Source of the DNA: a bacterium
GTDB taxonomy: Bacteria > Zhuqueibacterota > Zhuqueibacteria > Residuimicrobiales > Krinioviventaceae
Length of the DNA: 64,000 nucleotides
Assembly: GCA_963693055.1 (NCBI GenBank)
Contig: OY843751.1
Location: 4,672,001 to 4,736,000, forward strand
Direction: 5' to 3'
Part shown: piece after piece, positions 1 to 64,000 of the stretch
Layout of the letters: each line of letters begins with the position of its first letter
Numbering within the stretch: the stretch's first letter is position 1
Notes under the pieces: model-generated
Databases searched by the model: none
The model's input: only the letters and a program-made list of their open reading frames with translations
What the model was told of the DNA's origin: nothing
Program-made: the position numbers and the translations under genes

Positions 1-681
1 ATTGCCCGTAATTTCTTTGACTTTCATGACCGGGCAGATGCCCTGATGCAAGAGGTAATCGATGTTCTAAAATCCCAGGGAGCTGAAGTGATTGATCCCG
101 CCAACATTGAAACCAGTGGAGACTATGGCGACAGCTCGTTCGAGGTGCTGCTGTATGAATTTAAAACCGATCTCAACAAATATCTGGCAAATCTGGGCTC
201 CAATGTACCGGTCCATTCATTGAAGGAACTGATCGAGTTTAATGAAACCCATCGTGACCGCGAAATGCCCTATTTTGAACAAGAAATTCTGATCATGGCA
301 CAGGAACGCGGGGACCTTCAAACCCCGGCATATCTGGATGCTTTAAAAAAAGTAAAGCGCCTCTCACAACAGGATGGCATTGACGCCACCCTGAAAAAAC
401 ACAATCTGGATGCCATCATGGCCCCAACCGGAGGACCGGCCTGGCTAACGGATTGGGTCAATGGCGATCATTATTCCGGCGGTAGTTCATCTCCCGCGGC
501 ACGGGCAGGGTATCCCAACATTACCGTACCCTGCGGCGACATTTTCGGGCTCCCCATTGGCGTTTCCTTTTTCTCAACCGCATTCACGGAGCCCAAGCTC
601 ATACAGATCGCCTATAGTTATGAACAGGCAACCCAACTCAGAAAAGCACCGCAATTTTTAAATACATGTAATTTTTCATAA
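1..681 (+). CDS. Amidase (amidase-signature family), C-terminal part; 5' end lies outside the window
   Basis: The frame is open from position 1 to the stop at 681. Motifs YEFK.DLN.YL, LDAI.AP, AA.AGYP.ITVP.G and LPIGVSF..AF.EP.LI..AY.YEQAT..R..P are typical amidase C-terminus. Confidence 0.85.
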   Translation: MARNFFDFHDRADALMQEVIDVLKSQGAEVIDPANIETSGDYGDSSFEVLLYEFKTDLNKYLANLGSNVPVHSLKELIEFNETHRDREMPYFEQEILIMAQERGDLQTPAYLDALKKVKRLSQQDGIDATLKKHNLDAIMAPTGGPAWLTDWVNGDHYSGGSSSPAARAGYPNITVPCGDIFGLPIGVSFFSTAFTEPKLIQIAYSYEQATQLRKAPQFLNTCNFS

Positions 682-698
682 TCCGTAAAGGCAGTAAA

Positions 699-2099
699 AT
701 GAAACGAAGAACATTTTTAAAAGGACTCTCACTTTCCGCTGCTCCCCCCCTGTTTTTACAATGCACCCCAAAAGAAACCATCGAAAAGCCCAATATCATC
801 TTTATCATGGCGGATGATCTGGGATACGCAGATCTGGGTTGTTATGGTCAAAAAAAGATCAAGACCCCCAACATCGACAAGCTCGCTGCCAACGGTATGC
901 GTTTTACGCAGTGCTATGCCGGTGCAACCATTTGCGCGCCCTCTCGCAGTGTACTGATGACAGGACAACATACCGGTCATACACGCATTCGCGGCAACAT
1001 GTGCAAATACGGCGGAACCGTTGGGCACAAAGGCAATCGCGAGGTGCGGCGCATGAATCTGCTAAAAGAGGATGTCACGGTAGCCAGTGTGATGCAAACA
1101 GCGGGATATCGTACCTGCCTGGCCGGTAAATGGCATATTGGTGGCTTTAATCCCGATGCCGGACCACTTGACCGTGGATTCGACGAGTTTTACGGCGCTC
1201 TTACCTATTCCGGACGGGAGCACGGTCCCGCATACTGGCCGCGTAAATGGTTCCACAATCGTGAAATGGTAGAGGTTACAGGCAACCAGAATGGCGAAAA
1301 AGGCTATTACCGCACCGATCTAAACACTGACCGGTCCATCTCGTTTATCAAGAAAAACCTGAACCGGCCTTTTTTCCTTTATCTTGCTTACTCTAACCCC
1401 CACAGCCCTTTTGACGCACCAAACACAAAAGCCTATGACCATGAAGACTGGCCCGAGGAGGAAAAGCTGTACGCGTCCATGGTGGACAATCTGGACCGCA
1501 ACGTCGGTAAGCTTGTACAGGCGCTCAAGGATTCCGGTCTTGAAAAGAAAACGCTGGTGCTGTTCTGTTCTGACAATGGACCTCGCTCAGAGCCGTCAGA
1601 GGTACAAACACGGGTCTCGGATTTCTTTGATTCCAACGGTCCCCTGCAGGGATACAAACGCGACTTGTACGAAGGCGGCATTCGTGTGCCCATGATTGCC
1701 TACTGGCCGGATAAAGTACCCAAAGATACCGTCAGTGATGCCATCTGGTATTTTGCCGATGTACTGCCAACCGCCGCGGACCTGGCAGGCGCAACTGCAC
1801 CGGACAATATTGACGGCGTCAGCATGGTTCCCTCTCTGATGGACCCGAAAACACTGCCCAAAGAACGTTACCTGTACTGGGAATTCTTTGAAGGCGGATT
1901 TCAACAAGCGGCACGCTGGAACCAGTGGAAAGCCATACGTCCCGCATTGGGCAAGCCCCTGATGCTATTCAATCTGGACAATGACCTGGGCGAAGAAAAA
2001 AATATTGCGGACCAGCATCCTGAAATCATTGAACAATTTGAAACATACTTAAAAACTGCCCGTTCCGAATCCGAGAACTGGCCGTTGGAGGATGCTTAA
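699..2099 (+). CDS. Arylsulfatase-family sulfatase with Tat-type signal
   Basis: N-terminal MKRRTFLK; PNIIFIMADDLG; formylglycine motif CAPSRSVLMTG; GKWH; SDNG; KRDLYEGGIRVP. Confidence 0.92.
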   Translation: MKRRTFLKGLSLSAAPPLFLQCTPKETIEKPNIIFIMADDLGYADLGCYGQKKIKTPNIDKLAANGMRFTQCYAGATICAPSRSVLMTGQHTGHTRIRGNMCKYGGTVGHKGNREVRRMNLLKEDVTVASVMQTAGYRTCLAGKWHIGGFNPDAGPLDRGFDEFYGALTYSGREHGPAYWPRKWFHNREMVEVTGNQNGEKGYYRTDLNTDRSISFIKKNLNRPFFLYLAYSNPHSPFDAPNTKAYDHEDWPEEEKLYASMVDNLDRNVGKLVQALKDSGLEKKTLVLFCSDNGPRSEPSEVQTRVSDFFDSNGPLQGYKRDLYEGGIRVPMIAYWPDKVPKDTVSDAIWYFADVLPTAADLAGATAPDNIDGVSMVPSLMDPKTLPKERYLYWEFFEGGFQQAARWNQWKAIRPALGKPLMLFNLDNDLGEEKNIADQHPEIIEQFETYLKTARSESENWPLEDA

Positions 2100-2160
2100 A
2101 CATACATTCAACCTCCCGAGGATTTAAAACCCCGGGTGACTGTTGAAAAACCCATACAAT

Positions 2161-2290
2161 CTCCTTACCAAATTTTATTTGGTAAGGAAAGTTGGCTCCA
2201 AGCTGTGCTTGGAGATAATTTTACAGCGCACAGAACGTTAATTTACAAGCAATTGCGAAGCAGAGCTTTGCACCCTAGTTCCGTCCCAAA
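2161..2290. repeat. Multi-hairpin REP-like repeat, copy A (reverse complement of 7836-7964)
   Basis: Direct alignment to the reverse complement of 7836-7964. Stems differ by compensatory changes (ccttaccaaa..tttggtaagg vs cctgcccgaa..tttgggcagg; ctccaagc..gcttggag vs ctccaggc..gcctggag). Confidence 0.8.
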
Positions 2291-2517
2291 GGGACGCTTT
2301 TATCCACCCGGTATTGAAACATTAATTATACTGCGTCCCATTCGCCAGCTGGCGGATGGGACAGAGAGTTAACCGGTTGCCGAGTGTCCCGAAATTGCTT
2401 CGGGACGTATAAAAGCATTGATCGCAATGCAGATTCCTGCATTGCGGGATATTGCACAGGGACATTCGTCCCCAAAGTTAACCATCACTATTGGAAATTA
2501 CACCACAAGGAGTTCAC

Positions 2518-3882
2518 ATGCAATCAACAACATACAATCGCAGAGACATGCTGAAACTTGGCGGTGCGCTCGTTCTGGGCTCCGCATTGAGCGCCAAAGC
2601 CGCTCAAAACAACACATCCGCGCCCAAACCGGACCGTCCCATCACCGCCGTGGTACTGGGGGCCGGATCACGGGGTAACCGATATGCATCCTATAGTGAA
2701 AAATACCCGGACGAGTTGAAAATCGTGGGTGTAGCCGAGCCTATCGACCTGCGCCGTGAACGTTTTTCCAAACGCTACAATATCCCCGAAAAATACCAAT
2801 GGGTCACCTGGGAGCACGCGCTCGAGATCCCCAAATTTGCTGACGCGCTCATTATCACCACACCCGACGCCCTGCATTATGGTCCCGCCATGGGTGGACT
2901 GGCATTGGATTATGATATGATCCTTGAAAAAGTGGTGGCCCAGACCTGGCAGGAATGTAACGATATACTAAAACTCGCAAAAAAACAGGACCGCATTGTA
3001 GCGGTCTGCCACGTACTGCGCTATTCGCCCTATTTCCGCAAGCTCAAAGAGATCATGGATTCCGGTATTCTGGGCAATGTCACCAGCATACAACACAAGG
3101 AAAAAGTAGAGCATGTGCACATGTCGCACTCGTTTGTCCGCGGCAACTGGCGCAACAAGGCAGAATCCAATCCCATGATCCTGTCAAAATCATGTCACGA
3201 TCTTGACATCCTGCGCTGGCTCATTGGCAAGTCCTGCCTGCACCTGTCGTCATTCGGATCGCTCAAACATTTCCGTGCCGAAAACGCACCCAAAGGCAGC
3301 ACACCCCGCTGTACCGATGGCTGCGCTGTGGAAGCCGAATGCCCCTACTCGGCCCTGCGCATCTATTACCGCAACCGCACCTGGCTGCACCACATGGACC
3401 TGCCCCAATCCGGAGATCAGGGTCCCGCTATTCTTGAGCACCTCAAAAATGGACAATACGGACGCTGTGTGTATCATTGCGATAATGATGTGGTAGACCA
3501 CCAGATTGTTGCCATGCAGTTTGAAAACCAGATCACCGCAACCTTTAACATGGAAGCCTTTACCTCTAAACCGGGACGCGAAACGCATGTGATGGGAACC
3601 ATGGGAGATGTGGTGGGAGACGAACATGTCCTCACAACCACAGATTTTCGCACCGGTCAGGAAACCGTCTGGGATGTTCGGGACCATGTGGATTCGCTCT
3701 CCGGGCATGGCGGTGGTGACTACGGACTTGTACACGATTTCGTCCGTGCAGTCGACCGGCACGACGAGTCCCTGTTGACATCAAACATTGAAGCCTCAAT
3801 GGAAAGCCATTTGATGGGATTCATGGCAGAAAAAAGCCGCCTCAACAACGGCACCAGCATAAAAATTGAACTGGATATTTAA
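2518..3882 (+). CDS. Gfo/Idh/MocA-family oxidoreductase with Tat-type signal
   Basis: The ATG at 2518 follows AGGAG; NRRDMLK twin-arginine signal; GAGSRG nucleotide-binding motif; LEK, CHVLRY, HSFVRGNWR, KSCHDLD and GHGGGD motifs. Confidence 0.9.
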   Translation: MQSTTYNRRDMLKLGGALVLGSALSAKAAQNNTSAPKPDRPITAVVLGAGSRGNRYASYSEKYPDELKIVGVAEPIDLRRERFSKRYNIPEKYQWVTWEHALEIPKFADALIITTPDALHYGPAMGGLALDYDMILEKVVAQTWQECNDILKLAKKQDRIVAVCHVLRYSPYFRKLKEIMDSGILGNVTSIQHKEKVEHVHMSHSFVRGNWRNKAESNPMILSKSCHDLDILRWLIGKSCLHLSSFGSLKHFRAENAPKGSTPRCTDGCAVEAECPYSALRIYYRNRTWLHHMDLPQSGDQGPAILEHLKNGQYGRCVYHCDNDVVDHQIVAMQFENQITATFNMEAFTSKPGRETHVMGTMGDVVGDEHVLTTTDFRTGQETVWDVRDHVDSLSGHGGGDYGLVHDFVRAVDRHDESLLTSNIEASMESHLMGFMAEKSRLNNGTSIKIELDI

Positions 3883-3940
3883 GGAGCGAACCATCCACTC
3901 GATTATTCTTTAAAAAGCCATAATCTTAAAAAATCTACAA

Positions 3941-3998
3941 CTCTCCGTCCCAAATTTGATTTGGGACGGAACTATGGTGCAAAGCTCTGCTTTGCAAA
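3941..3998. repeat. REP-like hairpin repeat, copy B (partial)
   Basis: Hairpin tccgtcccaaat-ttg-atttgggacgga followed by gcaaagc-tct-gctttgc. Positions 3956-3998 are a 43-bp exact match to 7831-7873. Confidence 0.85.
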
Positions 3999-4012
3999 AA
4001 TAAATAAAAGAG

Positions 4013-4057
4013 GTAGAGTGCATTATTTCAAGGAATGCGGGCCGTCAAAGACGGTCT
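4013..4057 (+). repeat. GTAG-type REP-like element (second repeat family)
   Basis: GTAG-AGTGC followed by two hairpins; 4037-4056 matches the reverse complement of 7717-7736 at 19/20 positions. Confidence 0.65.
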
Positions 4058-4222
4058 TGGATTCATACTGATTTAAAAGCCAGGCAGTAAAAATCTGTGG
4101 TACCCATTATAGCACGAATTGTATGATTCCAATATGCTATTATAGAAACCGTATAAAAACCCAAGACCACAGGCCCAGGCCACAGGCTTGTTCTGTGTTT
4201 TTTTATAATACTTTTTAAATTC

Positions 4223-5392
4223 TTATTTATTCCCTTTTGCTCTATTGTGCGTTTTACATAACATTTGACAGTTATTAATATCTGTTGCTCCGCCTTTACT
4301 CCACGCTGTGACATGGTCTGCATCCATTTCACTGAGTTTCCAAATTTTTGTTTTGTTAGAGTCGTGTCCAATTGCACATAAAGGACAGTTCGAAATACTA
4401 TCTTCTTCTGCTTCTGATGTTTGTTTCTTATAAATAGTTTTTTTTGTAGCCTCGTCAAAAACTCTAACTTCTAAAAGCTTTGTATCTGTTGAGCCACCAA
4501 GTATATATTCAAAGACCCCTTTCCGATTCTTAATATAAGGGTCTCCATAAAGTTCATTTACCTGCTCTGACACTTTTTTAGCATTATACGATTTTTTGTG
4601 GTATTCTTCATAAAGACGACCCCATTCAAGCCCTTTCATTTCAGATTCAACGTCTGTAAATACAGTTGAAACCCAGTCAATAACGCAATTGAAATATGTT
4701 TTTAGTTCATTAATATTGGTATCATGACGATGACGGCTCATATATCCCCCAATATTACCTTTGCTTACCCAATCAAATGCACGTTCCAAAAAATCTTGAC
4801 GGTTAGCACTGCCTTTTATATATGCACTCCATTTTTGAATGTTAGCGTTTTGAGAATTACTAAATTCCTCTTTTGCCAAAGTAACAAATTGACCAGAATA
4901 AACAGCATTTAGCAATTCTTGATTGCTTAGCGGAACCCCTGCAATATTGATTGTTTTAAACCATTCTTTAATCTCACTTTCAGTTCCCTCGCACTCATAG
5001 ATAAGAAGTTTTGTATCTAAAATCTTATTCTTTTTATCTACTGCAAAACCACCGAATAATTGTTCATTACCGTTTTCATCTTTGATAGCAAATTTATTTG
5101 TAACGAAACGGCCAAAACTTGTAATGCGTTGTTGGCCATCAAGAACCTCCAATTTATCATCACTAACTTTATTAAAATATATCAATCCAATAGGATAACC
5201 TTTCAGTATTGACTCAATAACGGCAATCTCCCTTTTACCACCATCGGAAGCATAAATGTAATTTCTTTGATATTCAGGTTGTATAGTTAGTTTTCCCGCA
5301 AGTCCAAATAATCCTTTACCTTCAAGTTCATTATAGACAAAGCCTTCACAAATATCTTTTACTGTAATGTCCGTTATTAATGTCGTTATCAT
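4223..5392 (-). CDS. DUF262 (ParB-like/GmrS-like) + HNH endonuclease, putative restriction endonuclease
   Basis: QPEYQRNY and LDGQQRITS (DUF262); C-terminal CPLC...DADHVTAWSKGG...NCQMLCKTHNRAKG (HNH); directly downstream of a methyltransferase. Confidence 0.85.
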   Translation of the reverse strand: MITTLITDITVKDICEGFVYNELEGKGLFGLAGKLTIQPEYQRNYIYASDGGKREIAVIESILKGYPIGLIYFNKVSDDKLEVLDGQQRITSFGRFVTNKFAIKDENGNEQLFGGFAVDKKNKILDTKLLIYECEGTESEIKEWFKTINIAGVPLSNQELLNAVYSGQFVTLAKEEFSNSQNANIQKWSAYIKGSANRQDFLERAFDWVSKGNIGGYMSRHRHDTNINELKTYFNCVIDWVSTVFTDVESEMKGLEWGRLYEEYHKKSYNAKKVSEQVNELYGDPYIKNRKGVFEYILGGSTDTKLLEVRVFDEATKKTIYKKQTSEAEEDSISNCPLCAIGHDSNKTKIWKLSEMDADHVTAWSKGGATDINNCQMLCKTHNRAKGNK

Positions 5393-5396
5393 TTGC

Positions 5397-6524
5397 TTAC
5401 CTTTTCTTTATAAAAATTCGCTTGTATACTTTTTTGTTTTTTACATAGGGCTCGTTATGCTTCTTAAAATGTGGTAATTTATATTTTTCATCAACAACAC
5501 CGTTATCACTTGCACCAATTATTTCAAACTGTTCAGGATTGTATTTGTCTAAGAAAGTAATGGGTACACCCATCACACCGTCATAATCACTTGGTATAGC
5601 ATCTGTATAAGGAACCTCAATTGCATCATAATTATCATATTTTGTATACTCTTTTCCTTTAATATTCTTATGGGAGCTAAACCTAATATTATCATTCATA
5701 GTCATCAAAGGTAGTGGTTGGTGTCTTTTGCCGTGGTCTAAATTAGTGAACCAGAGACAATTGTTTGTAGCTACAATTCTATTTCCATCTTCATCAATAC
5801 GAGCTTCTGTTCCAAATAACTCGTATGTTTCCGGCACAATAAAACCAGAAATCCAGCGCCCCATTCCAGTTCCAAGCCACATCTTATTTTCTTTAATCAA
5901 AGGGAATACTTCTTTATATGTAATGGCATTAATATTTGCAATAATTAAAAATTTCTTCTCATATTCGACAAGTTGCCTTATATACTGGCGAAAAAGACTA
6001 AATGGTGGATTGGTAACTACAATATCGGATTGTTTCAATAATGATATAGCTTCATCACTTCGAAAATCACCATCCCCATTTAAAGGTGTCCATTCATTTT
6101 GCTTATTATGTTTTAACTGCAATGCTACATCTTTCAAGCTAAATTCGCCATCGCCATCAATATCCCCAACTGAATTAATTATAAATCTATTGGCTGTTAT
6201 CTTCGGACGTCCTTTTACTTTTATAAGGGTCGAGTCATCGCCAAATAATTTAATTTGCGTATTGGCAATAGGTGAAGGCTTATAACTGGTTGTAATAAGC
6301 TGTTTTAAACCAATTCGCTTAAAGTTTAAAACGAAATATCTAAAAAAATTACTTTCAAATGGATCATCACAGTTACAATAAACAACTTTACTTCGAAATA
6401 CATCAGGATTAAATTCAAGATAAGCTTCAATCTCTTTTTGGATATCATTATACTGTGTATAAAATTCATCACTTTTAGATCTTTTAGCTTTATGTAGTAA
6501 TTTGTTCGTTGCATTTCTTGCCAT
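5397..6524 (-). CDS. Adenine-specific DNA methyltransferase, EcoRI family
   Basis: DEFYTQ, VYCNCDDP..SNF, GDFRS.E, DIVVTNPPFSLFR (motif IV NPPF), YDNYDAIEVP and GVMGVPITFLDKYNPEQFEI. Confidence 0.9.
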   Translation of the reverse strand: MARNATNKLLHKAKRSKSDEFYTQYNDIQKEIEAYLEFNPDVFRSKVVYCNCDDPFESNFFRYFVLNFKRIGLKQLITTSYKPSPIANTQIKLFGDDSTLIKVKGRPKITANRFIINSVGDIDGDGEFSLKDVALQLKHNKQNEWTPLNGDGDFRSDEAISLLKQSDIVVTNPPFSLFRQYIRQLVEYEKKFLIIANINAITYKEVFPLIKENKMWLGTGMGRWISGFIVPETYELFGTEARIDEDGNRIVATNNCLWFTNLDHGKRHQPLPLMTMNDNIRFSSHKNIKGKEYTKYDNYDAIEVPYTDAIPSDYDGVMGVPITFLDKYNPEQFEIIGASDNGVVDEKYKLPHFKKHNEPYVKNKKVYKRIFIKKR

Positions 6525-7554
6525 GAAATTAAATATCCTTATTTAAATCTAAATTTTACATTTGTAAAAATCAGTTTTCAATTTTGCACTATCGACTCTT
6601 ACACTTACCACTTATAGACGTATATTATCATTGTGCTTATACTGCCATAATAGATGTACAACAATAATTATTTATATATTTCTTTTATCAATTCTGTTTT
6701 AATACTCATACATATGAATAACATTCAACATGTTTGACAACCAACTATATAATGCAAAAACTTGTCGTATAACAAAAATATACAAAGCATGTCAAGCTTT
6801 TAAAAATCAGAATTTTATCATTAAAAAATATGCTGTTGCTTTTATGTTATATGACTTTTATAACATAAAAGCATTTTATTATAATATTGCGCCACTAGGA
6901 TTGTGAATATCTTTATCGTCATAGTTAGATACATAAGAATAGATCGTCGTACGTAAAAATGATTTCCACCAAAAGCCCCATATAATTATATTTTAAAAAA
7001 TAATTAATGAATTTCCATAAAAATATGCAACTAAAAAGTGCCCTAGTTCTTAAAAAATGACGATTAAATAATTTATACACCCTTTGTTATCAACTTACCT
7101 TGCGAAACCAACCCCCAATATTCCCAATCGCTTCGCTGAACTCATTTCCCCAACGGTGCCAAATTTAATAAGAGATGATCAATTCACGACATACCAGAGC
7201 GACTTTTTCATCGAATACCTTTGCCTACACAAAATCGCCGTTTTTTTAACTGGCTCCGTAACTCACATGATCTTCCTTATGCTGTCTAATAGTCCGTAAA
7301 GTCGTCTACTTCAAATGCCGCTTGCTTCAAACTTTCTGTCAGGGATTGAAACATACATACGTAAACCATCCTCCCAAGGGAATCAAAACCCATGGAAAGA
7401 TTCTCCGTATCTCAAGGGGTTCAATTTTCTATTATCATCAGTGTAAATCCGTGGCTAATTTCCCATTCTTTTTTTGAGCCACAGATCTGCAAAGATCCTC
7501 ACGGATTGCTTGTAAAAGTCCTACCCGATCCCCTCATTCTCCGTCCCAAATTCG

Positions 7555-7830
7555 CAGACAGTGTAAAATTAGAAAACAATTTTGTTTTTGGAGTGCATCG
7601 CCTTTATGCGATGCGTCGGACCGAAGGTCCGATTTAAATCCGCCTGCATTTCAAATATTATAGATTCATTATTATGATGTAAATTCAATATTTTTATACA
7701 AATATAGTTGAGTAGAGGCCGTCTTTGACGGCCCGCTGTACATAAAGGTACAGCACTCCACGTCTTTGTCATTTCTCTAAGGATTAATTATATTTCCATT
7801 TTTTTAGTATTAATTTTTTTTCACAGTCTG
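7555..7830. mobile_element. 276-bp non-autonomous TIR-bounded insertion (MITE-like) interrupting a REP-like hairpin
   Basis: The ends cagacagtgtaaaa (7555-7568) and tttttcacagtctg (7817-7830) are 12/14 inverted repeats. The flanks tctccgtcccaaatt and ttgatttgggacgga are the two halves of the hairpin that is intact at 3942-3970. No transposase is present. Confidence 0.65.
7588..7761. repeat. Inverted pair of GTAG/GTGG-type REP-like elements (7588-7633 and 7712-7761)
   Basis: ttggagtgc-atcgc-ctttat-gcgat-gc-gtcggacc-gaa-ggtccgat versus the reverse-complement copy gtggagtgc-tgtac-ctttat-gtaca-gc-gggccgtc-aaa-gacggcct: same scaffold, different stems that still pair. Confidence 0.7.
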
Positions 7831-7964
7831 TTGATTTGGGACGGAACTATGGTGCAAAGCTCTGCTTTGCAAATATCTATAAATTAAGGTATTGTGAACT
7901 GTGCAATTCTCTCCAGGCACAGCCTGGAGCCAACTTTCCTGCCCAAATCCAATTCGGGCAGGAG
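7831..7964. repeat. Multi-hairpin REP-like repeat, copy C (left end displaced to 7538-7552 by the insertion)
   Basis: Matches 3956-3998 exactly and aligns to the reverse complement of 2161-2290. Confidence 0.8.
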
Positions 7965-8028
7965 ATTTGTGAGCATTCAACAGTCATACAAGGATTGAGA
8001 ATCCTCGGGAAGATTTGCTATTAGACTC

Positions 8029-9027
8029 TCAAACCATCGGTCGTTTAAAATATTCAACTTTACCATCCGCCAGGTCCTCAACCTGAGCAATCAAATCGTT
8101 GCGTTGGGATTCACTCAAACTGACAAAAGACTTGGCCAGTCCAATTTTCTCCTTTACCAGCTCTGCGTTTTCAGCACCGGTAATCAGCACACTGACCGGT
8201 AACGACCATACAAAATTCAACGCCGATTGGATACTCATCCGATCCGGCACAACCGGGTCCTCTGTCTCCCACTGGGTGTCTCCCAGCTTTTCTTTTTTCG
8301 CAAAGAACCGGCCATCCGCCAGGGTTTTCATAGCCAAGAGGGATATATTCTGTTTCTGCAATTCGGGTACAACTTTATTAATAAAACTGTGGTAACTGGG
8401 ATCAATCACATTAATGGGCATCTGCGCGGTGGTGAACACGTTCATTCCTTTGGTGCGTTCCAGCATACGCAGGTGAGCTTCAGGATTACTGTGTCCTGTA
8501 AATCCTATATGTCGCACTTTGCCTTGTTCTTTGGCTTTGATGAATACATCCAGTACACCATTCTCAATGCGTTTATCCACATCCTCCGGATCGCGCAGCG
8601 AGTGGATCTGCCACAAATCCAGATAATCGGTATTCAGCCGCTTTAACGAAGCATCCAGATGCGCCTGTACGGTTTCCGCATCTTTACCGGTGGTTTTGGT
8701 CATGATAAATGATATATCGCGAAATTGGGGAGTAAGATACTTGCCGTAGCGTTCTTCACTCACATGCGGCCCGTAGGATTCCGCCGAATCAAAAAACCGG
8801 ATGCCGCCTTCAAGCGCGGCTTCAATTGTTTCCTGCGCGTCCCGTTCGGTTGTCCACCCCACATGGTAACCGCCAAGACCCAGCATGGTCACCTTTTCAT
8901 TGGTGCCCAGTAATCGCTGGGGCAACAGAGCTCCCAACCTGTCTTTCGCCTGCTGTTCCGTTGCACATCCCACCAGAATGGCAGAGGTTGCCAGCGACAT
9001 ATTTTTGATAAATTCTCTTCTTTTCAT
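8029..9027 (-). CDS. Aldo/keto reductase with Tat-type signal
   Basis: Start MKRREFIK after AAGGAGG; LGLGGYH, FDSAESYG, SL.RL.TDYLDLWQIH, K.GKVRHIGFTGH and LLAMK motifs. Confidence 0.9.
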   Translation of the reverse strand: MKRREFIKNMSLATSAILVGCATEQQAKDRLGALLPQRLLGTNEKVTMLGLGGYHVGWTTERDAQETIEAALEGGIRFFDSAESYGPHVSEERYGKYLTPQFRDISFIMTKTTGKDAETVQAHLDASLKRLNTDYLDLWQIHSLRDPEDVDKRIENGVLDVFIKAKEQGKVRHIGFTGHSNPEAHLRMLERTKGMNVFTTAQMPINVIDPSYHSFINKVVPELQKQNISLLAMKTLADGRFFAKKEKLGDTQWETEDPVVPDRMSIQSALNFVWSLPVSVLITGAENAELVKEKIGLAKSFVSLSESQRNDLIAQVEDLADGKVEYFKRPMV

Positions 9028-9224
9028 GGTTACCTCCTTGTTGACAAATCTATTACTTCTGAATCGCCAAATCTCAATATATTCAACCATGAATGTATGA
9101 AAATTATTCTATAGGAATGTATTTTCGGCAAGCGCCTGAATCTATATCGAGGCACATTACCTTAACCTGCCAAAGTCTTGATAAACAGTTAAAATAGTCA
9201 CATTATCCTCAAAAGGGAATACCA

Positions 9225-10934
9225 TCATTGTTTTCTTTGCTCATCTTTGATTCGCTCAATCATTTGTTTTCCATTTTCATTATCAGAATTCAATTCAATG
9301 GATTTCTTGTAATATAGCAATGAAAGATCATAGCGCCTGGTGTTATAAAAATATTCCGCATAACTATCCCAAACATTAAACGCATTCGGAAAAATCAATG
9401 TATTAACTTTGAAAACAGATCCTGCTCTTTCCAAATCACCTTTTTGCATCAAAACATAGCCTGCATTATTTATACTCTTTTCAAGCACCTTTTGATCAAA
9501 AATAGTAGACCACTCATAGTTTTTATATTTATCCTTCAAATGATGATAATACTCTAAAGCCGCACTGGCACCATTATCCGCTGCATAATCCGGAACGGAA
9601 ACCAACTCTGTACCATCAATAACCAATTCTAAAGCAGGATCATTACCCGAAAAGTAATCCTTACTTGAAAATGGAGCGGGAACATTGGGTTGAAAATATA
9701 TCGTTTGTGATGACCATGCATTATCTATTTGTCTCGATGCAATACCCAATCCGAACCCACTGTTAGGAAGATTTCCGACAAATTTCATATCACTAAAAAA
9801 ATTAAAAGGAGATGCCGAAGGCTCACCTATAAAAACAGCATTTGTATGTACTGCTAATTCGGTCATTAATATTACTGCTGCACTATATGTCCGATTACCA
9901 ATAAACACAAACACATTTTCTTTACCATTCAATTTATCTCTTTTAATAATTTGATTTATAAATGGTATTAACAGCCGACCATTCCCACCATCATTATAAC
10001 GTATATCCAGCACAAGTTTATCAATCTCATTTTCATGTAGATCAAAGTATGACCAAAAACGCTCAGAGAATTGAAAAAATGTTTCATTATTACCCGGTTG
10101 GTTAGCAACTTGGTTCAGTTGAAAATAAATAATTTTTTCATCAGACAAATGTTCAAACCAATAAAATTTCACATTCTTGTCTTGTTTTCTTAAATGAAGG
10201 GGAGTTGCTTTACCTAGAATTGTAGCCGCATGAACATATTCTCCCTCTGTAGGCCCCATATTTAACCTGTTAGACCAGGTGATTTTGCTGTTATCATGTA
10301 TTGATTTTAATGTAAGACTTTTTCGTTCACCATCTCTTGTCATTAAATCCAAACGTATTCTTTCTAAATTATCTCCTAATCCTAATCCATTCAATACTCT
10401 GGCAAATGTAATTCCCCGAAGCGCCGGACTTTTCCTACCGAACTTGGAATCCAAATTCGTAACACTTTCAAGAACAGACGTCACCTCTTCTATAGATTGG
10501 CCATTCACATTAATAACACGGGAACCCAAATATTGCTCATGTTCTTTATCGATGACTGTTATAAAAACACCATCTGAAAAATGGGCCAACCTAAAAGGGA
10601 ACCTTAAATCAGTTAAATCTAAAAACCCTTGATCAAAAAGTTGTGTATGCCCATCTTGAATGCTTGCAATAACTTTTTTAATTGAATAAAAAGCCCCCAA
10701 ATCCGATTCTGCAGCTTTTATTTCATTCACAGCCTGTTCAACAATAGAATTAAAATCATCTCGGGTTACTCTATAATATAGATTAGGATGATGTAATTTC
10801 AGATTTGATACTACAAAATCAAGATCATTTAACCACTGCTCAGTTGTAAATGCTTTTCCTGTTGTTGCAAAAACCTGAGATATAATACCAAAAACAAGAA
10901 TCAAAGAAATTTTCAAGATCTTCATAATTAACAA
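9225..10934 (-). CDS. Exported S41-like (tail-specific) peptidase-domain protein with C-terminal TPR
   Basis: Signal peptide; DGHT, LVLDIRYNDGGN, TYSAA and FIGEP motifs; TPR-like C-terminus (INNAGYVL...NVWDSYAE...KKSIELN). Confidence 0.7.
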   Translation of the reverse strand: MLIMKILKISLILVFGIISQVFATTGKAFTTEQWLNDLDFVVSNLKLHHPNLYYRVTRDDFNSIVEQAVNEIKAAESDLGAFYSIKKVIASIQDGHTQLFDQGFLDLTDLRFPFRLAHFSDGVFITVIDKEHEQYLGSRVINVNGQSIEEVTSVLESVTNLDSKFGRKSPALRGITFARVLNGLGLGDNLERIRLDLMTRDGERKSLTLKSIHDNSKITWSNRLNMGPTEGEYVHAATILGKATPLHLRKQDKNVKFYWFEHLSDEKIIYFQLNQVANQPGNNETFFQFSERFWSYFDLHENEIDKLVLDIRYNDGGNGRLLIPFINQIIKRDKLNGKENVFVFIGNRTYSAAVILMTELAVHTNAVFIGEPSASPFNFFSDMKFVGNLPNSGFGLGIASRQIDNAWSSQTIYFQPNVPAPFSSKDYFSGNDPALELVIDGTELVSVPDYAADNGASAALEYYHHLKDKYKNYEWSTIFDQKVLEKSINNAGYVLMQKGDLERAGSVFKVNTLIFPNAFNVWDSYAEYFYNTRRYDLSLLYYKKSIELNSDNENGKQMIERIKDEQRKQ

Positions 10935-11197
10935 CCTAAACTTTATTTACACAAAATAAATTCAACCTGGTTAGTAAAAGAAATCCGGTGTATTAGTATA
11001 TTACTTTTTCAGTATTAAGACAATCTTTTTTAGGTAAAATTCACTACAATTGCTTGATCTAAATCAAATCAGTATATAATAATAAAATCCATTTACCAGA
11101 TCAGCTAATACTCACATTTGTGGAGATTTACTATCCCTGTTTGAATAGTGTCTCTCCTTAATCCAATTTAACAAAATTAATAAAAAATATTGGATCG

Positions 11198-11872
11198 TCA
11201 AAACCGGTAGCTCAACAAATCCATTTTAACGCCAGGGCCACCACAGGAATCACGGAAATAACCCACCTGGCCTATAGACACACTTTTCTCTGATTTGACG
11301 GGACCCAGATTGTAGGCAAGCATTGAAAATGCAGTTGGCAAGACATATGTTAAAACGACTCCCAAATTAGAATCTGCGGTTTCAAGCGCTACCATAGCAA
11401 TACCGGTCCCCAAAACAGAGCCGCCCAACGCCCATAGAAACGATCTGTTTTTCTTTGCAATCAATCCTGTAACATGTACGCCACCCGCTATTCCCAACGC
11501 GTAACCTGCAAAAACCGTAAGAAACAATCCTCCCACATCTGTATCCCGATTATTGATAAACTGATTGCCATCAATTGCCAATCCCGCTGCTACACCCAGG
11601 GCTCCCCCCAATTCTGCCATTAGTAACTGCACCACGTAATAGTCGGTTTCATATACAGGCTGCTTCATATCAGACAACCGCAAAGCATTCATCGAAACAC
11701 CCGGTTCTGAATTATACCGAAAAGTATTCATACGCATGTCGTTCTGAAGAGCATTGGAACGGGAAAAAAGATGATGACCGGATGAATTGTTTTGAATTTG
11801 TGCAGAGACTAACGAGCTGATCATAAACAGCAACACCAACATCACTTGTCCAAAAACTATTTCTTTTCTCAT
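11198..11872 (-). CDS. Exported glycine-zipper membrane protein, paralog array member 7
   Basis: Signal peptide; Gly-rich hydrophobic segments; C-terminus GQVGYFRDSCGGPGVKMDLLSYRF shared with neighbours. Confidence 0.85.
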   Translation of the reverse strand: MRKEIVFGQVMLVLLFMISSLVSAQIQNNSSGHHLFSRSNALQNDMRMNTFRYNSEPGVSMNALRLSDMKQPVYETDYYVVQLLMAELGGALGVAAGLAIDGNQFINNRDTDVGGLFLTVFAGYALGIAGGVHVTGLIAKKNRSFLWALGGSVLGTGIAMVALETADSNLGVVLTYVLPTAFSMLAYNLGPVKSEKSVSIGQVGYFRDSCGGPGVKMDLLSYRF

Positions 11873-11895
11873 AACTTATTCCCTCACAAAAAACA

Positions 11896-12606
11896 TTAAA
11901 ACCGATAGTTTAACAAATCCATTTTAACACCAAGGCCGCCGCAGGCATCTTGATAATAGCCAAGCTGTCCCACAGAGATTTCTTTTTTACTTCTGTTATA
12001 ATCTAAATTCGAACTTGAATTATAATAGAGCATTGAAATAGCAGGCGGTAAACCAAATGCCGCAATGAATCCCATAGCGTTCGAATCAAAATCACCTCCC
12101 AGTGAAGCGAGGGTTAATCCAATTCCCGCACCTACTCCAAACATTGTTCCAACCAAAGCACGCCAATAGGAACCATCATCAATTCTATCTTTACCAACCT
12201 TATTCACACCTATTGGTACAGCAAAAAGATATCCAACATAAGCACCCACAATGGAATAACCCAATGCTTCCAAACCACCATCTCCAGCTAGCCCTAAAAC
12301 TAAAAAACCGGTACCTCCAGCAAGTATACCCAGCGCACCACAAACTTGAGACGTAATGAATTGCTCCACATAATAATCAACAGTTAAATTATGATTCTCA
12401 AACGTCTTTGAGCTATTCAATGGATTAGAGTTCAAGTTAGTACAATATCGATCCAAATGAAATGTATTTCCTCCCTGGTAATTATAGGGAATTAACCTTA
12501 CAGAAGGATCACCGCACTCGGCAGACTCTTTCCCCAATAATGTTGCACTCGTGTTCAATAATAAACAAAACATTACAATCCTAAAACCATAATAATCCAT
12601 ATCCAC
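11896..12606 (-). CDS. Exported glycine-zipper membrane protein, paralog array member 6
   Basis: RLIPYNYQG motif; C-terminus GQLGYYQDACGGLGVKMDLLNYRF. Confidence 0.85.
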   Translation of the reverse strand: MDMDYYGFRIVMFCLLLNTSATLLGKESAECGDPSVRLIPYNYQGGNTFHLDRYCTNLNSNPLNSSKTFENHNLTVDYYVEQFITSQVCGALGILAGGTGFLVLGLAGDGGLEALGYSIVGAYVGYLFAVPIGVNKVGKDRIDDGSYWRALVGTMFGVGAGIGLTLASLGGDFDSNAMGFIAAFGLPPAISMLYYNSSSNLDYNRSKKEISVGQLGYYQDACGGLGVKMDLLNYRF

Positions 12607-12712
12607 CTCTCAAAATAACCGTATCCACATGTATTCATCTAACTTTTTTGTTTTCCCAAAATTATCGGGCTACCCTTTTCAAAAATTGATCATCCCTCCA
12701 AAAGTAACCAGA

Positions 12713-13408
12713 TCAAAACCTGTAACTCAACAAATCCATTTTAACACCGAGGCCTCCGCAGGCATCCTGATAATAGCCAAGCTGTCCCACAGAGATTTCT
12801 GGGGAATGATCAGTCTCTTTCAACTCTTTGTGATCTTGGGGTTTTGTTTTTTTATTATACATAGCCATTGAACAAATTGGGGGTAACAAAAAACCAGCTG
12901 TGATACTCAAAGTTGAATTACCGGGATTTGAATCCGTTTCCAATGCTAAAACACCAATTGCTATTGCTGTGCCTAATAGGGAACCCAACAATGCACGTTT
13001 GTAAGATCCGTTTTGCCCAAATGCTTCACCTATACCATATGATCCCAATGAAACTCCCATAGCAAACCCTGCATAAGTAGACAGCACTCCTCCGGCCATC
13101 GAACCGTCAAGAATATTAAAACCTATTAATGCTCCTGCAAATAAACCCAAACACCCCGATACTTCGGCTATAATAAATTGTCCAGCCAAATAATAACCAT
13201 CATAAAAATCTATATTTGTTGCTACAGCAGATTCACGATCATTTAATTGTGGAGATTGATATTGACACAGATTTACCGACCTCTCACCCTGATAATTGTA
13301 TGGTACCAACCGGGGAGTGTTATCGGATTTGCTTTCGGGTTCCTGTGCGTAAACCGTAAAAGAGAATGCCGTGCAGATAGTGACAAGAAACAAAAAGCGG
13401 TTTTTCAA
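12713..13408 (-). CDS. Exported glycine-zipper membrane protein, paralog array member 5
   Basis: TTG start after AAGGAG; signal peptide ..VYA-QE; RLVPYNYQG; C-terminus GQLGYYQDACGGLGVKMDLLSYRF. Confidence 0.85.
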   Translation of the reverse strand: MKNRFLFLVTICTAFSFTVYAQEPESKSDNTPRLVPYNYQGERSVNLCQYQSPQLNDRESAVATNIDFYDGYYLAGQFIIAEVSGCLGLFAGALIGFNILDGSMAGGVLSTYAGFAMGVSLGSYGIGEAFGQNGSYKRALLGSLLGTAIAIGVLALETDSNPGNSTLSITAGFLLPPICSMAMYNKKTKPQDHKELKETDHSPEISVGQLGYYQDACGGLGVKMDLLSYRF

Positions 13409-13647
13409 AATATGTCTCCTTGATAGAATTATAACCCAAACAGGAATTTCCCCATGCGTTTTTTATTTTAGTTTTTTAATCTGTAATGTATGTATGTACG
13501 AATGGATATGCTCAATGTTCCATTTTGAAACCGCGCAAATCCTGCTAAAGGCCGGGAGTACTTTTGAGAGTTCAACACTAGAAAAAAACAGCATTCAATC
13601 CTATCATCCTTAAATCCTATGAATCATAATTCAGACAGGTAACCAGA
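13409..13647. repeat. 239-bp intergenic direct repeat, copy 1
   Basis: About 8 mismatches (hand count) against 14356-14594, offset 947 bp. Confidence 0.95.
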
Positions 13648-14355
13648 TCAAAACCTGTAACTCAACACATCCATTTTAACACCGAGGCCTCCGCAGGCAT
13701 CCTGATAATAGCCAAGCTGCCCCACAGTGATTTCAGGGGATAAATCAGTCTCTTTGAATTTATTGGGATATTTGGGTTTAAATTTTCTGTTATAATTTAT
13801 CATGGAACAGATTGTGGGCATAAGAAGCAATGCAGGACCTGTAAATACCGGAGTCTTGCTGTCTTTTTCTATTGCTGCTATGGTCATTCCTATACATGCC
13901 CCAAATAAAGAACCTTTCAGTGCTCGCCAATATGTACCATTTTGTACCTGTTTATAACCTGTTCCGTGTACTCCAAAAGCAACCCCTAATGTATACGACG
14001 TATACCCCACAACGATTGCAGCAGCAAGTCCATCCCATCCCTCTCTCCTGAACAAAGCTGGCCCCACGAGTACACCGGTTGTCATCCCAAGCCCACCTAC
14101 AAACTCTGCCATTAAAAATTGTTTAACAAAATATCCGACCGTAGCGCCTTGACCGGTTTCTGATAAAGGTTCGACAGAACCCTGTAAATTCAATGGACCG
14201 GGATTACACCAATACAAGTTGACAGTACTTTTGCCATGAAAATTATACGGAACCAGCCGGGGAGTATTATCGAATTTGCTTTCGGGTTCCTGTGCGTAAA
14301 CCGTAAAAGAAAATACCATACCAATACTAAGAAGAAACAACAAACTGTTTTTCAA
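13648..14355 (-). CDS. Exported glycine-zipper membrane protein, paralog array member 4
   Basis: N-terminus nearly identical to member 5 (FSFTVYAQEPESK.DNTPRLVPYN); C-terminus GQLGYYQDACGGLGVKMDVLSYRF. Confidence 0.85.
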   Translation of the reverse strand: MKNSLLFLLSIGMVFSFTVYAQEPESKFDNTPRLVPYNFHGKSTVNLYWCNPGPLNLQGSVEPLSETGQGATVGYFVKQFLMAEFVGGLGMTTGVLVGPALFRREGWDGLAAAIVVGYTSYTLGVAFGVHGTGYKQVQNGTYWRALKGSLFGACIGMTIAAIEKDSKTPVFTGPALLLMPTICSMINYNRKFKPKYPNKFKETDLSPEITVGQLGYYQDACGGLGVKMDVLSYRF

Positions 14356-14594
14356 AATATATCTCCTTAATAGATTTATAACCCAAACAGGAATTTCCCC
14401 ATGCGTTTTTTATTTTAATTTTTTAATCTGTAATGTATGTATGTACGAATGGATATGATCAATGTTCCATTTTGAAACCGCGCAAATCCTGCTAAAGGCC
14501 GGGAGTACTTTTGAGAGTTCAACACTAGAAAAAAACAGCATTCAATCCTATCATCCTTAAATCCTATAAATCATAATTCAGACAGGAAACCACA
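14356..14594. repeat. 239-bp intergenic direct repeat, copy 2
   Basis: Near-identical to 13409-13647. Confidence 0.95.
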
Positions 14595-15290
14595 TCAAAA
14601 CCTGCAACTCAACAAATCAATCTTAACGCCAGGGCCGCCGCATGCATCCTGATAATACCCAAGCTGCCCTGTAGATATTTCTGGTCCATGGGATTTAGTG
14701 TTGCCTTTATTATATAATATCATTGAAAGCGGAATCGGCAGTAGAAACGTCAATGCCGCCCCCACATTGGCTACTTCTGAACCTTGGCCCGCGATAATGG
14801 CGCCCAGCCCAATACTGGTTCCAATTGCAGATCCCATCAAGGCGCGTAAAAACGGCAAATCCTTATTATTGATGATACCAACCACATGCACACCTGTTGC
14901 AACTCCCAGAGCATATCCCGCATAAGCAAATCCAACCAGCTTTACAAAATCACTGCCTTCTTCATCATCACTGAATTCAACCCCGCTAAAGTTCACTCCT
15001 GCTGCTGTCCCCAACGCTCCCCCCAATCCTGCTATTAAAAACTGTGATATTAAATACCCGCCTTCTGGTGGTTTGCTATTTTTTACGGATATATTATCTG
15101 AATAACTGAATAAAATCGAATTCGCATGATACCGGTTTAAATCCACTCCCATATCCTTTTGCTGAATAAAGGGAATAATTCGGGCTGCATTTTCAAATGT
15201 AATACCTAAACCCGGATCGGTCGCATACACTGCCTGCGCAAATAAAAGACATACCATTAACACACTGCTAAAGCCTAATTTTTTTTTCAT
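14595..15290 (-). CDS. Exported glycine-zipper membrane protein, paralog array member 3
   Basis: Signal peptide; QFLIAGLGGALG; C-terminus GQLGYYQDACGGPGVKIDLLSCRF. Confidence 0.85.
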   Translation of the reverse strand: MKKKLGFSSVLMVCLLFAQAVYATDPGLGITFENAARIIPFIQQKDMGVDLNRYHANSILFSYSDNISVKNSKPPEGGYLISQFLIAGLGGALGTAAGVNFSGVEFSDDEEGSDFVKLVGFAYAGYALGVATGVHVVGIINNKDLPFLRALMGSAIGTSIGLGAIIAGQGSEVANVGAALTFLLPIPLSMILYNKGNTKSHGPEISTGQLGYYQDACGGPGVKIDLLSCRF

Positions 15291-15377
15291 TCAAGCACCC
15301 CATTCCAGTTTGTAAACCCGGATTTATCCCCGGGAACCTAAAAAAATTCTATACCGATTACAAAGCAATTCCGACTA

Positions 15378-16085
15378 TTAAAATCTACAACTCAATAAAT
15401 TCATTTTAACGCCTGGTCCGCCACATGCATCCTGATAGCATCCAAACTGACCGGCAGATATTTCCACAGGACTGGTTTTATTCGCACTTGCAACAGAATC
15501 TCGTTTATTATAAAGCATTATGGAACATACAGGTGGCAGCAAAACAAGAGACGAAAGACTAATTACGGCCTGGGGCTTGTTATTATCCAATTGAGAGGCA
15601 ATGGCTATTGCCAATCCTGCTCCAATCAAAGACCCTTTTAGCGCCTTACCAAAAGAACTGGAGACATTTGCATAACTCCCAACCTTGTGCACACCAAAAG
15701 CCGAACCCAAGGCATACCCGGCATAAGCACCGATCACGACAAATTCAATACCATCCATGTCTTCACTTTGGCCATCAACAAAAGGTATGCCGCAAATTCC
15801 CCCAACAAAGGACATGACTATACCATCAATTTCTGCAGACACAAATTGTTTAATATGCAATTTCGAATTTATTTTTTTTTGTTCTTTTTGATTAAATTTG
15901 GATAATGCACTTGCAGAGTCCTGTCCGGTATTCATACTATAGAGAACAGATTTATTCTCACCGCTGCTACAAAAAGATACCGGGAATAATTTCTCAACAG
16001 CCAGGATTTTTGAGGCAAACAACAGTATAAAAATCAACAAAAAACTTGAATGTATTAACCGAATGTTCAACATTTCCCCTCTCAA
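15378..16085 (-). CDS. Exported glycine-zipper membrane protein, paralog array member 2 (start may be the second Met, 16073)
   Basis: Signal peptide; QFVSAEIDG; C-terminus GQFGCYQDACGGPGVKMNLLSCRF. Confidence 0.8.
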   Translation of the reverse strand: MRGEMLNIRLIHSSFLLIFILLFASKILAVEKLFPVSFCSSGENKSVLYSMNTGQDSASALSKFNQKEQKKINSKLHIKQFVSAEIDGIVMSFVGGICGIPFVDGQSEDMDGIEFVVIGAYAGYALGSAFGVHKVGSYANVSSSFGKALKGSLIGAGLAIAIASQLDNNKPQAVISLSSLVLLPPVCSIMLYNKRDSVASANKTSPVEISAGQFGCYQDACGGPGVKMNLLSCRF

Positions 16086-16114
16086 ATATTAATAATCGCA
16101 ATAGACAATCAGCT

Positions 16115-16870
16115 CTAAAATTGCCAGCTAAAAACATTCACATTTACAACATTACCCCTCTTTTCATCATGAGAATAGTTGAACGCATTCAGGGATAATC
16201 CTACATTCCCGCCATCAATGCTCACAACCGAATCCAGATAATTCATATGGTTGGTAATATTATAACTTGCTATAGCGCCTATGGTTGGCAAAAAAAGTGT
16301 CAAGACCGAAATACGTCCCTCATCATTAAATTCTTCATCACTATCATCATAAGCATTTTCAATCATTATTCCTATCCCTGTTCCAATTACCGCGCTGGTC
16401 AACGTCCACCAAAACGATCCGTCTCTGTCCGCCTTTTCACCGACCCTATACACACCATCCACAACCCCATATGTATAACCAGCGGATATAACATAATATC
16501 CGGTATCAGACAAATCCCAATCATTCCCCAATTGTGCAGCATATACAACCAGGGCACTTGCAAGCAGACACATTAGCCCTTCGGTTTCTGCCATTAGAAA
16601 CTGTAAACCATAATATTGAATTGAATTAAAAACACTGAGATCCTGGGCCCTGTATCCATCAGACACTGAATTGAGCTTAACATAGTCCAGACTATAGGTT
16701 TCATTACCCTGATAGTTAAAAGGAACCAAAACCGGACCATCGTCAATAGTCTTAATTTGACGGGTCATTGCAAATGTGTTTTTATTACTCTGTAAAAGGT
16801 CTTGCGCAAAAACCATTGAACAAAAAATCAGTGTTACTAAAACCCCGGCCCGTATTGATCTGAGATACAT
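16115..16870 (-). CDS. Exported glycine-zipper membrane protein, paralog array member 1 (most divergent)
   Basis: Signal peptide; LVPFNYQG, YYGLQFLMAE, DGSFWW.L...IG and LP.IG..SYN motifs; C-terminus VVNVNVFSWQF. Confidence 0.8.
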   Translation of the reverse strand: MYLRSIRAGVLVTLIFCSMVFAQDLLQSNKNTFAMTRQIKTIDDGPVLVPFNYQGNETYSLDYVKLNSVSDGYRAQDLSVFNSIQYYGLQFLMAETEGLMCLLASALVVYAAQLGNDWDLSDTGYYVISAGYTYGVVDGVYRVGEKADRDGSFWWTLTSAVIGTGIGIMIENAYDDSDEEFNDEGRISVLTLFLPTIGAIASYNITNHMNYLDSVVSIDGGNVGLSLNAFNYSHDEKRGNVVNVNVFSWQF

Positions 16871-17056
16871 TCATATCCCCCAATTTATATAACTGTCGGT
16901 CCGTATTAACAAACCTGCGGATAATAATCACGGTACATTATTGGGAACCAACAATCAGGATAAAAAACTGTCTATTGATTTTTATTGTTTAACTACCCGC
17001 TTAAAGGCCAAGTTCCTTCAAGCGGGTAATTTTTCAAATCAAACAGCCAACGTTAT

Positions 17057-19096
17057 CTATCCCAGTACTCCGGAGCTGTCAACTGCCACAACGACCATCT
17101 TGTGTGCCGGCAGATCTAGCGGAGCATTTGCATCCATTACCACAGGTTTGGGAGATTCAATATCCAGCAAATACAGTTTACCGGAAATGCTGAATTCGGG
17201 TTTCACTTTAAGGCCTGATTCGCCTTCATTGAAAATCATATAGCAATGTAAGCCGTCTTTAACAACATGACGTACCCGAATGTCTTTGGCATCTGTATCA
17301 AATTTAACATCCCGGTCAATCAGTTTGTCTATGGCAGAAACCAGTACAGCATCATCCATATCGGGATTCCAGCGGATGATTCGCCCCGCTTTTTCCAAAA
17401 CGTCTATGGCGGATTTAGCCTCTTGCGGTATTATCACTTCCGGCTCAACAACAAGTGCCTTGTAATGCATACCAGCAATACGGATACCGTCTTTATCGAC
17501 TTTAGCGTCTTCCCACAAATGACGTGCTTCCAGATAATTAAAGTCAATCTGGTTTTGAAAACAGACTTTGGCAGATGGCCAGGGCAAATAATCGTTCAGT
17601 CCCAATATCGCAACATCACACACCTGTGTGCTGTCTGTGTTCAACCAGCACAAACGACTGGTAGCATCGGCAAAGGGCTTGAATTCTCCCCACCAGGTAT
17701 TATTGGGGCCAACATCCGGTGGACGTTCATCAACACGCGGGCCCCGCACAGAATAATAAAACGCATGCGGATACAAGAGATTACACCCCCGAACAATAAG
17801 CCAGTTTGCCAGCCATTTCATTTCACGAAAAGTAAAATCGTGCCCATACGCGCCGCAATACTCGTTGGAATTGCGTCTGCGTCCCAGGTGTACCATCGCT
17901 GATGAAGCGCACTTGCCCATGGTAGATTGGGGTCCTTCCAGTGCGTTGGGTTTACCCGGCTCAACATAGCGCCAGACAATGTCCTGTCCCGGAAAATGGA
18001 AATAACGTAAATGCCCAATATCATCGGGATCAGCCGGGTGCCCGGCTAAAGCGACATTGTGTTCGCTGCACCACTCAGATATAGGTTTGTAATAGGTTTC
18101 TTCCAGTCGTGCTTCCAATGCACGGTCATAATCCAGTCTGTACTTTTCCGCGTTCGGCTCATCATCAAACCACAAGGCAGCCAGATGCGGGGTAAAATCG
18201 TAACCCAACCACTCGTTTACAAATTTAAGCACATCCGCGTTGCCGGGTTTGGCGCCGTGTTCTCCGCGTTTGCCAAAAAACGAAGGCTCATCCGTAAACA
18301 CAGCTTTGATGGTTTTACCAAAATGTTTTGAGAATTCATCATAATACCGTTGATAGACCAGGCGTATAAAGCACTGCATGGCCTCGGGATTTAAAATATC
18401 ACCCAGTTCGGGCATATTTTCAGGGACTTCTTTTTTTTCAGGACGGCGTTTGGCATCCGGATCAACAAAATGCAATCCGCGGATCAGGGAGTATCCATCC
18501 CGGATGTATCGGTCAACAATGGCTATTTGGTGCCCGTCCTGCTTGCGCTTTATTATAGTAATCAGATTCTGGTCTTTTCCAATAACAGGTTTACCATCTG
18601 CTCCGATTTTAAAGCCATACACCTCGTCCCCCGGTTTAACGCTGTCCAGATCGATATAAAACAACCCACGGGGACGATAAGCGCGGTTCTCTGCAACAAC
18701 CTGTCCGCTTGCAGAACCACTGGGATACATGCCTTCATCATAGAGCACCACCCACATGTCTTTTTTTTCTGCCAAATCAATAGCATAACGCATAAAGTGG
18801 ATCATTTTATCACTCATCCAGCCAATATCACGCGGTAATCCGGCACGGGGATGAATCACAAATCCATAAACACCATGATCGCAAAAGTCCTGCATTTGAC
18901 GTGCAATTTCTTTTTCAGTCAAATCATCATTCCAGAACCAGAACGGTGCCTGAGAAAACTCGTGTGGCGGTACAGACCAGCTTTCAAGAAAAGCCTGTTT
19001 AGGAGCTTGGGAACTATTGAAACAATTCAATGCCGCGGCTGAACCGGCCACAGCAACTGAGCCTATAAAATGACGCCGGGATATTTTCATAATCAT
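17057..19096 (-). CDS. Glycoside hydrolase, GH106-like (alpha-L-rhamnosidase-like), Tat signal
   Basis: ISRRHFIG signal; PFWFWN, VIHPRAGL, LYDEGMYPSG and FTDEP motifs. Confidence 0.7.
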   Translation of the reverse strand: MIMKISRRHFIGSVAVAGSAAALNCFNSSQAPKQAFLESWSVPPHEFSQAPFWFWNDDLTEKEIARQMQDFCDHGVYGFVIHPRAGLPRDIGWMSDKMIHFMRYAIDLAEKKDMWVVLYDEGMYPSGSASGQVVAENRAYRPRGLFYIDLDSVKPGDEVYGFKIGADGKPVIGKDQNLITIIKRKQDGHQIAIVDRYIRDGYSLIRGLHFVDPDAKRRPEKKEVPENMPELGDILNPEAMQCFIRLVYQRYYDEFSKHFGKTIKAVFTDEPSFFGKRGEHGAKPGNADVLKFVNEWLGYDFTPHLAALWFDDEPNAEKYRLDYDRALEARLEETYYKPISEWCSEHNVALAGHPADPDDIGHLRYFHFPGQDIVWRYVEPGKPNALEGPQSTMGKCASSAMVHLGRRRNSNEYCGAYGHDFTFREMKWLANWLIVRGCNLLYPHAFYYSVRGPRVDERPPDVGPNNTWWGEFKPFADATSRLCWLNTDSTQVCDVAILGLNDYLPWPSAKVCFQNQIDFNYLEARHLWEDAKVDKDGIRIAGMHYKALVVEPEVIIPQEAKSAIDVLEKAGRIIRWNPDMDDAVLVSAIDKLIDRDVKFDTDAKDIRVRHVVKDGLHCYMIFNEGESGLKVKPEFSISGKLYLLDIESPKPVVMDANAPLDLPAHKMVVVAVDSSGVLG

Positions 19097-19111
19097 CCTT
19101 TTTGTATATTA

Positions 19112-20767
19112 TTATAATTTTCTATACCAGGGTAAACGTGTCAAAGGTGCATCAATCTCGATCTTTGCCGGGCCTTTAACAATAGAGCCATCATCACCTT
19201 TCCACTTGCCCTCGGGCAGGTATACAATTCGGCTGCGTGCTCCTTTTTCCAAAACAGGTGCAACCAAAATAAAACTGCCCAGCATAAATTGGTCTGTTAT
19301 TCTATCATATCCCCTATTGGGAAATACATAATCCATAGATCGAACAATGGGTTCTCCGCTCTTTGCAGATTCTTTTGCACAAGCCAGAATCTCTGCGCCC
19401 ATATCTGTGTGCAGATTTGCCATTTCCACACATATTTGCAAATTTTCTTTACTCAAAATCCGCCAGGGTGCAACCGAAAACTGCATCATGGGCATCAGTG
19501 CATGACATTGCGCGGCACGCACAACAAGTTCCTGATCAATTTGCTCCAAATCCATGAATGACAAATATTCTCCCCCACCTATCATATCAGGACATGTAAA
19601 GGGATATCCCATCAATCCCTGGTTGACAATTCCGGGAATCAATTTATGCAAATCCTGCCAGTTATGAGACTTGTCCCGCAAGCGCATGGCAATTGGCTGC
19701 CCGCCCATTTTCCAGGCGGCCCGATATTCATTATACGGATAATCCAAACCCACCTTGACAAACAATTCCGAATGTTGGTTGGGGATTATATCTTTTTGAA
19801 AAGAAAGCGTGGGGCTCAGGAACCGTTCCGCGGTATAATGCTTTGCGTCCCCTCCATCAAATTTAAATCCATCAATGCCATAGGTTTCTACTAGATAGTC
19901 AAGTTTTCCGGTAAACCAGGCCCTTCCATCGGGATGTGACAGATCCACAGCATGGCTGAATCCGTTCCACCATTGCATCACAGCCGGGTAATCTGGATTT
20001 TCGGCATTGACTATCCATATTGTATCTTTTTTAGCTTTATAATCTAACCATAATGTTTTCCAATATTGCCCATCCGAAGTAATGTACGGACAAATCCACA
20101 AAATCACCTTGAATCCCAACTGGTGCAGCTCGGTCATCATAGATTTGGGATCAGGGAAACGGGTTGGCTCAAACTCCCAATCGCCATAGGTCTTGAACCA
20201 GCCCTCATCAATCATCAAAACACCGGGTTCAAATCCATTTTCTACTATTTTATGCGCATAGTCCAGTATGCCTTGTTGATATTGATTATATGTAAATTCT
20301 ATCCAGGTGTTAAATTGCGGTTTTAAAAACAGCTCCGGCGCGGGTATTTTCCCGGAAGCGGGGAAATAGCGATTGTTAACATATTTATAAACCTGAGCAA
20401 GGTTTTGCCCATGGTTGCCGCTTTGCAAAGATCCGAATGGCGACTCTACTTTTAACACCTTATTACTGAATTGGAATTTAAACGGATCCTCAGACCAAAC
20501 ATATCTGCCTTTATTGGATAATAACAATGGCTGTCCCTGATTTCCTGCTATATTACCAAAAAAATCAAATTCAAAGCGCTGTTCATGAATGGGCATTAAA
20601 TGAGATTGTGCAACAGCTCCCGCCCACCATTGTTCATCCTCTAAAACTTTGAATTCCAGAACATTATATTCTGAAAAGGTTTGCAATGGTAAGCAAAAAA
20701 AGATACTGGTTATCAGTAAGAAAAAAGTGTTTTTCACAACCCAATCCTTAAAATATATCCCATTCAA
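19112..20767 (-). CDS. Glycoside hydrolase family 31
   Basis: PQFNTW, MIDEGW, RFPDPK, GIDGFKFDGGD, CPDMIGGG, PMMQFS.APW, GEPIVR and DQFMLG..ILVAPV motifs. Confidence 0.85.
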   Translation of the reverse strand: MNGIYFKDWVVKNTFFLLITSIFFCLPLQTFSEYNVLEFKVLEDEQWWAGAVAQSHLMPIHEQRFEFDFFGNIAGNQGQPLLLSNKGRYVWSEDPFKFQFSNKVLKVESPFGSLQSGNHGQNLAQVYKYVNNRYFPASGKIPAPELFLKPQFNTWIEFTYNQYQQGILDYAHKIVENGFEPGVLMIDEGWFKTYGDWEFEPTRFPDPKSMMTELHQLGFKVILWICPYITSDGQYWKTLWLDYKAKKDTIWIVNAENPDYPAVMQWWNGFSHAVDLSHPDGRAWFTGKLDYLVETYGIDGFKFDGGDAKHYTAERFLSPTLSFQKDIIPNQHSELFVKVGLDYPYNEYRAAWKMGGQPIAMRLRDKSHNWQDLHKLIPGIVNQGLMGYPFTCPDMIGGGEYLSFMDLEQIDQELVVRAAQCHALMPMMQFSVAPWRILSKENLQICVEMANLHTDMGAEILACAKESAKSGEPIVRSMDYVFPNRGYDRITDQFMLGSFILVAPVLEKGARSRIVYLPEGKWKGDDGSIVKGPAKIEIDAPLTRLPWYRKL

Positions 20768-20855
20768 AATGTAATAGCTGATCAGCTATTTTATAGTAAA
20801 AATTTTTTCATAGTTTTCCAAGAGCTTTTAAATTACAATTCAAAGAAAAGACAAT

Positions 20856-20888
20856 AAAAAAGCACTGACAAACAGTCTTGTCAGTGCT
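20856..20888 (-). terminator. Rho-independent terminator of the VOC gene
   Basis: Stem agcactgacaa/ttgtcagtgct followed by a U-tract on the minus strand. Confidence 0.75.
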
Positions 20889-20915
20889 CAAATATTGATG
20901 TATTAAAAACCTTTT

Positions 20916-21347
20916 CTAAGCTTCTGCTTCATAGTTGACCATCCAGGTAATTCCATATTTATCTACCAGTTGACCAAACATTGCTCCCCAAAATGTTTTG
21001 CCCCAGGGCATTACTACATTCGCACCCTCTGATAGATTATTAAACCAGGTCTCTCCTTTTTTCTCATCATCTATCTGGATTATTATTTGCACATTGTTGC
21101 CGTTTTCAAGCTTGCTGCCCGGCATTATGTCTGCGCCCATCAAAAGGGCTTTACCATCAATTTTTAACGCCGAGTGCATAATCTTGTTCTGATATTCTGG
21201 CGGCATCTCAGCCTCCACAGGTGTTCCTTTAACCGTCATCGTTTCCAGTTCAGCGTCCAATGCGTTTTTATAAAAAGTCATAGCATCCAAACAGTTTCCA
21301 TCAAATGACAGGTATGGATTTATCGAGATAAACATATTTTCCTCCAA
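20916..21347 (-). CDS. VOC family protein (PhnB/3-demethylubiquinone-9 3-methyltransferase-like)
   Basis: INPYLSFDGNC..A..FY, IMHS.L, L.EG..V.MP...TFWGA.FG.LVDKYGI.WMVN. Confidence 0.88.
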   Translation of the reverse strand: MEENMFISINPYLSFDGNCLDAMTFYKNALDAELETMTVKGTPVEAEMPPEYQNKIMHSALKIDGKALLMGADIMPGSKLENGNNVQIIIQIDDEKKGETWFNNLSEGANVVMPWGKTFWGAMFGQLVDKYGITWMVNYEAEA

Positions 21348-21456
21348 GTTTTGGGATTATAAACGCATAAAACAAATCAAAGAGCTTGAATATTCTTGTT
21401 ACAAGAAAAAAACAAATGTTTTACGTATATCTGATAAAAAAATTATAAAATTTCAA

Positions 21457-21484
21457 TTGTTTTTTAAAAAAAATGGTTTATATT
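21457..21484 (+). promoter_or_regulatory. Putative sigma70 promoter of ilvB unit 1
   Basis: TTGTTT-16 nt-TATATT, the same geometry as the promoter candidate upstream of unit 2. Confidence 0.4.
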
Positions 21485-21511
21485 TACCACCATAATAATA
21501 ATCAGAGAATA

Positions 21512-21718
21512 ATGAACACACAAAATTCCACATATTCACTTTCTTTACCCTCAGCATTTGCTAACGGGCAGGAATCTGTATGCATGTGGAAAAATCTGAA
21601 TATTATATCCTCAATAGTCAACATACCAGGTATGCTTGTGCAACACCTGGTGGTCGTCGTCCCTGTTATTCTTCTTAACCTCTTGTCTGTGGGTGTGGTG
21701 GTTCGCGTCAGCGAATAA
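21512..21718 (+). CDS. Putative ILV attenuator leader peptide 1 (68 aa, Val-rich C-terminus)
   Basis: Ends MLVQHLVVVVPVILLNLLSVGVVVRVSE; aligns end to end with 23721-23930; sits directly upstream of ilvB. Confidence 0.7.
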   Translation: MNTQNSTYSLSLPSAFANGQESVCMWKNLNIISSIVNIPGMLVQHLVVVVPVILLNLLSVGVVVRVSE

Positions 21719-21817
21719 CAACCCGGTGCAAGAGGAAATCTCGTAATACATCCAAACATTTAACACAATGCTTTCAACCCATCCTCTGCACCGTAAGCAC
21801 AGGTATGACTAGTTTTG
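21679..21817 (+). promoter_or_regulatory. Putative transcription attenuator 1 (alternative 1:2, 2:3 and 3:4 pairings)
   Basis: cctcttg (21679-21685) and tcctctgcaccg (21782-21793) are both complementary to cggtgcaagagga (21724-21736). An imperfect 3:4 hairpin with a short U-run follows. Confidence 0.6.
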
Positions 21818-21872
21818 AATTATTCCAGGCATGTTCGAATTGGCATAATAACTCGTAAACGAAAGGATAGTT

Positions 21873-23594
21873 ATGACTGGTGCAGAAATGATTTTACATG
21901 CTTTAAAAAAAGAAGGCGTAAACGCGGTTTTCGGTTATCCGGGAGCCTCGGTAATCGACATTTTTGATTTACTGTATGAAGGAGAAATCCCGTTTTATCT
22001 GGTCAGACATGAACAGGGCGCGGTACACGCGGCAGACGGTTTTGCCCGCGCATCCGGCAAAGTGGGAGTTTGTCTGGCTACTTCCGGACCCGGTGCTACC
22101 AACCTGGTAACCGGTCTGGCTACAGCTCATATGGATTCTATCCCCATGGTTGCCATTACCGGGCAGGTAGCCACCCACCTGATAGGAAACGATGCGTTTC
22201 AGGAAGTCGACATGGTGGGTATCAGCAGACCCATTACCAAGCACAACTATTTGGTTAATTCAGTAAAAGACTTGCCCAAAATTTTAAAACAGGCTTTTCA
22301 TATTGCACGTAGCGGCAGGCCCGGTCCGGTTTTAATTGACATTCCCAAAGATCTTCAACGAATGGAATGTACCGTTCCCTATCCGGATAAAGTAGAAATC
22401 TCCAGCTACAAGCCAACCTTAAAAGGCCATACGCAGCAGCTTAAAAAAGCGATAACATTAATCGAACGCAGTAAAAAACCGGTCATTTACGCGGGCGGTG
22501 GCGTTATTGCCAGCGAAGCAAGCAGCGAACTGCGGACCTTTGCTGAAAAGATCAATGCTCCTGTTACAACAACCTTGATGGGATTAGGGATTTACGATGA
22601 AACCGCACCCAACGCACTAAAAATGCTGGGTATGCACGGTACCGAATATGCCAATTACTCTATTCAGGCATGCGATTTGTTAATTGCAGTTGGTGCTCGG
22701 TTTGATGACAGGGTAACCGGAAAAGTTGATAAATTTGCACCCAATGCCAAAATCATTCATATTGATATCGATCCCACAACCATCCGTAAAAACGTTCAGG
22801 TAAATATACCTATTGTTGGAGATGTAAAACATGTTCTGGCAGATCTGGTAGAAATGATTGAGCAACAAGATAAAGCAGAATGGATTTCACAGGTGCGGGA
22901 ATGGAAAGAAAAGCATCCCCTGACATTTAAAAACGATGGTTTTATTCAACCCCAATTTGTGATCGAAAAAATCGCAGAAATGACAGACCATAAAGCAATT
23001 ATTACTACCGAAGTGGGGCAGAACCAGATGTGGAGTGCACAGTTTTTCAATTTCAAACATCCGCGAACCTTTTTATCATCCGGCGGCCTGGGAACCATGG
23101 GCTATGGATTCCCCGCAGCTATTGGTGCCCAAATTGCCCACCCGGATAAAGTTGTGATTGATATTGCAGGCGACGGCAGCATTCAAATGAACATACAGGA
23201 ACTGGCAACAGCTGTTTTGTACCAAATACCCGTCAAGATTGTAATCCTTAACAATCGTTCCTTGGGCATGGTAAGACAATGGCAGGCCATATTCTATGAC
23301 AAACGATTTGCTTCAACCTGTATGCGCCGAAATGCCCAATGTCCACCGCAGTGTGAACAAACTGAAGAATTTTGCCCTACCGAATATGTGCCCAATTTCG
23401 TCAAACTGGCAAAAGCCTATGGTGCAACCGGTTTTTACGCGGACAAAGTTGAGGATGTAGTACCCACTTTGGGAAAAATGTTGAATACGCCGGGTCCTGT
23501 TGTTGTTGAATTCAAGATAGAAGCAGAAGAAAATGTTTACCCCATGGTGCCGGCTGGCGCACCTATTCATGAAATGATAAGAGGCATGGCATAA
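21873..23594 (+). CDS. ilvB: Acetolactate synthase large subunit, copy 1
   Basis: FGYPG, RHEQGAVHAADG, TSGPGATN, DAFQE, LGMHG, RFDDRVTG, ThDP motif GDGSIQMN...NN, GMVRQWQ. Confidence 0.97.
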   Translation: MTGAEMILHALKKEGVNAVFGYPGASVIDIFDLLYEGEIPFYLVRHEQGAVHAADGFARASGKVGVCLATSGPGATNLVTGLATAHMDSIPMVAITGQVATHLIGNDAFQEVDMVGISRPITKHNYLVNSVKDLPKILKQAFHIARSGRPGPVLIDIPKDLQRMECTVPYPDKVEISSYKPTLKGHTQQLKKAITLIERSKKPVIYAGGGVIASEASSELRTFAEKINAPVTTTLMGLGIYDETAPNALKMLGMHGTEYANYSIQACDLLIAVGARFDDRVTGKVDKFAPNAKIIHIDIDPTTIRKNVQVNIPIVGDVKHVLADLVEMIEQQDKAEWISQVREWKEKHPLTFKNDGFIQPQFVIEKIAEMTDHKAIITTEVGQNQMWSAQFFNFKHPRTFLSSGGLGTMGYGFPAAIGAQIAHPDKVVIDIAGDGSIQMNIQELATAVLYQIPVKIVILNNRSLGMVRQWQAIFYDKRFASTCMRRNAQCPPQCEQTEEFCPTEYVPNFVKLAKAYGATGFYADKVEDVVPTLGKMLNTPGPVVVEFKIEAEENVYPMVPAGAPIHEMIRGMA

Positions 23595-23658
23595 AAATAA
23601 AATATTTAAAATGATTGACGTTATTTATTTAAAAAACAAGACATAAAAATTTTTTTTA

Positions 23659-23686
23659 TTGACTTTATCAAATAATTAGTTATATT
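23659..23686 (+). promoter_or_regulatory. Putative sigma70 promoter of ilvB unit 2
   Basis: TTGACT-16 nt-TATATT in an AT-rich intergenic region. Confidence 0.5.
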
Positions 23687-23720
23687 TATTAATTCAATAG
23701 TATAATATTTAGAAAAATTC

Positions 23721-23930
23721 ATGAGCACACATACGGCCACAAAATCATATCCTTTTTCAAACCCGTTAGCAATAGCTTACGGTAGGGGAGCTGTGTGCGT
23801 ACGTAATACGAATCTGAATATTCTACCATCCTTGTTAGTAAACTTACCGGGTGTGATTGTGCGACGCCTGGTGGTCGTGCCCATCATTATTCTAAACCTC
23901 TTGCTAGTGCTAATTCGCCTAAGCGAATAA
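23721..23930 (+). CDS. Putative ILV attenuator leader peptide 2 (69 aa, Ile/Leu/Val-rich C-terminus)
   Basis: Ends VIVRRLVVVPIIILNLLLVLIRLSE with four CTA Leu codons; paralogous to leader 1. Confidence 0.72.
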   Translation: MSTHTATKSYPFSNPLAIAYGRGAVCVRNTNLNILPSLLVNLPGVIVRRLVVVPIIILNLLLVLIRLSE

Positions 23931-24060
23931 AATACATGGTGCAAGAGGAAGCCAAAAAAATTTAATACACTACACAAAGCCTAAACGACCCGGAAATCGG
24001 GAATATCCTCTGCACCATGAGACAAGGTGTTTTTTAAAATTTGATGAGGTATTTTTTTTT
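23897..24060 (+). promoter_or_regulatory. Putative transcription attenuator 2
   Basis: cctcttgc (23897-23904) and tcctctgcaccatg (24006-24019) are both complementary to catggtgcaagagga (23935-23949). Downstream are a gcacc/ggtgt stem with a U-tract and a second T9 run at 24052-24060. Confidence 0.62.
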
Positions 24061-24099
24061 GAGCAAAAAACAATACATACAACAAAAAAAAGGATTGTT

Positions 24100-25821
24100 A
24101 TGACTGGTGCAGAAATGATCGTTCACGCTTTAAAACAAGAGGGTGTACGTGCGTTATTCGGTTACCCGGGTGGTTCGGTAATCGATATCTTTGATGTATT
24201 GTACAATTCAGATCTTCCATTTTATCTTGTGCGGCATGAACAAGGTGCAGTCCACGCTGCAGACGGTTTTGCACGTGCATCCGGTGAAGTGGGTGTCTGC
24301 CTTGCAACTTCAGGACCGGGGGCCACAAACCTGGTGACAGGTTTAGCTACAGCTCATATGGACTCTATTCCGATGGTGGCAATAACAGGACAAGTTCATA
24401 CACATCTGATTGGTAACGATGCATTTCAAGAAGTAGACATTGTTGGCATCAGCAGACCCATTACAAAGCACAATTATCTGGTGAGTTCGGTTGATGAATT
24501 GCCTAAAATTTTGAAACAAGCATTTTATCTGGCCCGCACCGGCAGACCTGGTCCGGTATTGGTGGATATCCCCAAAGATATTCAACAAACCGAGTGCAAA
24601 GTCCCCTATCCGGATAAAGTAGAAATTCCAAGCTACAAGCCAACAATGAAGGGTCATTTGCAGCAGCTTAAAAAAGTTGCCAAAGCAATTGAACAGAGTA
24701 AACAACCCGTCATTTATGCAGGTGGTGGAGTTATAGCAAGCGAAGCAAGTAATGAACTCCGCACTTTTGCTAAAAAGATCAATGCTCCTGTAACTACAAC
24801 CCTTATGGGACTTGGAATTTATGACGAAACTGATGATGACGCATTAAAAATGCTGGGCATGCACGGTACGGAATATGCCAATTACTCTATTCAGGCATGC
24901 GATCTGTTAATTGCGGTTGGTGCTCGCTTTGATGACAGAGTTACCGGCAAAGTCGATAAATTCGCAGCCAATGCTACAATTATTCATATCGATATCGACC
25001 CTACAACTATTCGCAAAAACGTTCAGGTCAACATTCCCATTGTTGGTGATATTAAACATGTTCTTACTGATCTGAACGAGCTCATTGAACAGCAGGATAA
25101 AAAAGAATGGATGTCTCAGGTTCATGAATGGAAAGAAAAACATCCACTGGTTTACAAGAACGATGGACATATTCAGCCACAATATATCATTGAAAAACTG
25201 GCTGAAATGACTGATCACAATGCGGTTATCTCTACCGAAGTGGGTCAAAACCAGATGTGGGCGGCACAGTTTTATAATTATAAACATCCACGTACCTTTT
25301 TATCATCTGGTGGTTTGGGAACCATGGGTTACGGATTTCCCGCAGCCATTGGCGCCCAAGTTGCCCAGCCGGACAAGGTTGTTATTGACATTGCGGGTGA
25401 TGGCAGCATCCAGATGAACATACAGGAACTGGCTACCGCAGTATTGTATCAGATCCCCGTCAAGATTGTTATTCTCAATAATCGCTCACTCGGTATGGTG
25501 AGACAATGGCAGGGTATATTTTATGACAGACGCTTTTCATCTACATGCTTGCGGCGCAATGCCATGTGCCCGCCGCAATGTAAACAAACTGAGGAGTTCT
25601 GCCCGAACGAATACGTCCCAAATTTCGTCAAACTGGCAGAAGCCTATGGTGCAGCCGGACTTTATGCGGACAAAGTTGAGGATGTAGTACCCACTTTGAA
25701 AAAAATGCTGAATACTCCGGGCCCGGTTGTTGTTGAATTCAAGATAGAAGCTGAAGAAAATGTTTACCCCATGGTGCCGGCTGGTGCCCCAATCCATGAA
25801 ATGATAAGAGGAATGGCATAA
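24100..25821 (+). CDS. ilvB: Acetolactate synthase large subunit, copy 2
   Basis: Same motifs and same length (573 aa) as copy 1; stop overlaps the ilvN start. Confidence 0.97.
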   Translation: MTGAEMIVHALKQEGVRALFGYPGGSVIDIFDVLYNSDLPFYLVRHEQGAVHAADGFARASGEVGVCLATSGPGATNLVTGLATAHMDSIPMVAITGQVHTHLIGNDAFQEVDIVGISRPITKHNYLVSSVDELPKILKQAFYLARTGRPGPVLVDIPKDIQQTECKVPYPDKVEIPSYKPTMKGHLQQLKKVAKAIEQSKQPVIYAGGGVIASEASNELRTFAKKINAPVTTTLMGLGIYDETDDDALKMLGMHGTEYANYSIQACDLLIAVGARFDDRVTGKVDKFAANATIIHIDIDPTTIRKNVQVNIPIVGDIKHVLTDLNELIEQQDKKEWMSQVHEWKEKHPLVYKNDGHIQPQYIIEKLAEMTDHNAVISTEVGQNQMWAAQFYNYKHPRTFLSSGGLGTMGYGFPAAIGAQVAQPDKVVIDIAGDGSIQMNIQELATAVLYQIPVKIVILNNRSLGMVRQWQGIFYDRRFSSTCLRRNAMCPPQCKQTEEFCPNEYVPNFVKLAEAYGAAGLYADKVEDVVPTLKKMLNTPGPVVVEFKIEAEENVYPMVPAGAPIHEMIRGMA

Positions 25822-26309
25822 TGAGACATATTATTAATTTAGAAGTCGAAAACAATCCGGGTGTACTGGCAAGGATATCAGGACTTTTCAGCGCGCGCGG
25901 ATTCAACATCGAGGCCATTTCGGTTGGAAAACCCGAAACAAATATGACCTCGCGTATGACCCTCGTAGTTAGAGGAAATGATGAAGTTATCGAACAGGTC
26001 AGTAAACAACTCAATAAACTCATTGATGTAATACGTGTAACCGACGTTACCAGCAATTATTATGTCAGCCGTGATCTGGTATTGGTCAAAGTTACTTGTC
26101 CACCGGCAAAACGTACCGAAATCTCTCAACTGATCGGTATTTTTGATGCCAAGGTTGTGGATATCAGCAACAAAACCATGACACTGGAACTGGCAGGCAG
26201 TGAAGCCAAAGTTAACGCCTTTATTGAAACCATTCGACCTTATGGAGTTAAAGAACTTGCCCGCTCTGGAACCATTGCCATGTTGCGGGATTCAAACGGA
26301 AAAATCTAA
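25821..26309 (+). CDS. ilvN: Acetolactate synthase small (regulatory) subunit
   Basis: ACT domain VENNPGVLARISGLFSARGFNIE...KQLNKLIDVI. Confidence 0.96.
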   Translation: MRHIINLEVENNPGVLARISGLFSARGFNIEAISVGKPETNMTSRMTLVVRGNDEVIEQVSKQLNKLIDVIRVTDVTSNYYVSRDLVLVKVTCPPAKRTEISQLIGIFDAKVVDISNKTMTLELAGSEAKVNAFIETIRPYGVKELARSGTIAMLRDSNGKI

Positions 26310-26326
26310 CAAACACTATAATTTAA

Positions 26327-27331
<1,005 letters not shown>

Positions 27332-27342
27332 TAGAGGTTATT

Positions 27343-28884
27343 ATGGATAAAAATCGCGTAGTGGTATTCGACACAACCTTGCGCGATGGTGAACAATCAC
27401 CGGGTGCAAGTTTGGATGTACCCGACAAGGTAGCCATTGCACATCAATTAGCACGTTTAAAAGTAGATGTAATCGAGGCGGGCTTTCCGGTATCATCGGA
27501 AGCCCAGTTTAATGCGGTGAAATTGATTGCTCATGAAGTAAAAGGACCGGTAATTGCGGCTCTTGCCCGATGTGTCGATCTGGATCTGGATAAAGCGGGC
27601 GAAGCCTTGAAAGGAGCAGAAAAACCGCGTATTCATACGTTTGTTGCAACTTCAAAAATACATTTGGAAAAGAAATTCCGTAAATCTGAAGATGAAATCC
27701 TGGAAATGGCTGTTGCCGGGGTAAAACGGGCAAGAAATTACTGCGATGACGTAGAGTTCTCTCCCGAAGACTCGGCACGTACCGGTAAAGAGTTTCTGTT
27801 TCGCATTGTTGAAGCAGCTATCAATGCCGGAGCTACAACCATCAACATTCCGGATACTGTGGGATATTCAAATCCCGAAGAATTCGGTAACTTGATCAAT
27901 CAAATCATGAACACGGTACCCAATGTAGACAAGGCCATTATCAGCGTTCACTGCCACAACGACTTGGGTTTGGCTGTTGCCAATACCCTGGCAGGTGTTC
28001 GTAATGGTGCACGTCAAATTGAAGTCACAGTAAACGGTATTGGTGAACGCGCGGGCAATGCTTCTCTCGAAGAAGTAGTTATGGCATTAAAAACCCGTCA
28101 TAACTATTATAATATCAATACCAACATAAACAGTCAAGAGATCATAAACACCAGTCGTATGGTTAGTAACCTGACAGGTATTATGGTGCAGCCCAACAAG
28201 GCAATTGTAGGTGCAAACGCGTTTGCTCACGAATCCGGTATTCATCAGGATGCCATGATCAAAGATGCCAGTACCTACGAGATCATGACTCCCCACGAAA
28301 TAGGTCTCGATGCAAGTAAAATTGTATTGGGTCGTCATTCCGGCCGTCATGGTTTGAAACAGCGTTTGATTGAACTGGGTTATCATCTGAATCCGGAAGA
28401 ATTGAACCATGTTTATGAAAGATTTCTTGAAATTGCTGATAAAAAGAAGGAAGTCTTTGACGAAGATCTCATTGCACTGGTTGGTGATGAATCTCAGGAT
28501 TATGAAGATGCTTATCACCTCGACTATTTTCATATACTCAGTGGCAACAAGGCTATTCCCACAGCTACTGTTGGATTGAAACACAAAGATGAAATAATTC
28601 AGGATGCTTCCGTTGGTGATGGCCCCATTGACGCAGCTTATAAAGCTATCGACAAGATAGTGAATGTTCCCCTGAAACTGGCAGAATATTCTTTACGCGG
28701 TGTAACCGGTGGTAAAGAAGCAATGGGTGAAGTGGTAGTGCGCGTAATTCAGGACGGCAAAAAATTCCTGGGTCGCGGTGCCAGCACGGATGTCATTGAA
28801 GCAAGTATCAGGGCCTATCTTAATGCTGTGAACAAAAGCATGCATATGCATTCAAAAACCACGGAAGAAAAAGCAGAATTATAG
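27343..28884 (+). CDS. leuA: 2-isopropylmalate synthase
   Basis: [48 protein letters not shown]; C-terminal regulatory domain. Confidence 0.97.
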
Positions 28885-28892
28885 GACATACA

Positions 28893-29981
28893 ATGAAAAA
28901 AGACAACTATACAATAGCAGTCCTGCCGGGAGATGGTATTGGCCCCGAAGTAGTGGCAGAGGCTGTCAAAGTTCTGGAAACCATCGCAACGACCAGTAAT
29001 TTTACCATTACTGCAAATTACGCCGATGTAGGTGGTGTTGCCATTGATAAATATGACAATCCCCTGCCAGAAGAAACACTAAATACATGTAAACAAGCAG
29101 ATGCCGTTTTACTGGGCGCAATAGGTGCCCCCCAATACGACAATCTGCCCTCAGATAAACGTCCCGAGCGCGGCCTTTTGGGTCTGCGCGCGGGCCTGGG
29201 CCTTTATGCAAATCTGCGTCCGGCCAAGGTTTACCCCAGTCTTGTAGATGCATCAAGCCTGAAACCCGAACTGGTTTCAGGTATTGATATTCTCATTGTC
29301 AGGGAATTAACGGGTGGTATCTATTTCGGCCAACCGCGCGGATTCGACGATAAAGACAATGGCCGTGGATTCAATACCATGGTTTACACAAAACACGAAG
29401 TTGAACGCATTGCCAAGATTGCATTTGATGCAGCACAAAAACGCGGTAAAAAAGTCATGTCTGTTGACAAGGCGAACGTGCTTGAAGTATCACAGTTCTG
29501 GCGGGAACAGGTTATCGACACAGCCAAAGCGTATCCCGATGTTGAACTGGATCACATGTATGTTGACAATTGCGCAATGCAGCTTGTTCGCTGGCCCAAA
29601 CAATTTGATGTTATTGTTACAGGAAACCTGTTTGGAGATATTCTCAGCGATGAAGCATCCATGCTAACAGGCTCTCTCGGCATGCTTCCTTCTGCCAGTA
29701 TGGGTGATGGAACAGCAATGTATGAACCCGTGCACGGTTCCGCGCCTGATATTGCAGGACAAAGTATCGCGAACCCCATTGCAACCATAGCATCAGTAGC
29801 CATGATGTTACGTCATTCAATGGACCGCGCCACAGAAGCAGATGCGCTTGAACAGGCTATCGATGAAATTCTCAAAGATGGTTACCGTACCAAAGATATT
29901 GCCCTTGCAGGTGAAGACACCGTCTCTACCACTCAAATGGGAGATCTGGTTGCGGAAAAGGTTAAATCTTTACTAAATTAA
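28893..29981 (+). CDS. leuB: 3-isopropylmalate dehydrogenase
   Basis: [58 protein letters not shown]. Confidence 0.97.
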
Positions 29982-30006
29982 CAAATATGAATAATGGAGG
30001 CATCAT

Positions 30007-31605
30007 ATGCCGGAACAACTGATCATATATGATACAACACTACGTGATGGTTCACAAAGTGAAGGAATCTCGTTCTCGGCACAGGACAAGTTAATGATCG
30101 CCCAACGTCTCGATGACTTTGGCGTAGATTATATTGAAGGGGGTTGGCCTGGTTCTAACCCCAAAGATATGGAATTCTTTACCCGTGCCGTTGATGTTGA
30201 ATGGAAAAATGCCAAAATTGCGGCATTCGGCAGTACCCGACGTGTAAAATCCAAAGTGTGGGAAGACGCCAATATAAAATTACTGCTGGAAGCCAAAACA
30301 CCGGTAGTAACCATATTTGGCAAAACCTGGGACTTGCATGTAACCGAAGGGTTACGAACAACTCTGGATATTAACCTTGAATTAATTCGGGATTCTATTG
30401 CCTATTTAAAGGATCAGGGTAAAGAGGTGGTATATGATGCTGAACATTTTTTCGACGGATACAAAGACAATCCCGAGTATGCGCTAAAAACGCTCGAGGT
30501 TGCCAAAGATGCTGGTGCGGACTGCCTGGTGTTGTGTGATACCAATGGCGGCACCCTGCCCAGCGAAGTAAAATCCATTATTGATGCGGTTTATGCAACC
30601 AATATTGACATCCCACTCGGCATGCATGCGCATAACGATGGTGATGTTGCTGTTGCGAACAGCATTGTTGCGCTGGAAAACAAAATCATGCATATTCAGG
30701 GCACAATGAATGGTTATGGTGAACGCTGTGGAAACGCAAATTTGTGCACCATCATTGCAAATGCCGCGTTAAAAATGAATATCGGCACATCTGCCAAACT
30801 CAAACTCAACGAACTGACACAATTATCGCGATATGTCAGTGAGATGGCCAATCTCCCCCACCGGGAAGAAATGGCTTTTGTAGGCAACAGTGCTTTTGCT
30901 CACAAAGGCGGTATCCATGTTAGCGCGATACGTCGTAATCGTCGTACGTATGAACATATTGATCCGCTAACCATTGGAAACCGTCAGCGTGTGCTCATTT
31001 CTGACCAGTCCGGTCAAAGTAATATTCTGCAAAAAGCGGAAGAAATGGGCCTTGATCTTTCAAGCAATAAAGAAGCAGTACATGAAATTGTCAATCGCCT
31101 CAAAGACATGGAGCATCTCGGCTATCAGTACGAAGGTGCAGATGGATCTTTTGAGATATTGATTAACAAATCAACCGGCGAGCACAAAGAATTTTTTGAC
31201 CTTGAAAGTGCCCGTGTGATTATTGACAAGCACGAAAAACTCGGTAAACTCTATTCAGAAGCCATGGTAAAAATGAAAGTTGGCGGTAAAGTAGAACATA
31301 CCGCAGCCGAAGGCAATGGTCCGATTGACGCGCTAGACAATGCCATGCGTAAAGCATTGGAACCCTTTTATCCATCACTGAAAAAGATAAAATTAATAGA
31401 TTACAAGGTGCGTGTATTAAACAGCACCCAGGGAACAGCAGCCAAAGTCCGTGTATACATTGAATCTCAGGCTGATGACATGATTTGGGGAACCGTAGGT
31501 GTTTCTGAAAATATCATCGAGGCAAGCTGGCAGGCGCTGGTTGACCGCATCAACTATATGCTGTTAAAGCTGGAAAAGAACAATCTAAATGGTGCAGCAG
31601 ACTGA
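30007..31605 (+). CDS. cimA: Citramalate synthase
   Basis: YDTTLRDGSQSEG, YIEGGWPGSNPKD, YDAEHFFDGYK, LCDTNGG, SAFAHKGGIH, GYQYEGADGSFE. Confidence 0.92.
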   Translation: MPEQLIIYDTTLRDGSQSEGISFSAQDKLMIAQRLDDFGVDYIEGGWPGSNPKDMEFFTRAVDVEWKNAKIAAFGSTRRVKSKVWEDANIKLLLEAKTPVVTIFGKTWDLHVTEGLRTTLDINLELIRDSIAYLKDQGKEVVYDAEHFFDGYKDNPEYALKTLEVAKDAGADCLVLCDTNGGTLPSEVKSIIDAVYATNIDIPLGMHAHNDGDVAVANSIVALENKIMHIQGTMNGYGERCGNANLCTIIANAALKMNIGTSAKLKLNELTQLSRYVSEMANLPHREEMAFVGNSAFAHKGGIHVSAIRRNRRTYEHIDPLTIGNRQRVLISDQSGQSNILQKAEEMGLDLSSNKEAVHEIVNRLKDMEHLGYQYEGADGSFEILINKSTGEHKEFFDLESARVIIDKHEKLGKLYSEAMVKMKVGGKVEHTAAEGNGPIDALDNAMRKALEPFYPSLKKIKLIDYKVRVLNSTQGTAAKVRVYIESQADDMIWGTVGVSENIIEASWQALVDRINYMLLKLEKNNLNGAAD

Positions 31606-32822
31606 TGCAAACAAGAAAATTTAAAATTGAAAAAGGATCCATTACTACACCCAAAGGCTTTCGGGCTGCAGGTGTTCATGCGCGTATCAAACAAAAAGGC
31701 CCGGATCTGGCACTTATCATGAGCGATACCCCCGCAACACTTGGGGCCATGTTTACTACCAACAAAGTACCGGCACATTGTATCAATATCGACCGTGCCA
31801 AAGCTGTCTCGGGGCAGGGACAGGTTTTAGTCATTAACAGCGGCAATGCCAACGCCTGCACCGGTGAGCAGGGCCGTCTTGATGCAGAAGAAATGATAGA
31901 TCGTACTGCCAAAGGTACCAGTACTGATCCCGATCTGGTATACGTTGCCAATACGGGTATCATTGGCGAAAAGCTTCCCATGGATTTGCTGCGCAAAGGA
32001 ATTGACAAAGCGTGCTGTAGTCTTACGGACGACACAGGCGGAGTAGACGCAGCCTGGGCTATTATGACAACAGATACCTATCCCAAACATTTATCTGTCA
32101 CGTTTAAATTAGATGAAAAGCCCGTTACCATTGGCGTCATTGCCAAAGGCAGCGGAATGATTAATCCCAATATGGCTACCATGATCTGCGTCTTTACAAC
32201 AGATGCAGCAATCGCTCCTGAAATGCTGCAACAGGCATTAAAAGAAACGGTTGATGTTTCACTAAACATGCTGACCGTAGATGGTGAAATGAGCACCAAC
32301 GACAGTGTCTTTATATTGGCCAACGGTGCGGCTGAAAACCCCGTCATATCCGAAAAAGATAAAAATTACCAAATATTTCAAAATGCTCTCGAAACACTGG
32401 GCATAGAGATCACCAAACTGATAGCACTGGATGGAGAAGGTGCAACCAAGCTTGTAATTGTAACCGTTGAGGGTGCAAAGACCTATGACGATGCGGTCAA
32501 GGCATCCAACTCTATCGCCAATTCAAACCTCGTTAAAACTGCAATATTTGGCAGAGATCCCAACTGGGGACGTGTTGTACAGGCCATTGGAGCCAGCGGT
32601 GCAGAAGTGGATCTTGATTCGTTCAGCATCCAATTTGCGGGCATATCCGTAGCTGAAAATGGGGGTTCAATCAATTACGATTCCCTTGAAATGCACGTTG
32701 CCCTGCAGAAAAAAGAGGTGCACATTCACGCTGATCTGGGAGTAGGTAAAGAAAGCGCAACCGTTTATACCTGCGACCTCACTCATGACTATATCAGTAT
32801 TAACGCGGAATATCACACATAG
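31605..32822 (+). CDS. argJ: Bifunctional glutamate N-acetyltransferase/ornithine acetyltransferase
   Basis: INSGNANACTG, AIMTTDT, AKGSGMI.PNMATM, VDGEMSTND, DGEGATK, DPNWGR, INAEYHT. Confidence 0.96.
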   Translation: MQTRKFKIEKGSITTPKGFRAAGVHARIKQKGPDLALIMSDTPATLGAMFTTNKVPAHCINIDRAKAVSGQGQVLVINSGNANACTGEQGRLDAEEMIDRTAKGTSTDPDLVYVANTGIIGEKLPMDLLRKGIDKACCSLTDDTGGVDAAWAIMTTDTYPKHLSVTFKLDEKPVTIGVIAKGSGMINPNMATMICVFTTDAAIAPEMLQQALKETVDVSLNMLTVDGEMSTNDSVFILANGAAENPVISEKDKNYQIFQNALETLGIEITKLIALDGEGATKLVIVTVEGAKTYDDAVKASNSIANSNLVKTAIFGRDPNWGRVVQAIGASGAEVDLDSFSIQFAGISVAENGGSINYDSLEMHVALQKKEVHIHADLGVGKESATVYTCDLTHDYISINAEYHT

Positions 32823-32832
32823 GAGAATCATT

Positions 32833-33678
32833 GTGCTGTTTAGCAGAAAAATAGCATTTATTGGCGCCGGTAATATGGGCGAAGCGCTCCTGGGTGGATT
32901 ATTAAAATCCAACCTGACCAATCCGGAAAATATTATTGCAACCGATGTATTGCAGGAACGACTGGACCTTATATCAGAAAAATGGCAAGTTCAAACAACC
33001 ACAGACAATTTAAAAGCTATCGACTTTGCGGATGTTATTGTACTTTGTGTTAAACCCCAAACCATTGCAGACGTTTTAACCCATATCAAAGCCGGGGTCC
33101 GTTCAGATCAGCTTATTATCTCAATTATTGCCGGTATTACCACCAAAACAATCGACTATTTTATCAACAAAAACAATCCGGTTGTACGCGCCATGCCCAA
33201 CATCCCCGCCGTTGTAGATGAAGGTGCAGCAGGAATTTGCATGGGTGAGCATACGCAAGATATCCATAAAGAGATAGCTCTGGCCATTTTGGGTTCCGTA
33301 GGTACGGTTGAAATTGTTACCGAAGCCCAGATGGATGTTGTCACCGGATTAAGCGGCAGCGGTCCCGCTTATATTTATATGGTTATAGAAGCGCTGACCG
33401 ACGGCGGCGTAATGATGGGGCTGCCCCGCAACGTTGCTACAAAACTCGCAACACAAACCGTTCTGGGTTCAGCCAAGCTGGTTAAAGAAACCAACATTCA
33501 CCCGGCAATTCTCAGAGACCAGGTTACCACTCCGGGTGGAACAACCATCAAAGCCATTCAGGGACTGGAAGAAAACGGACTTCGCCCTATGCTGATCAAA
33601 GCGGTAGAGATTGCTTCTCTGCGTTCTCAAGAATTATCGCATTTCCTGGAAATGCAAAACACAAACAAGAAAAAATAA
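32833..33678 (+). CDS. proC: Pyrroline-5-carboxylate reductase
   Basis: GTG start after AGGAG; FIGAGNMG, VKPQ, RAMPN, SGSGPAY, VTTPGGTT. Confidence 0.95.
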   Translation: MLFSRKIAFIGAGNMGEALLGGLLKSNLTNPENIIATDVLQERLDLISEKWQVQTTTDNLKAIDFADVIVLCVKPQTIADVLTHIKAGVRSDQLIISIIAGITTKTIDYFINKNNPVVRAMPNIPAVVDEGAAGICMGEHTQDIHKEIALAILGSVGTVEIVTEAQMDVVTGLSGSGPAYIYMVIEALTDGGVMMGLPRNVATKLATQTVLGSAKLVKETNIHPAILRDQVTTPGGTTIKAIQGLEENGLRPMLIKAVEIASLRSQELSHFLEMQNTNKKK

Positions 33679-33679
33679 C

Positions 33680-34702
33680 ATGCAAAAGACCATTGGAATT
33701 GTGGGCGCCACCGGTTATACCGGTGAAGAACTGCTCAAAAATTTAACAAACCATCCTGATGTAACGGTGGATTTTGTGACCTCTGAAAAAGAATCCGGTA
33801 ATCCCCTGTCAGATGTTTTTCCGCATTTGCCATATTACAAAGATTTAACTTTTATTTCTGCTAAAGCTGCAACAAAAAAACAGGTAGACCTGGTATTTCT
33901 TTGCTTGCCTGCCGGAGAATCAGTAAAACTGGCCCCGGATTTTCTAACACAAAACATCAAGGTGATTGATCTGGGTGCAGATTTCAGGTTCAATAATGCT
34001 CAGGATTATGAAACCTGGTATCACATGCAGCACAGTGCACCGGTGTTGTTAAGCAAAGCGGCATACGGACTGCCAGAATGGTTCCGCGATCAAATTGCAG
34101 ATGCTAAAATCGTTGGTAATCCCGGTTGTTATCCAACAACGGTATTAACAGCAGTACTTCCCTTGTTAAAAGAGCATATACTGGCAGAAGGTCCTATTAT
34201 TGTAGATTCAAAAAGCGGCGTTTCAGGTGCCGGTAAATCTCCAAACAAAACCACGCATTATGTACAGGTTAATGAAAACTTTTCTCCTTACAAAGTCGGT
34301 CGAGTGCACCGGCATGTGGGTGAAATGGAGCACATTCTCAGTAGAACAGCCAAGCATCCGGTACAGGTGATCTTTACTCCACACCTCACACCCATTACAC
34401 GAGGTATGTTTTCTACTATTTATGTAAACACATATTCAAAACGTGAAACCCAGGACATTCTGGATATTTTCGAACAATATTATACTAACGAACCCTTTGT
34501 TCATGTACTGCCGGGTATACCGGATATTAAAATGGCAGCCAATACCAATTATTGTTTTCTGGGTGCACAATCAGTGCCCGAAACCCACACTGTCATTCTG
34601 TATTCTGCAATTGACAATCTTGGAAAAGGCGCAAGTACCCAGGCAATACAAAATATGAACCTGATGCTGGGCATCCCCGAAACTACAGGACTGATACGAT
34701 GA
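33680..34702 (+). CDS. argC: N-acetyl-gamma-glutamyl-phosphate reductase
   Basis: VGATGYTG, IDLGADFR, GNPGCYPT, SGVSGAG, HRHVGE, IDNLGKGA. Confidence 0.96.
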   Translation: MQKTIGIVGATGYTGEELLKNLTNHPDVTVDFVTSEKESGNPLSDVFPHLPYYKDLTFISAKAATKKQVDLVFLCLPAGESVKLAPDFLTQNIKVIDLGADFRFNNAQDYETWYHMQHSAPVLLSKAAYGLPEWFRDQIADAKIVGNPGCYPTTVLTAVLPLLKEHILAEGPIIVDSKSGVSGAGKSPNKTTHYVQVNENFSPYKVGRVHRHVGEMEHILSRTAKHPVQVIFTPHLTPITRGMFSTIYVNTYSKRETQDILDIFEQYYTNEPFVHVLPGIPDIKMAANTNYCFLGAQSVPETHTVILYSAIDNLGKGASTQAIQNMNLMLGIPETTGLIR

Positions 34703-35472
34703 AGCGCATATTGTTAAAACTGGGTGGTCGTTCTTTTGAATCGCAGGAGGCATTTACAGAACTGGCGCAAGCAATACAAGCTGTTGATGCACAGGTAATC
34801 ATAGTACATGGCGGTGGTTCCGAAATCTCGCAGGCGCTCAAAGATGCGAACCGGGAAACCCGTTTCATAGATGGCATACGCGTTACAGAAAAAAAAGACA
34901 TTGAAATTGTAGACAATGTGCTGTCAAATGTTATCAACTCGCGGATCTCTGGCTATCTTGAGCAGGCCGGGGTTAAATGTACAGGCATGGCTGGCAAGAC
35001 CAATGGAACATTAATTGCCGAACCCATTCGTCGCCAGGATTATGATTACGGTTTTGTGGGCCAGATCAAAGCGGTTAATCCCGGTTATGTCTGGCAGCAG
35101 TTAAAAAACAATGCGGTACCGGTTGTGTCTCCCATTTCTGCGGACGAAGCGGGTAACAGCTATAATGTAAATGCAGATAGTGCCGCGGCAGCCCTTGCCG
35201 TAGGCTCACAATGCACGGACCTGATCTATTTTTCTGATGTACCCGGTGTAAAAGCAAATGATGAAATCCTTGCATCTCTAACCGCTGAACAAACACAGGA
35301 ACTCATTGCGAAAGGGATCATCAGAGACGGCATGGTAGCCAAAATGGAGTCTGCTTTTTACGCGCTCAACGGAAATGTAGAGCGTGTGCATATCACCTGC
35401 TGGCAGGGCCCTAAAACATTGGCTCAAATACTTGACCAATCCCACGCATTTGGTACAACCATACATATTTAG
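34699..35472 (+). CDS. argB: Acetylglutamate kinase
   Basis: KLGG, VHGGG, DGIRVT, GFVG, NVNAD..A, SDVPGV, GMVAK. Confidence 0.95.
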   Translation: MKRILLKLGGRSFESQEAFTELAQAIQAVDAQVIIVHGGGSEISQALKDANRETRFIDGIRVTEKKDIEIVDNVLSNVINSRISGYLEQAGVKCTGMAGKTNGTLIAEPIRRQDYDYGFVGQIKAVNPGYVWQQLKNNAVPVVSPISADEAGNSYNVNADSAAAALAVGSQCTDLIYFSDVPGVKANDEILASLTAEQTQELIAKGIIRDGMVAKMESAFYALNGNVERVHITCWQGPKTLAQILDQSHAFGTTIHI

Positions 35473-35479
35473 GATAAAA

Positions 35480-36676
35480 ATGAACACAAAAGAACTCATA
35501 GCAGCCGAAAAACAGACCATTCTGGGTACATATACCCGTCCCGAGTTTGTGATCACTCACGGAAAAGATGTCTACCTGTACGATGCAGAAGGTCGTGAAT
35601 ATCTCGATTTTGTATCCGGAATTGCTGTTAACGCTTTCGGATATAGTGATTCAGAGGCTAAAAACACGCTAACTGAACAGTCTGAAAAACTCTGGCACTG
35701 CTCAAATCTTTACTATACCGAGCCCCAGGTAAAACTGGCACAATTTCTTGTAAATCACACATTTGCTGATAAATTATTCTTTTGCAACAGCGGTACCGAA
35801 GCCATGGAAGCTGCAATTAAATTCGCAAGAAAGTGGGCGTCTATGACAAAAGGACCGGATAACCATCAAATACTCGCATTTAACCGCTCGTTTCATGGGC
35901 GGACTTTTGGAGGTCTTTCTGCAACCGGCCAACCCAAATTCTGGGAACACTTTGGCCCCATGCTTGAAGGATTCGACTTTGCAGAATTTAATGATATTGA
36001 ATCAGTTAAAAATAAAATAACCGATAAAACCTGTGCTGTCATTGTGGAACCGGTACAAGGTGAAGGCGGCATTTATCCCGCTAATGTTGAATTTTTGCAG
36101 CAATTAAAAACTCTTTGCGATGAGCACAATACTCTCCTCATTCTGGATGAGATCCAGTGCGGTTTTGGTAGAACCGGTCACTTTTGCGCTTATGAAAATT
36201 ATGGTATACAACCAGATATATTAACTGCCGCAAAACCCATAGCCGGTGGGCTTCCACTCGGAGCAGTATTGCTGACAGATAAAATTGCCGAACACATTAA
36301 ACCGGGTGACCACGGTACAACCTTTGGCGGCGGCCCCATTGTTACCAGCGTAGCTTTGAATATTCTTGAACGTATTGCAGAGCCTGCATTTCTGGAATCA
36401 GTTAGAGATAAAGGCAGCTATTTGCAGGAACGGTTAACCGCACTGCAAGCAGAGTATCCTGAACTAATAGCTGTTCGGTCCAAAGGACTCATGTTCGGTC
36501 TTGAAATTCAAGGCAGCCCCCAGGATCTGATCAAAGCATGTACGGAACAGGGATTACTAATCTGCAAAACCGGCGGCAATGCCGTACGTTTTTTACCTCC
36601 ATTGATCATAACTCAAGAACAGATCGATGATGGTCTGAACAAATTCAAACTGGCTCTCGACAGTTTAAGAGGATAA
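35480..36676 (+). CDS. argD: Acetylornithine aminotransferase
   Basis: YLDFVSGIAV, FCNSGTEA, SFHGRT, EPVQGEGG, DEIQCG.GRTG, PDILTAAKPIAGG, HGTTFGG. Confidence 0.94.
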   Translation: MNTKELIAAEKQTILGTYTRPEFVITHGKDVYLYDAEGREYLDFVSGIAVNAFGYSDSEAKNTLTEQSEKLWHCSNLYYTEPQVKLAQFLVNHTFADKLFFCNSGTEAMEAAIKFARKWASMTKGPDNHQILAFNRSFHGRTFGGLSATGQPKFWEHFGPMLEGFDFAEFNDIESVKNKITDKTCAVIVEPVQGEGGIYPANVEFLQQLKTLCDEHNTLLILDEIQCGFGRTGHFCAYENYGIQPDILTAAKPIAGGLPLGAVLLTDKIAEHIKPGDHGTTFGGGPIVTSVALNILERIAEPAFLESVRDKGSYLQERLTALQAEYPELIAVRSKGLMFGLEIQGSPQDLIKACTEQGLLICKTGGNAVRFLPPLIITQEQIDDGLNKFKLALDSLRG

Positions 36677-36677
36677 A

Positions 36678-37139
36678 ATGGTAAGACAAGCAAAAATACA
36701 TGATGTACCCGAGATTGTTACACTGATCAATAGTTACGCCCAGCATGGTGTTATGCTGGGTCGTTCACAAATACAAATCTATAACGCATTGCGGGATTTT
36801 GTTGTCATAGAAAACGATGGGCATATTCTGGGTGTTGGTTCATTATCCATTATCTGGAAAGACCTGGCCGAAGTACGATCACTGGCAATAGCCAAAGAAA
36901 TGCATGGAAAAGGATTAGGTAAACAAATTGTAGAATACCTTGTTCAACAGGCACGAGAATTAGAACTGCCACAGGTATTTACACTTACCTATCAACCGGA
37001 ATTCTTTAAAAAAGTAGGGTTTAGTCTGATTGATAAAAAAGAATTGCCCCATAAAGTGTGGAAAGACTGTATTAATTGCCCCAAATTCCCGGATTGTGAT
37101 GAAATTGCACTTATCCGTTATCTCGATCAAGAGAATTAA
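36678..37139 (+). CDS. argA: Short GNAT N-acetylglutamate synthase (amino-acid N-acetyltransferase)
   Basis: W.DLAEVRSLA, GKGLG, VFTLTY...FF.K.GF, LPHKVWKDCINCPKFPDCDE; last gene of the arg cluster. Confidence 0.8.
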   Translation: MVRQAKIHDVPEIVTLINSYAQHGVMLGRSQIQIYNALRDFVVIENDGHILGVGSLSIIWKDLAEVRSLAIAKEMHGKGLGKQIVEYLVQQARELELPQVFTLTYQPEFFKKVGFSLIDKKELPHKVWKDCINCPKFPDCDEIALIRYLDQEN

Positions 37140-38022
37140 GCTTATCAATCAACCAGGGATCATAATCCAAAATAGATTCGGTCCCTGTTTTCACTATCCC
37201 CTGTTCTGTAATCAATCCTGTCAATAAATCCAGAGGAATTGTTTCAAAATATCGATTTATAATATTGACAGGTTTGGGTTTTTCTCGCCAAACTTCTTCT
37301 TCAGGCTTTTTGCTTTCCCCAGGCAGCAAATCCAAATCAGGCACCCTTTTCAAGCTGGACGCAAGCGCATACACCGGTTTATTAAAATGTTCACACAATA
37401 AACACAATGCCAGCGATCCGGTTTTATTGATAAGATTCGTTTCATCATATGCATCAGCACCAATAACAACACAATCCGCCTCTTGTACAGCATCTCCCAT
37501 TGCCGCATCCGTATACAAAGACACGGGTATGGATAGCTGCGTCAATTGTTCAGCGGCTGTTCTGCCCTCATAAACCGGCCGGGCTTCTGTTACAAGAACA
37601 TGAATTGCTTTATCCATAACGGCATGCTCAATTGCGTGCATCACTAAACTGCTGCGGCTGTATGTCAATAGCGTGTTTTGTGGTTTTGTTAGTTGCGTAA
37701 ATCGTTCGGCAATAACTTGTTTTGCCTGAACAGATTGATCAACAACTTTGTCAATTTCCAGTTCAATGATTGATTTAAAATGGGGAATATCAGATTCTTG
37801 TGAGGTTTTTAACAGCACCCGGTTGACCAGGTTTAAAAGAGGCGCCATACGCGGCTGGGCTTGAATTAAATCAAGCCCGGCCTTTTGTATAGCGTTAATA
37901 AATGTATCAAGAGGATATTCTATATTAAACTGATCAATCGTTTCTTTTAAATACAATGCAGATTTTTTCAGTAATTCATCCGTACCAGAAACATGATCAT
38001 TTTGAATATCCGTCAAATTCAA
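37111..38022 (-). CDS. eIF-2B alpha/beta/delta-family (R15P/MTR-1-P isomerase-like) protein
   Basis: SGTDEL, AQPRMAPL, TEARP..EG, TDAAM, VIGAD, NKTGS and FE.IPLDL..G.ITE.G motifs. The TTG start overlaps the upstream stop (TTGA). Confidence 0.8.
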   Translation of the reverse strand: MNLTDIQNDHVSGTDELLKKSALYLKETIDQFNIEYPLDTFINAIQKAGLDLIQAQPRMAPLLNLVNRVLLKTSQESDIPHFKSIIELEIDKVVDQSVQAKQVIAERFTQLTKPQNTLLTYSRSSLVMHAIEHAVMDKAIHVLVTEARPVYEGRTAAEQLTQLSIPVSLYTDAAMGDAVQEADCVVIGADAYDETNLINKTGSLALCLLCEHFNKPVYALASSLKRVPDLDLLPGESKKPEEEVWREKPKPVNIINRYFETIPLDLLTGLITEQGIVKTGTESILDYDPWLIDKLNSLDRDNG

Positions 38023-39518
38023 ATAAAGAATACCAGTGTTGCCAAAATAAATACAGGAATCAGAATTCCAAATGACCAAGCCATGTATCCAAAAAAGCTC
38101 GGCATTTTCAATCCGCTTTCTTCCGCAATAGAACGTACCATAAAGTTGGGAGCATTACCAATATAGGTATTAGCACCCATAAATACAGCACCGGCAGAGA
38201 TAGCTTTAAGATAAATTGCATTATCAGCAATCAAGCTGGCAACAGCCTGAGGTTCAGGCATGCCTGAATAAAAATTACCCAATGCAGTATTCAGGAATGT
38301 CAGGTATGTAGGCGCGTTATCAAGAAAACTAGAGAGAGCACCAGTTACCCAGAAATAATGCCAGGGTTCTTTAACGGCTTCAATAATAAATGCCATAGCA
38401 CCATTATGACCCGCTTTTAATATTGCCAAAGCAGGGATAATACACATAAAAATACCCGCAAACAGGTAAGCAACTTCCTGAATGGGGAACCAGGTAAATT
38501 CGTTTCCTTCACGGATTTCTTTTTTGGTGGTTTTGAGAGACAATACAACCATCAATACCAGAATCACATCACGTACAATATTCTGCCATTGCATATGTAC
38601 ACCCAAAACGGTTACAGCACCCATTTTTACCAAACCGCTCATCAAAACTGCGGCAATAATTCCACCAAGGAAAATAAAATTATGAGTACCACGCAAGCGT
38701 ACAGGTACGGCTTCAGAAGTATCTTCTACGATAGTACCGGCTTTCTTTTCTTTGCTATAGAGTATAGAATCAACAGCAAAGAAAATACCCAGCAGAATAG
38801 CAACGACAAAAAGCATATGTGGTAAAATATTCATAGTCCAGAAAAATGGCACATGGTGCAAAAATCCAAGGAACAATGGTGGATCACCCAACGGGGTCAA
38901 CGCTCCACCAATATTACTGACCAAAAAGATAAAGAAAATCACAATATGCATACGGTTTTTACGGTTAGAATTTGCCCGCAAAATGGGACGAATCAATACC
39001 ATTGAAGCACCGGTGGTTCCAATCCATGATGCAACCAAAGTACCAATCAGCAAGATTACCAGGTTAGTGGTAGGTTTACCCTTTATAGAACCTTCTACAA
39101 GTATACCACCAGCAGCAGTATACAATGCCCATAAAAGTACAATAAAGGGAATATAATCAATCAAATAAATATGAAAAATCTCATACAATCCATCACCGCC
39201 ATATGCAATCACAAATGGGATAGCAAACAGCAAAGCCCAAAATGCAGATACTTTGGGGAAATGATGATGCCAGAATTTTTCAGCAAGCAATGGAAATAAT
39301 GCAATAGACAATAATATACCTACAAATGGTATTACACTCCATATTGGCAAAACTTCACCTAAATTCGTTCCATGATGTCCACCGCCGTGTGCTTCATGCG
39401 CGGCGGTCTCACTGCCATGTGATGCATCTGCGCTTCCGTGGTCGGTATCGGCGGCAAAAACAACAGCGGCTATCATCATAATGGCGAAAACTGCCAAATA
39501 AAACAATCTCTTGTTCAT
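38019..39518 (-). CDS. Putative Na+/H+ antiporter (IT superfamily, DUF1646-like)
   Basis: Many TM helices; IGTTGASM, SNIGGALTPLGDPPLFLG, LSSFLDNAPTYL, GANTYIGNAPNFMV; His-rich N-terminal linker. Confidence 0.85.
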   Translation of the reverse strand: MNKRLFYLAVFAIMMIAAVVFAADTDHGSADASHGSETAAHEAHGGGHHGTNLGEVLPIWSVIPFVGILLSIALFPLLAEKFWHHHFPKVSAFWALLFAIPFVIAYGGDGLYEIFHIYLIDYIPFIVLLWALYTAAGGILVEGSIKGKPTTNLVILLIGTLVASWIGTTGASMVLIRPILRANSNRKNRMHIVIFFIFLVSNIGGALTPLGDPPLFLGFLHHVPFFWTMNILPHMLFVVAILLGIFFAVDSILYSKEKKAGTIVEDTSEAVPVRLRGTHNFIFLGGIIAAVLMSGLVKMGAVTVLGVHMQWQNIVRDVILVLMVVLSLKTTKKEIREGNEFTWFPIQEVAYLFAGIFMCIIPALAILKAGHNGAMAFIIEAVKEPWHYFWVTGALSSFLDNAPTYLTFLNTALGNFYSGMPEPQAVASLIADNAIYLKAISAGAVFMGANTYIGNAPNFMVRSIAEESGLKMPSFFGYMAWSFGILIPVFILATLVFFI

Positions 39519-39773
39519 TTTATTATCCGGTCCTTTCCTGTAATGATTTATTTATGTATAAATTAAACGTATAGTATTAGCGTAAAATGTAATAAATAGT
39601 CATCTTTTTTCAAAGTAATTAATTGTACGCTGGTATGGAGCAATTTTTACCTTATAGATGGCTAAAATAGCTATATCAATAAAAAATCATATTCACAACG
39701 CACTAATTTTATTAATGTTACACAACAATAGTGTTACAATTAGATTTAATTGACAAAAATTATACCATGAAAA

Positions 39774-41018
39774 TCAAAGGGCTTGAATAATTGAATGGAC
39801 CTTTTCATCGGTTAGGTAGGGTTGAACAATATTATACCAAATTCCGTCGCGTGTATATTGCCCGGAATTCAATCCCTCAGGATCAATGCTTTTAAAAAAC
39901 TCCAACAGTTCAAGACTCCAGGGCAAGCCACGGTTCTGCAGCAATCGTTTAAAATCCCAGTATTTTGCAAATTTTTGAATCAAATCGAAACTCCAGGGTA
40001 GCGTTTCTCTGGCGCTCAATTTTTCCCAATCCCAGAAATCCTTATATGCAGAGATAAACGCTTCTGTCCACGGGAAATCATCACGACAACTAAACATCTC
40101 CCAATCCCAGCGTTCAAGGTATTTTTCAATCAATTCCCGGTCCCATTGAATACCTGCATTTCCGCTCAGGTATTTCCAGTCCCATTTATCTTCATATCGT
40201 TGAATAAACTCGGGTGTCCAGGGCAAGGCGCGATTATAACTCAGCCACGTCCATTCCCATTTATCCGCATGCTCCAGCACAAATGCCTCGGTCCAGGGCA
40301 GACCTTCGTTTGCGCTCAAACAATCCCAAAACAAATGCTCACGATATTGAGATAATAATGATTCGCTCCAGGGCAATGCAGGATTATAGCTTAAAGAAGC
40401 CCAATCCCAATGGTCCCGATATTCTGTAATTAACGTATCGCTCCACGGCAAAAATTCGTTCAGGCTAAGATTTTCCCAGTTCCAGCGTTCGTCAAAACGA
40501 TCAATCAAACTATCGCTCCAGGGCAATGCCTTGCGGCTGCTCAACAATCGCCAGTCCCATAATCCCGCAAAGTGTGCAATACTGGTTTCATTCAAAGGGA
40601 TACGTTCGTTTTTACTCAAAGCCGACCAGTTAAACCGGTCACTGTAACGCTCCAACAGAGAATCGCTCCAGGGCAATTCAGGATTCGCAGCAAGTCCGGC
40701 CCAGCCCCATTCCCAGCGTCCCCAGTTCCAACGGTTCTCATAACGCTCAAGCAAACTAGAAGTCCAGTTGATTCGCGGATTGTCACTGAGCAATTGCCAA
40801 TTTAACACGGTTTTATACCGTTTTATCAGATCGTGGGTCAGGGGGTATTCACGTGACAAAATATCAATAAACACACGCGGATTTTTAATGAGAAACTGCT
40901 CCAACTCGCTGGTATCATGTTGTATCAAATGCTGAGCTATTGCTATAGAGGTATCTGATCGCTTTAATTCCTGGCGATCCACAGGGACCAATGATCTGTA
41001 CGATTCTGAATTATGCAT
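39774..41018 (-). CDS. Tryptophan-rich tandem-repeat protein (about 12 repeats of 25 aa)
   Basis: Repeats of W(D/N)WxxLSxNxxLPW(S/T)xxLIxxYxDx. Confidence 0.85.
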   Translation of the reverse strand: MHNSESYRSLVPVDRQELKRSDTSIAIAQHLIQHDTSELEQFLIKNPRVFIDILSREYPLTHDLIKRYKTVLNWQLLSDNPRINWTSSLLERYENRWNWGRWEWGWAGLAANPELPWSDSLLERYSDRFNWSALSKNERIPLNETSIAHFAGLWDWRLLSSRKALPWSDSLIDRFDERWNWENLSLNEFLPWSDTLITEYRDHWDWASLSYNPALPWSESLLSQYREHLFWDCLSANEGLPWTEAFVLEHADKWEWTWLSYNRALPWTPEFIQRYEDKWDWKYLSGNAGIQWDRELIEKYLERWDWEMFSCRDDFPWTEAFISAYKDFWDWEKLSARETLPWSFDLIQKFAKYWDFKRLLQNRGLPWSLELLEFFKSIDPEGLNSGQYTRDGIWYNIVQPYLTDEKVHSIIQAL

Positions 41019-41925
41019 GCGCGCGGGTTCTTAGAATATGTATTTCTTTCATCAAAGACTGACGTATGGTTTTGAAATAGTGGTTCCAGTCCTGTATTCC
41101 GTTCATAGTACGGTATGTATCTGATTCTTTGAGTTTAACAATTTCTTTATTGAGGGCTTCGATACGTGTCTGCAGTGTTACAATGATGGCTTTCAGCTTG
41201 TCCATATCTGTTATCTGATCAGATTTTACAGTCATGCCGCCTTTTTCAAGCATGGCCAGAATATCCAAAATCCGTTCCAGATCATTTTCTTCATAAGCCT
41301 GTTTTAAATCTATAAACGTTTGCTGTGCCTGTTCTTTAAATTCTTCAGCAACAACATCGGGATGACAAAGTTTGCTTGCGCGTAAAAAAGCAAGACGCAG
41401 GTCTTTGTGACGTTCCGGGGTTAATATGGGTATATCCTGAGGATCAACACTGTCAAGAATAGTCTTGTACTGTTCAAATTCCTGATCTGCCTTTTCAGAC
41501 CAGTCCGGGGGTGTATTGACTTGCACTGGTTTTACTTTTCTTCGCAAATCCAGTACTTCAAGAATATATTCACCCAACTCTGTCTGATAATTAGTATAAA
41601 AATGATGGATCATCCGTTCAAGATCCACTTTGACACTCTGTTTTTCCGCAAGCTTAATCTCTAATGCTTTTACCTGAAGTCTTAGTGCGGGCAGTTCAGC
41701 AAAGGGTGCATTATTCAACCGAAAAGGATAATTGATATATTCATCAATAAGCCGGGTTGCCTGAACAAACTCGTAACGATCCAGACAAGTAATAATAGGT
41801 AAAATATTTGTATCTGAACTCGCTTTTTTGATTTTCTCAACCTGCACGCGTACCAAGTCAAGCTCACCCAGAACTATGAGATTTTTCAAAACTTCGAGAC
41901 GTTTTTGCAATTGGCTGTCGATCAT
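41011..41925 (-). CDS. Coiled-coil protein with internal J-like domain (HPD motif)
   Basis: LRLAFLRASKLCHPDVV...AQQTFIDLKQAYE flanked by coiled-coil segments. Confidence 0.75.
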   Translation of the reverse strand: MIDSQLQKRLEVLKNLIVLGELDLVRVQVEKIKKASSDTNILPIITCLDRYEFVQATRLIDEYINYPFRLNNAPFAELPALRLQVKALEIKLAEKQSVKVDLERMIHHFYTNYQTELGEYILEVLDLRRKVKPVQVNTPPDWSEKADQEFEQYKTILDSVDPQDIPILTPERHKDLRLAFLRASKLCHPDVVAEEFKEQAQQTFIDLKQAYEENDLERILDILAMLEKGGMTVKSDQITDMDKLKAIIVTLQTRIEALNKEIVKLKESDTYRTMNGIQDWNHYFKTIRQSLMKEIHILRTRAHA

Positions 41926-42182
41926 CTTAACCGTTATATTGTTATTCTATACAATAGATATATTTTTTTTAAAATTCAAGTCGAAAACATAATATGAACG
42001 CAAATTGAACATTGTTTACATTTGCGAAATTTACTCATTCCAAAACAGGAGCTTCGGACTGCACTGACCCAATAAACTCTGTTTATGTAACATTAGACAT
42101 TTAAAAAAAAATTACATGGTTTCTACCAGATAACCAGAGTTTTGTACGCAGTAGATACCAGACTTATAAATCAATCATAATC

Positions 42183-42953
42183 TCAGTACGTCAGCACCAA
42201 ACCCGTAGACAACCGGGTATCCATATCTTTGATATGGTCGGGTGGTTTCTTGTCATATCGCATTTTAAACGTGGTTACCAAAGACAACGGACCGGCAATT
42301 ACGACTTTAAAATTGGCTTCACTCAAAATACGGATATCATTCATATCCGTAAACATGGGTTGAAAATAGGTGGTCCAATGTCCCTGTAAACGGCTGTTGA
42401 AATTGATATTCATGGCAAAATAATTATTCCAGCGGGCAACTGTGGTTTCATCGGGATGAGTACTGCCCTTGGGCAAGTCGAGTTTTTCATATTCATACAT
42501 GTAGGATGTTCCGCACACAATGGAATTCTTTTCATTCTGGAAAATAGCAGCGCGCACACCTGCACCTGCCAGGCGTCTGTCATCCAATGAACGTGATTTG
42601 TTATAGTCCAGTTGGAAAAACGTTTCGGGCTGCCACCAGGCTTTAATTTCAAATATTTGCCGTAAATGCACCAGACCTTCATTAGAATACTGCAAATCTC
42701 CCTGCCAGCGCTGGTCACCTTCTATGATTATAAACGAGTCCATGCGTTTCCACTTGAAATCACTGCTGCTTGAAATATCCACTTCTTGCGCGTCAACATT
42801 CCCGGTCCTTGCGGAATAAGATACTTTCAAGTAACCATCCAGCCCCTCGTGCTGTCCTGCTTTGCGATATTTTTCTACATTGACCTGTGCGAAAACAATT
42901 CCTGTAACCAAAAGTAACATTCCAAAAACCAGTAAATGAAAATGCTTTTTCAT
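42183..42953 (-). CDS. DUF481-like outer-membrane beta-barrel protein
   Basis: Signal peptide; ..RTGNV.. motif; alternating beta-strand pattern; YDKKPP..IK..D; terminal aromatic residue. Confidence 0.7.
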   Translation of the reverse strand: MKKHFHLLVFGMLLLVTGIVFAQVNVEKYRKAGQHEGLDGYLKVSYSARTGNVDAQEVDISSSSDFKWKRMDSFIIIEGDQRWQGDLQYSNEGLVHLRQIFEIKAWWQPETFFQLDYNKSRSLDDRRLAGAGVRAAIFQNEKNSIVCGTSYMYEYEKLDLPKGSTHPDETTVARWNNYFAMNINFNSRLQGHWTTYFQPMFTDMNDIRILSEANFKVVIAGPLSLVTTFKMRYDKKPPDHIKDMDTRLSTGLVLTY

Positions 42954-42963
42954 ATTTTTCTCC

Positions 42964-43908
42964 TCAACTTGCATCCCATATTTCTAAAATATTTTCAAGG
43001 GCGCTACTGACACTCAACTGTTCCAGATCCAGCCAGTGTATCCGCTGATCTTTACGGAACCAGGTTAATTGTCGTTTTGCATATCTTCGTGAATTTCGTT
43101 TAATCAAACCGATCATTTCATCAAACTCTAATTTGCCTTCAAAATGATCAAAAACTTCCTGATACCCCACTGTTTTCAAAGCATTTAATTCAGGCCCCCA
43201 TCCTTTTTTTTCAAGATCGCGGACTTCATCAAGCAGTCCCTCCTGAATCATCAAATCCACCCGCAGGTTTATCCGGTCATACAACAGTTTGCGGTCTCTT
43301 TGCAAACCAATAAAAACAGGTTCAAACTCGCCTGGTGCTTCATCTCCTTTACGATATTCGGATATAGGTTTTCCAGTTAAATCATATACTTCAAGTGCCC
43401 GTACCACTCGCTGCATATCATTGGGGTGTAAACGTTCAGCGCTAACCGGATCAACCTTACGCAAAGCTTCCAAAACAGCTTCCTGCCCTTGCTCGCGTAT
43501 ACACTGCCGCCATTTTTCTTTGACATCAGGATCAGACATTTGGGGGGCAAACAGTCCATCTACCAGTGCCTGAATATAAAATCCTGACCCACCGGTAACA
43601 ATGGGGACGGCATTTCGCTCAAAAAGCGCTCTGACACATGCTCTGGCCTCACGCCCATATTCCCCTGCGCTGTAAAATTGATCAGGATCACGAATATCAA
43701 TAAAATGATGCGGAACACGCAACATCTCATCCCGTGCAGGTTTTGCAGTACCAATGGACATGTAGCGGTAGACCTGTCTGGAATCTGACGAAACCACTTC
43801 TCCACCCAATTGCTCGGCAAGTTGAAGGGAGAACTCTGTTTTGCCCACTGCAGTGGGACCCACCAATATAATTGCCTTACGTACGTTCAAACCGTTTATC
43901 CAATTCAT
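42964..43908 (-). CDS. miaA: tRNA dimethylallyltransferase (true start may be TTG at 43890)
   Basis: GPTAVGKT, DSRQVYR.M.IGTAKP, HHFID, GGSGFY, HPND..RV.RALE, RRYAKRQLTWFR. Confidence 0.96.
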   Translation of the reverse strand: MNWINGLNVRKAIILVGPTAVGKTEFSLQLAEQLGGEVVSSDSRQVYRYMSIGTAKPARDEMLRVPHHFIDIRDPDQFYSAGEYGREARACVRALFERNAVPIVTGGSGFYIQALVDGLFAPQMSDPDVKEKWRQCIREQGQEAVLEALRKVDPVSAERLHPNDMQRVVRALEVYDLTGKPISEYRKGDEAPGEFEPVFIGLQRDRKLLYDRINLRVDLMIQEGLLDEVRDLEKKGWGPELNALKTVGYQEVFDHFEGKLEFDEMIGLIKRNSRRYAKRQLTWFRKDQRIHWLDLEQLSVSSALENILEIWDAS

Positions 43909-45688
43909 CCAATGACAACGTAATCATGGTGGGTCTGCCATGCGGACAAAAATATGGCGTTTCGCAGGCAAACAACTGGTCCACCAACGCATTCATAGAT
44001 TCATCATTCAGGGTATCTCCGGTCATAATTGCAGACCGACAGGCAACGCTTTTGGCAACACGCTCTTGTATATCTACTTCTGTCCCCAGTTTCAACTTGT
44101 ACTCGTCCAGAATGCCTAGCAGCAGCTTGTTTTCCTGGCCTATACGCATACCCGAGGGCACACCTTCAAGCACAATGGTGCGACTACCAAATCCTTTGAT
44201 GATAAATCCTATTTTCTCTAAAAACGGCAAAATCTCCATCAAATACTCAAAGTCTTCAATAGATAAATCAATTGTCTGCGGAAACAACAACTGCTGAGAC
44301 GGAGATTCATGGTTCTGAAAATTATCTTTGACCCGCTCGTAAATAATTCGCTCATGCGCGGCATGCTGATCAATAATCACAAGTCCACTTTTGATTTGAG
44401 AAACAAGATATTTGTTGTGCAGCTGCCACAACATCTTGTTTTCTTCCTTGTACTTGTTAACAGACGGACTCTGTTGCGGTGTCAGGTTGTATCGGGCTCC
44501 CGGTTCACTTTCTACAGGCTCGGTATGATCATAATGGCTGTGTGTTTCCCGTGGAGGCGGATTCTCAAAATCAATTCGCGTTTGGGGTGTAGGGGTTTGG
44601 CGGATCTCATCCACCAAGGGTGATGCGAACCGTTTTGAAAAAGTAGACTTGCCGGGTGCTCTAAAATTTTGCATCATCTCTGGCACAATATCATCGGTTT
44701 TCATGGACCGTTTTATAGCTCCCCGAATCAACGTAAACAGCATCTGCTGATCTGCAAACTTTATTTCGCTTTTTGTGGGGTGCACATTTACATCAATCCG
44801 CTCGGGATCAATATCCAGAAACAACACATACAGCGGGAAACTGCCTTTGGGCAGCATTTCCCCTAGTCCGGCAATAATTGCAGCATTTATAGTACGATCA
44901 TTAATGAATCGCTTGTTCACAAACAGGAACTGATCATTTCGGGTTTTGCGTAATATATCAAAATTGCCAATAAATCCTTTAATATCCATGATAGGATTTT
45001 TATCCGTGATCTCTATCAAATTCTCACGAATTCTTCCACCCATAACATCGCCAATACGGTCTGCAAGATCAGACGGCTTGTAACTAAATACCTCGTTATC
45101 ATCATGAAAAAAATCAAAAGCAATATGAGGATATGACAAAACAAAGCGGTTAGCCATGGAAATAATATGCCGATATTCGGTAGAAGTTGCGCGGAGAAAT
45201 TTCCGCCGCGCGGGTGTATTGAAAAACAAATTCTTGACAGCTATAGAAGTGCCGGGGTTCCCACCGGTACGGTCCATTTTTACCACAGTACCGCCGTCAA
45301 TGTTGATCTGGGTACCTTCTATCTGACCTTCGGGCACGGTTTTCATTTCAAGCTGCGATACCGCCGCAATACTGGCAAGTGCTTCACCTCTGAAACCCAG
45401 GGTCAGAATGCGCTCCATATCCTCATAATCATGAATTTTAGAGGTTGCATGACGTTGAAAAGACATGATAGCATCTTTTTCTTCCATGCCGCAGCCATTG
45501 TCCACAATCTGGATCAAACCCTTGCCGCCCTCTTTGATGATTACGCTGATCTTGTCTGCACCGGCATCAATAGAATTCTCTACCAGTTCCTTTACAACTG
45601 AAGAGGGCCGGTCAATTACCTCACCGGCCGCTATTTTATTTACAAGATTTTCAGATAATACGCGTATTTTTATGTCACTCTCGCCCAC
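43877..45688 (-). CDS. mutL: DNA mismatch repair endonuclease MutL
   Basis: NKIAAGEVIDRP.SVVKELVENS.DAGA, HATSKI, GFRGEALASI, DVNVHPTK.E, DQHAAHER, ACR, CPHGRP. Confidence 0.98.
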   Translation of the reverse strand: MGESDIKIRVLSENLVNKIAAGEVIDRPSSVVKELVENSIDAGADKISVIIKEGGKGLIQIVDNGCGMEEKDAIMSFQRHATSKIHDYEDMERILTLGFRGEALASIAAVSQLEMKTVPEGQIEGTQINIDGGTVVKMDRTGGNPGTSIAVKNLFFNTPARRKFLRATSTEYRHIISMANRFVLSYPHIAFDFFHDDNEVFSYKPSDLADRIGDVMGGRIRENLIEITDKNPIMDIKGFIGNFDILRKTRNDQFLFVNKRFINDRTINAAIIAGLGEMLPKGSFPLYVLFLDIDPERIDVNVHPTKSEIKFADQQMLFTLIRGAIKRSMKTDDIVPEMMQNFRAPGKSTFSKRFASPLVDEIRQTPTPQTRIDFENPPPRETHSHYDHTEPVESEPGARYNLTPQQSPSVNKYKEENKMLWQLHNKYLVSQIKSGLVIIDQHAAHERIIYERVKDNFQNHESPSQQLLFPQTIDLSIEDFEYLMEILPFLEKIGFIIKGFGSRTIVLEGVPSGMRIGQENKLLLGILDEYKLKLGTEVDIQERVAKSVACRSAIMTGDTLNDESMNALVDQLFACETPYFCPHGRPTMITLSLDELDKRFERT

Positions 45689-45815
45689 GGTACTCCTTGT
45701 ATATTAAACTCGAATCAATAGTATACCGAATTTGAGAATGAATTTCAAGCAGATTATTTCAAAGGTGAAATTTCATTGGTAATATTATAAACCAGATTGC
45801 CTTGTATTTGCTCAA

Positions 45816-46105
45816 CTAGTCATTCATTAACCTTTTCAAATCCCGATAAAAATTCTCATATACCCCCAATGCAATAAAGGTGCGTTATACCTCATCCCAT
45901 ATATAAGCTAAAAGATACTGCTGCTTTGTGAGGTTGAATTTAAAGATCCAAACATTAACCAAATCCCCGCTTTTTTTGCTGACCAAGTTCAGGATTCTCA
46001 ATCAACATTTTAATTGCTTGATCTAATTCCTTGATTTGGTTCTTTTTTTAATTTCTTTTTCTGATTTTTAAATTGTCGGGTTTGATAAACTGTAATATCA
46101 CCCAA
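45816..46105 (-). pseudogene. Inactivated RelE/ParE-like toxin
   Basis: Correcting two A7 runs by one base each gives ..VYQTRQFKNQKKKLKKNQIKELDQAIKMLIENPELGQQKSGDLVNVWIFKF...YLLAY...*RTFIALGVYENFYRDLKR. One in-frame TAA remains. Lies directly downstream of the antitoxin. Confidence 0.8.
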
Positions 46106-46107
46106 AA

Positions 46108-46335
46108 TTATTCCCCATCCCCAAATACATAGGGAGTTATATCACCTTCATTTACATGTTCAATTCCAATCAATATATCTTTAATGAATGTAAATGGCAG
46201 GTCAGGGTTATCTTCAGCAATCTCTCCAATTGTGGCCCAGAATTCAATCTGACCAGCAACGGATCGTTTCATTGCTTTTGACCGGGTCCTTGCTTTATTC
46301 ACCAATTCATCCGAAATTCTTACTGCTGTAGGCAC
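46108..46335 (-). CDS. ParD-like type II antitoxin
   Basis: GTG start after AAGGA; AVRISDELV..A......RSVAGQIEFWA.IG.IAEDNPDLPF.FIKDIL. Confidence 0.85.
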   Translation of the reverse strand: MPTAVRISDELVNKARTRSKAMKRSVAGQIEFWATIGEIAEDNPDLPFTFIKDILIGIEHVNEGDITPYVFGDGE

Positions 46336-46443
46336 GATATCATTCCTTACACAAAATTTACAACCATACATTGCATTTTACAATTCAAAATTGCAAAATG
46401 CAATAATTAATATTATTCTGTTCCTAATCAATAAAATTTGATA

Positions 46444-47199
46444 CTATTTAAGCAATAATAATTTTCGCGTAAAGTTATATTCTGTGGATTGAAAACGGTA
46501 AAAATAAATCCCCGATGGCAAACCATGCATATCCAAATTAATATAATAGCTGCCAGAATTATAATACCGGTTCACGAGTGAAAGCACCAGTTCCCCATTT
46601 ATATTATAAAGCGCTAACAATACCCGCCCCGCCTGCGGTAAATCAAATTTTATTACCGTTTCATCATTAAAGGGATTGGGGAAATTCTGATACAACCTGA
46701 ATTCAGAAGGCGTTTGTATAAACGGATCATGAATACCGGTTTCAGGATCAAAAACCAACACTCCATTTTCCACTTGCACAAAATCAATACCTTGAGCCAG
46801 GGTATCGGCAAGAACTACCTCGGTTGTAAATCGCAATGTATCAGAGCCGGTAATTTGCCGGTTTACTGTTAACAGCAGATCTGCAAGCTTTTGAGCACCC
46901 ACGGGGATAAAACGCCCTTGTTCATGATAGATCAAAACCCGTTCACCATTGGTTAATGCAGAAAAATCCCAAAATGCATCTGCTAAAACCATGCTGTCAA
47001 TCCTTACGATAGCAGAATCATCCACCAACTCGAATTGAATACCTGCCACGACTTGATCGGTTTCCAGATAAACAGGAATGCTCAGAGAATCCGAACCCAT
47101 CTCACCCCTGGTACCAAAATATAACCGACTTGAGGGCAATGCCGTTATACTTGCAAACAGTAAAATTCCTGTCAATATATATGGTTTCAAACATTTCAT
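46444..47199 (-). CDS. Secreted protein with cohesin-like N-domain and C-terminal sorting (T9SS-A/FlgD-like) domain
   Basis: Signal peptide; IPVYL....VAGIQF; C-terminal LYQNFPNPFN..T.I.F.LP...LPSGIYFYR...RKLLLLK. Confidence 0.75.
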   Translation of the reverse strand: MKCLKPYILTGILLFASITALPSSRLYFGTRGEMGSDSLSIPVYLETDQVVAGIQFELVDDSAIVRIDSMVLADAFWDFSALTNGERVLIYHEQGRFIPVGAQKLADLLLTVNRQITGSDTLRFTTEVVLADTLAQGIDFVQVENGVLVFDPETGIHDPFIQTPSEFRLYQNFPNPFNDETVIKFDLPQAGRVLLALYNINGELVLSLVNRYYNSGSYYINLDMHGLPSGIYFYRFQSTEYNFTRKLLLLK

Positions 47200-47200
47200 A

Positions 47201-49099
47201 CTATTGAATATAAACCATTTTTTTCAATTTATGAAAGCCATTTCCTGTCAGCTCGTATAAATACACACCTGATGGCACCTGTTTGCCATAACGGTCCCGA
47301 CCATCCCAGACTTTACGGTACGCGCCTGCTGCGTATTTCCCGTTAGCCAGGCGAATTACTTGCTGTCCCAGTGTATTGTATATAGCCAAAGACACCTCCC
47401 CCGCTTCTGCAAGCGTAAAGGAGATAACCGTATTCGAATTAAAAGGATTGGGATAATTGTCATACAGCTCCCAATTATTAATACTTTTCCCACCTTCACA
47501 CGTAATCGCAAGCGAAAAATCAATCTCTAAAGAGTCAACTGCCATAGGAGCACCTCTGGGCCAGGTCCCTTTTTTACCCATACTGTCTGTTGCTGAAATA
47601 TAATACTGGATAATTCCCGAATACTCGTTTCCCGGTATCTTTGCCTGGTATCTGTCAATGGGAATAATATATTCCATATTCAGTGAATCGAAAGCGCCGG
47701 ATTTGCCATAACGATAATAAACCTTGAACGATGCAGAATCCAATGCTACCGGATCGGTAATTAAAACAGGTGGATCAATAGAAGCAAGAACGGTATAATC
47801 ATCTGCCGGATGTTTAAATTTGCTATAGCTGTAATCCTTAATTTCCGGTTCTTCACCGGCAGCCCATGCCATAAACAGATTAGCACCCAGGTTTGTATAG
47901 CACATTAAATCAATTTCTGTAGTATCCGGCCAAAAGCCTCCCTGTGTGGCAAGGCCCACTTCGGGAGTAAATGCAAAGATACCATGTTCTCCATACAACC
48001 AGTCATCCGAACTACCATTTGCCAGATAGCCAAGCTTGTTGGTGACGCCATTGTCTGGTGTGTAACCGTTATATGCAACACAACTGTCATTCAATGCCAG
48101 AAAAGCAGAGTAATCCGGTTCTTCCGGATTCTCAGCCTTATAACCCCATGGAAAAAGCCACAAATCACCATAACTGTGATAAAAAAGACTGATCACAAAA
48201 TTATGGGCTTCCACAAATTCTTTTATGGCCCAGGTTTCGGGTTCCGAAAAAGGCGCTAATCCCCGGAAACTTTCACTGTTCATATTCGGACTCGAACCCA
48301 CATCATTGTATGCCCAAGAAAAACCAAAATTCCGGTTCAGGTCTACTCCGTCTTTATCCGAATTGAAAACCCCGTTGCCATCGTTATCGTGCATATTTTT
48401 ACGCCACAAGATAGGATTTGAGGTGCTGTAAATGCCCCCATAATCTCCGGTAAAAACATAATCCCTGCCATCCGGATTTATACACAAAATAAACCACAAT
48501 TCACGATTATTGATCAGGTGGGTTACATATGCATCCGAACCATACCCATTCAACAAATAATCGATGAACACAATCAATATCTCTGGGGTAATAATTTCTC
48601 TGGCGTGAATAGCTGCGGTATACAAGACATCCGCCTCGGTTGAATCATCAACCGAAACATCATCAGATATTTTCATTGCAAGAATATCAAAACCTTTATT
48701 ATAGGCGACTTTATTATAGCTGTCACCAATATCAAAAATCCGCACCAAATCAGGATAGGCATTTTCCAGCGAATCCATCAAGGCTTCAATCTGTTGTATA
48801 CTGTGAAAATGTTTAAAGTAATTGCTGTTACGCAATTCGTCATATAATCCATTCAGATCATTAATAACCGTGTCAAACGAGAATCCCATATTCTGCAATT
48901 CTTTTTGCTGTTCATGTGTCAAAATTGCTTCTACAGTACCGGATTCAGGCGAGATATGGGTAATATCCAGATCCATCTCGTACAATTGTTTAATATCATC
49001 CGAATTTTCGGTTTCAATTCTTAAAAGTGAAGATGCCGCATTATTGGCGGCATTAATTGTCATGGTTAAAAATACCAGACACATAATGATGTATTTCAT
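47201..49099 (-). CDS. M14 zinc carboxypeptidase (carboxypeptidase T-like) with C-terminal sorting domain
   Basis: IHARE, NPDG, WRKN, GVDLNRNF, PFSEPE, YHSY, G...DW, TPEV; C-terminal NYPNPFN. Confidence 0.9.
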   Translation of the reverse strand: MKYIIMCLVFLTMTINAANNAASSLLRIETENSDDIKQLYEMDLDITHISPESGTVEAILTHEQQKELQNMGFSFDTVINDLNGLYDELRNSNYFKHFHSIQQIEALMDSLENAYPDLVRIFDIGDSYNKVAYNKGFDILAMKISDDVSVDDSTEADVLYTAAIHAREIITPEILIVFIDYLLNGYGSDAYVTHLINNRELWFILCINPDGRDYVFTGDYGGIYSTSNPILWRKNMHDNDGNGVFNSDKDGVDLNRNFGFSWAYNDVGSSPNMNSESFRGLAPFSEPETWAIKEFVEAHNFVISLFYHSYGDLWLFPWGYKAENPEEPDYSAFLALNDSCVAYNGYTPDNGVTNKLGYLANGSSDDWLYGEHGIFAFTPEVGLATQGGFWPDTTEIDLMCYTNLGANLFMAWAAGEEPEIKDYSYSKFKHPADDYTVLASIDPPVLITDPVALDSASFKVYYRYGKSGAFDSLNMEYIIPIDRYQAKIPGNEYSGIIQYYISATDSMGKKGTWPRGAPMAVDSLEIDFSLAITCEGGKSINNWELYDNYPNPFNSNTVISFTLAEAGEVSLAIYNTLGQQVIRLANGKYAAGAYRKVWDGRDRYGKQVPSGVYLYELTGNGFHKLKKMVYIQ

Positions 49100-49752
49100 T
49101 TTTCTCCCTTGAATTGCTCCATCGCATACACAGACAGCAAGCGTACCTTGTTATAGTCATATACAAATTCAATCTGGATGATCTGGCTAATTCGTTCTAT
49201 TCGAGTAAATACCACAACCTCAGCCTGTTTTTCATCATATATAATCTGCCAATTAAAATCAGACGGCAGGTTTAAATCCGTGCCCTTTTGTCTGTAATGG
49301 GTCTCTATCTGTTTTAAATAATCTTTCGCCTGGATTTTCACCAAATCCGTAAAAGCACTCAGATCCTTATAATCGAGAATTGAATCTACTTTGACGGATT
49401 TGAACGGCAATGCTATATCGGGTTTAAACCGCAGCGTATCGGTAACAATAGTACCCGTAATTTTAATATATACCGATTTATCATATAGCAAAGAATCTGC
49501 CAATAATGCATACCCCATCGTACCGGGAGGTGTCCAGTTTGTGAGCATGGGTTGCCAGGTTCGATTTGAATAGCGGTATCCGTATACTCCGTATATTTTT
49601 TCAGGATCACCTGCATTTATCGAGTCAATAACCGAAACATATTTTAAAAATAAAGAACCAAACCGGGAAAGGTCATAGTTCACCCTTGGGCTGTTATTAC
49701 AACCGGTGATCATCAATAATGCTACAAATATAACAATTGAAATATAACGCAT
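49096..49752 (-). CDS. Hypothetical lipoprotein
   Basis: MRYISIVIFVALLMITGC lipobox-like signal; fits tightly between the CHAD and peptidase genes. Confidence 0.6.
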   Translation of the reverse strand: MRYISIVIFVALLMITGCNNSPRVNYDLSRFGSLFLKYVSVIDSINAGDPEKIYGVYGYRYSNRTWQPMLTNWTPPGTMGYALLADSLLYDKSVYIKITGTIVTDTLRFKPDIALPFKSVKVDSILDYKDLSAFTDLVKIQAKDYLKQIETHYRQKGTDLNLPSDFNWQIIYDEKQAEVVVFTRIERISQIIQIEFVYDYNKVRLLSVYAMEQFKGEK

Positions 49753-49754
49753 AT

Positions 49755-50645
49755 TTATTTTAGATGGATTTGCCATGACGATTTTAAATGATTGATCCAT
49801 ACATCAGGAGACTCTATGAACAATTTATTTCCGTCTGCGTGCGCAAGAGACTCTAATCTTGCTTTCTCCTGATCAATACTTTTTAACATATTTCTTATAG
49901 CAGAAACCGGGCCTGCATTTGGATTTTGCAGCAAAAACTGTTTCAATTCATATAAATCATGATCGATCCCCAAATACCCGGAAAGTATATGAAATTCTTC
50001 TGCCAGATCAGTCAAATCATCAGGCTGTTCAGAGGTCAAAATCAATAACTGATACCATAAATATTTCACATCTTTGCGCCATTCATGCATCAGCACATCA
50101 CTTTTCTCTTTAAATACAGTTTGCATATGATCTTGACCATTTTTATAGATTTTTTCTATTCCCTGCCAAAACAAGTCATCAGAATCCTCAATCTGCCAAT
50201 CCTTTGCACGTGTAGCAAGTATTTGCAGCTCTTTTATAATATGTTCTTTGACATTATTTTCCCGGAATAATCGGGTATGCTCTAGATAATTTTCATTCAA
50301 AGTTTGACGTACAGATTCCCAACCCGTTTTATCCTGTTCACTCAACGACTCAGACAAAACATCCAGTGTTTCCACAAGAATAAAGCTGTCCCTGTTGTCA
50401 GAAAGTAGCCTGCCTATATCCCGAAGTGCCAGATTCTCAAATCTATAAACATCATTACCAAGCTGAACCTGTAACAGCCTCAACATGGCTCTGCATTTTT
50501 TTACATTCGTACGTGTATTGTGGATGCGCTCATCAAGATTTACAGTCTCATCAGACAGCTCCCCACTCATAGATGAAAACAGTTCTGTTAGAATTCGTAC
50601 AACACCCCAGGACAAAGATTCAAAAGGTAACAGCGAAAATGCCAT
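49755..50645 (-). CDS. CHAD domain protein
   Basis: IHNTR..VKKCRA.LRL, L...RD..IL, HEWRKDVKYL.YQ, LG.DHDL. Confidence 0.88.
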   Translation of the reverse strand: MAFSLLPFESLSWGVVRILTELFSSMSGELSDETVNLDERIHNTRTNVKKCRAMLRLLQVQLGNDVYRFENLALRDIGRLLSDNRDSFILVETLDVLSESLSEQDKTGWESVRQTLNENYLEHTRLFRENNVKEHIIKELQILATRAKDWQIEDSDDLFWQGIEKIYKNGQDHMQTVFKEKSDVLMHEWRKDVKYLWYQLLILTSEQPDDLTDLAEEFHILSGYLGIDHDLYELKQFLLQNPNAGPVSAIRNMLKSIDQEKARLESLAHADGNKLFIESPDVWINHLKSSWQIHLK

Positions 50646-50716
50646 AGCTCACAGCTCGCATATAGTATGAATACGGTCCATTAAAAAATAACAGAGATCC
50701 CCCCCAGTGGACAGCT

Positions 50717-51493
50717 CTATTTTAATTTATTCACAACCTGTCTGGTGATCTGCTCAACCAGTTCAGGAGAAACATCGGTTACTGCATCATTAGCTTTTGC
50801 AGCGGTAGGTACCTGACAGCCATCGATCTCACAGGTTGGCGCATCGGGACGGATACCAAAGCGTTTACGAAGATCCATCAGTTCCTGCATTTTCTCACCC
50901 TTGATGGATTGAACATTACCCAATTGATGAGCCACAAACATGATCTTGGCAAAGTGCTCCATGGTTTCCATTTTAAAATGAGCATCTGTAATAGTTTTAC
51001 CAACGGTAATGGCGCCATGATTTTCTAATAGCACTGCGTCATATTGTTTCAAATATTTACTTACAACATCTGCCAGTTCCTGGGTACCAGGAGTAGCATA
51101 TTCAGCAATAGGAATAGAACCCACACTTACAATCACTTCCGGCAAAACACACTGAGTCAATGGAATGCCGGCAACCGCATAACCTGTAGCTGTTGGCGGA
51201 TGAGCATGCGCAACAGAATTAATATCAGGACGAGCTTTATAGATGGTTACATGCATCTTGGCTTCGGAAGACGCCTTGCGGGTTCCGGATACCTGATTAC
51301 CATTTTCATCTACAATTACCAGATCACTGGGAACCAGAAAGCCTTTACTCATTCCTGTGGGTGTCATTAAAAAATGTCCGTTATCCAATCTGCAGCTTAC
51401 ATTGCCATCGTTTGCGGCAACATAACCGCGATCATATATTCTGCGGCAGATATCAACCATTTCTTTTTTTAAACTGAATAATGAAGTAGCCAT
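50717..51493 (-). CDS. Class II aldolase (FucA-like) with C-terminal encapsulation peptide
   Basis: DGNVS.R, TPTG, SSE..MH..IY..RPD..SV.HAHP, LL.NHG; C-terminal linker plus amphipathic helix ELVEQITRQVVNKL. Confidence 0.9.
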   Translation of the reverse strand: MATSLFSLKKEMVDICRRIYDRGYVAANDGNVSCRLDNGHFLMTPTGMSKGFLVPSDLVIVDENGNQVSGTRKASSEAKMHVTIYKARPDINSVAHAHPPTATGYAVAGIPLTQCVLPEVIVSVGSIPIAEYATPGTQELADVVSKYLKQYDAVLLENHGAITVGKTITDAHFKMETMEHFAKIMFVAHQLGNVQSIKGEKMQELMDLRKRFGIRPDAPTCEIDGCQVPTAAKANDAVTDVSPELVEQITRQVVNKLK

Positions 51494-51509
51494 AACATCC
51501 TTCTCTTCT

Positions 51510-51788
51510 TTATAATTCAACATTCACATTTACTGTATCCACAACACCTACAATTATACTTCTTACCGGTGCCTGATTGATTCCCAGTATATCAGAGGCT
51601 GTTTTGCCTTCCCGGGAAACCATCACAATATCGCCAATACCGGCATCTACAGAATCAACCGCTACAGTTGTGTTTGTTTCTTCTTCACACAGCGGAGATA
51701 TATTCCGCAATAGCAACAATTTACACCCTTTATAGGCAGGATGATGAATTGTACTGGTTACATTACCAATTACTACAGCCAGTTCCAT
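51510..51788 (-). CDS. BMC pentamer (EutN/CcmL family)
   Basis: M.LA.V.G.V.ST......G.KLL...VAVD.V.AGIGD.V....G...I.GVVD. Confidence 0.9.
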   Translation of the reverse strand: MELAVVIGNVTSTIHHPAYKGCKLLLLRNISPLCEEETNTTVAVDSVDAGIGDIVMVSREGKTASDILGINQAPVRSIIVGVVDTVNVNVEL

Positions 51789-51790
51789 CT

Positions 51791-52123
51791 CTATCCCCGC
51801 ACCTGTTTCAAATTCTGTTCTTTCCACTTTTTTAACCGGCTGTTTGTATACCGTTTATCTTTGGCAAAAGTATTATCCACAATACCCACAATAGACGCGT
51901 CAGAAGGGATCTTTTTTCCTTCCATTGCAAATGAAGCTTCGCGGGAACTGACCCAGTATACCAGGTCATCTTCTCTTGAACCAACCGTATCTGCCGCCAG
52001 AATGGGTTTACCCATTGCTTCTTTTTTTTCATTCACTGGCTGTAAAATATACAATTTTACGCCTGTGAGTTGCGGGTCTTTGTGTGTGGCCCATACTCTG
52101 CCCACAATTATTCCAAGTTTCAT
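51791..52123 (-). CDS. BMC pentamer (EutN/CcmL family)
   Basis: MKLG.IVG.VWAT.KD..L.G.KL..LQP...AADTVG...SSREA...P.DA.IVGIVD; basic C-terminal extension. Confidence 0.9.
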   Translation of the reverse strand: MKLGIIVGRVWATHKDPQLTGVKLYILQPVNEKKEAMGKPILAADTVGSREDDLVYWVSSREASFAMEGKKIPSDASIVGIVDNTFAKDKRYTNSRLKKWKEQNLKQVRG

Positions 52124-52125
52124 AA

Positions 52126-53544
52126 TTATACAACCCGCAAATAATCAACCATGGAGCATCTGCGCATGCGTGTAAATGTGCGCGCGGAAGTAATTCCTTC
52201 TCCGGTTGGGCTGGCAATACTATGGCTCAAATACCCTTCGCCACCAATACCAAGTCCCGCAAAGGATGGCCCGTTTTTCACAAACAAAGTACAGTTCATC
52301 AACTTTGCCATCTTGGTCATATTTTCAACATTTTTCGAGTGCATGAGTGCAGTATGTCTAAAATTGTGTTCTACTTTTTGGGCCAAAAGTATAGCTGCGT
52401 CAACATTGGGTGAACGTAAAAAGGGTAAACAATTCATCATTTGTTCGGCAACAACAAAGGGGTGATCATTCGGAGTTTCTGCAAACAACATTTCAGTATC
52501 CGCGGGGATGCTTATACCCAATGCATCCGCCAGATAGTGTGCATCTTTACCAACAAACTCGCGGTTCAGAACAGGTTCACCAGATCCTTTACCACCATCT
52601 TTAAAAACAATCTCTGCCAGACGGTCAATCTGTTCAAGAGTCAGTTCAAATGATTTATGTGTAACAAGCTGACGTTTCAATTCGTCGGCAATACTTTCAA
52701 CAGCAATAATAATTTTTTCGCCAATACATAACAAATTATTATCAAATGTAGCACCTTCAATAATGCTCCTGGCAGCATTGGCAAGATCTGCGGTTTCGTC
52801 TACTACAACAGGAGGATTACCAGGGCCAGCACAGATAGCACGTTTGCCCGCTTTCATAGCAGCTTTAACAACACCGGGACCACCGGTAATACATAATATA
52901 TTAACCTTGGGATGAGTGAACAAAGTTTGACCGGTTTCCATAGTAGGATTTTTCACACAGGTGATCAAATTTGCAGGTCCACCAACTTTGACTATTGCTT
53001 CATTGATCAATTGAACGGCATAATTGGTTACGTTCTTTGCACCTGGGTGAGCATTGGCAATAATTGAATTACCGGCTGCAATCATGCTGATTGCGTTATT
53101 GATCATAGTTGGTACAGGATGGGTCGAAGGTAAAATAGCTCCAATAGTACCAAAAGGTGCCATTTCTACAACCGTCAGTCCATGATCACCAGACCAAGCA
53201 ATGGTCTCCAGGTCTTCAACACCCGGGGTATGCTTTGAAGCCAGTTTACATTTTTGTATTTTATGTTCAACACGGCCCATTTTTGTTTCTGCAACCGTCA
53301 TTTGGCCAAACTCAACTGCATTGTCCTGACCTACCTGGCGAATGGCTTCAATGATATCTTTGCGCAATTCAATAGTGCTGTCAACCAGCTTGAGCTGTGC
53401 TTCATATGCCGCGTCTATTGCATCTTCAATATTATCAAATACACCGGTTGAACAGGTCGTGCAAGTGCTGGATGCACCTTTTTTTTCAACATTCAACTCG
53501 GTCAATACTCGCTGCACTATGGCAGATATTTGTTTTTCATCCAC
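52126..53544 (-). CDS. CoA-acylating aldehyde dehydrogenase (EutE/PduP family) with N-terminal encapsulation peptide
   Basis: EKQISAIVQRVLTEL; ET.MGR, GD.GLT, P.T.P, TGGPGVV, AGPGNPP, SII.GA.FDNNL.C..EK, A.PTGEG.TSARTFTR.RRC. Confidence 0.93.
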   Translation of the reverse strand: MDEKQISAIVQRVLTELNVEKKGASSTCTTCSTGVFDNIEDAIDAAYEAQLKLVDSTIELRKDIIEAIRQVGQDNAVEFGQMTVAETKMGRVEHKIQKCKLASKHTPGVEDLETIAWSGDHGLTVVEMAPFGTIGAILPSTHPVPTMINNAISMIAAGNSIIANAHPGAKNVTNYAVQLINEAIVKVGGPANLITCVKNPTMETGQTLFTHPKVNILCITGGPGVVKAAMKAGKRAICAGPGNPPVVVDETADLANAARSIIEGATFDNNLLCIGEKIIIAVESIADELKRQLVTHKSFELTLEQIDRLAEIVFKDGGKGSGEPVLNREFVGKDAHYLADALGISIPADTEMLFAETPNDHPFVVAEQMMNCLPFLRSPNVDAAILLAQKVEHNFRHTALMHSKNVENMTKMAKLMNCTLFVKNGPSFAGLGIGGEGYLSHSIASPTGEGITSARTFTRMRRCSMVDYLRVV

Positions 53545-53570
53545 AGTATTATTCCCTTATCCAATACAAC

Positions 53571-53858
53571 CTATTTTTGATATACTACTTTACCCTTGAA
53601 TTCCATTGTATCAATAATACCAATGATACACGTATCCGTGGGTACACTTTCCATATTGACGGCCTGTCGCGCTGAACTGCCGCGAACCAGAATGACCATT
53701 TCATCAATTCCGGCGCCAACTGTATCTACAGCAATCACATTGCCAGATGATGCCTTGCCATCCGGTGAAACCAGATTTACGATCATCAACTTGCTGCCGG
53801 ACAATTTTTTGTCCTTGATGGTTGACACAACCGTACCAACTACTTTACCTAATTCCAC
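53571..53858 (-). CDS. eutN: BMC pentamer (EutN/CcmL family)
   Basis: GKVVGTVVST.KD..L.G.KL...AVDTVGAG..E.V..V.GSSAR...P.D..I.GIID. Confidence 0.92.
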   Translation of the reverse strand: MELGKVVGTVVSTIKDKKLSGSKLMIVNLVSPDGKASSGNVIAVDTVGAGIDEMVILVRGSSARQAVNMESVPTDTCIIGIIDTMEFKGKVVYQK

Positions 53859-53868
53859 AATAACTCCT

Positions 53869-54573
53869 TTATGCGTTGCCTGATGTTATCAGTCCCTGGT
53901 CTGCAAAGCTGTAATAACTGTCTTTGCCAATAATAATATGATCAAGAACATTCACATCAAAATATTTACATGCGGCACTAATCTTTTCTGTAACATTTCG
54001 GTCTTCATGTGAGGGAGAAGGATTTCCACTCGGATGGTTATGCAGCAAAATAATGTTCGCCGCTGCTGCCTGTACCGCCTCCAGAATAATTTCACGTGGA
54101 GACACGACACTCTCACACAAACTTCCTTCAAAAAGTGTTTTTTCTTTCAGCACCTGGTTACGCGCAGACAGATACAACACTTTGAAAACTTCACGGCCCA
54201 GATCACGCATGCGCAAATGGACCAATTGATAAACATCATCAGAGCAGCTAATGTGCTCATTCTCCCGCCATTTCTGTTTAACCAGCCGTTTAGACAATTC
54301 CAATGCTGATTTGATCTGACAGGCTTTTGCCAAACCGATCCCTTTTACCGTTTGTAACTGCTGGATCGATACAGCATCTAATCCACGAATTCCTCCAAAC
54401 TCTTTTAGCAGGCTGCGGGCCATATCCACGGATGTTACTTTGCCATTTCCCGTTCGTAAGATGATCGCCAACAGTTCCGCTTCAGACAGGGCCTCAGGTC
54501 CATTGTGCAGCATCCGCTCTCTGGGACGCTCGTCCTGCGGCCAATCCGGTATTTTCGTTCGATAGGTATCCAT
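53869..54573 (-). CDS. radC: RadC-like JAB domain protein
   Basis: WP.DERPRE.....G...LS.AELLAI.L.TG, KGIG.AKA, PREI, HNHPSG.P.PS..D, LDHIIIG. Confidence 0.95.
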   Translation of the reverse strand: MDTYRTKIPDWPQDERPRERMLHNGPEALSEAELLAIILRTGNGKVTSVDMARSLLKEFGGIRGLDAVSIQQLQTVKGIGLAKACQIKSALELSKRLVKQKWRENEHISCSDDVYQLVHLRMRDLGREVFKVLYLSARNQVLKEKTLFEGSLCESVVSPREIILEAVQAAAANIILLHNHPSGNPSPSHEDRNVTEKISAACKYFDVNVLDHIIIGKDSYYSFADQGLITSGNA

Positions 54574-54628
54574 GTATCACAAGTTAAAACAATATATTGC
54601 AATATTGAATAAAAATCAAGCATCAAAT

Positions 54629-54668
54629 AAAAAAAAGGGCCGGATTCTAAAACCCGGCCCACTTTTTT
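54629..54668 (-). terminator. Rho-independent (possibly bidirectional) terminator
   Basis: Stem gggccgg/ccggccc (54637-54660) with A- and T-tracts on both sides, just downstream of the 1793-aa gene. Confidence 0.75.
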
Positions 54669-54702
54669 TATCTTGTATCCCTGCTTGGCAGGAAAATTTA
54701 TT

Positions 54703-57700
54703 TTATTTCAGGAACGACATCTTGATTGTGTTTACATAGTCTCCTGCGCGCATCTGCATAAAGTACAGACCGGTAGAAACCTGCAAGCCTAAATCATTCC
54801 GTCCATCCCATATTGCCGTATGGAATCCCGCTGCTTTTTGATCGTCTATCAGGGTGCGGATCTTTTGTCCATTAATGTTGTAAATATCAATCACAACGTT
54901 AGCCGCTTTAGGAACCTGATATTGAATCGTTGTCTGCGGATTAAACGGATTCGGATAGTTCTGCTCTAATTTAAAGGTTTTGGGCAATACTTTAGATTCT
55001 TCGATTCCGCTTTCAATAATACTTACCCATAAAGTATCGGATGATGTTTTCATACTGGTATCAACTTTTGATCTGGCGAATGCAACAATCGCATAATCAC
55101 CTTTTTCTGACCATTTATGCGCAGCGGTAGTATCTGCAGACCAGGCTGAAGCCGTGCCATCACCCCAGCTGAATTGATATTCCACGGTTTCACCAACAGT
55201 TGAAACAACCTTTGAAGTGGCAAAACCATAGTACTGATCAATCATCAAATTGGTTTGACCTTCAGGCATTGCAGGTTGAGCAATGGTCATTTGGCGCTGA
55301 CCCAATGTTAGATAACAGAATTCCAATACTTTGACATAAATATTGTTTTCATCATAGCTGAATATTTCAAGCACTGTCCATTCACCTGACAATACAGAGT
55401 AATAAAAAACAGTCAATTCTTCCGGACTATCTACACCCGCGCTATCGAGTACTTCCTGAGTATAAGGAATACTGATGGTTACGGAATCTGCAAATGTAAG
55501 ACCTGCCGGTCCAAAATGGATGGCAAGGGCCATACCGTGTGAACCTTCTGGTAATTCCGGATATCCATCAACCACACTGATACTGATCTCGGTTGTATCA
55601 ATCAATGCGTTTTCAGGAATTGATACTGCAATACCGGTTGTATCATCAAATACAATACCACCTGCAATTGTAAGTGTATCTTTAGCAGTATGGACTACTG
55701 ATGCTATACCGGTTTGAAATGTAAAAGAGGAATCAATACTGTTTGTAACAGGTGAAGTATCTTCACATTGAATATGCACGTTAATAGTGCTATCTGGTTG
55801 GAATGCTGTTTCCGGTTCATAGTAGACGATACAAGATTGACCTTTATACTCTACACTTGCGTAACCACCGGTTTGATCTGCACCATTTCTCAACACATCA
55901 ACACCCTCAACGGTAAACATCAACGTTGCCAAATTAACCGAAGTACCCAAATCGCGAAGCTTAAACTGTACGGGAGAGTTAACCGGTACTTTTTTCGAGT
56001 TGGGTGCGGGGAATGCATAAACAAGTTCAGGTGCGTCAACATCACCCGAGCTGAATGTTGCGGTAATGGTCATAGCAGAATCCATAACAACTGTGTCAGG
56101 ATTACTTTCGCTAAGCAGATCACCACTCCATTCAACAAAGACATAACCACTTTCTTCGTTGGGTATTGCGGTTACCGGTATTTCTTCACCCATATCAAAC
56201 CATGCACCAGGAGACGCAGGAGTTACTTCACCGCCATCTTCAGGGTCAACATGGGTTGAAAGATAGAACTGGGTCATATAGTTTGCTGTAAATGTGGTAT
56301 CCGTTTTGACCGTTACAACATGTTCACGTGATTTTTCATCACTCCAATCGGTAAAATAGTAGCGAATTCCGGTACCACCACTCTTTAATGTATCTGCACT
56401 AATTGTATGTATAGAATTTTCTTCCCAACTGAATGTAAATGGAGTTTTGTACTTCATACCATCAATACTTACAGTCAGACTTTCGGGTACTGTTGCAACA
56501 ACAACCTGTTTCAATCTTCCAAAAGAAGCGGTGACGGATTTGGGACCATCCATAACCAGGGTGTCTGGTGTTGCTTTGCCGGTCAAATCACCAGTCCAAC
56601 CAATGAAACGAAATCCGTTTGCTGTATCCGGTTCTGCAACCAATTCTACTTTTGCTTCCGCAGCGTACCAGTCACCTGGTGCAGGAGGAGTTACAGTACC
56701 ACCCTCTTCAGGATCAACTGCTGTAGTTAACAGATATTCAGTGTCAAACAAGGCACTATAAACCAGTACGCCATTGACAGTAATATTATGTGACTGTGCA
56801 CCGTCATCACTCCAGGTATCAAACTGATAACGAGTACCTTGACCACTAAACTGGGTTGTAGAATCTTCAGAAATTGCAATAGTATGAACTGATCCTGCTT
56901 CCCACTCGAAATCCTGAGGAGCAATGTAGGATTCTCCATCAACAACAATGGACCGTCCCGGAGGATCAGTTGTAATTCTTACGTCACCCAACTTTATAAA
57001 GTTTGCAACTATTTGTTTATTTCCATTCATGGTAACCGTGGTCAAATTTACATCTGCATCAGCTACACCACCGGTCCAGTTGGCAAAACGATAGCCTTCG
57101 GCAGCAATAGCTTCAAGAGAAACGACAGAGTCAACCCCAAGAACATATTGCCCAACTGCAGGATCAGTTGTACCTGCATTCTCCGGGCTTACAGAGATAT
57201 CCAAAGTAAACTCGTCCGGCTCAAAATGTGCCAGAACATTTTTATCTTTAGACATGACAACAGTTGTGGAAGCTTTTGTAGAATCCGTAACACCACCGGA
57301 CCATTTTACAAATCGGTATCCACTCAGGGCTGTTGCAGAAATATTTACAACCGCTCCACTGTCATAATCGTATTCTCCTGCTGTAGGTACAGTTGTACCA
57401 CCGCCAACAGGATCAGGACCAATGTTTAAAGTGTAGGTTATCTTTTCAAATTTGGCGGTTACGGTTTCATCCTGAATAATACGGATGGTCGAACTTGCGC
57501 TAGTAGTATCATCAACATTATTGCTCCAGCCTACAAATCTGTAACCGGCATTGGGAATTGCTGTCAAATCTACCAATGAATATGTATTATATGTATGCTC
57601 ACCCGGTTCAGGATCAGTAGTACCACCCTCTGCCGGATCAGCAACCATTGTTAATGTAAAATCCTGTTTACCAAATACAGCCAAAACAGTTTTATCGTTA

Positions 57701-60084
57701 TCAATAAATACAGTTGTGTTAGGATTGTAAGGATCCTCAACATTGCTGCTCCAATATTTAAAACGGAAACCTTCGGCAGGGAATGCCTGAATAGGTACTT
57801 GATCACCAATATCATAAACATGGTTACCAATAGCAGGGCTGGTTGTGCCCCAAGTATTTACATTTCTAGCCATGGTAAGTGTAGCTTCACGTTTTTCTTC
57901 AAAGTTCGCAGTAACGGTTTGACCGGTACCCGGTACAGTATAAGTATGGCTGCGGGCACCAGCATCGCTCCAGGAGGTAAATACATATGTTAATTCTCCC
58001 ACTTCCTGAATGGCATCAGTCGTAAGGGTATGATTACTGCCAACTACCCATGAAAAAGTTTGTGGCGTGGAATAGGTAACACCATCCACTGTAAAATCCA
58101 ATCCTGCTATACTGGTATTTACAGTAACATCAACAACCAGATTATAATTTGCTGTAACTGATTTTGGGGCATCCATTAATAAACTAGTAGGTGTAGTTGT
58201 ACCGCTTAGGCTACCTGTCCAGCCAACAAAATCATATCCACCAGCTACAGTTGTACTAATATTTGCTGTAGCACCTGCGTTATACCATTGTCCCGGAGGA
58301 GCAGGAGTTGTATTACCACCCGCATCAGGATTTTCTGTCATGGTAAGATAATATTGTGTCTGCCATGCAGCGGTAACTGTTTTTGGACCATCCATTGTAA
58401 AGCTATGGCTGGCATCGGTACCGCTATATGCTCCACTCCAGCTCTGGAATAGATGCTGAGTACCCGTTGAAACATCGGGTGTTGTAACGCCAAATGTAGC
58501 ACTGGCGCCAGAATTATACCAGGCTTCGCCGGTAGGACTGCCATGATCAGAAACAACATCAAGATAATACTGGGTAGTCCAGGCGGCTGTTACCGTCTTG
58601 GGACCATTCATAGTAATCGTATAACTGGATTCTGTACCGGTATGGTCTCCACTCCATCCGCTCAACACATAACGGGTTTCAGAGTCACCATCCGGAGTTG
58701 TTACCGATACGGTTGGTGTTGTTCCACCATTATGCCAGCCGGCTCCCTGGGGATTACCATGATCGGAATTTACAATCAATTGATATTGAGTTGTAAAATT
58801 CGCGGTAACCGTTTGATTTGTTGAAGGTACGGTATATGTTTGGGGATTTGTTCCTGTATTGCCCCAGTTGTAAAATACATATTGGGTACCTGCGCCCCCA
58901 CTCTGGGTTGTGCTTTCTACTTCAAGTGTATGCGTTTCACTTGAAACCCAGGTAAAGGTATGCGGGGCAGTATATGTAGTTCCATCCACTTCAAAATCTA
59001 AACCGGATGGACTTGTATTAATAGTAATATCAACTTCAGTTCCAAAATTTGCAGTAACGCTTTTGGCCGAGTTCATGGTCAGGTTTTGAGGCAGGGTTTT
59101 ACCTGTTAACGCTCCGGTAAAACCGGCCCACTGATAACCGGAATTGGTTGTGGTGTTGATTGACAATACGGTTCCGGAATCATGCCAGCCGCTGTCCTCA
59201 CTGATTGTACCACCAGCAGGAGGATTTACAGCAGTTGTTAAATAATATTGAGTTGTCCAGGCAGCCGTAACTGTCTTGGGACTATTCATAGTAATATTAA
59301 AACTGGTTTCACTGCCAGTATGATCTCCGCTCCAGCTATCCAATACATAACGGGTACCGCTGGTACCATCGGGAGAGGTAACCGAAACTCCAGCAAAAGT
59401 ACCGGCGTTTTTCCAACCTTGTCCTGTAGCACTACCATGAGCAGAATTGACGGTTAAATAATATTGTGTATCAAAATTTCCGGTTATTGTTGCATTGCTG
59501 GATCCCACCACATAAGTTTGCGGATTAGAGCTTGTATTGCTCCAGGCATCAAAAACATATTGTATTCCGGTAGCGCCACTCTGGGTTTCGTTCGCTACTT
59601 GAATACTATGAGATGAACCCTGCTCCCAGGGAAAGGTCTGTGATGATGTATAAGTTGTGCCATCAACAACAAATGCCCGACCAGCCGGGGAAGTGGTTAC
59701 TGTAATATCATGAGAGGGACGAATCAGTGTCAAAGTCCCAACATCTTGACCACCAGAATTGTCCAAAGTAACATCAGTTGAAACTGTACCACCACTGCCA
59801 TCAAATATATCAATATGTAAAACATCTCCTGCGTTCCACGTTAATTGATCTTTGAGCTGAATTGAAAACTCGTGTAGTACAGCATCATATTTCGAACCAG
59901 GAGCATCTTTATGTATTTGGGTTCCAGGGCTTGTTGAAATATAAGCATTCCAATCGACATCTGCAGGAAAAGAACCATCACTATATTGTAAATGACCACC
60001 AATAAGGTTAAACCCATCAGCAAAACTTTTACCTGTAAAGAATAAAAGAATGAATAAATAAAGTATTAATAGATTTTTTTTCAC
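54703..60084 (-). CDS. Large secreted repeat protein (divergent InlB B-repeat/Flg_new-like repeats, ZU5-like and PKD-like regions, C-terminal sorting domain)
   Basis: Signal peptide; many repeats YxLT...G....GY.F.GWSG....MD.PK.VTA.(F/W); IPENAL...FGPAGLTF; YQFSWGDG; EQNYPNPFNP. Confidence 0.85.
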   Translation of the reverse strand: MKKNLLILYLFILLFFTGKSFADGFNLIGGHLQYSDGSFPADVDWNAYISTSPGTQIHKDAPGSKYDAVLHEFSIQLKDQLTWNAGDVLHIDIFDGSGGTVSTDVTLDNSGGQDVGTLTLIRPSHDITVTTSPAGRAFVVDGTTYTSSQTFPWEQGSSHSIQVANETQSGATGIQYVFDAWSNTSSNPQTYVVGSSNATITGNFDTQYYLTVNSAHGSATGQGWKNAGTFAGVSVTSPDGTSGTRYVLDSWSGDHTGSETSFNITMNSPKTVTAAWTTQYYLTTAVNPPAGGTISEDSGWHDSGTVLSINTTTNSGYQWAGFTGALTGKTLPQNLTMNSAKSVTANFGTEVDITINTSPSGLDFEVDGTTYTAPHTFTWVSSETHTLEVESTTQSGGAGTQYVFYNWGNTGTNPQTYTVPSTNQTVTANFTTQYQLIVNSDHGNPQGAGWHNGGTTPTVSVTTPDGDSETRYVLSGWSGDHTGTESSYTITMNGPKTVTAAWTTQYYLDVVSDHGSPTGEAWYNSGASATFGVTTPDVSTGTQHLFQSWSGAYSGTDASHSFTMDGPKTVTAAWQTQYYLTMTENPDAGGNTTPAPPGQWYNAGATANISTTVAGGYDFVGWTGSLSGTTTPTSLLMDAPKSVTANYNLVVDVTVNTSIAGLDFTVDGVTYSTPQTFSWVVGSNHTLTTDAIQEVGELTYVFTSWSDAGARSHTYTVPGTGQTVTANFEEKREATLTMARNVNTWGTTSPAIGNHVYDIGDQVPIQAFPAEGFRFKYWSSNVEDPYNPNTTVFIDNDKTVLAVFGKQDFTLTMVADPAEGGTTDPEPGEHTYNTYSLVDLTAIPNAGYRFVGWSNNVDDTTSASSTIRIIQDETVTAKFEKITYTLNIGPDPVGGGTTVPTAGEYDYDSGAVVNISATALSGYRFVKWSGGVTDSTKASTTVVMSKDKNVLAHFEPDEFTLDISVSPENAGTTDPAVGQYVLGVDSVVSLEAIAAEGYRFANWTGGVADADVNLTTVTMNGNKQIVANFIKLGDVRITTDPPGRSIVVDGESYIAPQDFEWEAGSVHTIAISEDSTTQFSGQGTRYQFDTWSDDGAQSHNITVNGVLVYSALFDTEYLLTTAVDPEEGGTVTPPAPGDWYAAEAKVELVAEPDTANGFRFIGWTGDLTGKATPDTLVMDGPKSVTASFGRLKQVVVATVPESLTVSIDGMKYKTPFTFSWEENSIHTISADTLKSGGTGIRYYFTDWSDEKSREHVVTVKTDTTFTANYMTQFYLSTHVDPEDGGEVTPASPGAWFDMGEEIPVTAIPNEESGYVFVEWSGDLLSESNPDTVVMDSAMTITATFSSGDVDAPELVYAFPAPNSKKVPVNSPVQFKLRDLGTSVNLATLMFTVEGVDVLRNGADQTGGYASVEYKGQSCIVYYEPETAFQPDSTINVHIQCEDTSPVTNSIDSSFTFQTGIASVVHTAKDTLTIAGGIVFDDTTGIAVSIPENALIDTTEISISVVDGYPELPEGSHGMALAIHFGPAGLTFADSVTISIPYTQEVLDSAGVDSPEELTVFYYSVLSGEWTVLEIFSYDENNIYVKVLEFCYLTLGQRQMTIAQPAMPEGQTNLMIDQYYGFATSKVVSTVGETVEYQFSWGDGTASAWSADTTAAHKWSEKGDYAIVAFARSKVDTSMKTSSDTLWVSIIESGIEESKVLPKTFKLEQNYPNPFNPQTTIQYQVPKAANVVIDIYNINGQKIRTLIDDQKAAGFHTAIWDGRNDLGLQVSTGLYFMQMRAGDYVNTIKMSFLK

Positions 60085-60118
60085 GTTGTACCTCTATCTA
60101 TTTATATGAATTGTATAA

Positions 60119-61102
60119 TTACCTGATCATAATCGCTTTTGAGCGTCTTGTCAGCGTTTCACCTTTTAATTCCAGAAAATACGTTCCGCTGCCCAGTTTA
60201 TCACCGGCATCGTTCTTGCCGTCCCAAACAGTCTGATATTCACCTGCGTTTTTATATTGCGCGATTAATGTTCTTACACGCTTTCCAAGGGTGTTATAAA
60301 CTGTCAACTTTACATACTGTGAACGATCGAGCCCGAAACTGATCATGGTTTCCGGATTAAAAGGATTCGGATAATTCTGCATTAACCGGATATCCTGCGG
60401 TGCTGACAACTGATCTGACGCTATTCCAACCGGATATTCCAGCGTTACAAGATCCGTACTGTCAGAATCCTGATCGGTTAGAATAATTTCAACAGATCCG
60501 GTTGCGGTTTGATTATCATCAATGTCAATATGCAAGGTATCACCTGCCGCCCAGTTTGAAAAATCCGTACATTCAAGCACAAACGCTCCAGTTGTATTGT
60601 CATAATAGGATGAATCTGTAGAACCCAAAATCTCATCAGGCCGGGTTGTTATAAAAGCAGTCCAGTTAATTGCAGCCGGAATAGTTTCATTTACATATTG
60701 AACAAAACCATATACCGGATGTTCTGTTTCCTGAACCTGTGTCAAAACAACAATACCCGCGTTATCATAGGCGTCATAGCTCAATACTACATCAAGGGTG
60801 GCAGCAAAATTCTGAGTATCTGTAAATTCCACATGCAAAGTTTCATCCGCCGCCCAACTGGAAAAAGCCGAACATTGAATCAAAAAATTACCGGTATTTT
60901 GATCATACATGGATGTTGTGGGTTGCTCAAAAACCAATACATCTTTAGGACGTGTGGTAATATATGCCGTCCAGTATATATCTTGCGGAAAGCTTTCATC
61001 CTCGTATTGCAGGGTACCTATTACACTATGCGGTGCAGCAGCAAAAAGAGACGCGTTGGCAAGGGTAAATAGCAATACAGCTAATATGTTAAATATTTTC
61101 AT
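60119..61102 (-). CDS. Secreted protein with two tandem copies of an unnamed ~95-aa module and a C-terminal sorting domain
   Basis: H.V.G..QY.....P..I.WTA.ITTRP.....C..FS.WAA..TLH twice; LMQNYPNPFNP. Confidence 0.85.
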   Translation of the reverse strand: MKIFNILAVLLFTLANASLFAAAPHSVIGTLQYEDESFPQDIYWTAYITTRPKDVLVFEQPTTSMYDQNTGNFLIQCSAFSSWAADETLHVEFTDTQNFAATLDVVLSYDAYDNAGIVVLTQVQETEHPVYGFVQYVNETIPAAINWTAFITTRPDEILGSTDSSYYDNTTGAFVLECTDFSNWAAGDTLHIDIDDNQTATGSVEIILTDQDSDSTDLVTLEYPVGIASDQLSAPQDIRLMQNYPNPFNPETMISFGLDRSQYVKLTVYNTLGKRVRTLIAQYKNAGEYQTVWDGKNDAGDKLGSGTYFLELKGETLTRRSKAIMIR

Positions 61103-61115
61103 AGTGTTCCTGTCG

Positions 61116-63764
61116 TTATCGAATTAATATAGCTTTCATCTGCTTTTTAAAATTACTGCTTTCCATAACATAAAAATACATACCACTGGGCACATTCAAT
61201 CCGGAATCATTTTTTCCGTTCCAGACAACCTGGTAAGAACCGGCAGATTTCTGTCCGTCAACCAGAGTTCTGATTTGCTGTCCCATGGTATTGTAAACAT
61301 TTAATTTCACATAGTCATCCTGAGGCAACGCGTAACGGATCAATGTTTCAGGATTAAATGGGTTCGGGTAATTCTGTGTCAAAGTGTAACTGGAAGGTAA
61401 TTCAGTTACTGTGTTTGTTAAATTTAAAACTTTATCAGCAGCCTGATCAGTTAAAACAATATTTGACTCGAACACAGTATTGCCTTTACTATCCAGGCAG
61501 GCAATGTTCAGATTTTTACCAATTGCCCATCCATTGGGTAAAGAGGCAATTTGTAATGCAAAGACACCGTCTTTAAGCTGGCTACCCGGTGATGTGGTTG
61601 TAACAAAAGCGCTTGCATCGTCGTTCAACCATGCTTTAACCAAAGCAATTTGATTTTCTGACCGTGGTATAGAACCATAAACCATATGGGGGACAGTCAA
61701 AGCAGAAGCAGCATTGCCGGTTCCCTTTGCAAGGGCGGATCTGGCATTCACAGTGCTGCCAGAGGGCCATGAAACATCTGATGTCACATTAACATAATAG
61801 GGATAGCCAATGGTTGTGGTAAAATCAGTGCTCGACAATCCCGGAATATACTGATAATACCCCTGGATAGATGCATCCCAATAGGCTACACTGGTACAAC
61901 TGGTTATATCTGCCTGCAATTGACTTGCAAGGGTGATATCAGACCTGTCTAGCGGCAGCATAATTTCATTAAAATCAGTAGTTGGAGTGGTCACCAATGA
62001 ATATGTAGGATCCGTCAAGGTTCCGGTAATTGTAAAAATAGAATTGTCTACAACATTGACATAATAAGGATACCCTGCATATACAACAAAATTGGTACTT
62101 GACAGCCCGGGGATGTATTGATAATAACCCTGAATTGTAGGTTCCCAGTAAGCTACAGAAGTACAATTGAGAATGGCACTTGCAAGATCACTCGCGTCAC
62201 TGATATTGGCAACATTTAAAGGTAAAGCAATTTCATTAAAATCCGTTGTGGGTGTGGTGATCAAATTAAAATCAAACTCACCATAGATCTCAGAAGGTTC
62301 ACTTTCAGAACCGTTCAATGCGGTAACCGCGTAATAATAATTAACAGCAGCATTACCTGCAACATTACCGGTATCTGTCCATTGTACACCCGCTGTTCCG
62401 CCATCCTGATCGATTATTGCGGAAGCAACCCGGTTGGTTCCATTTTGTCTGTCTGGTACAAAATCAGGTGATGTACCACGATACACATTATACGAAGAAG
62501 CTCCGGAAACTGAATTAAAAGTGAGTTTTAAATTCGTCGTATTTACCTTTACGGCCGATGTAATGGTTGTGGGATCTAAAATCTCCTGGCCATTATTTTT
62601 AACACCCGTGACAGTAATAGGTCCATACTTTTCGTTATACCAGCCGGACGTATTAAAACTGGAATGCGCAACCCATACGGTCATTCCTGCCTGCGCCAAC
62701 TCGGAAACACCATCATCCCAGGGAGCGGCAAGCGAATCACTCCATACGCCACCTTCCAATACTCTGATCTGCTCATTGGCTCTTCTGGAATTGTAATACA
62801 TCAGCGTTCCGTCAGAAAAAGAAGTAACACGCATATAAGGGCCGCTGGTATTGGCGAACATGATTGTATCGCCACCTACATAATGGTTCCAGGTACCATT
62901 ACCCGGTTCTGGCGCACTTGAACAATACATTGCGGTTTCGTAAAATGTCCCATCATATTCCGCCAGGGTTTTATCGCACCAGGATACATATATATTTCCA
63001 TTTACAATTGTCATATTAGGATTGGTACCCAAATGGCCCACTGCACCATCAATTCCGGTAACATTTGTCCAATCACTATCAGAGGTCGACATGTATTTAA
63101 AAATCGCAGACCGCGGATCACCCTTCATACGGGCCAATACATAAAGGTAACCACTGTTACTGGCATACAGATAGGGAAACTCTCCGGAACCCAATGGAAC
63201 AGGCGCCCCCCATGTTGAACCGGTGCGTACTACATAATAAAGTAAATCATTAGCACCTTCTTCATAAATAACATAGATTTTGTTATTAAAAATGGCAATA
63301 TCCAGATTAATTTTTGATGGGGTTGTATTTACAACCTGAATTGAACCGCTCCAACTCCCGTTATACCAGGTCTTGTACCATATCATGCCATTTTGGGTGC
63401 AATATACAATATGCATTTTTCCGGTTTCATCAAATGTCATTCCTACATTACGTAAAGGGTACGAATGCTCATCACCACCAAAAACAATTCTGGTATCATC
63501 ATCTATAATTTCTGCACTTGACCATGAGCCATCGCTTTTACGGTAAACATGTTTCATATCACCCTCTTTGACCCATATAACATGCGGACGATTATTGGTG
63601 GGGTCTACTGCAACATTGGCACTATGGCCGCCAATTTGTTCAAGGGTTACCATGGGAATTATTTCAAGATCGTCTATGGATGCACTAAAAGCATTTATAA
63701 CGAACAACAGACTGAAAATTAAAATCAGTCCAATAAAATTAAAAGGAACACGTATCCTGGTCAT
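61116..63764 (-). CDS. Large secreted protein (beta-propeller-like N-region, Fn3-like segment, 89-aa tandem repeat, C-terminal sorting domain)
   Basis: ATG after AGGAG; signal peptide; repeated H(V/I)(V/I)(W/Y)...Y....WS strands; duplicated LxTTPTTDFNEIxLPL...YPYYVNV; TQNYPNPFNP. Confidence 0.8.
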   Translation of the reverse strand: MTRIRVPFNFIGLILIFSLLFVINAFSASIDDLEIIPMVTLEQIGGHSANVAVDPTNNRPHVIWVKEGDMKHVYRKSDGSWSSAEIIDDDTRIVFGGDEHSYPLRNVGMTFDETGKMHIVYCTQNGMIWYKTWYNGSWSGSIQVVNTTPSKINLDIAIFNNKIYVIYEEGANDLLYYVVRTGSTWGAPVPLGSGEFPYLYASNSGYLYVLARMKGDPRSAIFKYMSTSDSDWTNVTGIDGAVGHLGTNPNMTIVNGNIYVSWCDKTLAEYDGTFYETAMYCSSAPEPGNGTWNHYVGGDTIMFANTSGPYMRVTSFSDGTLMYYNSRRANEQIRVLEGGVWSDSLAAPWDDGVSELAQAGMTVWVAHSSFNTSGWYNEKYGPITVTGVKNNGQEILDPTTITSAVKVNTTNLKLTFNSVSGASSYNVYRGTSPDFVPDRQNGTNRVASAIIDQDGGTAGVQWTDTGNVAGNAAVNYYYAVTALNGSESEPSEIYGEFDFNLITTPTTDFNEIALPLNVANISDASDLASAILNCTSVAYWEPTIQGYYQYIPGLSSTNFVVYAGYPYYVNVVDNSIFTITGTLTDPTYSLVTTPTTDFNEIMLPLDRSDITLASQLQADITSCTSVAYWDASIQGYYQYIPGLSSTDFTTTIGYPYYVNVTSDVSWPSGSTVNARSALAKGTGNAASALTVPHMVYGSIPRSENQIALVKAWLNDDASAFVTTTSPGSQLKDGVFALQIASLPNGWAIGKNLNIACLDSKGNTVFESNIVLTDQAADKVLNLTNTVTELPSSYTLTQNYPNPFNPETLIRYALPQDDYVKLNVYNTMGQQIRTLVDGQKSAGSYQVVWNGKNDSGLNVPSGMYFYVMESSNFKKQMKAILIR

Positions 63765-64000
63765 TTCCTCTCCTGATTCAACAAAATATTTAATCTTTGC
63801 ACTATGCAAATTGTATACCTACACAGGAACAATAAAAAGTCCTGTAACTAACTGTAAATAAAGAATACATTTTTATCTACTTTTGGGCGCCTCCATCATT
63901 AACAAAACCTGTATTACAATTTTGTAATTTTATCGTAAAAGTAACATTTTTCGCTTTTCTATCTTGTCAGCGTATCGTAATGTATAAAAATACACACCAG

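Follow-up and report, generated by a model that had tools for sequence, protein, structure and literature searches.

What do seven tandem genes for similar, apparently exported glycine-rich proteins contribute to a KSB1 bacterium, and where in the cell do their products reside? The window, by which we mean the whole 64,000-nucleotide stretch of DNA that was analysed, contains all seven genes of the preliminary description (a1 to a7) as co-oriented minus-strand open reading frames encoding 224-251 aa, and the proteins align as a single family with pairwise identities of 22-51%. Orthologs below are from G001, a genome of the same genus.

16115..16870, minus strand: a7, 251 aa, which opens the array; tail divergent, ending in FSWQF; G001 ortholog at 79%
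15378..16085, minus strand: a6, 235 aa; probable start an ATG 12 nt inside the listed frame; G001 ortholog at 82%
14595..15290, minus strand: a5, 231 aa; G001 ortholog at 90%
13648..14355, minus strand: a4, 235 aa; ends in common with a3, core divergent
12713..13408, minus strand: a3, 231 aa; the member used for the structure model
11896..12606, minus strand: a2, 236 aa; no counterpart in G001; probable start an ATG 6 nt inside the listed frame
11198..11872, minus strand: a1, 224 aa, the last gene of the array; G001 ortholog at 88%

Short-read contigs span most of the array with 0 differing letters in the listed pieces, so the array is no assembly artefact, with the reservation that the window itself may have been assembled from these reads. 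A separate ribosome-binding site for each gene was borne out in part: a 5/6 Shine-Dalgarno match was found for a3 and a4 only, while the other genes reach 4/6. Signal peptides were called by inspection by eye and a hydrophobicity rule.

The proteins share one layout. The NYQG-like motif previously noted in most members is clear in a2, a3, a4 and a7, but degenerate in a5 and not clear in a1 and a6. About four glycine-rich hydrophobic segments were recovered as described (downstream of the N-terminal segment, four in a1-a6 and three that scored in a7), as were the anchors QF..AE, G..G..GV, GS..AL.G and LP...YN in the alignment of seven. The hydrophobic helices carry GxxxG repeats, with conserved glycines at 81/85/92/96, 110/114/118/122 and 142/146/150 in a3 numbering. 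A tail that had been called nearly invariant in six members is indeed common to a1-a6, but with identities of 71-96% in the final 24 residues, 82% on average; that of a7 differs, yet likewise ends in Phe. Similarly, the view that the loops share almost nothing holds for the helix 1-2 loop (11%) and the helix 3-4 loop (9%), but not for the helix 2-3 loop, whose 30% identity is near that of the helices (35-42%) among the array paralogs. An internal repeat of two helix pairs was not seen (probability 5.9).

The proposal that the family is undescribed agreed with our searches, in which the seven proteins had no Pfam or NCBIfam match above cut-off and no PDB match; aquaporin and HlyE rows in the PDB sequence search (best E 0.054) were taken as chance. 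Literature searches, made at the level of titles with most subscription journals outside their coverage, returned nothing on this family. Behind the array stands an unnamed family of 680 clusters at 50% identity, and the clearly named domains among 150 members are passenger domains only, among them an SNase nuclease placed N-terminally, behind the signal, in 6/150. Arrays were found in 2/167 genomes of the phylum, both of the same genus, and elsewhere in the phylum the family is mostly single-copy. JGI metagenomes yielded no further arrays, and viral contigs and plasmids no relative, in scans that reach close relatives only. The array is a genus-level expansion of an unnamed, widespread family.

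In layout the array family is closest to SlyB/YfgH and to Borrelia P13, and it is a member of neither. That glycine-zipper helices can reside in the outer membrane has precedent in SlyB and YfgH. With SlyB, YfgH, OsmB and YiaD (PF05433), the array proteins have in common a small size, an envelope setting and GxxxG-rich helix pairs, as well as outer-membrane location and oligomerisation, both proposed. They differ in having four helices rather than two and in lacking the lipobox pattern of SlyB/YfgH-type lipoproteins in the first 35 residues (0/7), and the Phe-ended hairpin tail and the member-exchanging tandem array are found only on their side. The PF05433 glycine-zipper 2TM domain was above cut-off in 0/7 array proteins, and it appeared in 4/150 relatives at E 0.00048 or weaker.

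An AlphaFold model of a3, based on a 150-sequence alignment, has four helices (70-99, 104-129, 136-160 and 166-185) followed by a C-terminal hairpin with strands 210-214 and 220-224; pLDDT is 90-98 in the core, and 74-84, then 46, in the tail. The earlier estimate that the tail is long enough for about two strands fits the two predicted in this model. Long-tailed relatives have at most four (two long plus two more short), and no single chain reached the eight strands or more of a BAM-type barrel. The best VIA fold match, the DPM synthase membrane domain (Z 8.0, rmsd 3.6, 116 aligned), does not establish the fold either as known or as new. Foldseek against PDB and BFVD gave no E under 0.001, Tim17/Tim22/NDUFA11 rows recurred weakly (Z 5.6, rmsd 9.3; Z 5.5, rmsd 7.6; Foldseek E 0.3-0.8), and no SlyB/YfgH-type solved structure was among the fold matches listed.

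Since inner-membrane helical bundles lead the fold matches, the array could be taken to encode inner-membrane or periplasmic proteins in an unusual orientation, or soluble oligomers, with the tail as a periplasmic hairpin whose Phe end is coincidental. The tail is optional in the family and a clade without signal or tail resembles a normal cytoplasmic-membrane protein, both of which would suit such an account. We regard it as rather unlikely, however, because a Z of at most 8.0 is unremarkable for helical bundles according to the tool's own note, and because the charge bias is inverted, cysteines are paired in a loop that on this account would be cytoplasmic, the helices are weakly hydrophobic and the tail resembles a beta-signal. 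Lysines and arginines on the side comprising the N-terminal region, the helix 2-3 loop and the C-terminus outnumber those in the two other loops in 138/145 aligned members (5 of 150 were left out for gaps) and in 8/8 array proteins, with a net charge of +2.2 vs -2.2. The positive-inside rule is established for inner-membrane proteins, and as the signal peptide exports the basic side, an inner-membrane location would invert it; a further hydrophobic stretch able to cross back is present in only 2/128 signal-bearing members. The helix 1-2 loop has two cysteines in 24 of 150 members, a single one in 2 and none in the other 124, and the helix 2-3 loop has 1 pair and 5 singles among 150. Pairs in the helix 1-2 loop would probably form a disulfide and hence lie on an oxidising side, an argument that rests on relatives, as the array's own helix 1-2 loops hold no such pair. 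The helix score is 2.48 for the array (n = 8), 2.46 for relatives with signal and tail (n = 65), 1.46 for the clade with neither (n = 57), whose helices are more hydrophobic, and 0.01 for small polytopic proteins of the genome (n = 92), an inner-membrane control that was picked for hydrophobicity. Taken together, the basic exported side, the paired cysteines and the weak hydrophobicity favour an outer-membrane location. Two points of background could turn the orientation round or take BAM out of the model: the 'positive-outside' rule that barrel proteins follow, and the BamA-independent insertion of known helical outer-membrane proteins.

The suggestion that the Phe-ended terminal strand resembles a BAM beta-signal gained support from a matrix built on 62 barrel ends of the same genome, with 5159 ORFs as background: the last six residues of a1-a6 score in the top 0.6-1.1%, and those of a7 are borderline (top 5.8%). 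Ten-residue scores are weaker (a1-a6 top 2.4-5.5%, a7 35%), owing to a shift of hydrophobic register at position -6. Scores above the 95th percentile were reached by 78/107 long-tailed vs 3/33 short-tailed relatives, and the genome has 14 Omp85-family matches. We rejected the tail as a general sorting signal, since matches to it stay within the family: the tail profile found only 8 tailed family members among the 5159 ORFs, and 15/15 proteins found by tail alone have the same core. An Atlas search with the tail gave scores of 0.80 or less only. A second lineage of 14 proteins has tails 62-98% but cores 18-29% identical to P0059, in a set from a tail-first search that favours like tails.

The helical core occurs in nature in three versions: some members have both signal peptide and tail, some have the signal peptide alone, and some lack both. 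The tail is missing from 25/128 signal-bearing members, and the clade with neither is one related group, with Roseiflexaceae as sole named member, that has basic C-terminal residues (0/56 end in Phe). In G002, G012, G034 and G036 the sole match found is tail-less, so the tail is dispensable in the family, and the idea that tail-less members hitch-hike on a tailed partner is unsupported in these genomes.

In trimeric autotransporters, which are BAM substrates, several chains together build the barrel; these proteins resemble the array family in their Phe-ended C-terminal amphipathic strand, in having too few strands per chain and in occasional N-terminal passengers. The array family differs in placing two long strands behind four hydrophobic helices, and the tail is absent from about a fifth of its signal-bearing members. 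On a more ambitious account, the family would be an undescribed class of outer-membrane proteins: a four-helix bundle that also serves as a plain cytoplasmic-membrane protein in Chloroflexota would be sent to the outer membrane by an added signal peptide and beta-signal hairpin. Hairpins from several subunits would close a shared barrel at an Omp85 insertase, paralogs with like tails would mix in an oligomer, and cassette exchange between the constant ends would provide each lineage with a combinatorial surface code of its own. We consider this unlikely; combinatorial assembly cannot be the family's general mode, because a single copy is the usual state elsewhere in the phylum.

Nor is it likely that each paralog forms a helical outer-membrane pore of its own selectivity, with a 28-residue tail that acts as a targeting or assembly piece and is cut off. 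The precedent is Borrelia P13, a porin-active, predicted helical oligomer of ~300 kDa from which CtpA removes the last 28 residues (PMC6879480). P13 (PF05628, TCDB 1.B.36) is a helical outer-membrane protein that shares with the array family a signal peptide, glycine-rich hydrophobic helices, membership in a paralog family and a short C-terminal tail with an aromatic end, and its paralog BBA01 likewise combines a signal peptide and glycine-rich helices with a hairpin-like aromatic end. Tail-less family members would suit such processing, as would the neighbourhood: the array is flanked by genes for GH106, GH31, a glyoxalase-like protein, an S41 peptidase and an aldo-keto reductase, with the S41-family gene following the array and the glycoside hydrolase genes upstream on the same strand. 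However, homology to P13 was not detected (PF05628 in 0/150 members at E 0.01 and nowhere in the genome; hhalign against the single BBA01 sequence, probability 3.9), and the family alignment has no conserved polar pore residues beyond the helix caps. The S41 peptidase, absent from the corresponding place in G001, was rejected as a partner, and sugar genes are no regular neighbour of the relatives.

The array genes have end sequences in common, and a dispersed repeat lies in their spacers:

14356..14594, minus strand: spacer of 239 bp that matches the next spacer at 97% identity; G001 has three related copies
13409..13647, minus strand: the 239-bp spacer again, in its second copy; it contains the dispersed repeat at about 13593-13637
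14540..14584, no strand assigned: dispersed repeat of about 45 bp (AATCCT...ATTCAGACA) inside the spacer
12706..12802, minus strand: 97-nt tail-coding repeat, reference copy of family D1; the shared 3' block

The shared 5' block consists of spacer, ribosome site and signal peptide, and further copies of the tail repeat, 67-96% identical to the reference copy, lie at 11191, 11889, 13641, 14588 and 15371. Genome-wide the dispersed repeat has 31 BLAST matches, the two array-spacer copies included, and it likewise marks clusters of Rhs cassettes at other sites of the genome. Rfam gave no match, and promoter and terminator counts were the same as in shuffles.

Array content varies between genomes, as had been anticipated: G001 keeps six genes, lacks a2 and has another gene in addition. 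The joint that replaces a2 runs from 11908 to 12726, skipping 817 nt, and gain/loss joints fall inside the shared end sequences. Tails are exchanged between paralogs at the DNA level; that of a4 is 96% identical to a3 and 83% to its own G001 ortholog. The two variable loops are ~10% identical between paralogs but 92-93% between orthologs, with pN/pS of 0.21 and 0.26, which indicates a stable repertoire and no fast hypervariation. The contrary expectation, an invariant array under purifying selection, thus describes only half of what was found: the loops are under purifying selection, yet the content varies.

Conserved end blocks and gain/loss, here from one genome pair, recall the esaG and tipC T7SS immunity arrays, in which conserved blocks flank variable parts and paralog recombination drives gene loss and gain (PMC9484751). 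Together with glycine zippers as in Caulobacter CdzC/CdzD, and with the occurrence of the spacer repeat at Rhs clusters, this might point to contact-dependent or secreted pore-forming toxins whose acidic hairpin tips enter target membranes, or to a matching immunity set. We judge this improbable, and the contact toxin/immunity idea of the preliminary description found no backing. The surroundings of the array, and those scanned for relatives, contain no linked toxin, immunity gene or type I secretion system, no toxin/immunity neighbour recurs in 29 loci of relatives (23/48 listed neighbours scanned), and PADLOC and PHROGs gave no match among 29 members. Purifying selection on the loops and a clade without any export signal also speak against it. 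CdzC and CdzD are surface-associated, type I secreted proteins of 86 and 84 aa with an immunity gene, compared with 224-251 aa here, and unlike esaG and tipC the array encodes predicted membrane proteins with export signals and another fold.

Neutral local expansion of a minor envelope protein, with tails made alike by gene conversion and variety unneeded, is about as improbable. It would account for the restriction of arrays to one genus, the DNA-level tail exchange, a solo paralog with an in-frame stop in the array-bearing genome, and dN/dS values (0.14-0.38) that exceed those of three neighbours (0.05-0.08). It sits poorly with six shared genes that are intact in both genomes, with loops conserved between orthologs despite near-saturated synonymous sites between paralog cores, and with tails that are alike in protein though their synonymous sites have diverged (a2/a6: pS 0.82, pN 0.11).

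Overall, then, the preliminary interpretation is partly supported: its combinatorial surface system fits the difference in content between genomes, but not the purifying selection on loops or the mostly single-copy family. The reading we prefer, at a probability of roughly 0.45, is that the array encodes exported glycine-zipper paralogs of the outer membrane that present variable loops outwards as a binding surface specific to each variant, hand their tail to Omp85/BAM and exchange genes by recombination. Export would proceed through Sec via the predicted signal peptide, and the helices, to go by their hydrophobicity score, would be weak enough to escape the inner membrane and would likely insert as two glycine-zipper pairs. 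The N-terminal region, helix 2-3 loop and tail would be periplasmic and the helix 1-2 and 3-4 loops at the surface, an orientation we infer from the charge bias, the cysteine pairs and the even strand number. The Phe-ended hairpin, probably passed to an Omp85/BAM insertase given its beta-signal likeness, would aid insertion or assembly without being obligatory in the family, and subunits may oligomerise via their glycine faces by analogy with SlyB. Each paralog would hold its own loops under purifying selection while the set shifts by gain and loss, the whole-gene differences between the two genomes likely arising by homologous recombination at the shared ends. That the loops bind surfaces, cells or ligands is the weakest step, and a doubtful one.

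Outer membranes hold almost only beta-barrels, and the entry route of the few helical proteins is an open question. Three natural forms of one helical core let such entry be tested by comparing variants. The partly different gene set in a related genome points to a repertoire of likely surface-binding proteins whose members can be swapped. If our model is true, the family would add an outer-membrane route for helical proteins and, in a phylum known chiefly through metagenomes, a variable surface system of the cassette type.

The array comprises seven open reading frames (224-251 aa each; pairwise protein identity 22-51%), found on the minus strand where a preliminary description had placed seven co-oriented genes of that size, with intergenic gaps of 23-239 nt. 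Contigs from public runs, which are possibly the window's own source, showed zero differing letters from the array in the listed pieces. The host, judged by its gene content, is diderm, because its closed 6.5 Mb genome has 14 Omp85, 35 TonB-receptor and 13 OMP_b-brl_2 matches; the set of 14 Omp85-family matches is expanded, and some of its members might handle unusual substrates. One protein of the family, P0122 (encoded at L042 of genome G094, in the same phylum), bears the source name 'candidate division KSB1 bacterium', which assigns the window to KSB1. Three solo paralogs lie away from the array (one tailed, one tail-less, and one tail-less with an in-frame stop). Features of the flanks and of the interrupted paralog are:

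Window 4223-6524 and 7363-8014: GmrSD/HNH nuclease and EcoRI-type methylase gene pair, low GC; missing in the matching stretch of G001, a same-genus genome; adjoins other dispersed repeats, which have several matching places in locus L022
Window 9225-10934: S41 peptidase with TPR, immediately after the array, low GC; not at that place in G001
Window 21873-25821: two neighbouring ORFs of 573 aa each, possibly a tandem duplicate; the first is presumably, by sequence motifs, an acetolactate synthase large subunit
L026:3435-3986 (about 53434-53985 of the host contig, G000:C1): solo tail-less paralog, in-frame TAG at codon 49; G001 ortholog intact

Just downstream of the array, the nuclease-methylase stretch appears to form a variable region.

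Both the array and its family are real and undescribed; every family library searched leaves the family unnamed, and literature searches found no publication on it. A search of 1.84 billion proteins with a profile of the seven yielded, at E 0.001, 680 clusters, the best 150 of which were analysed (alignment A4 joins 142 of these to eight array proteins), and in the ESM Atlas the family lies near unnamed clusters from Aminicenantota, Ignavibacteriota and Myxococcota. A phylum survey, scoring at most 16 candidates per genome across many fragmented assemblies, matched the family in 23 of 167 genomes, with 10 matches only in the window's genome and G001 and 1-2 elsewhere. The eight array proteins form a single clade (FastTree, 85 of 150 cores) with support of 0.975, which long branches may inflate.

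AlphaFold gave a weak model from seven sequences (pLDDT 51); with 150 sequences, the four helices reached 90-98, the hairpin 74-84 and the final residue 46, and no solved fold stood out as a match. Conservation falls on glycines, a single proline and residues at helix ends, among which no catalytic residue set is apparent. Some larger members have a duplicated core, and among the best 150 of 680 clusters N-terminal passengers occur (Pfam SNase in 6, TPR in one, FTP in one). Proteins P0042, P0052, P0058, P0064, P0082, P0127 and P0141 combine a signal peptide with a thermonuclease-like domain, the four-helix core and the tail in a single chain; one cluster is named from Ignavibacteriales, and such members are possible envelope-anchored nucleases.

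Our preferred reading, to which we assign a probability of about 45%, is that the array proteins would be helix bundles in the outer membrane, whose outward variable loops would give each variant its own binding surface. The tail, on this reading, would help them insert or assemble at an Omp85 protein, and recombination would alter the repertoire. We infer the location from four lines of sequence evidence: charge, signal and side assignment, paired cysteines, and weak helix hydrophobicity. Among the best 150 of 680 clusters, Lys plus Arg on the side formed by the N-terminus, helix 2-3 loop and C-terminus is higher than on the remaining two loops in 138 of 145 members, equal in 3 and lower in 4. 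A signal-like segment, by our own rule, occurs in 128 of the 145, and a further hydrophobic stretch precedes helix 1 in 2 of these 128; the basic side would therefore be the exported side. An inner-membrane or periplasmic protein seems to us rather improbable: inner-membrane placement of signal-bearing members would reverse the positive-inside rule, and the helix 1-2 loop, which has exactly two cysteines in 24 and one in 2 of the best 150 of 680 clusters, would be cytoplasmic, although this pairing in relatives looks like the mark of a disulfide. The helix 1-2 loops of the array proteins themselves have no such pair.

On our own hydrophobicity score, the array helices are weakly hydrophobic, scoring 2.48, whereas 92 small polytopic proteins encoded in the same genome, a control picked for hydrophobicity, score 0.01. 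Sec sorting depends on hydrophobicity, according to a review (PMC13067283). A natural control is offered by 56 relatives of P0074 (118-173 aa, without signal and without tail), counted once as one related clade, with a helix score of 1.46 (57 sequences). Their C-terminal residue is mostly K or R and Phe in none, and one is named Roseiflexaceae; Chloroflexota of this kind are not known to have an outer membrane.

The Phe-ended tail had been likened to a beta-signal, and for a1-a6 this was borne out: scored on a matrix built from 62 of the host genome's barrel ends, their last six residues fall within the top 0.6-1.1% of 5159 ORFs and exceed the barrels' own leave-one-out median, with a7 at 5.8%. 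Extending the comparison to ten residues weakens the match, since the hydrophobic positions shift in register. Among the best 150 of 680 clusters, Phe is the last residue in 84, and Leu in 19, of the 117 members with at least 13 residues after helix 4; hydrophobic residues stand at -1, -3, -5, -6, -8 and -10. Across the family, going by these alignments, the tail is an optional feature. It is missing from 25 of the 128 members of the same set that bear a signal (some possibly cut at contig ends), and in four genomes the sole match is tail-less. Beside one tail-less gene, L042:2221-2907 encodes a protein without a Pfam match, whose signal peptide, P13-like 'LLSFVLPGAG' core start and aromatic, hairpin-like end may represent the family's helix-plus-tail layout on a different core. 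Borrelia P13, whose layout is alike (PMC6879480), is counted among outer-membrane pores in PMC4827864; a P13-like channel with its tail cleaved off is unlikely in our estimate. The review (PMC13067283) states that barrels obey a positive-outside rule and that Wza and GspD insert BAM-independently, both counting against parts of the outer-membrane model.

G001 carries seven array genes at the matching place, six of them orthologs (79-95% identity); a2 is absent, another gene, b4, sits between the a4 and a5 orthologs, and the a3 ortholog has a 3' end and spacer of a2 type. In contigs of runs X4/X5, which are possibly not independent of G001, 817 nt are skipped at 11908-12726, with the join inside 12 shared letters, and 460 extra letters are present where b4 sits. 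Tail DNA of a4 is 96% identical to that of a3 versus 83% to its own ortholog's, and between orthologs dS reaches 0.43 for the tails against 0.17 for the cores; on these comparisons, tails are exchanged between array genes. A common 5' block consists of a 239-bp spacer together with the ribosome site and the start of the signal peptide. A second lineage, found by its tail and known without genomic context, has 14 proteins with constant tails and variable cores.

The two variable loops share 11% and 9% identity between paralogs but 93% and 92% between orthologs (pN/pS 0.21 and 0.26). The loops, by these values, are not racing; each paralog's are kept, and the set changes by whole genes. Whole-gene dN/dS is 0.14-0.38 in the array versus 0.05-0.08 in three neighbours. 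Neutral expansion strikes us as the least probable account. A 45-bp repeat in array spacers has 31 genome-wide hits, and 10 of the 29 others fall inside clusters of what we take, by sequence motifs, to be C-terminal cassettes of Rhs type, followed downstream by small genes and about 2 kb apart; it may mark recombination-prone cassette loci.

Window 14540-14584 and 13593-13637: 45-bp repeat in array spacers
G000:C1 5148280-5159741, 2229372-2233906, 362672-362715 and 1540122-1540166: 45-bp repeat sites elsewhere

End blocks, tail exchange and gene gain or loss follow the same pattern as the esaG and tipC arrays in PMC9484751. A toxin or immunity set is quite improbable; 29 loci of relatives (23 of 48 listed neighbours scanned) had no recurring toxin, immunity or secretion neighbour. 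At L039, L047, L048 and L059 (three genomes, one family) the gene is flanked by two batA/batB-type vWA genes, confirmed by Pfam for L039, and both copies in genome G079 share this setting. Membership tests failed for SlyB/YfgH, Borrelia P13 and CdzC/D (PMC5380434). By analogy, the array proteins may work similarly to SlyB/YfgH as set out in bioRxiv 10.64898/2025.12.22.696046, and the preferred outer-membrane model would make the family a variant of helical glycine-zipper outer-membrane proteins.

Follow-up and report, generated by a model that had tools for sequence, protein, structure and literature searches.

How can the non-coding spacers of a tandem gene array be far better conserved than the coding cores that they flank? 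This question was raised by a window of 64,000 nucleotides, the whole stretch of DNA analysed here (contig OY843751.1, positions 4,672,001 to 4,736,000). A sequence-only reading of this window argued that coding cores should be at least as conserved as spacers after an ordinary recent duplication, and proposed that the variable cores are swapped by homologous recombination between conserved flanks, that the flanks are homogenised by gene conversion, or that the cores are under extreme diversifying selection.

Organisation of the array

The locus comprises a tandem array of seven same-strand ORFs encoding proteins of 224-251 aa (window positions 11198-16870, minus strand) in a 6.5-Mb genome assembled as a single contig (hereafter G000). 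The genes were numbered g1 to g7 by coordinate; members 4 and 5 of the sequence-only reading correspond to g4 and g3, respectively. Each member is a full-length open frame, none being truncated, and the seven proteins are alignable over their full length. The neighbouring genes encode an aldo-keto reductase, an S41 peptidase and glycoside hydrolases, and a Pfam search of nine flanking window proteins revealed no cognate toxin gene beside the array, such as accompanies T7SS or polymorphic-toxin immunity arrays. Three more distant homologs of the array proteins are encoded elsewhere in the genome. The array genes, with reference to the sister genome G001, are as follows.

11198..11872, minus strand: g1, paralog, 224 aa, with an ortholog in G001
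11896..12606, minus strand: g2, paralog of 236 aa without a counterpart in G001
12713..13408, minus strand: g3, 231 aa
13648..14355, minus strand: g4, 235 aa, for which a signal peptide, four helices rich in Gly (73-189) and a beta-hairpin (214-228) are predicted
14595..15290, minus strand: g5, paralog, 231 aa
15378..16085, minus strand: g6, paralog, 235 aa
16115..16870, minus strand: g7, the most divergent paralog, 251 aa, at the upstream end of the array with respect to transcription

Conserved junctions and divergent cores

The segments on which the comparison of g3, g4 and g5 is based are listed by position.

12704..12883, unstranded: tail block of g3, sharing 85% identity across 180 bp with that of g4 (13639-13818)
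12884..13286, minus strand: locus-specific core of g3, 96% identical to its ortholog and 47% to the g4 core
13287..13722, unstranded: first copy of the junction homology block, comprising the tail of g4, the spacer and the first ~40 codons of g3; identical to the second copy at 398 of 436 positions
13409..13647, unstranded: homogenised g4-g3 spacer, first copy, 239 bp
13819..14233, minus strand: locus-specific core of g4, 97% identical to its G001 ortholog and unusually close to it (3 of 73 four-fold sites differ)
14234..14669, unstranded: second copy of the junction homology block, comprising the tail of g5, the spacer and the first ~40 codons of g4; identical to the first copy at 398 of 436 positions
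14356..14594, unstranded: homogenised g5-g4 spacer, second copy, 239 bp

The two 239-bp spacers differ at exactly 8 positions, the number that the sequence-only reading had estimated. Its observation that the adjoining coding ends are also very similar as DNA was confirmed: the spacers lie in an ungapped 436-bp block of 91% identity, including a 109-bp identical run, which spans the tail of one gene, the spacer and ~40 codons of the next gene. Sliding-window identity of the 947-bp units was high only from 13290 to 13739, where 30-bp windows at an offset of 947 matched at 21-30 of 30 positions, against 4-15 of 30 elsewhere. A max-chi-square recombination test of g3 and g4 placed breakpoints at codons ~40 and ~193, each of which was reached in 0 of 100 permutations. 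The cores of g3 and g4 share 47% nucleotide identity in a codon alignment. The sequence-only reading had described them as unalignable by eye at the nucleotide level; as proteins, however, they can be aligned, with identities of 40% in the helices and 19% in the linker. The centre of the ORF is its least similar part.

A false duplication of the spacer during assembly would produce the same appearance, a danger of which the sequence-only reading had itself warned, and the whole stretch was spanned by no single listed contig. Among the Logan contigs of run X1, however, the copy-specific spacer ends each formed a 125-bp contig of their own (0 other letters), and a single contig represented the spacer middle common to both copies, at a depth of 10.3 compared with 6.1-6.8 for the cores; a false duplication is therefore unlikely. 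Run X1 is possibly the source sample of the assembly and hence not independent. Duplicated spacers of the same design are also present in the independent sister genome G001, with variants of their own that were matched by its own contigs. With both lines of evidence against it, the probability of an assembly artefact is practically negligible.

Cores follow the locus and spacers follow the species

The gene order in G001 is g1, g3, g4, gX, g5, g6, g7, and the six shared cores occur in identical order in the two genomes; the proposed swapping of cores between positions was thus not seen. In a quartet consisting of g3 and g4 from G000 and g3 and g4 from G001, the core contained 192 locus-type and 0 species-type sites, whereas the spacer contained 16 species-type and 0 locus-type sites (10 species-type substitutions plus 2 gap columns, and still 0 locus-type sites, under softer gap costs). 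For the core, the AU test ruled against the species tree (p 2e-53); for the spacer, it was the locus tree that was rejected (p 5e-6 to 2.4e-4 in three alignments). Separate trees for the gene segments were therefore incongruent, with the core grouping by locus and the spacer by species. No topology was rejected for the tail alone or the N-terminus alone, tail identity being 95% between g3 and g4 and 91% and 84% between orthologs.

Spacer distances were 0.033 within G000, 0.020 within G001 and 0.077-0.118 between the genomes, and the background intergenic distance between G000 and G001 had a median of 0.074 (65 of 106 regions mappable). Because 10 of these 65 orthologous intergenic regions diverge by 0.034 or less, low spacer divergence alone is no proof, and the argument for homogenisation rests on the species-specific sites common to both spacer copies. 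One G001 spacer carries an 85-bp deletion and yet bears the homogenised sites. Judged from these site patterns, the spacer is homogenised separately within each of the two sister species. The idea that flanks are homogenised by gene conversion thus gained support from the 10-16 species-type against 0 locus-type spacer sites and from the AU rejection of the locus tree. For the spacer, conversion is proven; in the coding flanks it is no more than suggested, because the tail and N-terminal trees reject nothing.

Age of the duplications and selection on the cores

The pS values of the paralog cores range from 0.67 to 0.71. For g3 and g4, pS is 0.705 in the cores, near synonymous saturation, compared with 0.095 in the tails, and the duplication is therefore old, older than the species split. 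On this synonymous divergence, the junction DNA alone is young and the duplications themselves are old, so the recent duplication from which the sequence-only reading started was a mistaken premise. The tail is also constrained as protein, with a mean identity among g1-g6 of 76% against 33% in the helices, and its similarity therefore has two sources.

The dN/dS ratios of the orthologous cores were 0.17 (g1), 0.08 (g3), 0.55 (g4), 0.35 (g5), 0.28 (g6) and 0.30 (g7); those of three flanking enzymes, compared between the same genomes, were 0.06-0.12. By these ratios, selection on the cores is relaxed but purifying and not diversifying. Rapid divergence of the cores through diversifying selection after a recent duplication would accord with the very variable linker and loops of the paralogs (17-19% amino-acid identity) and with the relaxed ratio of g4. 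However, protein-level selection cannot saturate the synonymous sites of the g3 and g4 cores, and the ratio is below 1 in all six orthologous pairs (0.08-0.55), which refutes this explanation at the level of whole cores and makes it hardly credible overall. The extreme diversifying selection proposed earlier accordingly found no support.

Gain and loss of whole genes

The two arrays differ in gene content, with g2 found only in G000 and gX, an extra old paralog between g4 and g5, only in G001. Contigs of run X4 corresponded to G001 with 0 differences over gX and across the g1-g3 junction. The g2 joint, from 11908 to 12726 (runs X4 and X5), lies within the tail repeat and has 12 letters common to either side, and g2-type bases can be seen by eye where the g3 tail of G001 ends. 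These features fit a crossover between tails as the putative origin of the g2 difference, and with two genomes the g2 and gX differences may each represent gain or loss, both being compatible. What endures of the cassette-exchange proposal is this turnover of whole genes at the flank junctions, but not the exchange of cores between positions.

Alternative explanations and preferred reading

Both spacers contain a dispersed repeat, with 45 nhmmer matches genome-wide, that forms part of the homogenised block.

13593..13641, unstranded: ~45-bp dispersed repeat in spacer 1, directly behind the g4 stop
14540..14589, unstranded: ~45-bp dispersed repeat in spacer 2, directly behind the g5 stop

The 85-bp deletion in the G001 spacer removed the ~45-bp repeat and left the homogenised sites shared, and no sign was found in this comparison that the repeat drives homogenisation.

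Spacers might be alike because they carry a constrained RNA or regulatory element. A promoter and a ribosome site are probably located inside the spacer, and the same 10 of 65 intergenic regions are equally conserved between the species. Such constraint, however, cannot produce species-specific changes common to both copies, and a deletion has taken 85 bp out of one of the G001 spacers. Spacer RNA folding gave a z-score of 0.25, Rfam returned 0 hits, and a scan for promoters and terminators in the spacer yielded counts equal to those in shuffles. We regard constraint as a very unlikely cause of the spacer similarity. Programmed variation, either by copying silent cassettes into an expression site or by site-specific recombinase shuffling, has in its favour that the genes of a family predicted to lie at the surface combine constant ends with middles that vary, and that a dispersed repeat lies within the spacers. 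Set against it are the seven full-length open frames, the unchanged gene order between species and the distance to candidate enzymes, the nearest tyrosine recombinase (one of 7 PF00589 matches in the genome) being ~314 kb and the sole reverse transcriptase of the genome ~237 kb from the array. No inverted repeats were found in the array, no silent copy linked to it, no template homologous to the variable region elsewhere in the genome, and no rearrangement joints in the contigs of runs X1 and X3, which drop rare variants. Programmed variation is thus very improbable.

The known programmed systems differ from the array in the same respects. Silent-cassette antigenic variation (vlsE/msp2/pilS) relies on truncated silent donors and one expression site with core turnover, whereas the array has seven full-length ORFs with cores fixed in position in two species; in such systems only one member is expressed. 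Integrons and shufflons have a linked tyrosine recombinase, and shufflons inverted sites, unlike the array with its distant PF00589 matches and lack of inverted repeats; integrons also carry attC sites, and the repeats of the array overlap coding sequence. Diversity-generating retroelements need a reverse transcriptase and, as its template, a repeat with homology to the variable region, neither of which was found linked to the array. A reading of this last kind had been considered for the spacers, as 6 of their 8 differences have an A in one copy. It was dismissed because these differences lie outside coding sequence, most of them are transitions, and there is no linked reverse transcriptase or template.

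The reading we prefer, with a probability of roughly 0.8, is that of an old tandem paralog array in which the junctions have been homogenised per species and the cores have remained faithful to their locus under purifying selection. The junction tracts, namely the tail, the spacer and the signal-peptide region, were likely homogenised recently, and RecA-type gene conversion or duplication-deletion cycles would be the likely route, general homologous recombination being the simplest agent. Recombinational pairing would still be possible only at the 85-97% identical junctions and not at the ~45% identical cores, and each junction-to-junction crossover would bring in or take out a single core. 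Changes within the shared modules for export and anchoring (signal peptide and beta-signal-like tail) may be tolerated. The array thus likely evolves in a known mode, by ordinary homologous recombination rather than by programmed swapping.

Unusually similar central cores between species

At four-fold sites, the orthologs in G000 and G001 differ at 3 of 73 positions for g4, 6 of 66 for g5 and 9 of 69 for g3, compared with 12 of 66 for g1, 15 of 57 for g6 and 14 of 52 for g7. The background four-fold divergence has a median of 0.29 (601 windows from 20 sampled G001 stretches), and two standalone homologs were normal in this respect (25 of 80 and 28 of 81). Background windows as low as g4 numbered 2 of 601, and 0 of 333 among windows with at least 4% amino-acid change; by another measure, with the array locus included, 1 of 618 windows was as low. 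GC3 was considered as a cause of the low core divergence and rejected as not explanatory. Purely vertical descent leaves the similarity of the g3-g5 cores between the species unexplained.

These values, together with the breakpoints below, suggest an exchange after the split, involving either the whole g3-g5 block or single cores. Exchange of the g4 core or of the g3-g5 block between the species through flank crossovers, on top of homogenisation, draws on the low g4 divergence, on two sharp breakpoints, codons ~20 and ~203, in the comparison of the g4 orthologs (each reached in 0 of 100 permutations; core against flanks, Fisher p 9e-8), and on the spacers between the low-divergence cores, which are at a normal level (0.077 against the intergenic median of 0.074). 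Paralog conversion, on the other hand, also yields divergent g4 flanks, and indeed g5-type bases occur in the g4 tail of G001, and in G000 the ends of g4 are similar to gX. Moreover, g3 and g5 are low but inside the background tail (35 and 14 of 601 windows as low, respectively), the comparison is limited to two lineages, and whole-block introgression, which is ordinary between close species, fits equally well as an exchange of cores only. Such an exchange is therefore put forward tentatively, as a possibility that we consider less probable than its absence.

Predicted envelope proteins of a widespread family

None of the seven array proteins had a Pfam or NCBIfam match at cut-off, and a PDB sequence search was negative. 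A profile search retrieved 554 representatives of the family at E<=0.001; of ten clusters looked up, three were named, all as 'hypothetical protein'. The nearest Atlas clusters were unnamed, with Aminicenantota, Ignavibacteriota and Myxococcota as the commonest recorded phyla and a recognition score below the reliable range. An initial fold from 7 sequences (pLDDT 46) and the Foldseek search with it were uninformative. With 119 sequences, the AlphaFold2 model begins with an N-terminal helix and a disordered linker, followed by a confident four-helix body (73-189, pLDDT 87-98 in the four helices) and a beta-hairpin (214-228, pLDDT 74-80). The helices are hydrophobic and glycine-rich. Foldseek with this model found nothing at E<=0.001, and the best VIA-align Z of 7.8 (rmsd 3.6, 116 aligned) is at a level common for helical bundles.

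The tails of g1, g3 and g4 end in L-S-Y-R-F and those of the remaining members in F. In its treatment of the signal, bioRxiv 2022.04.13.488089 gives L/V-G-L/V-G-Y-R/K-F as the beta-signal consensus of BAM-type outer-membrane proteins; the g1, g3 and g4 tails resemble it in their final Y-R-F, but a hairpin and not a full barrel is predicted. Among distant homologs, 77 of 142 had a C-terminal F or W and 125 of 142 passed a crude N-terminal hydrophobicity test. The array proteins are probably located in the envelope, and there probably in the outer membrane, on the strength of these predictions, and they likely combine a shared tail with paralog-specific helical bodies. Like glycine-zipper envelope proteins (PF05433, PF13488, PF13441), they have glycine-rich hydrophobic helices after a signal peptide; unlike them, they are predicted to have four helices instead of two, and a C-terminal beta-hairpin. 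Weak glycine-zipper matches occurred in 4 of 119 and 1 of 119 family members, with PF05433 at E<=0.001 in 4 of 119, and PF13441 was recorded in 21% of the members of one Atlas cluster; 0 of the 7 array proteins matched PF05433 above cut-off.

A more speculative extension, which we consider rather unlikely as a whole, is that the array acts as a passive, recombinase-free exchanger, in which constant flanks for export and anchoring would allow the helical cores of an undescribed outer-membrane protein family to be added, dropped and traded between species singly. The g4 core, ~7x closer than background at four-fold sites and flanked by sharp breakpoints, would then be a recent trade, and the conserved beta-hairpin tails would let paralogs co-assemble into mixed membrane oligomers.

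Distribution of the array

Among 41 genomes searched, the array was present in one congener, G001. An order-wide scan of 43 genomes recovered it in G000 and G001 only, with one match each in six others. Scanning a genome collection gave the G001 locus and nothing further, a metagenome collection gave 107 pattern matches with no relative of the array among them, and word-based homolog searches added no genomes to these two. A literature search confined to main texts, mostly outside the subscription journals, retrieved no paper on the family, the array or the dispersed repeat. The locus points to a widespread, unnamed family of envelope proteins that has no clear structural match.

Comparison with known systems

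The closest parallels are immunity gene arrays. As described in the pertinent sections of PMC9484751, Streptococcus tipC arrays have 5' and 3' homology blocks around a variable centre, the block of S. aureus esaG arrays consists of the gene end and the intergenic region, and recombination at these blocks alters gene number. The array shares with them the homology blocks at gene ends and intergenic regions (436 bp at 91% and 180 bp at 85%, against 47% in the core), the incongruent segment trees (AU, core against spacer) and whole members that come or go at the blocks (g2 and gX; joint 11908/12726). It differs from what those sections describe in belonging to another protein family, in having no adjoining toxin gene and in showing lineage-specific homogenisation of a non-coding spacer directly.

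Segmental concerted evolution of outer-membrane paralogs has been reported for Helicobacter pylori babA/babB and homA/homB, in which, in the portions of PMC3960876 on these genes, the middle follows the locus and one terminal segment shows its greatest similarity among copies of the same strain. The array spacer is likewise closer within a genome (0.033 and 0.020) than between genomes (0.077-0.118). By that account, however, the bab loci are dispersed, form chimeras and have a known adhesin function, whereas the array is in tandem, its clearest homogenised segment is intergenic, and the localisation and function of its proteins are predictions. In the S. aureus clusters lpl, ssl and spl, homologous recombination at a conserved block rearranges a tandem cluster, with sites extending from the upstream region into the 5' gene end for ssl and spl (PMC2568036). 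For lpl, the corresponding part of that paper places the conserved block mid-gene, with a unit spanning two genes, and found no within-strain homogenisation (PMC2568036). The array is its mirror image, with a conserved junction, a locus-specific core and homogenisation present.

Against this background, conserved flanks around variable cores need not imply cassette switching. Should the young central cores reflect interspecies exchange, the array would be a compact system in which horizontal exchange of cores could be tested where no dedicated recombinase is involved. In either case it represents a clean two-genome case of a known process, in which non-coding junctions are homogenised and coding cores are old and fixed.

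A dispersed repeat in the array spacers

The homogenised spacers of the array, between g4 and g3 and between g5 and g4, contain copies of a dispersed repeat, for which nhmmer returned 45 matches across the genome, mostly intergenic.

Window 13593-13641 and 14540-14589: dispersed repeat copies, ~45 bp
L026:9683-9836, sister-species genome G001: g4-gX spacer, deleted form

The repeat is built from short imperfect tandem units with one end fixed, and certain copies are arranged as inverted pairs, for example at G000:C1:4267245-4267367. Several copies of the repeat adjoin ORFs that, judged by a motif, presumably resemble Rhs. A search of the array, including this repeat, against Rfam gave no matches, and a literature search found no paper on the repeat. 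In G001, ~85 bp was gone from the spacer between g4 and the extra gene gX, with the dispersed repeat among the lost part. Despite this loss, the rest of that spacer was nearly identical to the adjoining one.

Genes and elements outside the array

Window 9225-10934: S41-peptidase/TPR gene
L027:4435-4990 (G000:C1:53428-53976): standalone homolog of the array proteins
Window 4223-6524: pair with low GC content, a GmrSD-N/HNH nuclease with an EcoRI-type adenine methylase
Window 7540-7568 / 7817-7845: 29-bp inverted repeat, inside non-coding 7363-7968
G000:C1:4446030-4446677: reverse transcriptase match, 386-aa frame, the only one in the genome
Window 21607-25821: two tandem ORFs, 573 aa each

The peptidase gene lies within a ~2-kb segment (window 9125-11193) that is missing from the orthologous position in G001. 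The standalone homolog lacks the C-terminal beta tail; its G000 copy carries an in-frame stop, whereas the G001 copy is intact (183 aa). The nuclease-methylase pair is likely a restriction-modification module. Portions of the 7363-7968 stretch matched several places in L026, the G001 array stretch, and it is possibly a small mobile repeat. The tandem ORFs shared 79% DNA identity over their first 300 bp, and in front of each lies a leader-like repeat of 66 bp, similar in the two cases; both are putative acetolactate synthase large subunits.

What the first reader, a model, noticed from the sequence alone, without database searches (positions are those of the whole stretch)
21512..24060. Unusually long (68/69 aa) Ile/Leu/Val leader peptides with a covarying attenuator upstream of both ilvB copies
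Seen: each ilvB is preceded by a paralogous ORF whose last ~25 codons are mostly Val/Ile/Leu. A box 5-6 nt past the stop (GGTGCAAGAGGA) can pair either with CCTCTTG inside the control codons or with downstream TCCTCTGCACC. The outer pairs differ between copies in a compensatory way (CGGTGCA/TGCACCG vs CATGGTGCA/TGCACCATG), while the intervening loop is unrelated. Established: this 1:2/2:3/3:4 geometry is that of ribosome-mediated attenuation (E. coli ilvL, ivbL, leuL), whose leaders are only about 30 aa. Inference: a stalled ribosome masks region 1 and allows the 2:3 antiterminator, whereas a ribosome at the stop masks region 2. I know of no description of such an attenuator in this lineage. 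The extra ~40 conserved N-terminal residues (VC...NLNI..S.VN.PG) are unexplained and may have a nascent-chain or trans function.
Basis: partly seen in the sequence, partly recalled or inferred. Interest (0 to 1): 0.75.

Follow-up and report, generated by a model that had tools for sequence, protein, structure and literature searches.

The report
Long-leader ilv switch lacking canonical terminator
Both ilvB genes of this uncultured bacterium (likely phylum KSB1) are preceded by a long Ile/Leu/Val-rich mini-gene and conserved competing RNA helices that likely switch the genes on when those amino acids run short; unlike textbook attenuators it has no strong terminator hairpin and is predicted to stop transcription with help from the Rho protein.

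Summary
Observation confirmed: 68- and 69-codon Ile/Leu/Val leaders and the 1:2 versus 2:3 pairings exist. The element is in 39 of 39 genomes of the order with a readable upstream region. A second sequence family with the same layout precedes ilvD in 38 other genera of the phylum (likely KSB1). Long leaders are real (42-69 aa; frame open for at least 40 codons in 42 of 42), but the N-terminal motif is not conserved, so a nascent-chain or trans role is unsupported. The classical 3:4 terminator test fails: median -5.3 kcal/mol, against -11.6 to -21.4 for His/Trp/Lys/Asp attenuators of the same lineage. Instead the 2:3 helix closes a 30-60-nt unstructured loop with C/G about 5 (controls 0.7-1.0). 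A purine-rich box 4 can pair weakly with box 1 or box 3 just before a U-rich stretch. Best reading: stalling on box 1 gives read-through; a freed box 1 gives weak, likely Rho-assisted termination (about 0.5). Rivals: long-range intrinsic terminator, or Shine-Dalgarno masking (supported only in the ilvD family). No RNA data. This scan noted a similar leader in another KSB1 genome. New variant of a known kind.

The parts
21457..21484 (+). Putative sigma-70 promoter of copy 1 (-35 TTGTTT, -10 TATATT); it overlaps the upstream ATG at 21473, so the 81-aa reading is unlikely
   Evidence: homolog consensus TTGACA/TATATT, promoter-like match in 35 of 42
21512..21718 (+). Leader ORF 1, 68 aa, Val-heavy end (V11 L6 I1 in the last 30 codons)
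21679..21686 (+). Box 1 (Leu-Leu codons CTC TTG); pairs with box 2 or box 4
21702..21715 (+). Small hairpin just before the stop codon, shared by both paralogs; role unknown
21724..21736 (+). Box 2; pairs with box 1 or box 3
21737..21781 (+). 45-nt unstructured C/A-rich, G-poor loop, candidate Rho loading site
   Evidence: C-G skew in the top 2-3% of control windows
21782..21793 (+). Box 3; 2:3 duplex -21.2 kcal/mol
21797..21816 (+). Box 4 and a short U run; weak 3:4 hairpin (-6.3) or 1:4 pairing
21873..23594 (+). ilvB copy 1, acetolactate synthase large subunit
   Evidence: TIGR00118 above cut-off
23659..23686 (+). Putative sigma-70 promoter of copy 2 (TTGACT / TATATT)
23721..23930 (+). Leader ORF 2, 69 aa (L8 V7 I5 in the last 30 codons)
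23897..23904 (+). Box 1 of copy 2
23935..23949 (+). Box 2 of copy 2
23950..24005 (+). 56-nt A/C-rich loop of copy 2, with one small hairpin at its 3' end
   Evidence: skew in the top 4% by one control, top 12% by another
24006..24019 (+). Box 3 of copy 2; 2:3 duplex -25.8 kcal/mol
24020..24060 (+). Box 4 (pairs with box 1 in the minimum-energy fold) followed by U6, then GAGG followed by U9: candidate release points
24100..25821 (+). ilvB copy 2, followed by ilvN-ilvC-leuA-leuB-cimA-argJ (to 32822)

Best explanation
This is likely an Ile/Leu/Val-tRNA-sensing leader-peptide attenuator whose off state is predicted to end transcription with help from Rho rather than at a strong hairpin. Shown: a long leader ends in I/L/V codons; box 1 (in the Leu-Leu codons) and box 3 are twin elements that both match box 2; the 2:3 helix closes a 30-60-nt unstructured C/A-rich loop; a purine-rich box 4 and an often U-rich stretch follow. 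Inferred: in shortage, ribosomes stall or queue over box 1, box 2 captures box 3, the loop is closed, box 4 has no partner, and RNA polymerase reads through. In plenty, the ribosome finishes and leaves before box 3 is made (the loop acting as a timer), and box 1 captures box 2. The loop plus box 3 then become a 60-80-nt open C-rich stretch where Rho would load, with release near the U-rich stretch, helped by a weak 3:4 or 1:4 helix. The long N-terminal part would act as a spacer or queue, not as a signal peptide (speculative).
For: Element in 39 of 39 readable genomes of the order. 2:3 duplex -14.6 to -27.4 kcal/mol in 41 of 42, covarying. 1:2 core paired at all 8 positions in 21 of 21 genus representatives, and covarying in the ilvD family (-19.5 cognate vs -13.4; 33 of 38 genera). 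The last 25 codons are 62% I/L/V but only 4% F/A/M/W together. CTA/CTC, rare in this genome, are enriched; CUA is the sensitive leu control codon (PMC1183508, passages). No canonical terminator: median -5.25 (ilvB type) and -1.35 (ilvD type), against -15.7 to -21.4 for six controls in this genome, -11.6 to -20.4 for 19 his leaders of the order, and -16.9 to -20.2 for E. coli ilvL/ivbL/leuL. Loop C/G 4.9 and 4.6 against 0.7-1.0 in four controls, median fold energy 0; loop more skewed than its own downstream spacer in 38 of 38. Rho sites are C>G-biased, weakly structured, A/C-preferring and optimally 60-90 nt (PMC12360218, section 4). rho found in 43 of 43 order genomes and 162 of 167 in the phylum. 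U runs enriched after box 4 (T4 in 23 of 41 vs 13.1 +/- 2.6 shuffled). The 8 nt before the U-rich stretch are paired in 31 of 41 with box 1 free and 7 of 41 with it masked, and only at that position.
Against: No transcript or ribosome data. An A/C-rich, G-poor loop is also what any unstructured linker looks like: E. coli ivbL and ilvL spacers reach skews of 0.23 and 0.20, as does tnaC (0.20), against 0.275 here, and YC dinucleotides are not above composition. KSB1 rho upstream regions gave no clear positive control (median 0.20; this genome 0.125). On the full naked transcript 2:3 wins in 23 of 41, so the off state must be kinetic. The covarying 1:4 pairing would favour 2:3 once the ribosome leaves. 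I/L/V enrichment starts 25-30 codons before box 1, where a stall would not cover it. Shuffling box 4 keeps most of the pairing switch (28.5 vs 30 of 41). One homolog (L017) lacks a clear box 3.
Confidence: 0.5

Rival explanations
1. Rho-independent but rewired terminator: once the ribosome leaves box 1, box 3 takes box 2 and box 1 pairs long-range with box 4 right before the U stretch (or a weak 3:4 forms). NusA/NusG complete termination, and the loop is only a linker and timer.
For: 1:4 cognate -10.1 vs -8.5 kcal/mol, 14 of 21 groups. 1:4 of at least 5 bp in a minimum-energy fold in 31 of 41, followed by at least 5 T in 8 in 17 of 41 (11 of 21 groups). Copy 2 folds this way. NusG completes suboptimal hairpins in B. 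subtilis (PMC8060035, abstract).
Against: 24 of 41 lack a U-rich stretch after a 1:4 helix, and 10 of 41 have no 1:4. Freeing box 1 gains only a median 7 kcal/mol, while this lineage builds -12 to -21 terminators elsewhere. Box-4 order matters little. It gives no reason for the strongly selected 1:2 helix beyond a pause.
Confidence: 0.22
2. Translational attenuation: when box 2 is held by box 1, free box 3 pairs with the Shine-Dalgarno of the first gene and blocks initiation; any Rho effect is secondary polarity.
For: In the ilvD family box 3 covaries with its own SD (-10.3 vs -8.5; 29 of 38 genera), beats hisG SDs in 42 of 50, and the box 1:SD and box 3:coding controls are flat. SD access falls in 22 of 50 and rises in none when box 2 is locked. 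Box 3 of the ilvB type is also CCUCU-like.
Against: In the ilvB type, which is the window's, there is no signal: 10 of 21 groups, 21 of 41 against hisG SDs, and only -5.4 and -5.5 kcal/mol in the two window copies. SD access falls in 14 and rises in 13 of 41. Box 3 lies 56-241 nt from the start.
Confidence: 0.18
3. The switch controls mRNA decay: the open loop or the closed 1:4 ring sets access for an RNase E/G/Y-type nuclease, as described for Salmonella speF.
For: speF leader structure sets RNase G sensitivity (PMC6386406, abstract). The loop is long, single-stranded and A-rich.
Against: Nothing tested here points to a cleavage site; the U-run enrichment and C bias fit termination better.
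Confidence: 0.07
4. The ORF encodes a small membrane or trans-acting protein, and the RNA pairings are incidental.
For: Hydrophobic C-terminus; mild purifying selection (dN/dS 0.60 N-part, 0.46 C-part).
Against: Only 8 of 42 have an uncharged hydrophobic 19-mer; Arg 9% and Pro 5% interrupt it, and F/A/M/W are nearly absent. Synonymous change is suppressed in the C-part (pS 0.08 vs 0.24). No Pfam or NCBIfam match. N-termini do not align.
Confidence: 0.03

Closest known systems
E. coli ilvL (ilvGMEDA), ivbL (ilvBN) and leuL classical attenuators
   Same: I/L/V-rich leader before AHAS/leu genes; competing 1:2 and 2:3 helices; stalling predicted to give read-through (their mechanism is recalled; sequences fetched).
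   Different: Their leaders are 32, 32 and 28 aa with -16.9 to -20.2 kcal/mol terminators. Here 42-69 aa, no such terminator, a 30-60-nt loop and a box 4 that matches box 1.
Salmonella mgtL-mgtA, corL-corA, mgtM-mgtC uORF-controlled Rho attenuators
   Same: Stalling in the uORF favours a Rho-resistant fold; efficient translation favours a Rho-prone one (PMC12360218, section 7 and Table 2 passage).
   Different: They sense Mg2+ and control transporters. Here the candidate Rho site is closed into a loop rather than base-paired, and Rho action is untested. In that review 'branched' occurs 0 times and 'ilv' only in one reference title.
tnaC and speFL leaders
   Same: uORF followed by a C-rich spacer without a strong terminator (tnaC best hairpin -7.0, skew 0.20); speF combines Rho, SD masking and decay (PMC6386406, abstract).
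   Different: They are arrest peptides induced by the metabolite, with a conserved peptide sequence. Here the peptide is not conserved and the logic is shortage-induced.
Actinobacterial ilvB attenuators (M. tuberculosis ilvB1, Corynebacterium ilvB-II) and the LEU element / cys leaders
   Same: I/L/V uORF before ilvB. The LEU element pairs Leu codons with the SD; terminator-less cys leaders were proposed, weakly, to use Rho (PMC1262725, parts 1-2 of 3).
   Different: The ilvB ones have short uORFs and intrinsic terminators (PMC13236596 and PMC11109978, passages). No Rfam match here.

Membership tests
Classical leader-peptide transcription attenuator (ilvL/ivbL/leuL type) | Upstream ORF enriched in codons of the pathway's amino acids, before the cognate operon | tested here: met
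   18 of 27 I/L/V in both copies; 62% across 42 homologs; operon identity
Classical leader-peptide transcription attenuator (ilvL/ivbL/leuL type) | Mutually exclusive 1:2 and 2:3 helices, with region 1 under a stalled ribosome | tested here: met
Classical leader-peptide transcription attenuator (ilvL/ivbL/leuL type) | 3:4 intrinsic terminator: stable hairpin followed by a U tract | tested here: not met
   median -5.25, 2 of 42 at -10 or better; controls -11.6 to -21.4; no 3:4 covariation in the ilvB type
Classical leader-peptide transcription attenuator (ilvL/ivbL/leuL type) | Short leader (about 15-35 aa) | tested here: not met
   42-69 aa; 35 of 42 have no ATG for a 15-35-aa leader; E. coli 28-32 aa and order his leaders 15-25 aa
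Classical leader-peptide transcription attenuator (ilvL/ivbL/leuL type) | Leader translated; amino-acid-dependent read-through | not testable with these tools
   needs Ribo-seq, Term-seq or reporters
uORF-controlled Rho-dependent attenuator (mgtL/corL/tnaC type) | C>G-biased, weakly structured stretch of Rho-site size in the leader | tested here: met
   C/G 4.6-4.9, fold energy 0, box 2 to box 3 core distance 44-73 nt; criteria from PMC12360218
uORF-controlled Rho-dependent attenuator (mgtL/corL/tnaC type) | The stretch is distinguishable from a plain unstructured linker | tested here: inconclusive
   E. coli ivbL/ilvL spacers also skewed 0.20-0.23; YC not enriched; rho-leader control unclear
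uORF-controlled Rho-dependent attenuator (mgtL/corL/tnaC type) | Rho present in the organism | tested here: met
uORF-controlled Rho-dependent attenuator (mgtL/corL/tnaC type) | Termination depends on Rho (bicyclomycin-sensitive) | not testable with these tools
   needs experiment
Translational (SD-masking) leader-peptide attenuator | Freed region pairs specifically with the SD of the first gene | tested here: not met
   ilvB type (the window): 10 of 21 groups, p 0.36; met in the related ilvD family (29 of 38)
Nascent-chain arrest peptide (TnaC/SpeFL type) | Peptide sequence conserved upstream of the stall site | tested here: not met
   N-termini unalignable across the order; dN/dS 0.60
Any Rfam family | Match above gathering score | tested here: not met
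   window, best E 0.46, unrelated families; 0 matches in 20 loci

The most novel reading that the evidence does not exclude
KSB1 bacteria control branched-chain amino-acid synthesis with a ribosome-thrown clasp: the 2:3 helix does not undo a terminator hairpin but closes a Rho loading site into a loop. Two distinct sequence families (before ilvB and before ilvD) share this design, with a 40-75-codon leader serving as a ribosome queue that keeps box 1 covered. It would be a biosynthetic, charged-tRNA-sensing attenuator whose main output is Rho, in genomes whose His, Trp and Lys attenuators are textbook.
Probability: 0.35. Interest if true: 0.75.

Novelty: new variant of a known kind. Interest (0 to 1): 0.58.

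Why it matters
Leader peptides without terminators have been predicted before amino-acid operons since at least 2005 (PMC1262725), with the output left open. This family gives 92 natural variants with covarying helices, plus a built-in control (canonical his/trp attenuators in the same genomes), so the question is directly testable in a laboratory E. coli reporter or in vitro. If Rho is the output, it adds a way of gating Rho (looping the site instead of pairing or covering it) and a compact branched-chain amino-acid sensor part. It also warns that scans requiring a short leader plus a terminator miss a phylum-wide regulon.

Tried and rejected
Rfam: nothing meaningful. Pfam/NCBIfam on the leaders: none. 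tblastn/blastn for further copies in this genome: only the two; the ilvD leader came from an unbiased scan. The terminator scan found only a hairpin inside leader 2. Whole-region folding z-scores are weak (-0.59 and -2.66), as expected for a switch. 81-aa version of leader 1: rejected, its ATG lies in the promoter spacer. Short-leader reading from internal starts: rejected as the general case; the internal ATG at codon 41 of leader 1 is GTG in the congeneric genome, although SD strength does not separate first from internal starts (-3.3 vs -2.9). First box 3:SD test had mis-set starts for 7 loci and was redone, again negative for the ilvB type. rho upstream regions as a positive control: inconclusive. 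Sequencing runs: no RNA holder listed. Metagenome pattern scan: 13 stretches, 4 before ilvB plus 1 cut off before the gene, no new gene context. The 48 non-ilvB pattern hits were compared only with six window proteins and are treated as chance. The MAFFT alignment misaligns the variable parts, so anchored counts were used and no covariance model was built. No structure prediction or homolog search of the peptides was run, since they are not conserved.
Full report
1. Observation. The window holds two tandem ilvB genes (21873-23594 and 24100-25821; 87% identical), the second followed by ilvN-ilvC-leuA-leuB-cimA-argJ. No other copy exists in the 6.5-Mb genome.

2. Lineage and spread. A pattern scan of 185,579 genomes gave 66 hits. 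Eighteen lie before an ilvB 65-87% identical to the window's, and all 18 have the leader stop 6-12 nt before box 2. Five of the 18 are titled candidate division KSB1; the rest carry 'Cytophagia' (9), 'Saprospiraceae' (1) or no label (3), so KSB1 is an inference. Among the 43 genomes of the window's order, 39 have a readable region before this ilvB clade and all 39 carry the element: 30 of 31 regions (the miss is the second gene of a leaderless tandem whose first gene has it) and 11 of 11. The working set is 42 elements in 21-22 genus-level groups; three loci that duplicate others were dropped, and L017, which lacks a clear box 3, was left out of the pairing tests (n = 41, 21 groups). The motif was absent from 29 ilvB upstream regions outside the order and from this genome's third ilvB, most of which follow ilvD directly. 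I therefore read 90 ilvD upstream regions: 3 too short, 19 without a leader, 68 with an I/L/V leader. Fifty of these 68 (38 genera, all outside the order) have the same layout in a different sequence: leader of 32-75 aa, box 2 just after the stop, a 2:3 duplex of -20 to -37 kcal/mol around a G-poor loop. The other 18, 17 of them in the window's order, lack the big helix and were not analysed further.

3. The long leader. The frame is open for at least 40 codons before box 1 in 42 of 42 elements, against 5 and 9 in the other frames. Leaders run 42-69 aa (37 ATG starts). A TTGACA/TATATT-type promoter lies within 110 nt of the start in 35 of 42, 27-46 nt before it in 34, and 35 of 42 have no ATG giving a 15-35-aa leader. 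His leaders of the same order are 15-25 aa, and E. coli ilvL, ivbL and leuL 32, 32 and 28 aa. Length is conserved; sequence is not. N-termini do not align beyond a loose 'NG...C' in part of the family, and N-part dN/dS over 7 within-genus pairs is 0.60, by a method that tends to understate it. The last 25 codons are 62% I/L/V and 4% F/A/M/W, with CTA, CTC, GTC and ATT enriched over this genome's usage and synonymous change suppressed. That is a sensor signature, not a membrane helix.

4. Helices. Cognate against non-cognate duplex energies by genus: 2:3 -20.5 vs -16.1 (19 of 21); 1:4 -10.1 vs -8.5 (14 of 21); 1:2 invariant, hence no signal; 3:4 -7.0 vs -7.5 (10 of 21). Box 3 was located by its best duplex with box 2, which favours the first figure; the ungapped count anchored on the invariant G:C is less exposed (70 of 105 vs 50.8 +/- 3.7). 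The 8-bp 1:2 core is paired at every position in 21 of 21 representatives, with one double change (the detecting pattern restricts variation). In the ilvD family 1:2 covaries strongly (33 of 38). Genera are related, so permutation p values overstate. With a ribosome-sized mask over box 1, 2:3 forms in 39 of 41; the early transcript forms 1:2 in 39 of 41; a mask at the stop leaves 2:3 in 30 of 41; the full naked RNA splits 23 (2:3) to 16 (1:2).

5. No canonical terminator. The best hairpin before a U-rich 8-mer has a median of -5.25 kcal/mol (2 of 42 at -10 or better; window copies -6.3 and -7.0) and -1.35 in the ilvD family (4 of 50). An unbiased scan of this genome found His, two Trp, Lys/Thr/Met and two Asp leaders with terminators of -15.7 to -21.4. 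Nineteen of 27 hisG regions of the order have a His leader with -11.6 to -20.4, and the E. coli controls score -16.9 to -20.2. This lineage builds ordinary terminators, but not here.

6. What stands in its place. (a) The loop: C/G 4.9 (ilvB type) and 4.6 (ilvD type) against 0.7-1.0 for downstream spacers, his spacers and 1,562 intergenic windows; median fold energy 0. This fits the description of Rho sites (C>G bias, little structure, A and C preferred, 60-90 nt optimal; PMC12360218), and rho is in 43 of 43 order genomes. Against: E. coli ivbL and ilvL spacers are nearly as skewed, YC is not enriched, and rho's own upstream regions are ambiguous. (b) Box 4 and U runs: T frequency rises from 0.10 to 0.43-0.50 at 15-24 nt after the box 3 anchor; T4 runs occur in 23 of 41 (shuffled 13.1 +/- 2.6) and T5 runs in 11 of 50 ilvD elements (3.0 +/- 1.4). 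The 8 nt before the U-rich stretch are paired in 31 of 41 with box 1 free, 21 with box 2 locked and 7 with box 1 masked. The contrast vanishes 12-30 nt downstream but largely survives shuffling of box 4, so it is positional and compositional. Copy 1 folds as 1:2 plus a weak 3:4, copy 2 as 2:3 plus 1:4. (c) SD masking: clear in the ilvD family (29 of 38 genera; 42 of 50 against hisG SDs; flat controls), absent in the ilvB type (10 of 21; -5.4 and -5.5 in the window).

7. Mechanism. Shown: the anatomy, conservation and computed folds above. Inferred: read-through needs both twins occupied, box 1 by a stalled ribosome and box 3 by box 2. When the ribosome finishes, one twin is free; the loop opens (1:2 route) and box 4 finds a weak partner before the U stretch. 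These helices look too weak and the U runs too patchy to act alone, so a factor is likely needed, and the loop points to Rho (0.5). A NusA/NusG-helped long-range terminator (0.22), SD masking (0.18; higher for the ilvD family), decay control (0.07) and a functional peptide (0.03) are the rivals. That the element senses I/L/V through the ribosome at all is much safer, about 0.9. Unexplained: why I/L/V enrichment begins 25-30 codons before box 1; ribosome queuing on a long ORF is my speculation.

8. Known systems and novelty. It works like ilvL/ivbL/leuL in sensing and, as predicted, like mgtL/corL in output. It fails two defining tests of the classical family (terminator, short leader). Rfam has no match. 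Nine searches of the held library listed no description; KSB1 occurred 0 times in the papers listed. Seen: PMC1262725 parts 1-2 of 3; PMC4833913 part 1 of 3 (background only); PMC12360218 passages, section 4 part 1 and section 7; PMC13236596, PMC11109978 and PMC1183508 passages; PMC6386406 and PMC8060035 abstracts. No supplements were read; motif lists in those of PMC11109978 or PMC4833913 could bear on novelty. A 2010 comparative survey of attenuation by Lopatovskaya, Seliverstov and Lyubetsky (recalled, not seen) may cover terminator-less types in other phyla. Earlier notes of this scan report a long branched-chain leader with unusual wiring in another KSB1 genome and long or terminator-less ilvB leaders in other lineages; I saw only their summaries, and they are not independent support. 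Verdict: real, phylum-wide in layout, a new variant of a known kind; interest 0.58.

Noticed in passing
G000:C1:787225-786463 (minus strand; outside the window): Two tandem Asp-rich leader ORFs (37 and 54 aa), each with its own strong intrinsic terminator (-21.4, -20.1), precede a 103-aa protein with no Pfam match above cut-off. A double aspartate-sensing attenuator on an unknown gene would be unusual.
   Followed up: partly
G000:C1:458025-458293 (+), locus L137: 54-aa I/L/V leader before ilvD and the third ilvB. It has an 8-bp helix around a 27-nt U-rich loop and a second nearby partner, and no canonical terminator. Seventeen ilvD leaders of the order seem to share this third layout.
   Followed up: partly
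G000:C1:2919258-2919211 (-), 4335485-4335556 (+), 1871583-1871512 (-), 3747454-3747392 (-): Classical His, Trp (two, before trpB2- and trpE-like genes) and Lys/Thr/Met (before an asd-like gene) leader attenuators with strong terminators; gene names are from my recognition of the sequences, except hisG.
   Followed up: partly
window 21512-21718 versus 23721-23930: After the duplication, leader 1 became Val-heavy (V11 L6 I1) while leader 2 is balanced (L8 V7 I5), which may split sensing between the two ilvB copies. Both enzymes keep the Trp of the MVRQW motif that, from recall, favours 2-ketobutyrate.
   Followed up: no
window 23594-23721: No terminator-like site was found between ilvB copy 1 and leader 2, so transcripts from promoter 1 may also have to pass switch 2.
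   Followed up: no
L209, L217, L218, L223 (with L024, L028, L029, L027): In several genomes of family f2, ilvD and ilvB are divergent and share one intergenic region (positions).
   Followed up: no
L117 (G055:C40): An ilvD-type 53-aa leader sits directly before ilvB in this genome, so the second family can move with the operon's first gene.
   Followed up: no
genome table: Many genomes of the phylum show two rho matches at E of 1e-60 or better; a second Rho-like gene was not examined.
   Followed up: no
window 20916-21347 (-): Divergent VOC/YjdN-like gene (below NCBIfam cut-off) shares the AT-rich gap with promoter 1.
   Followed up: no
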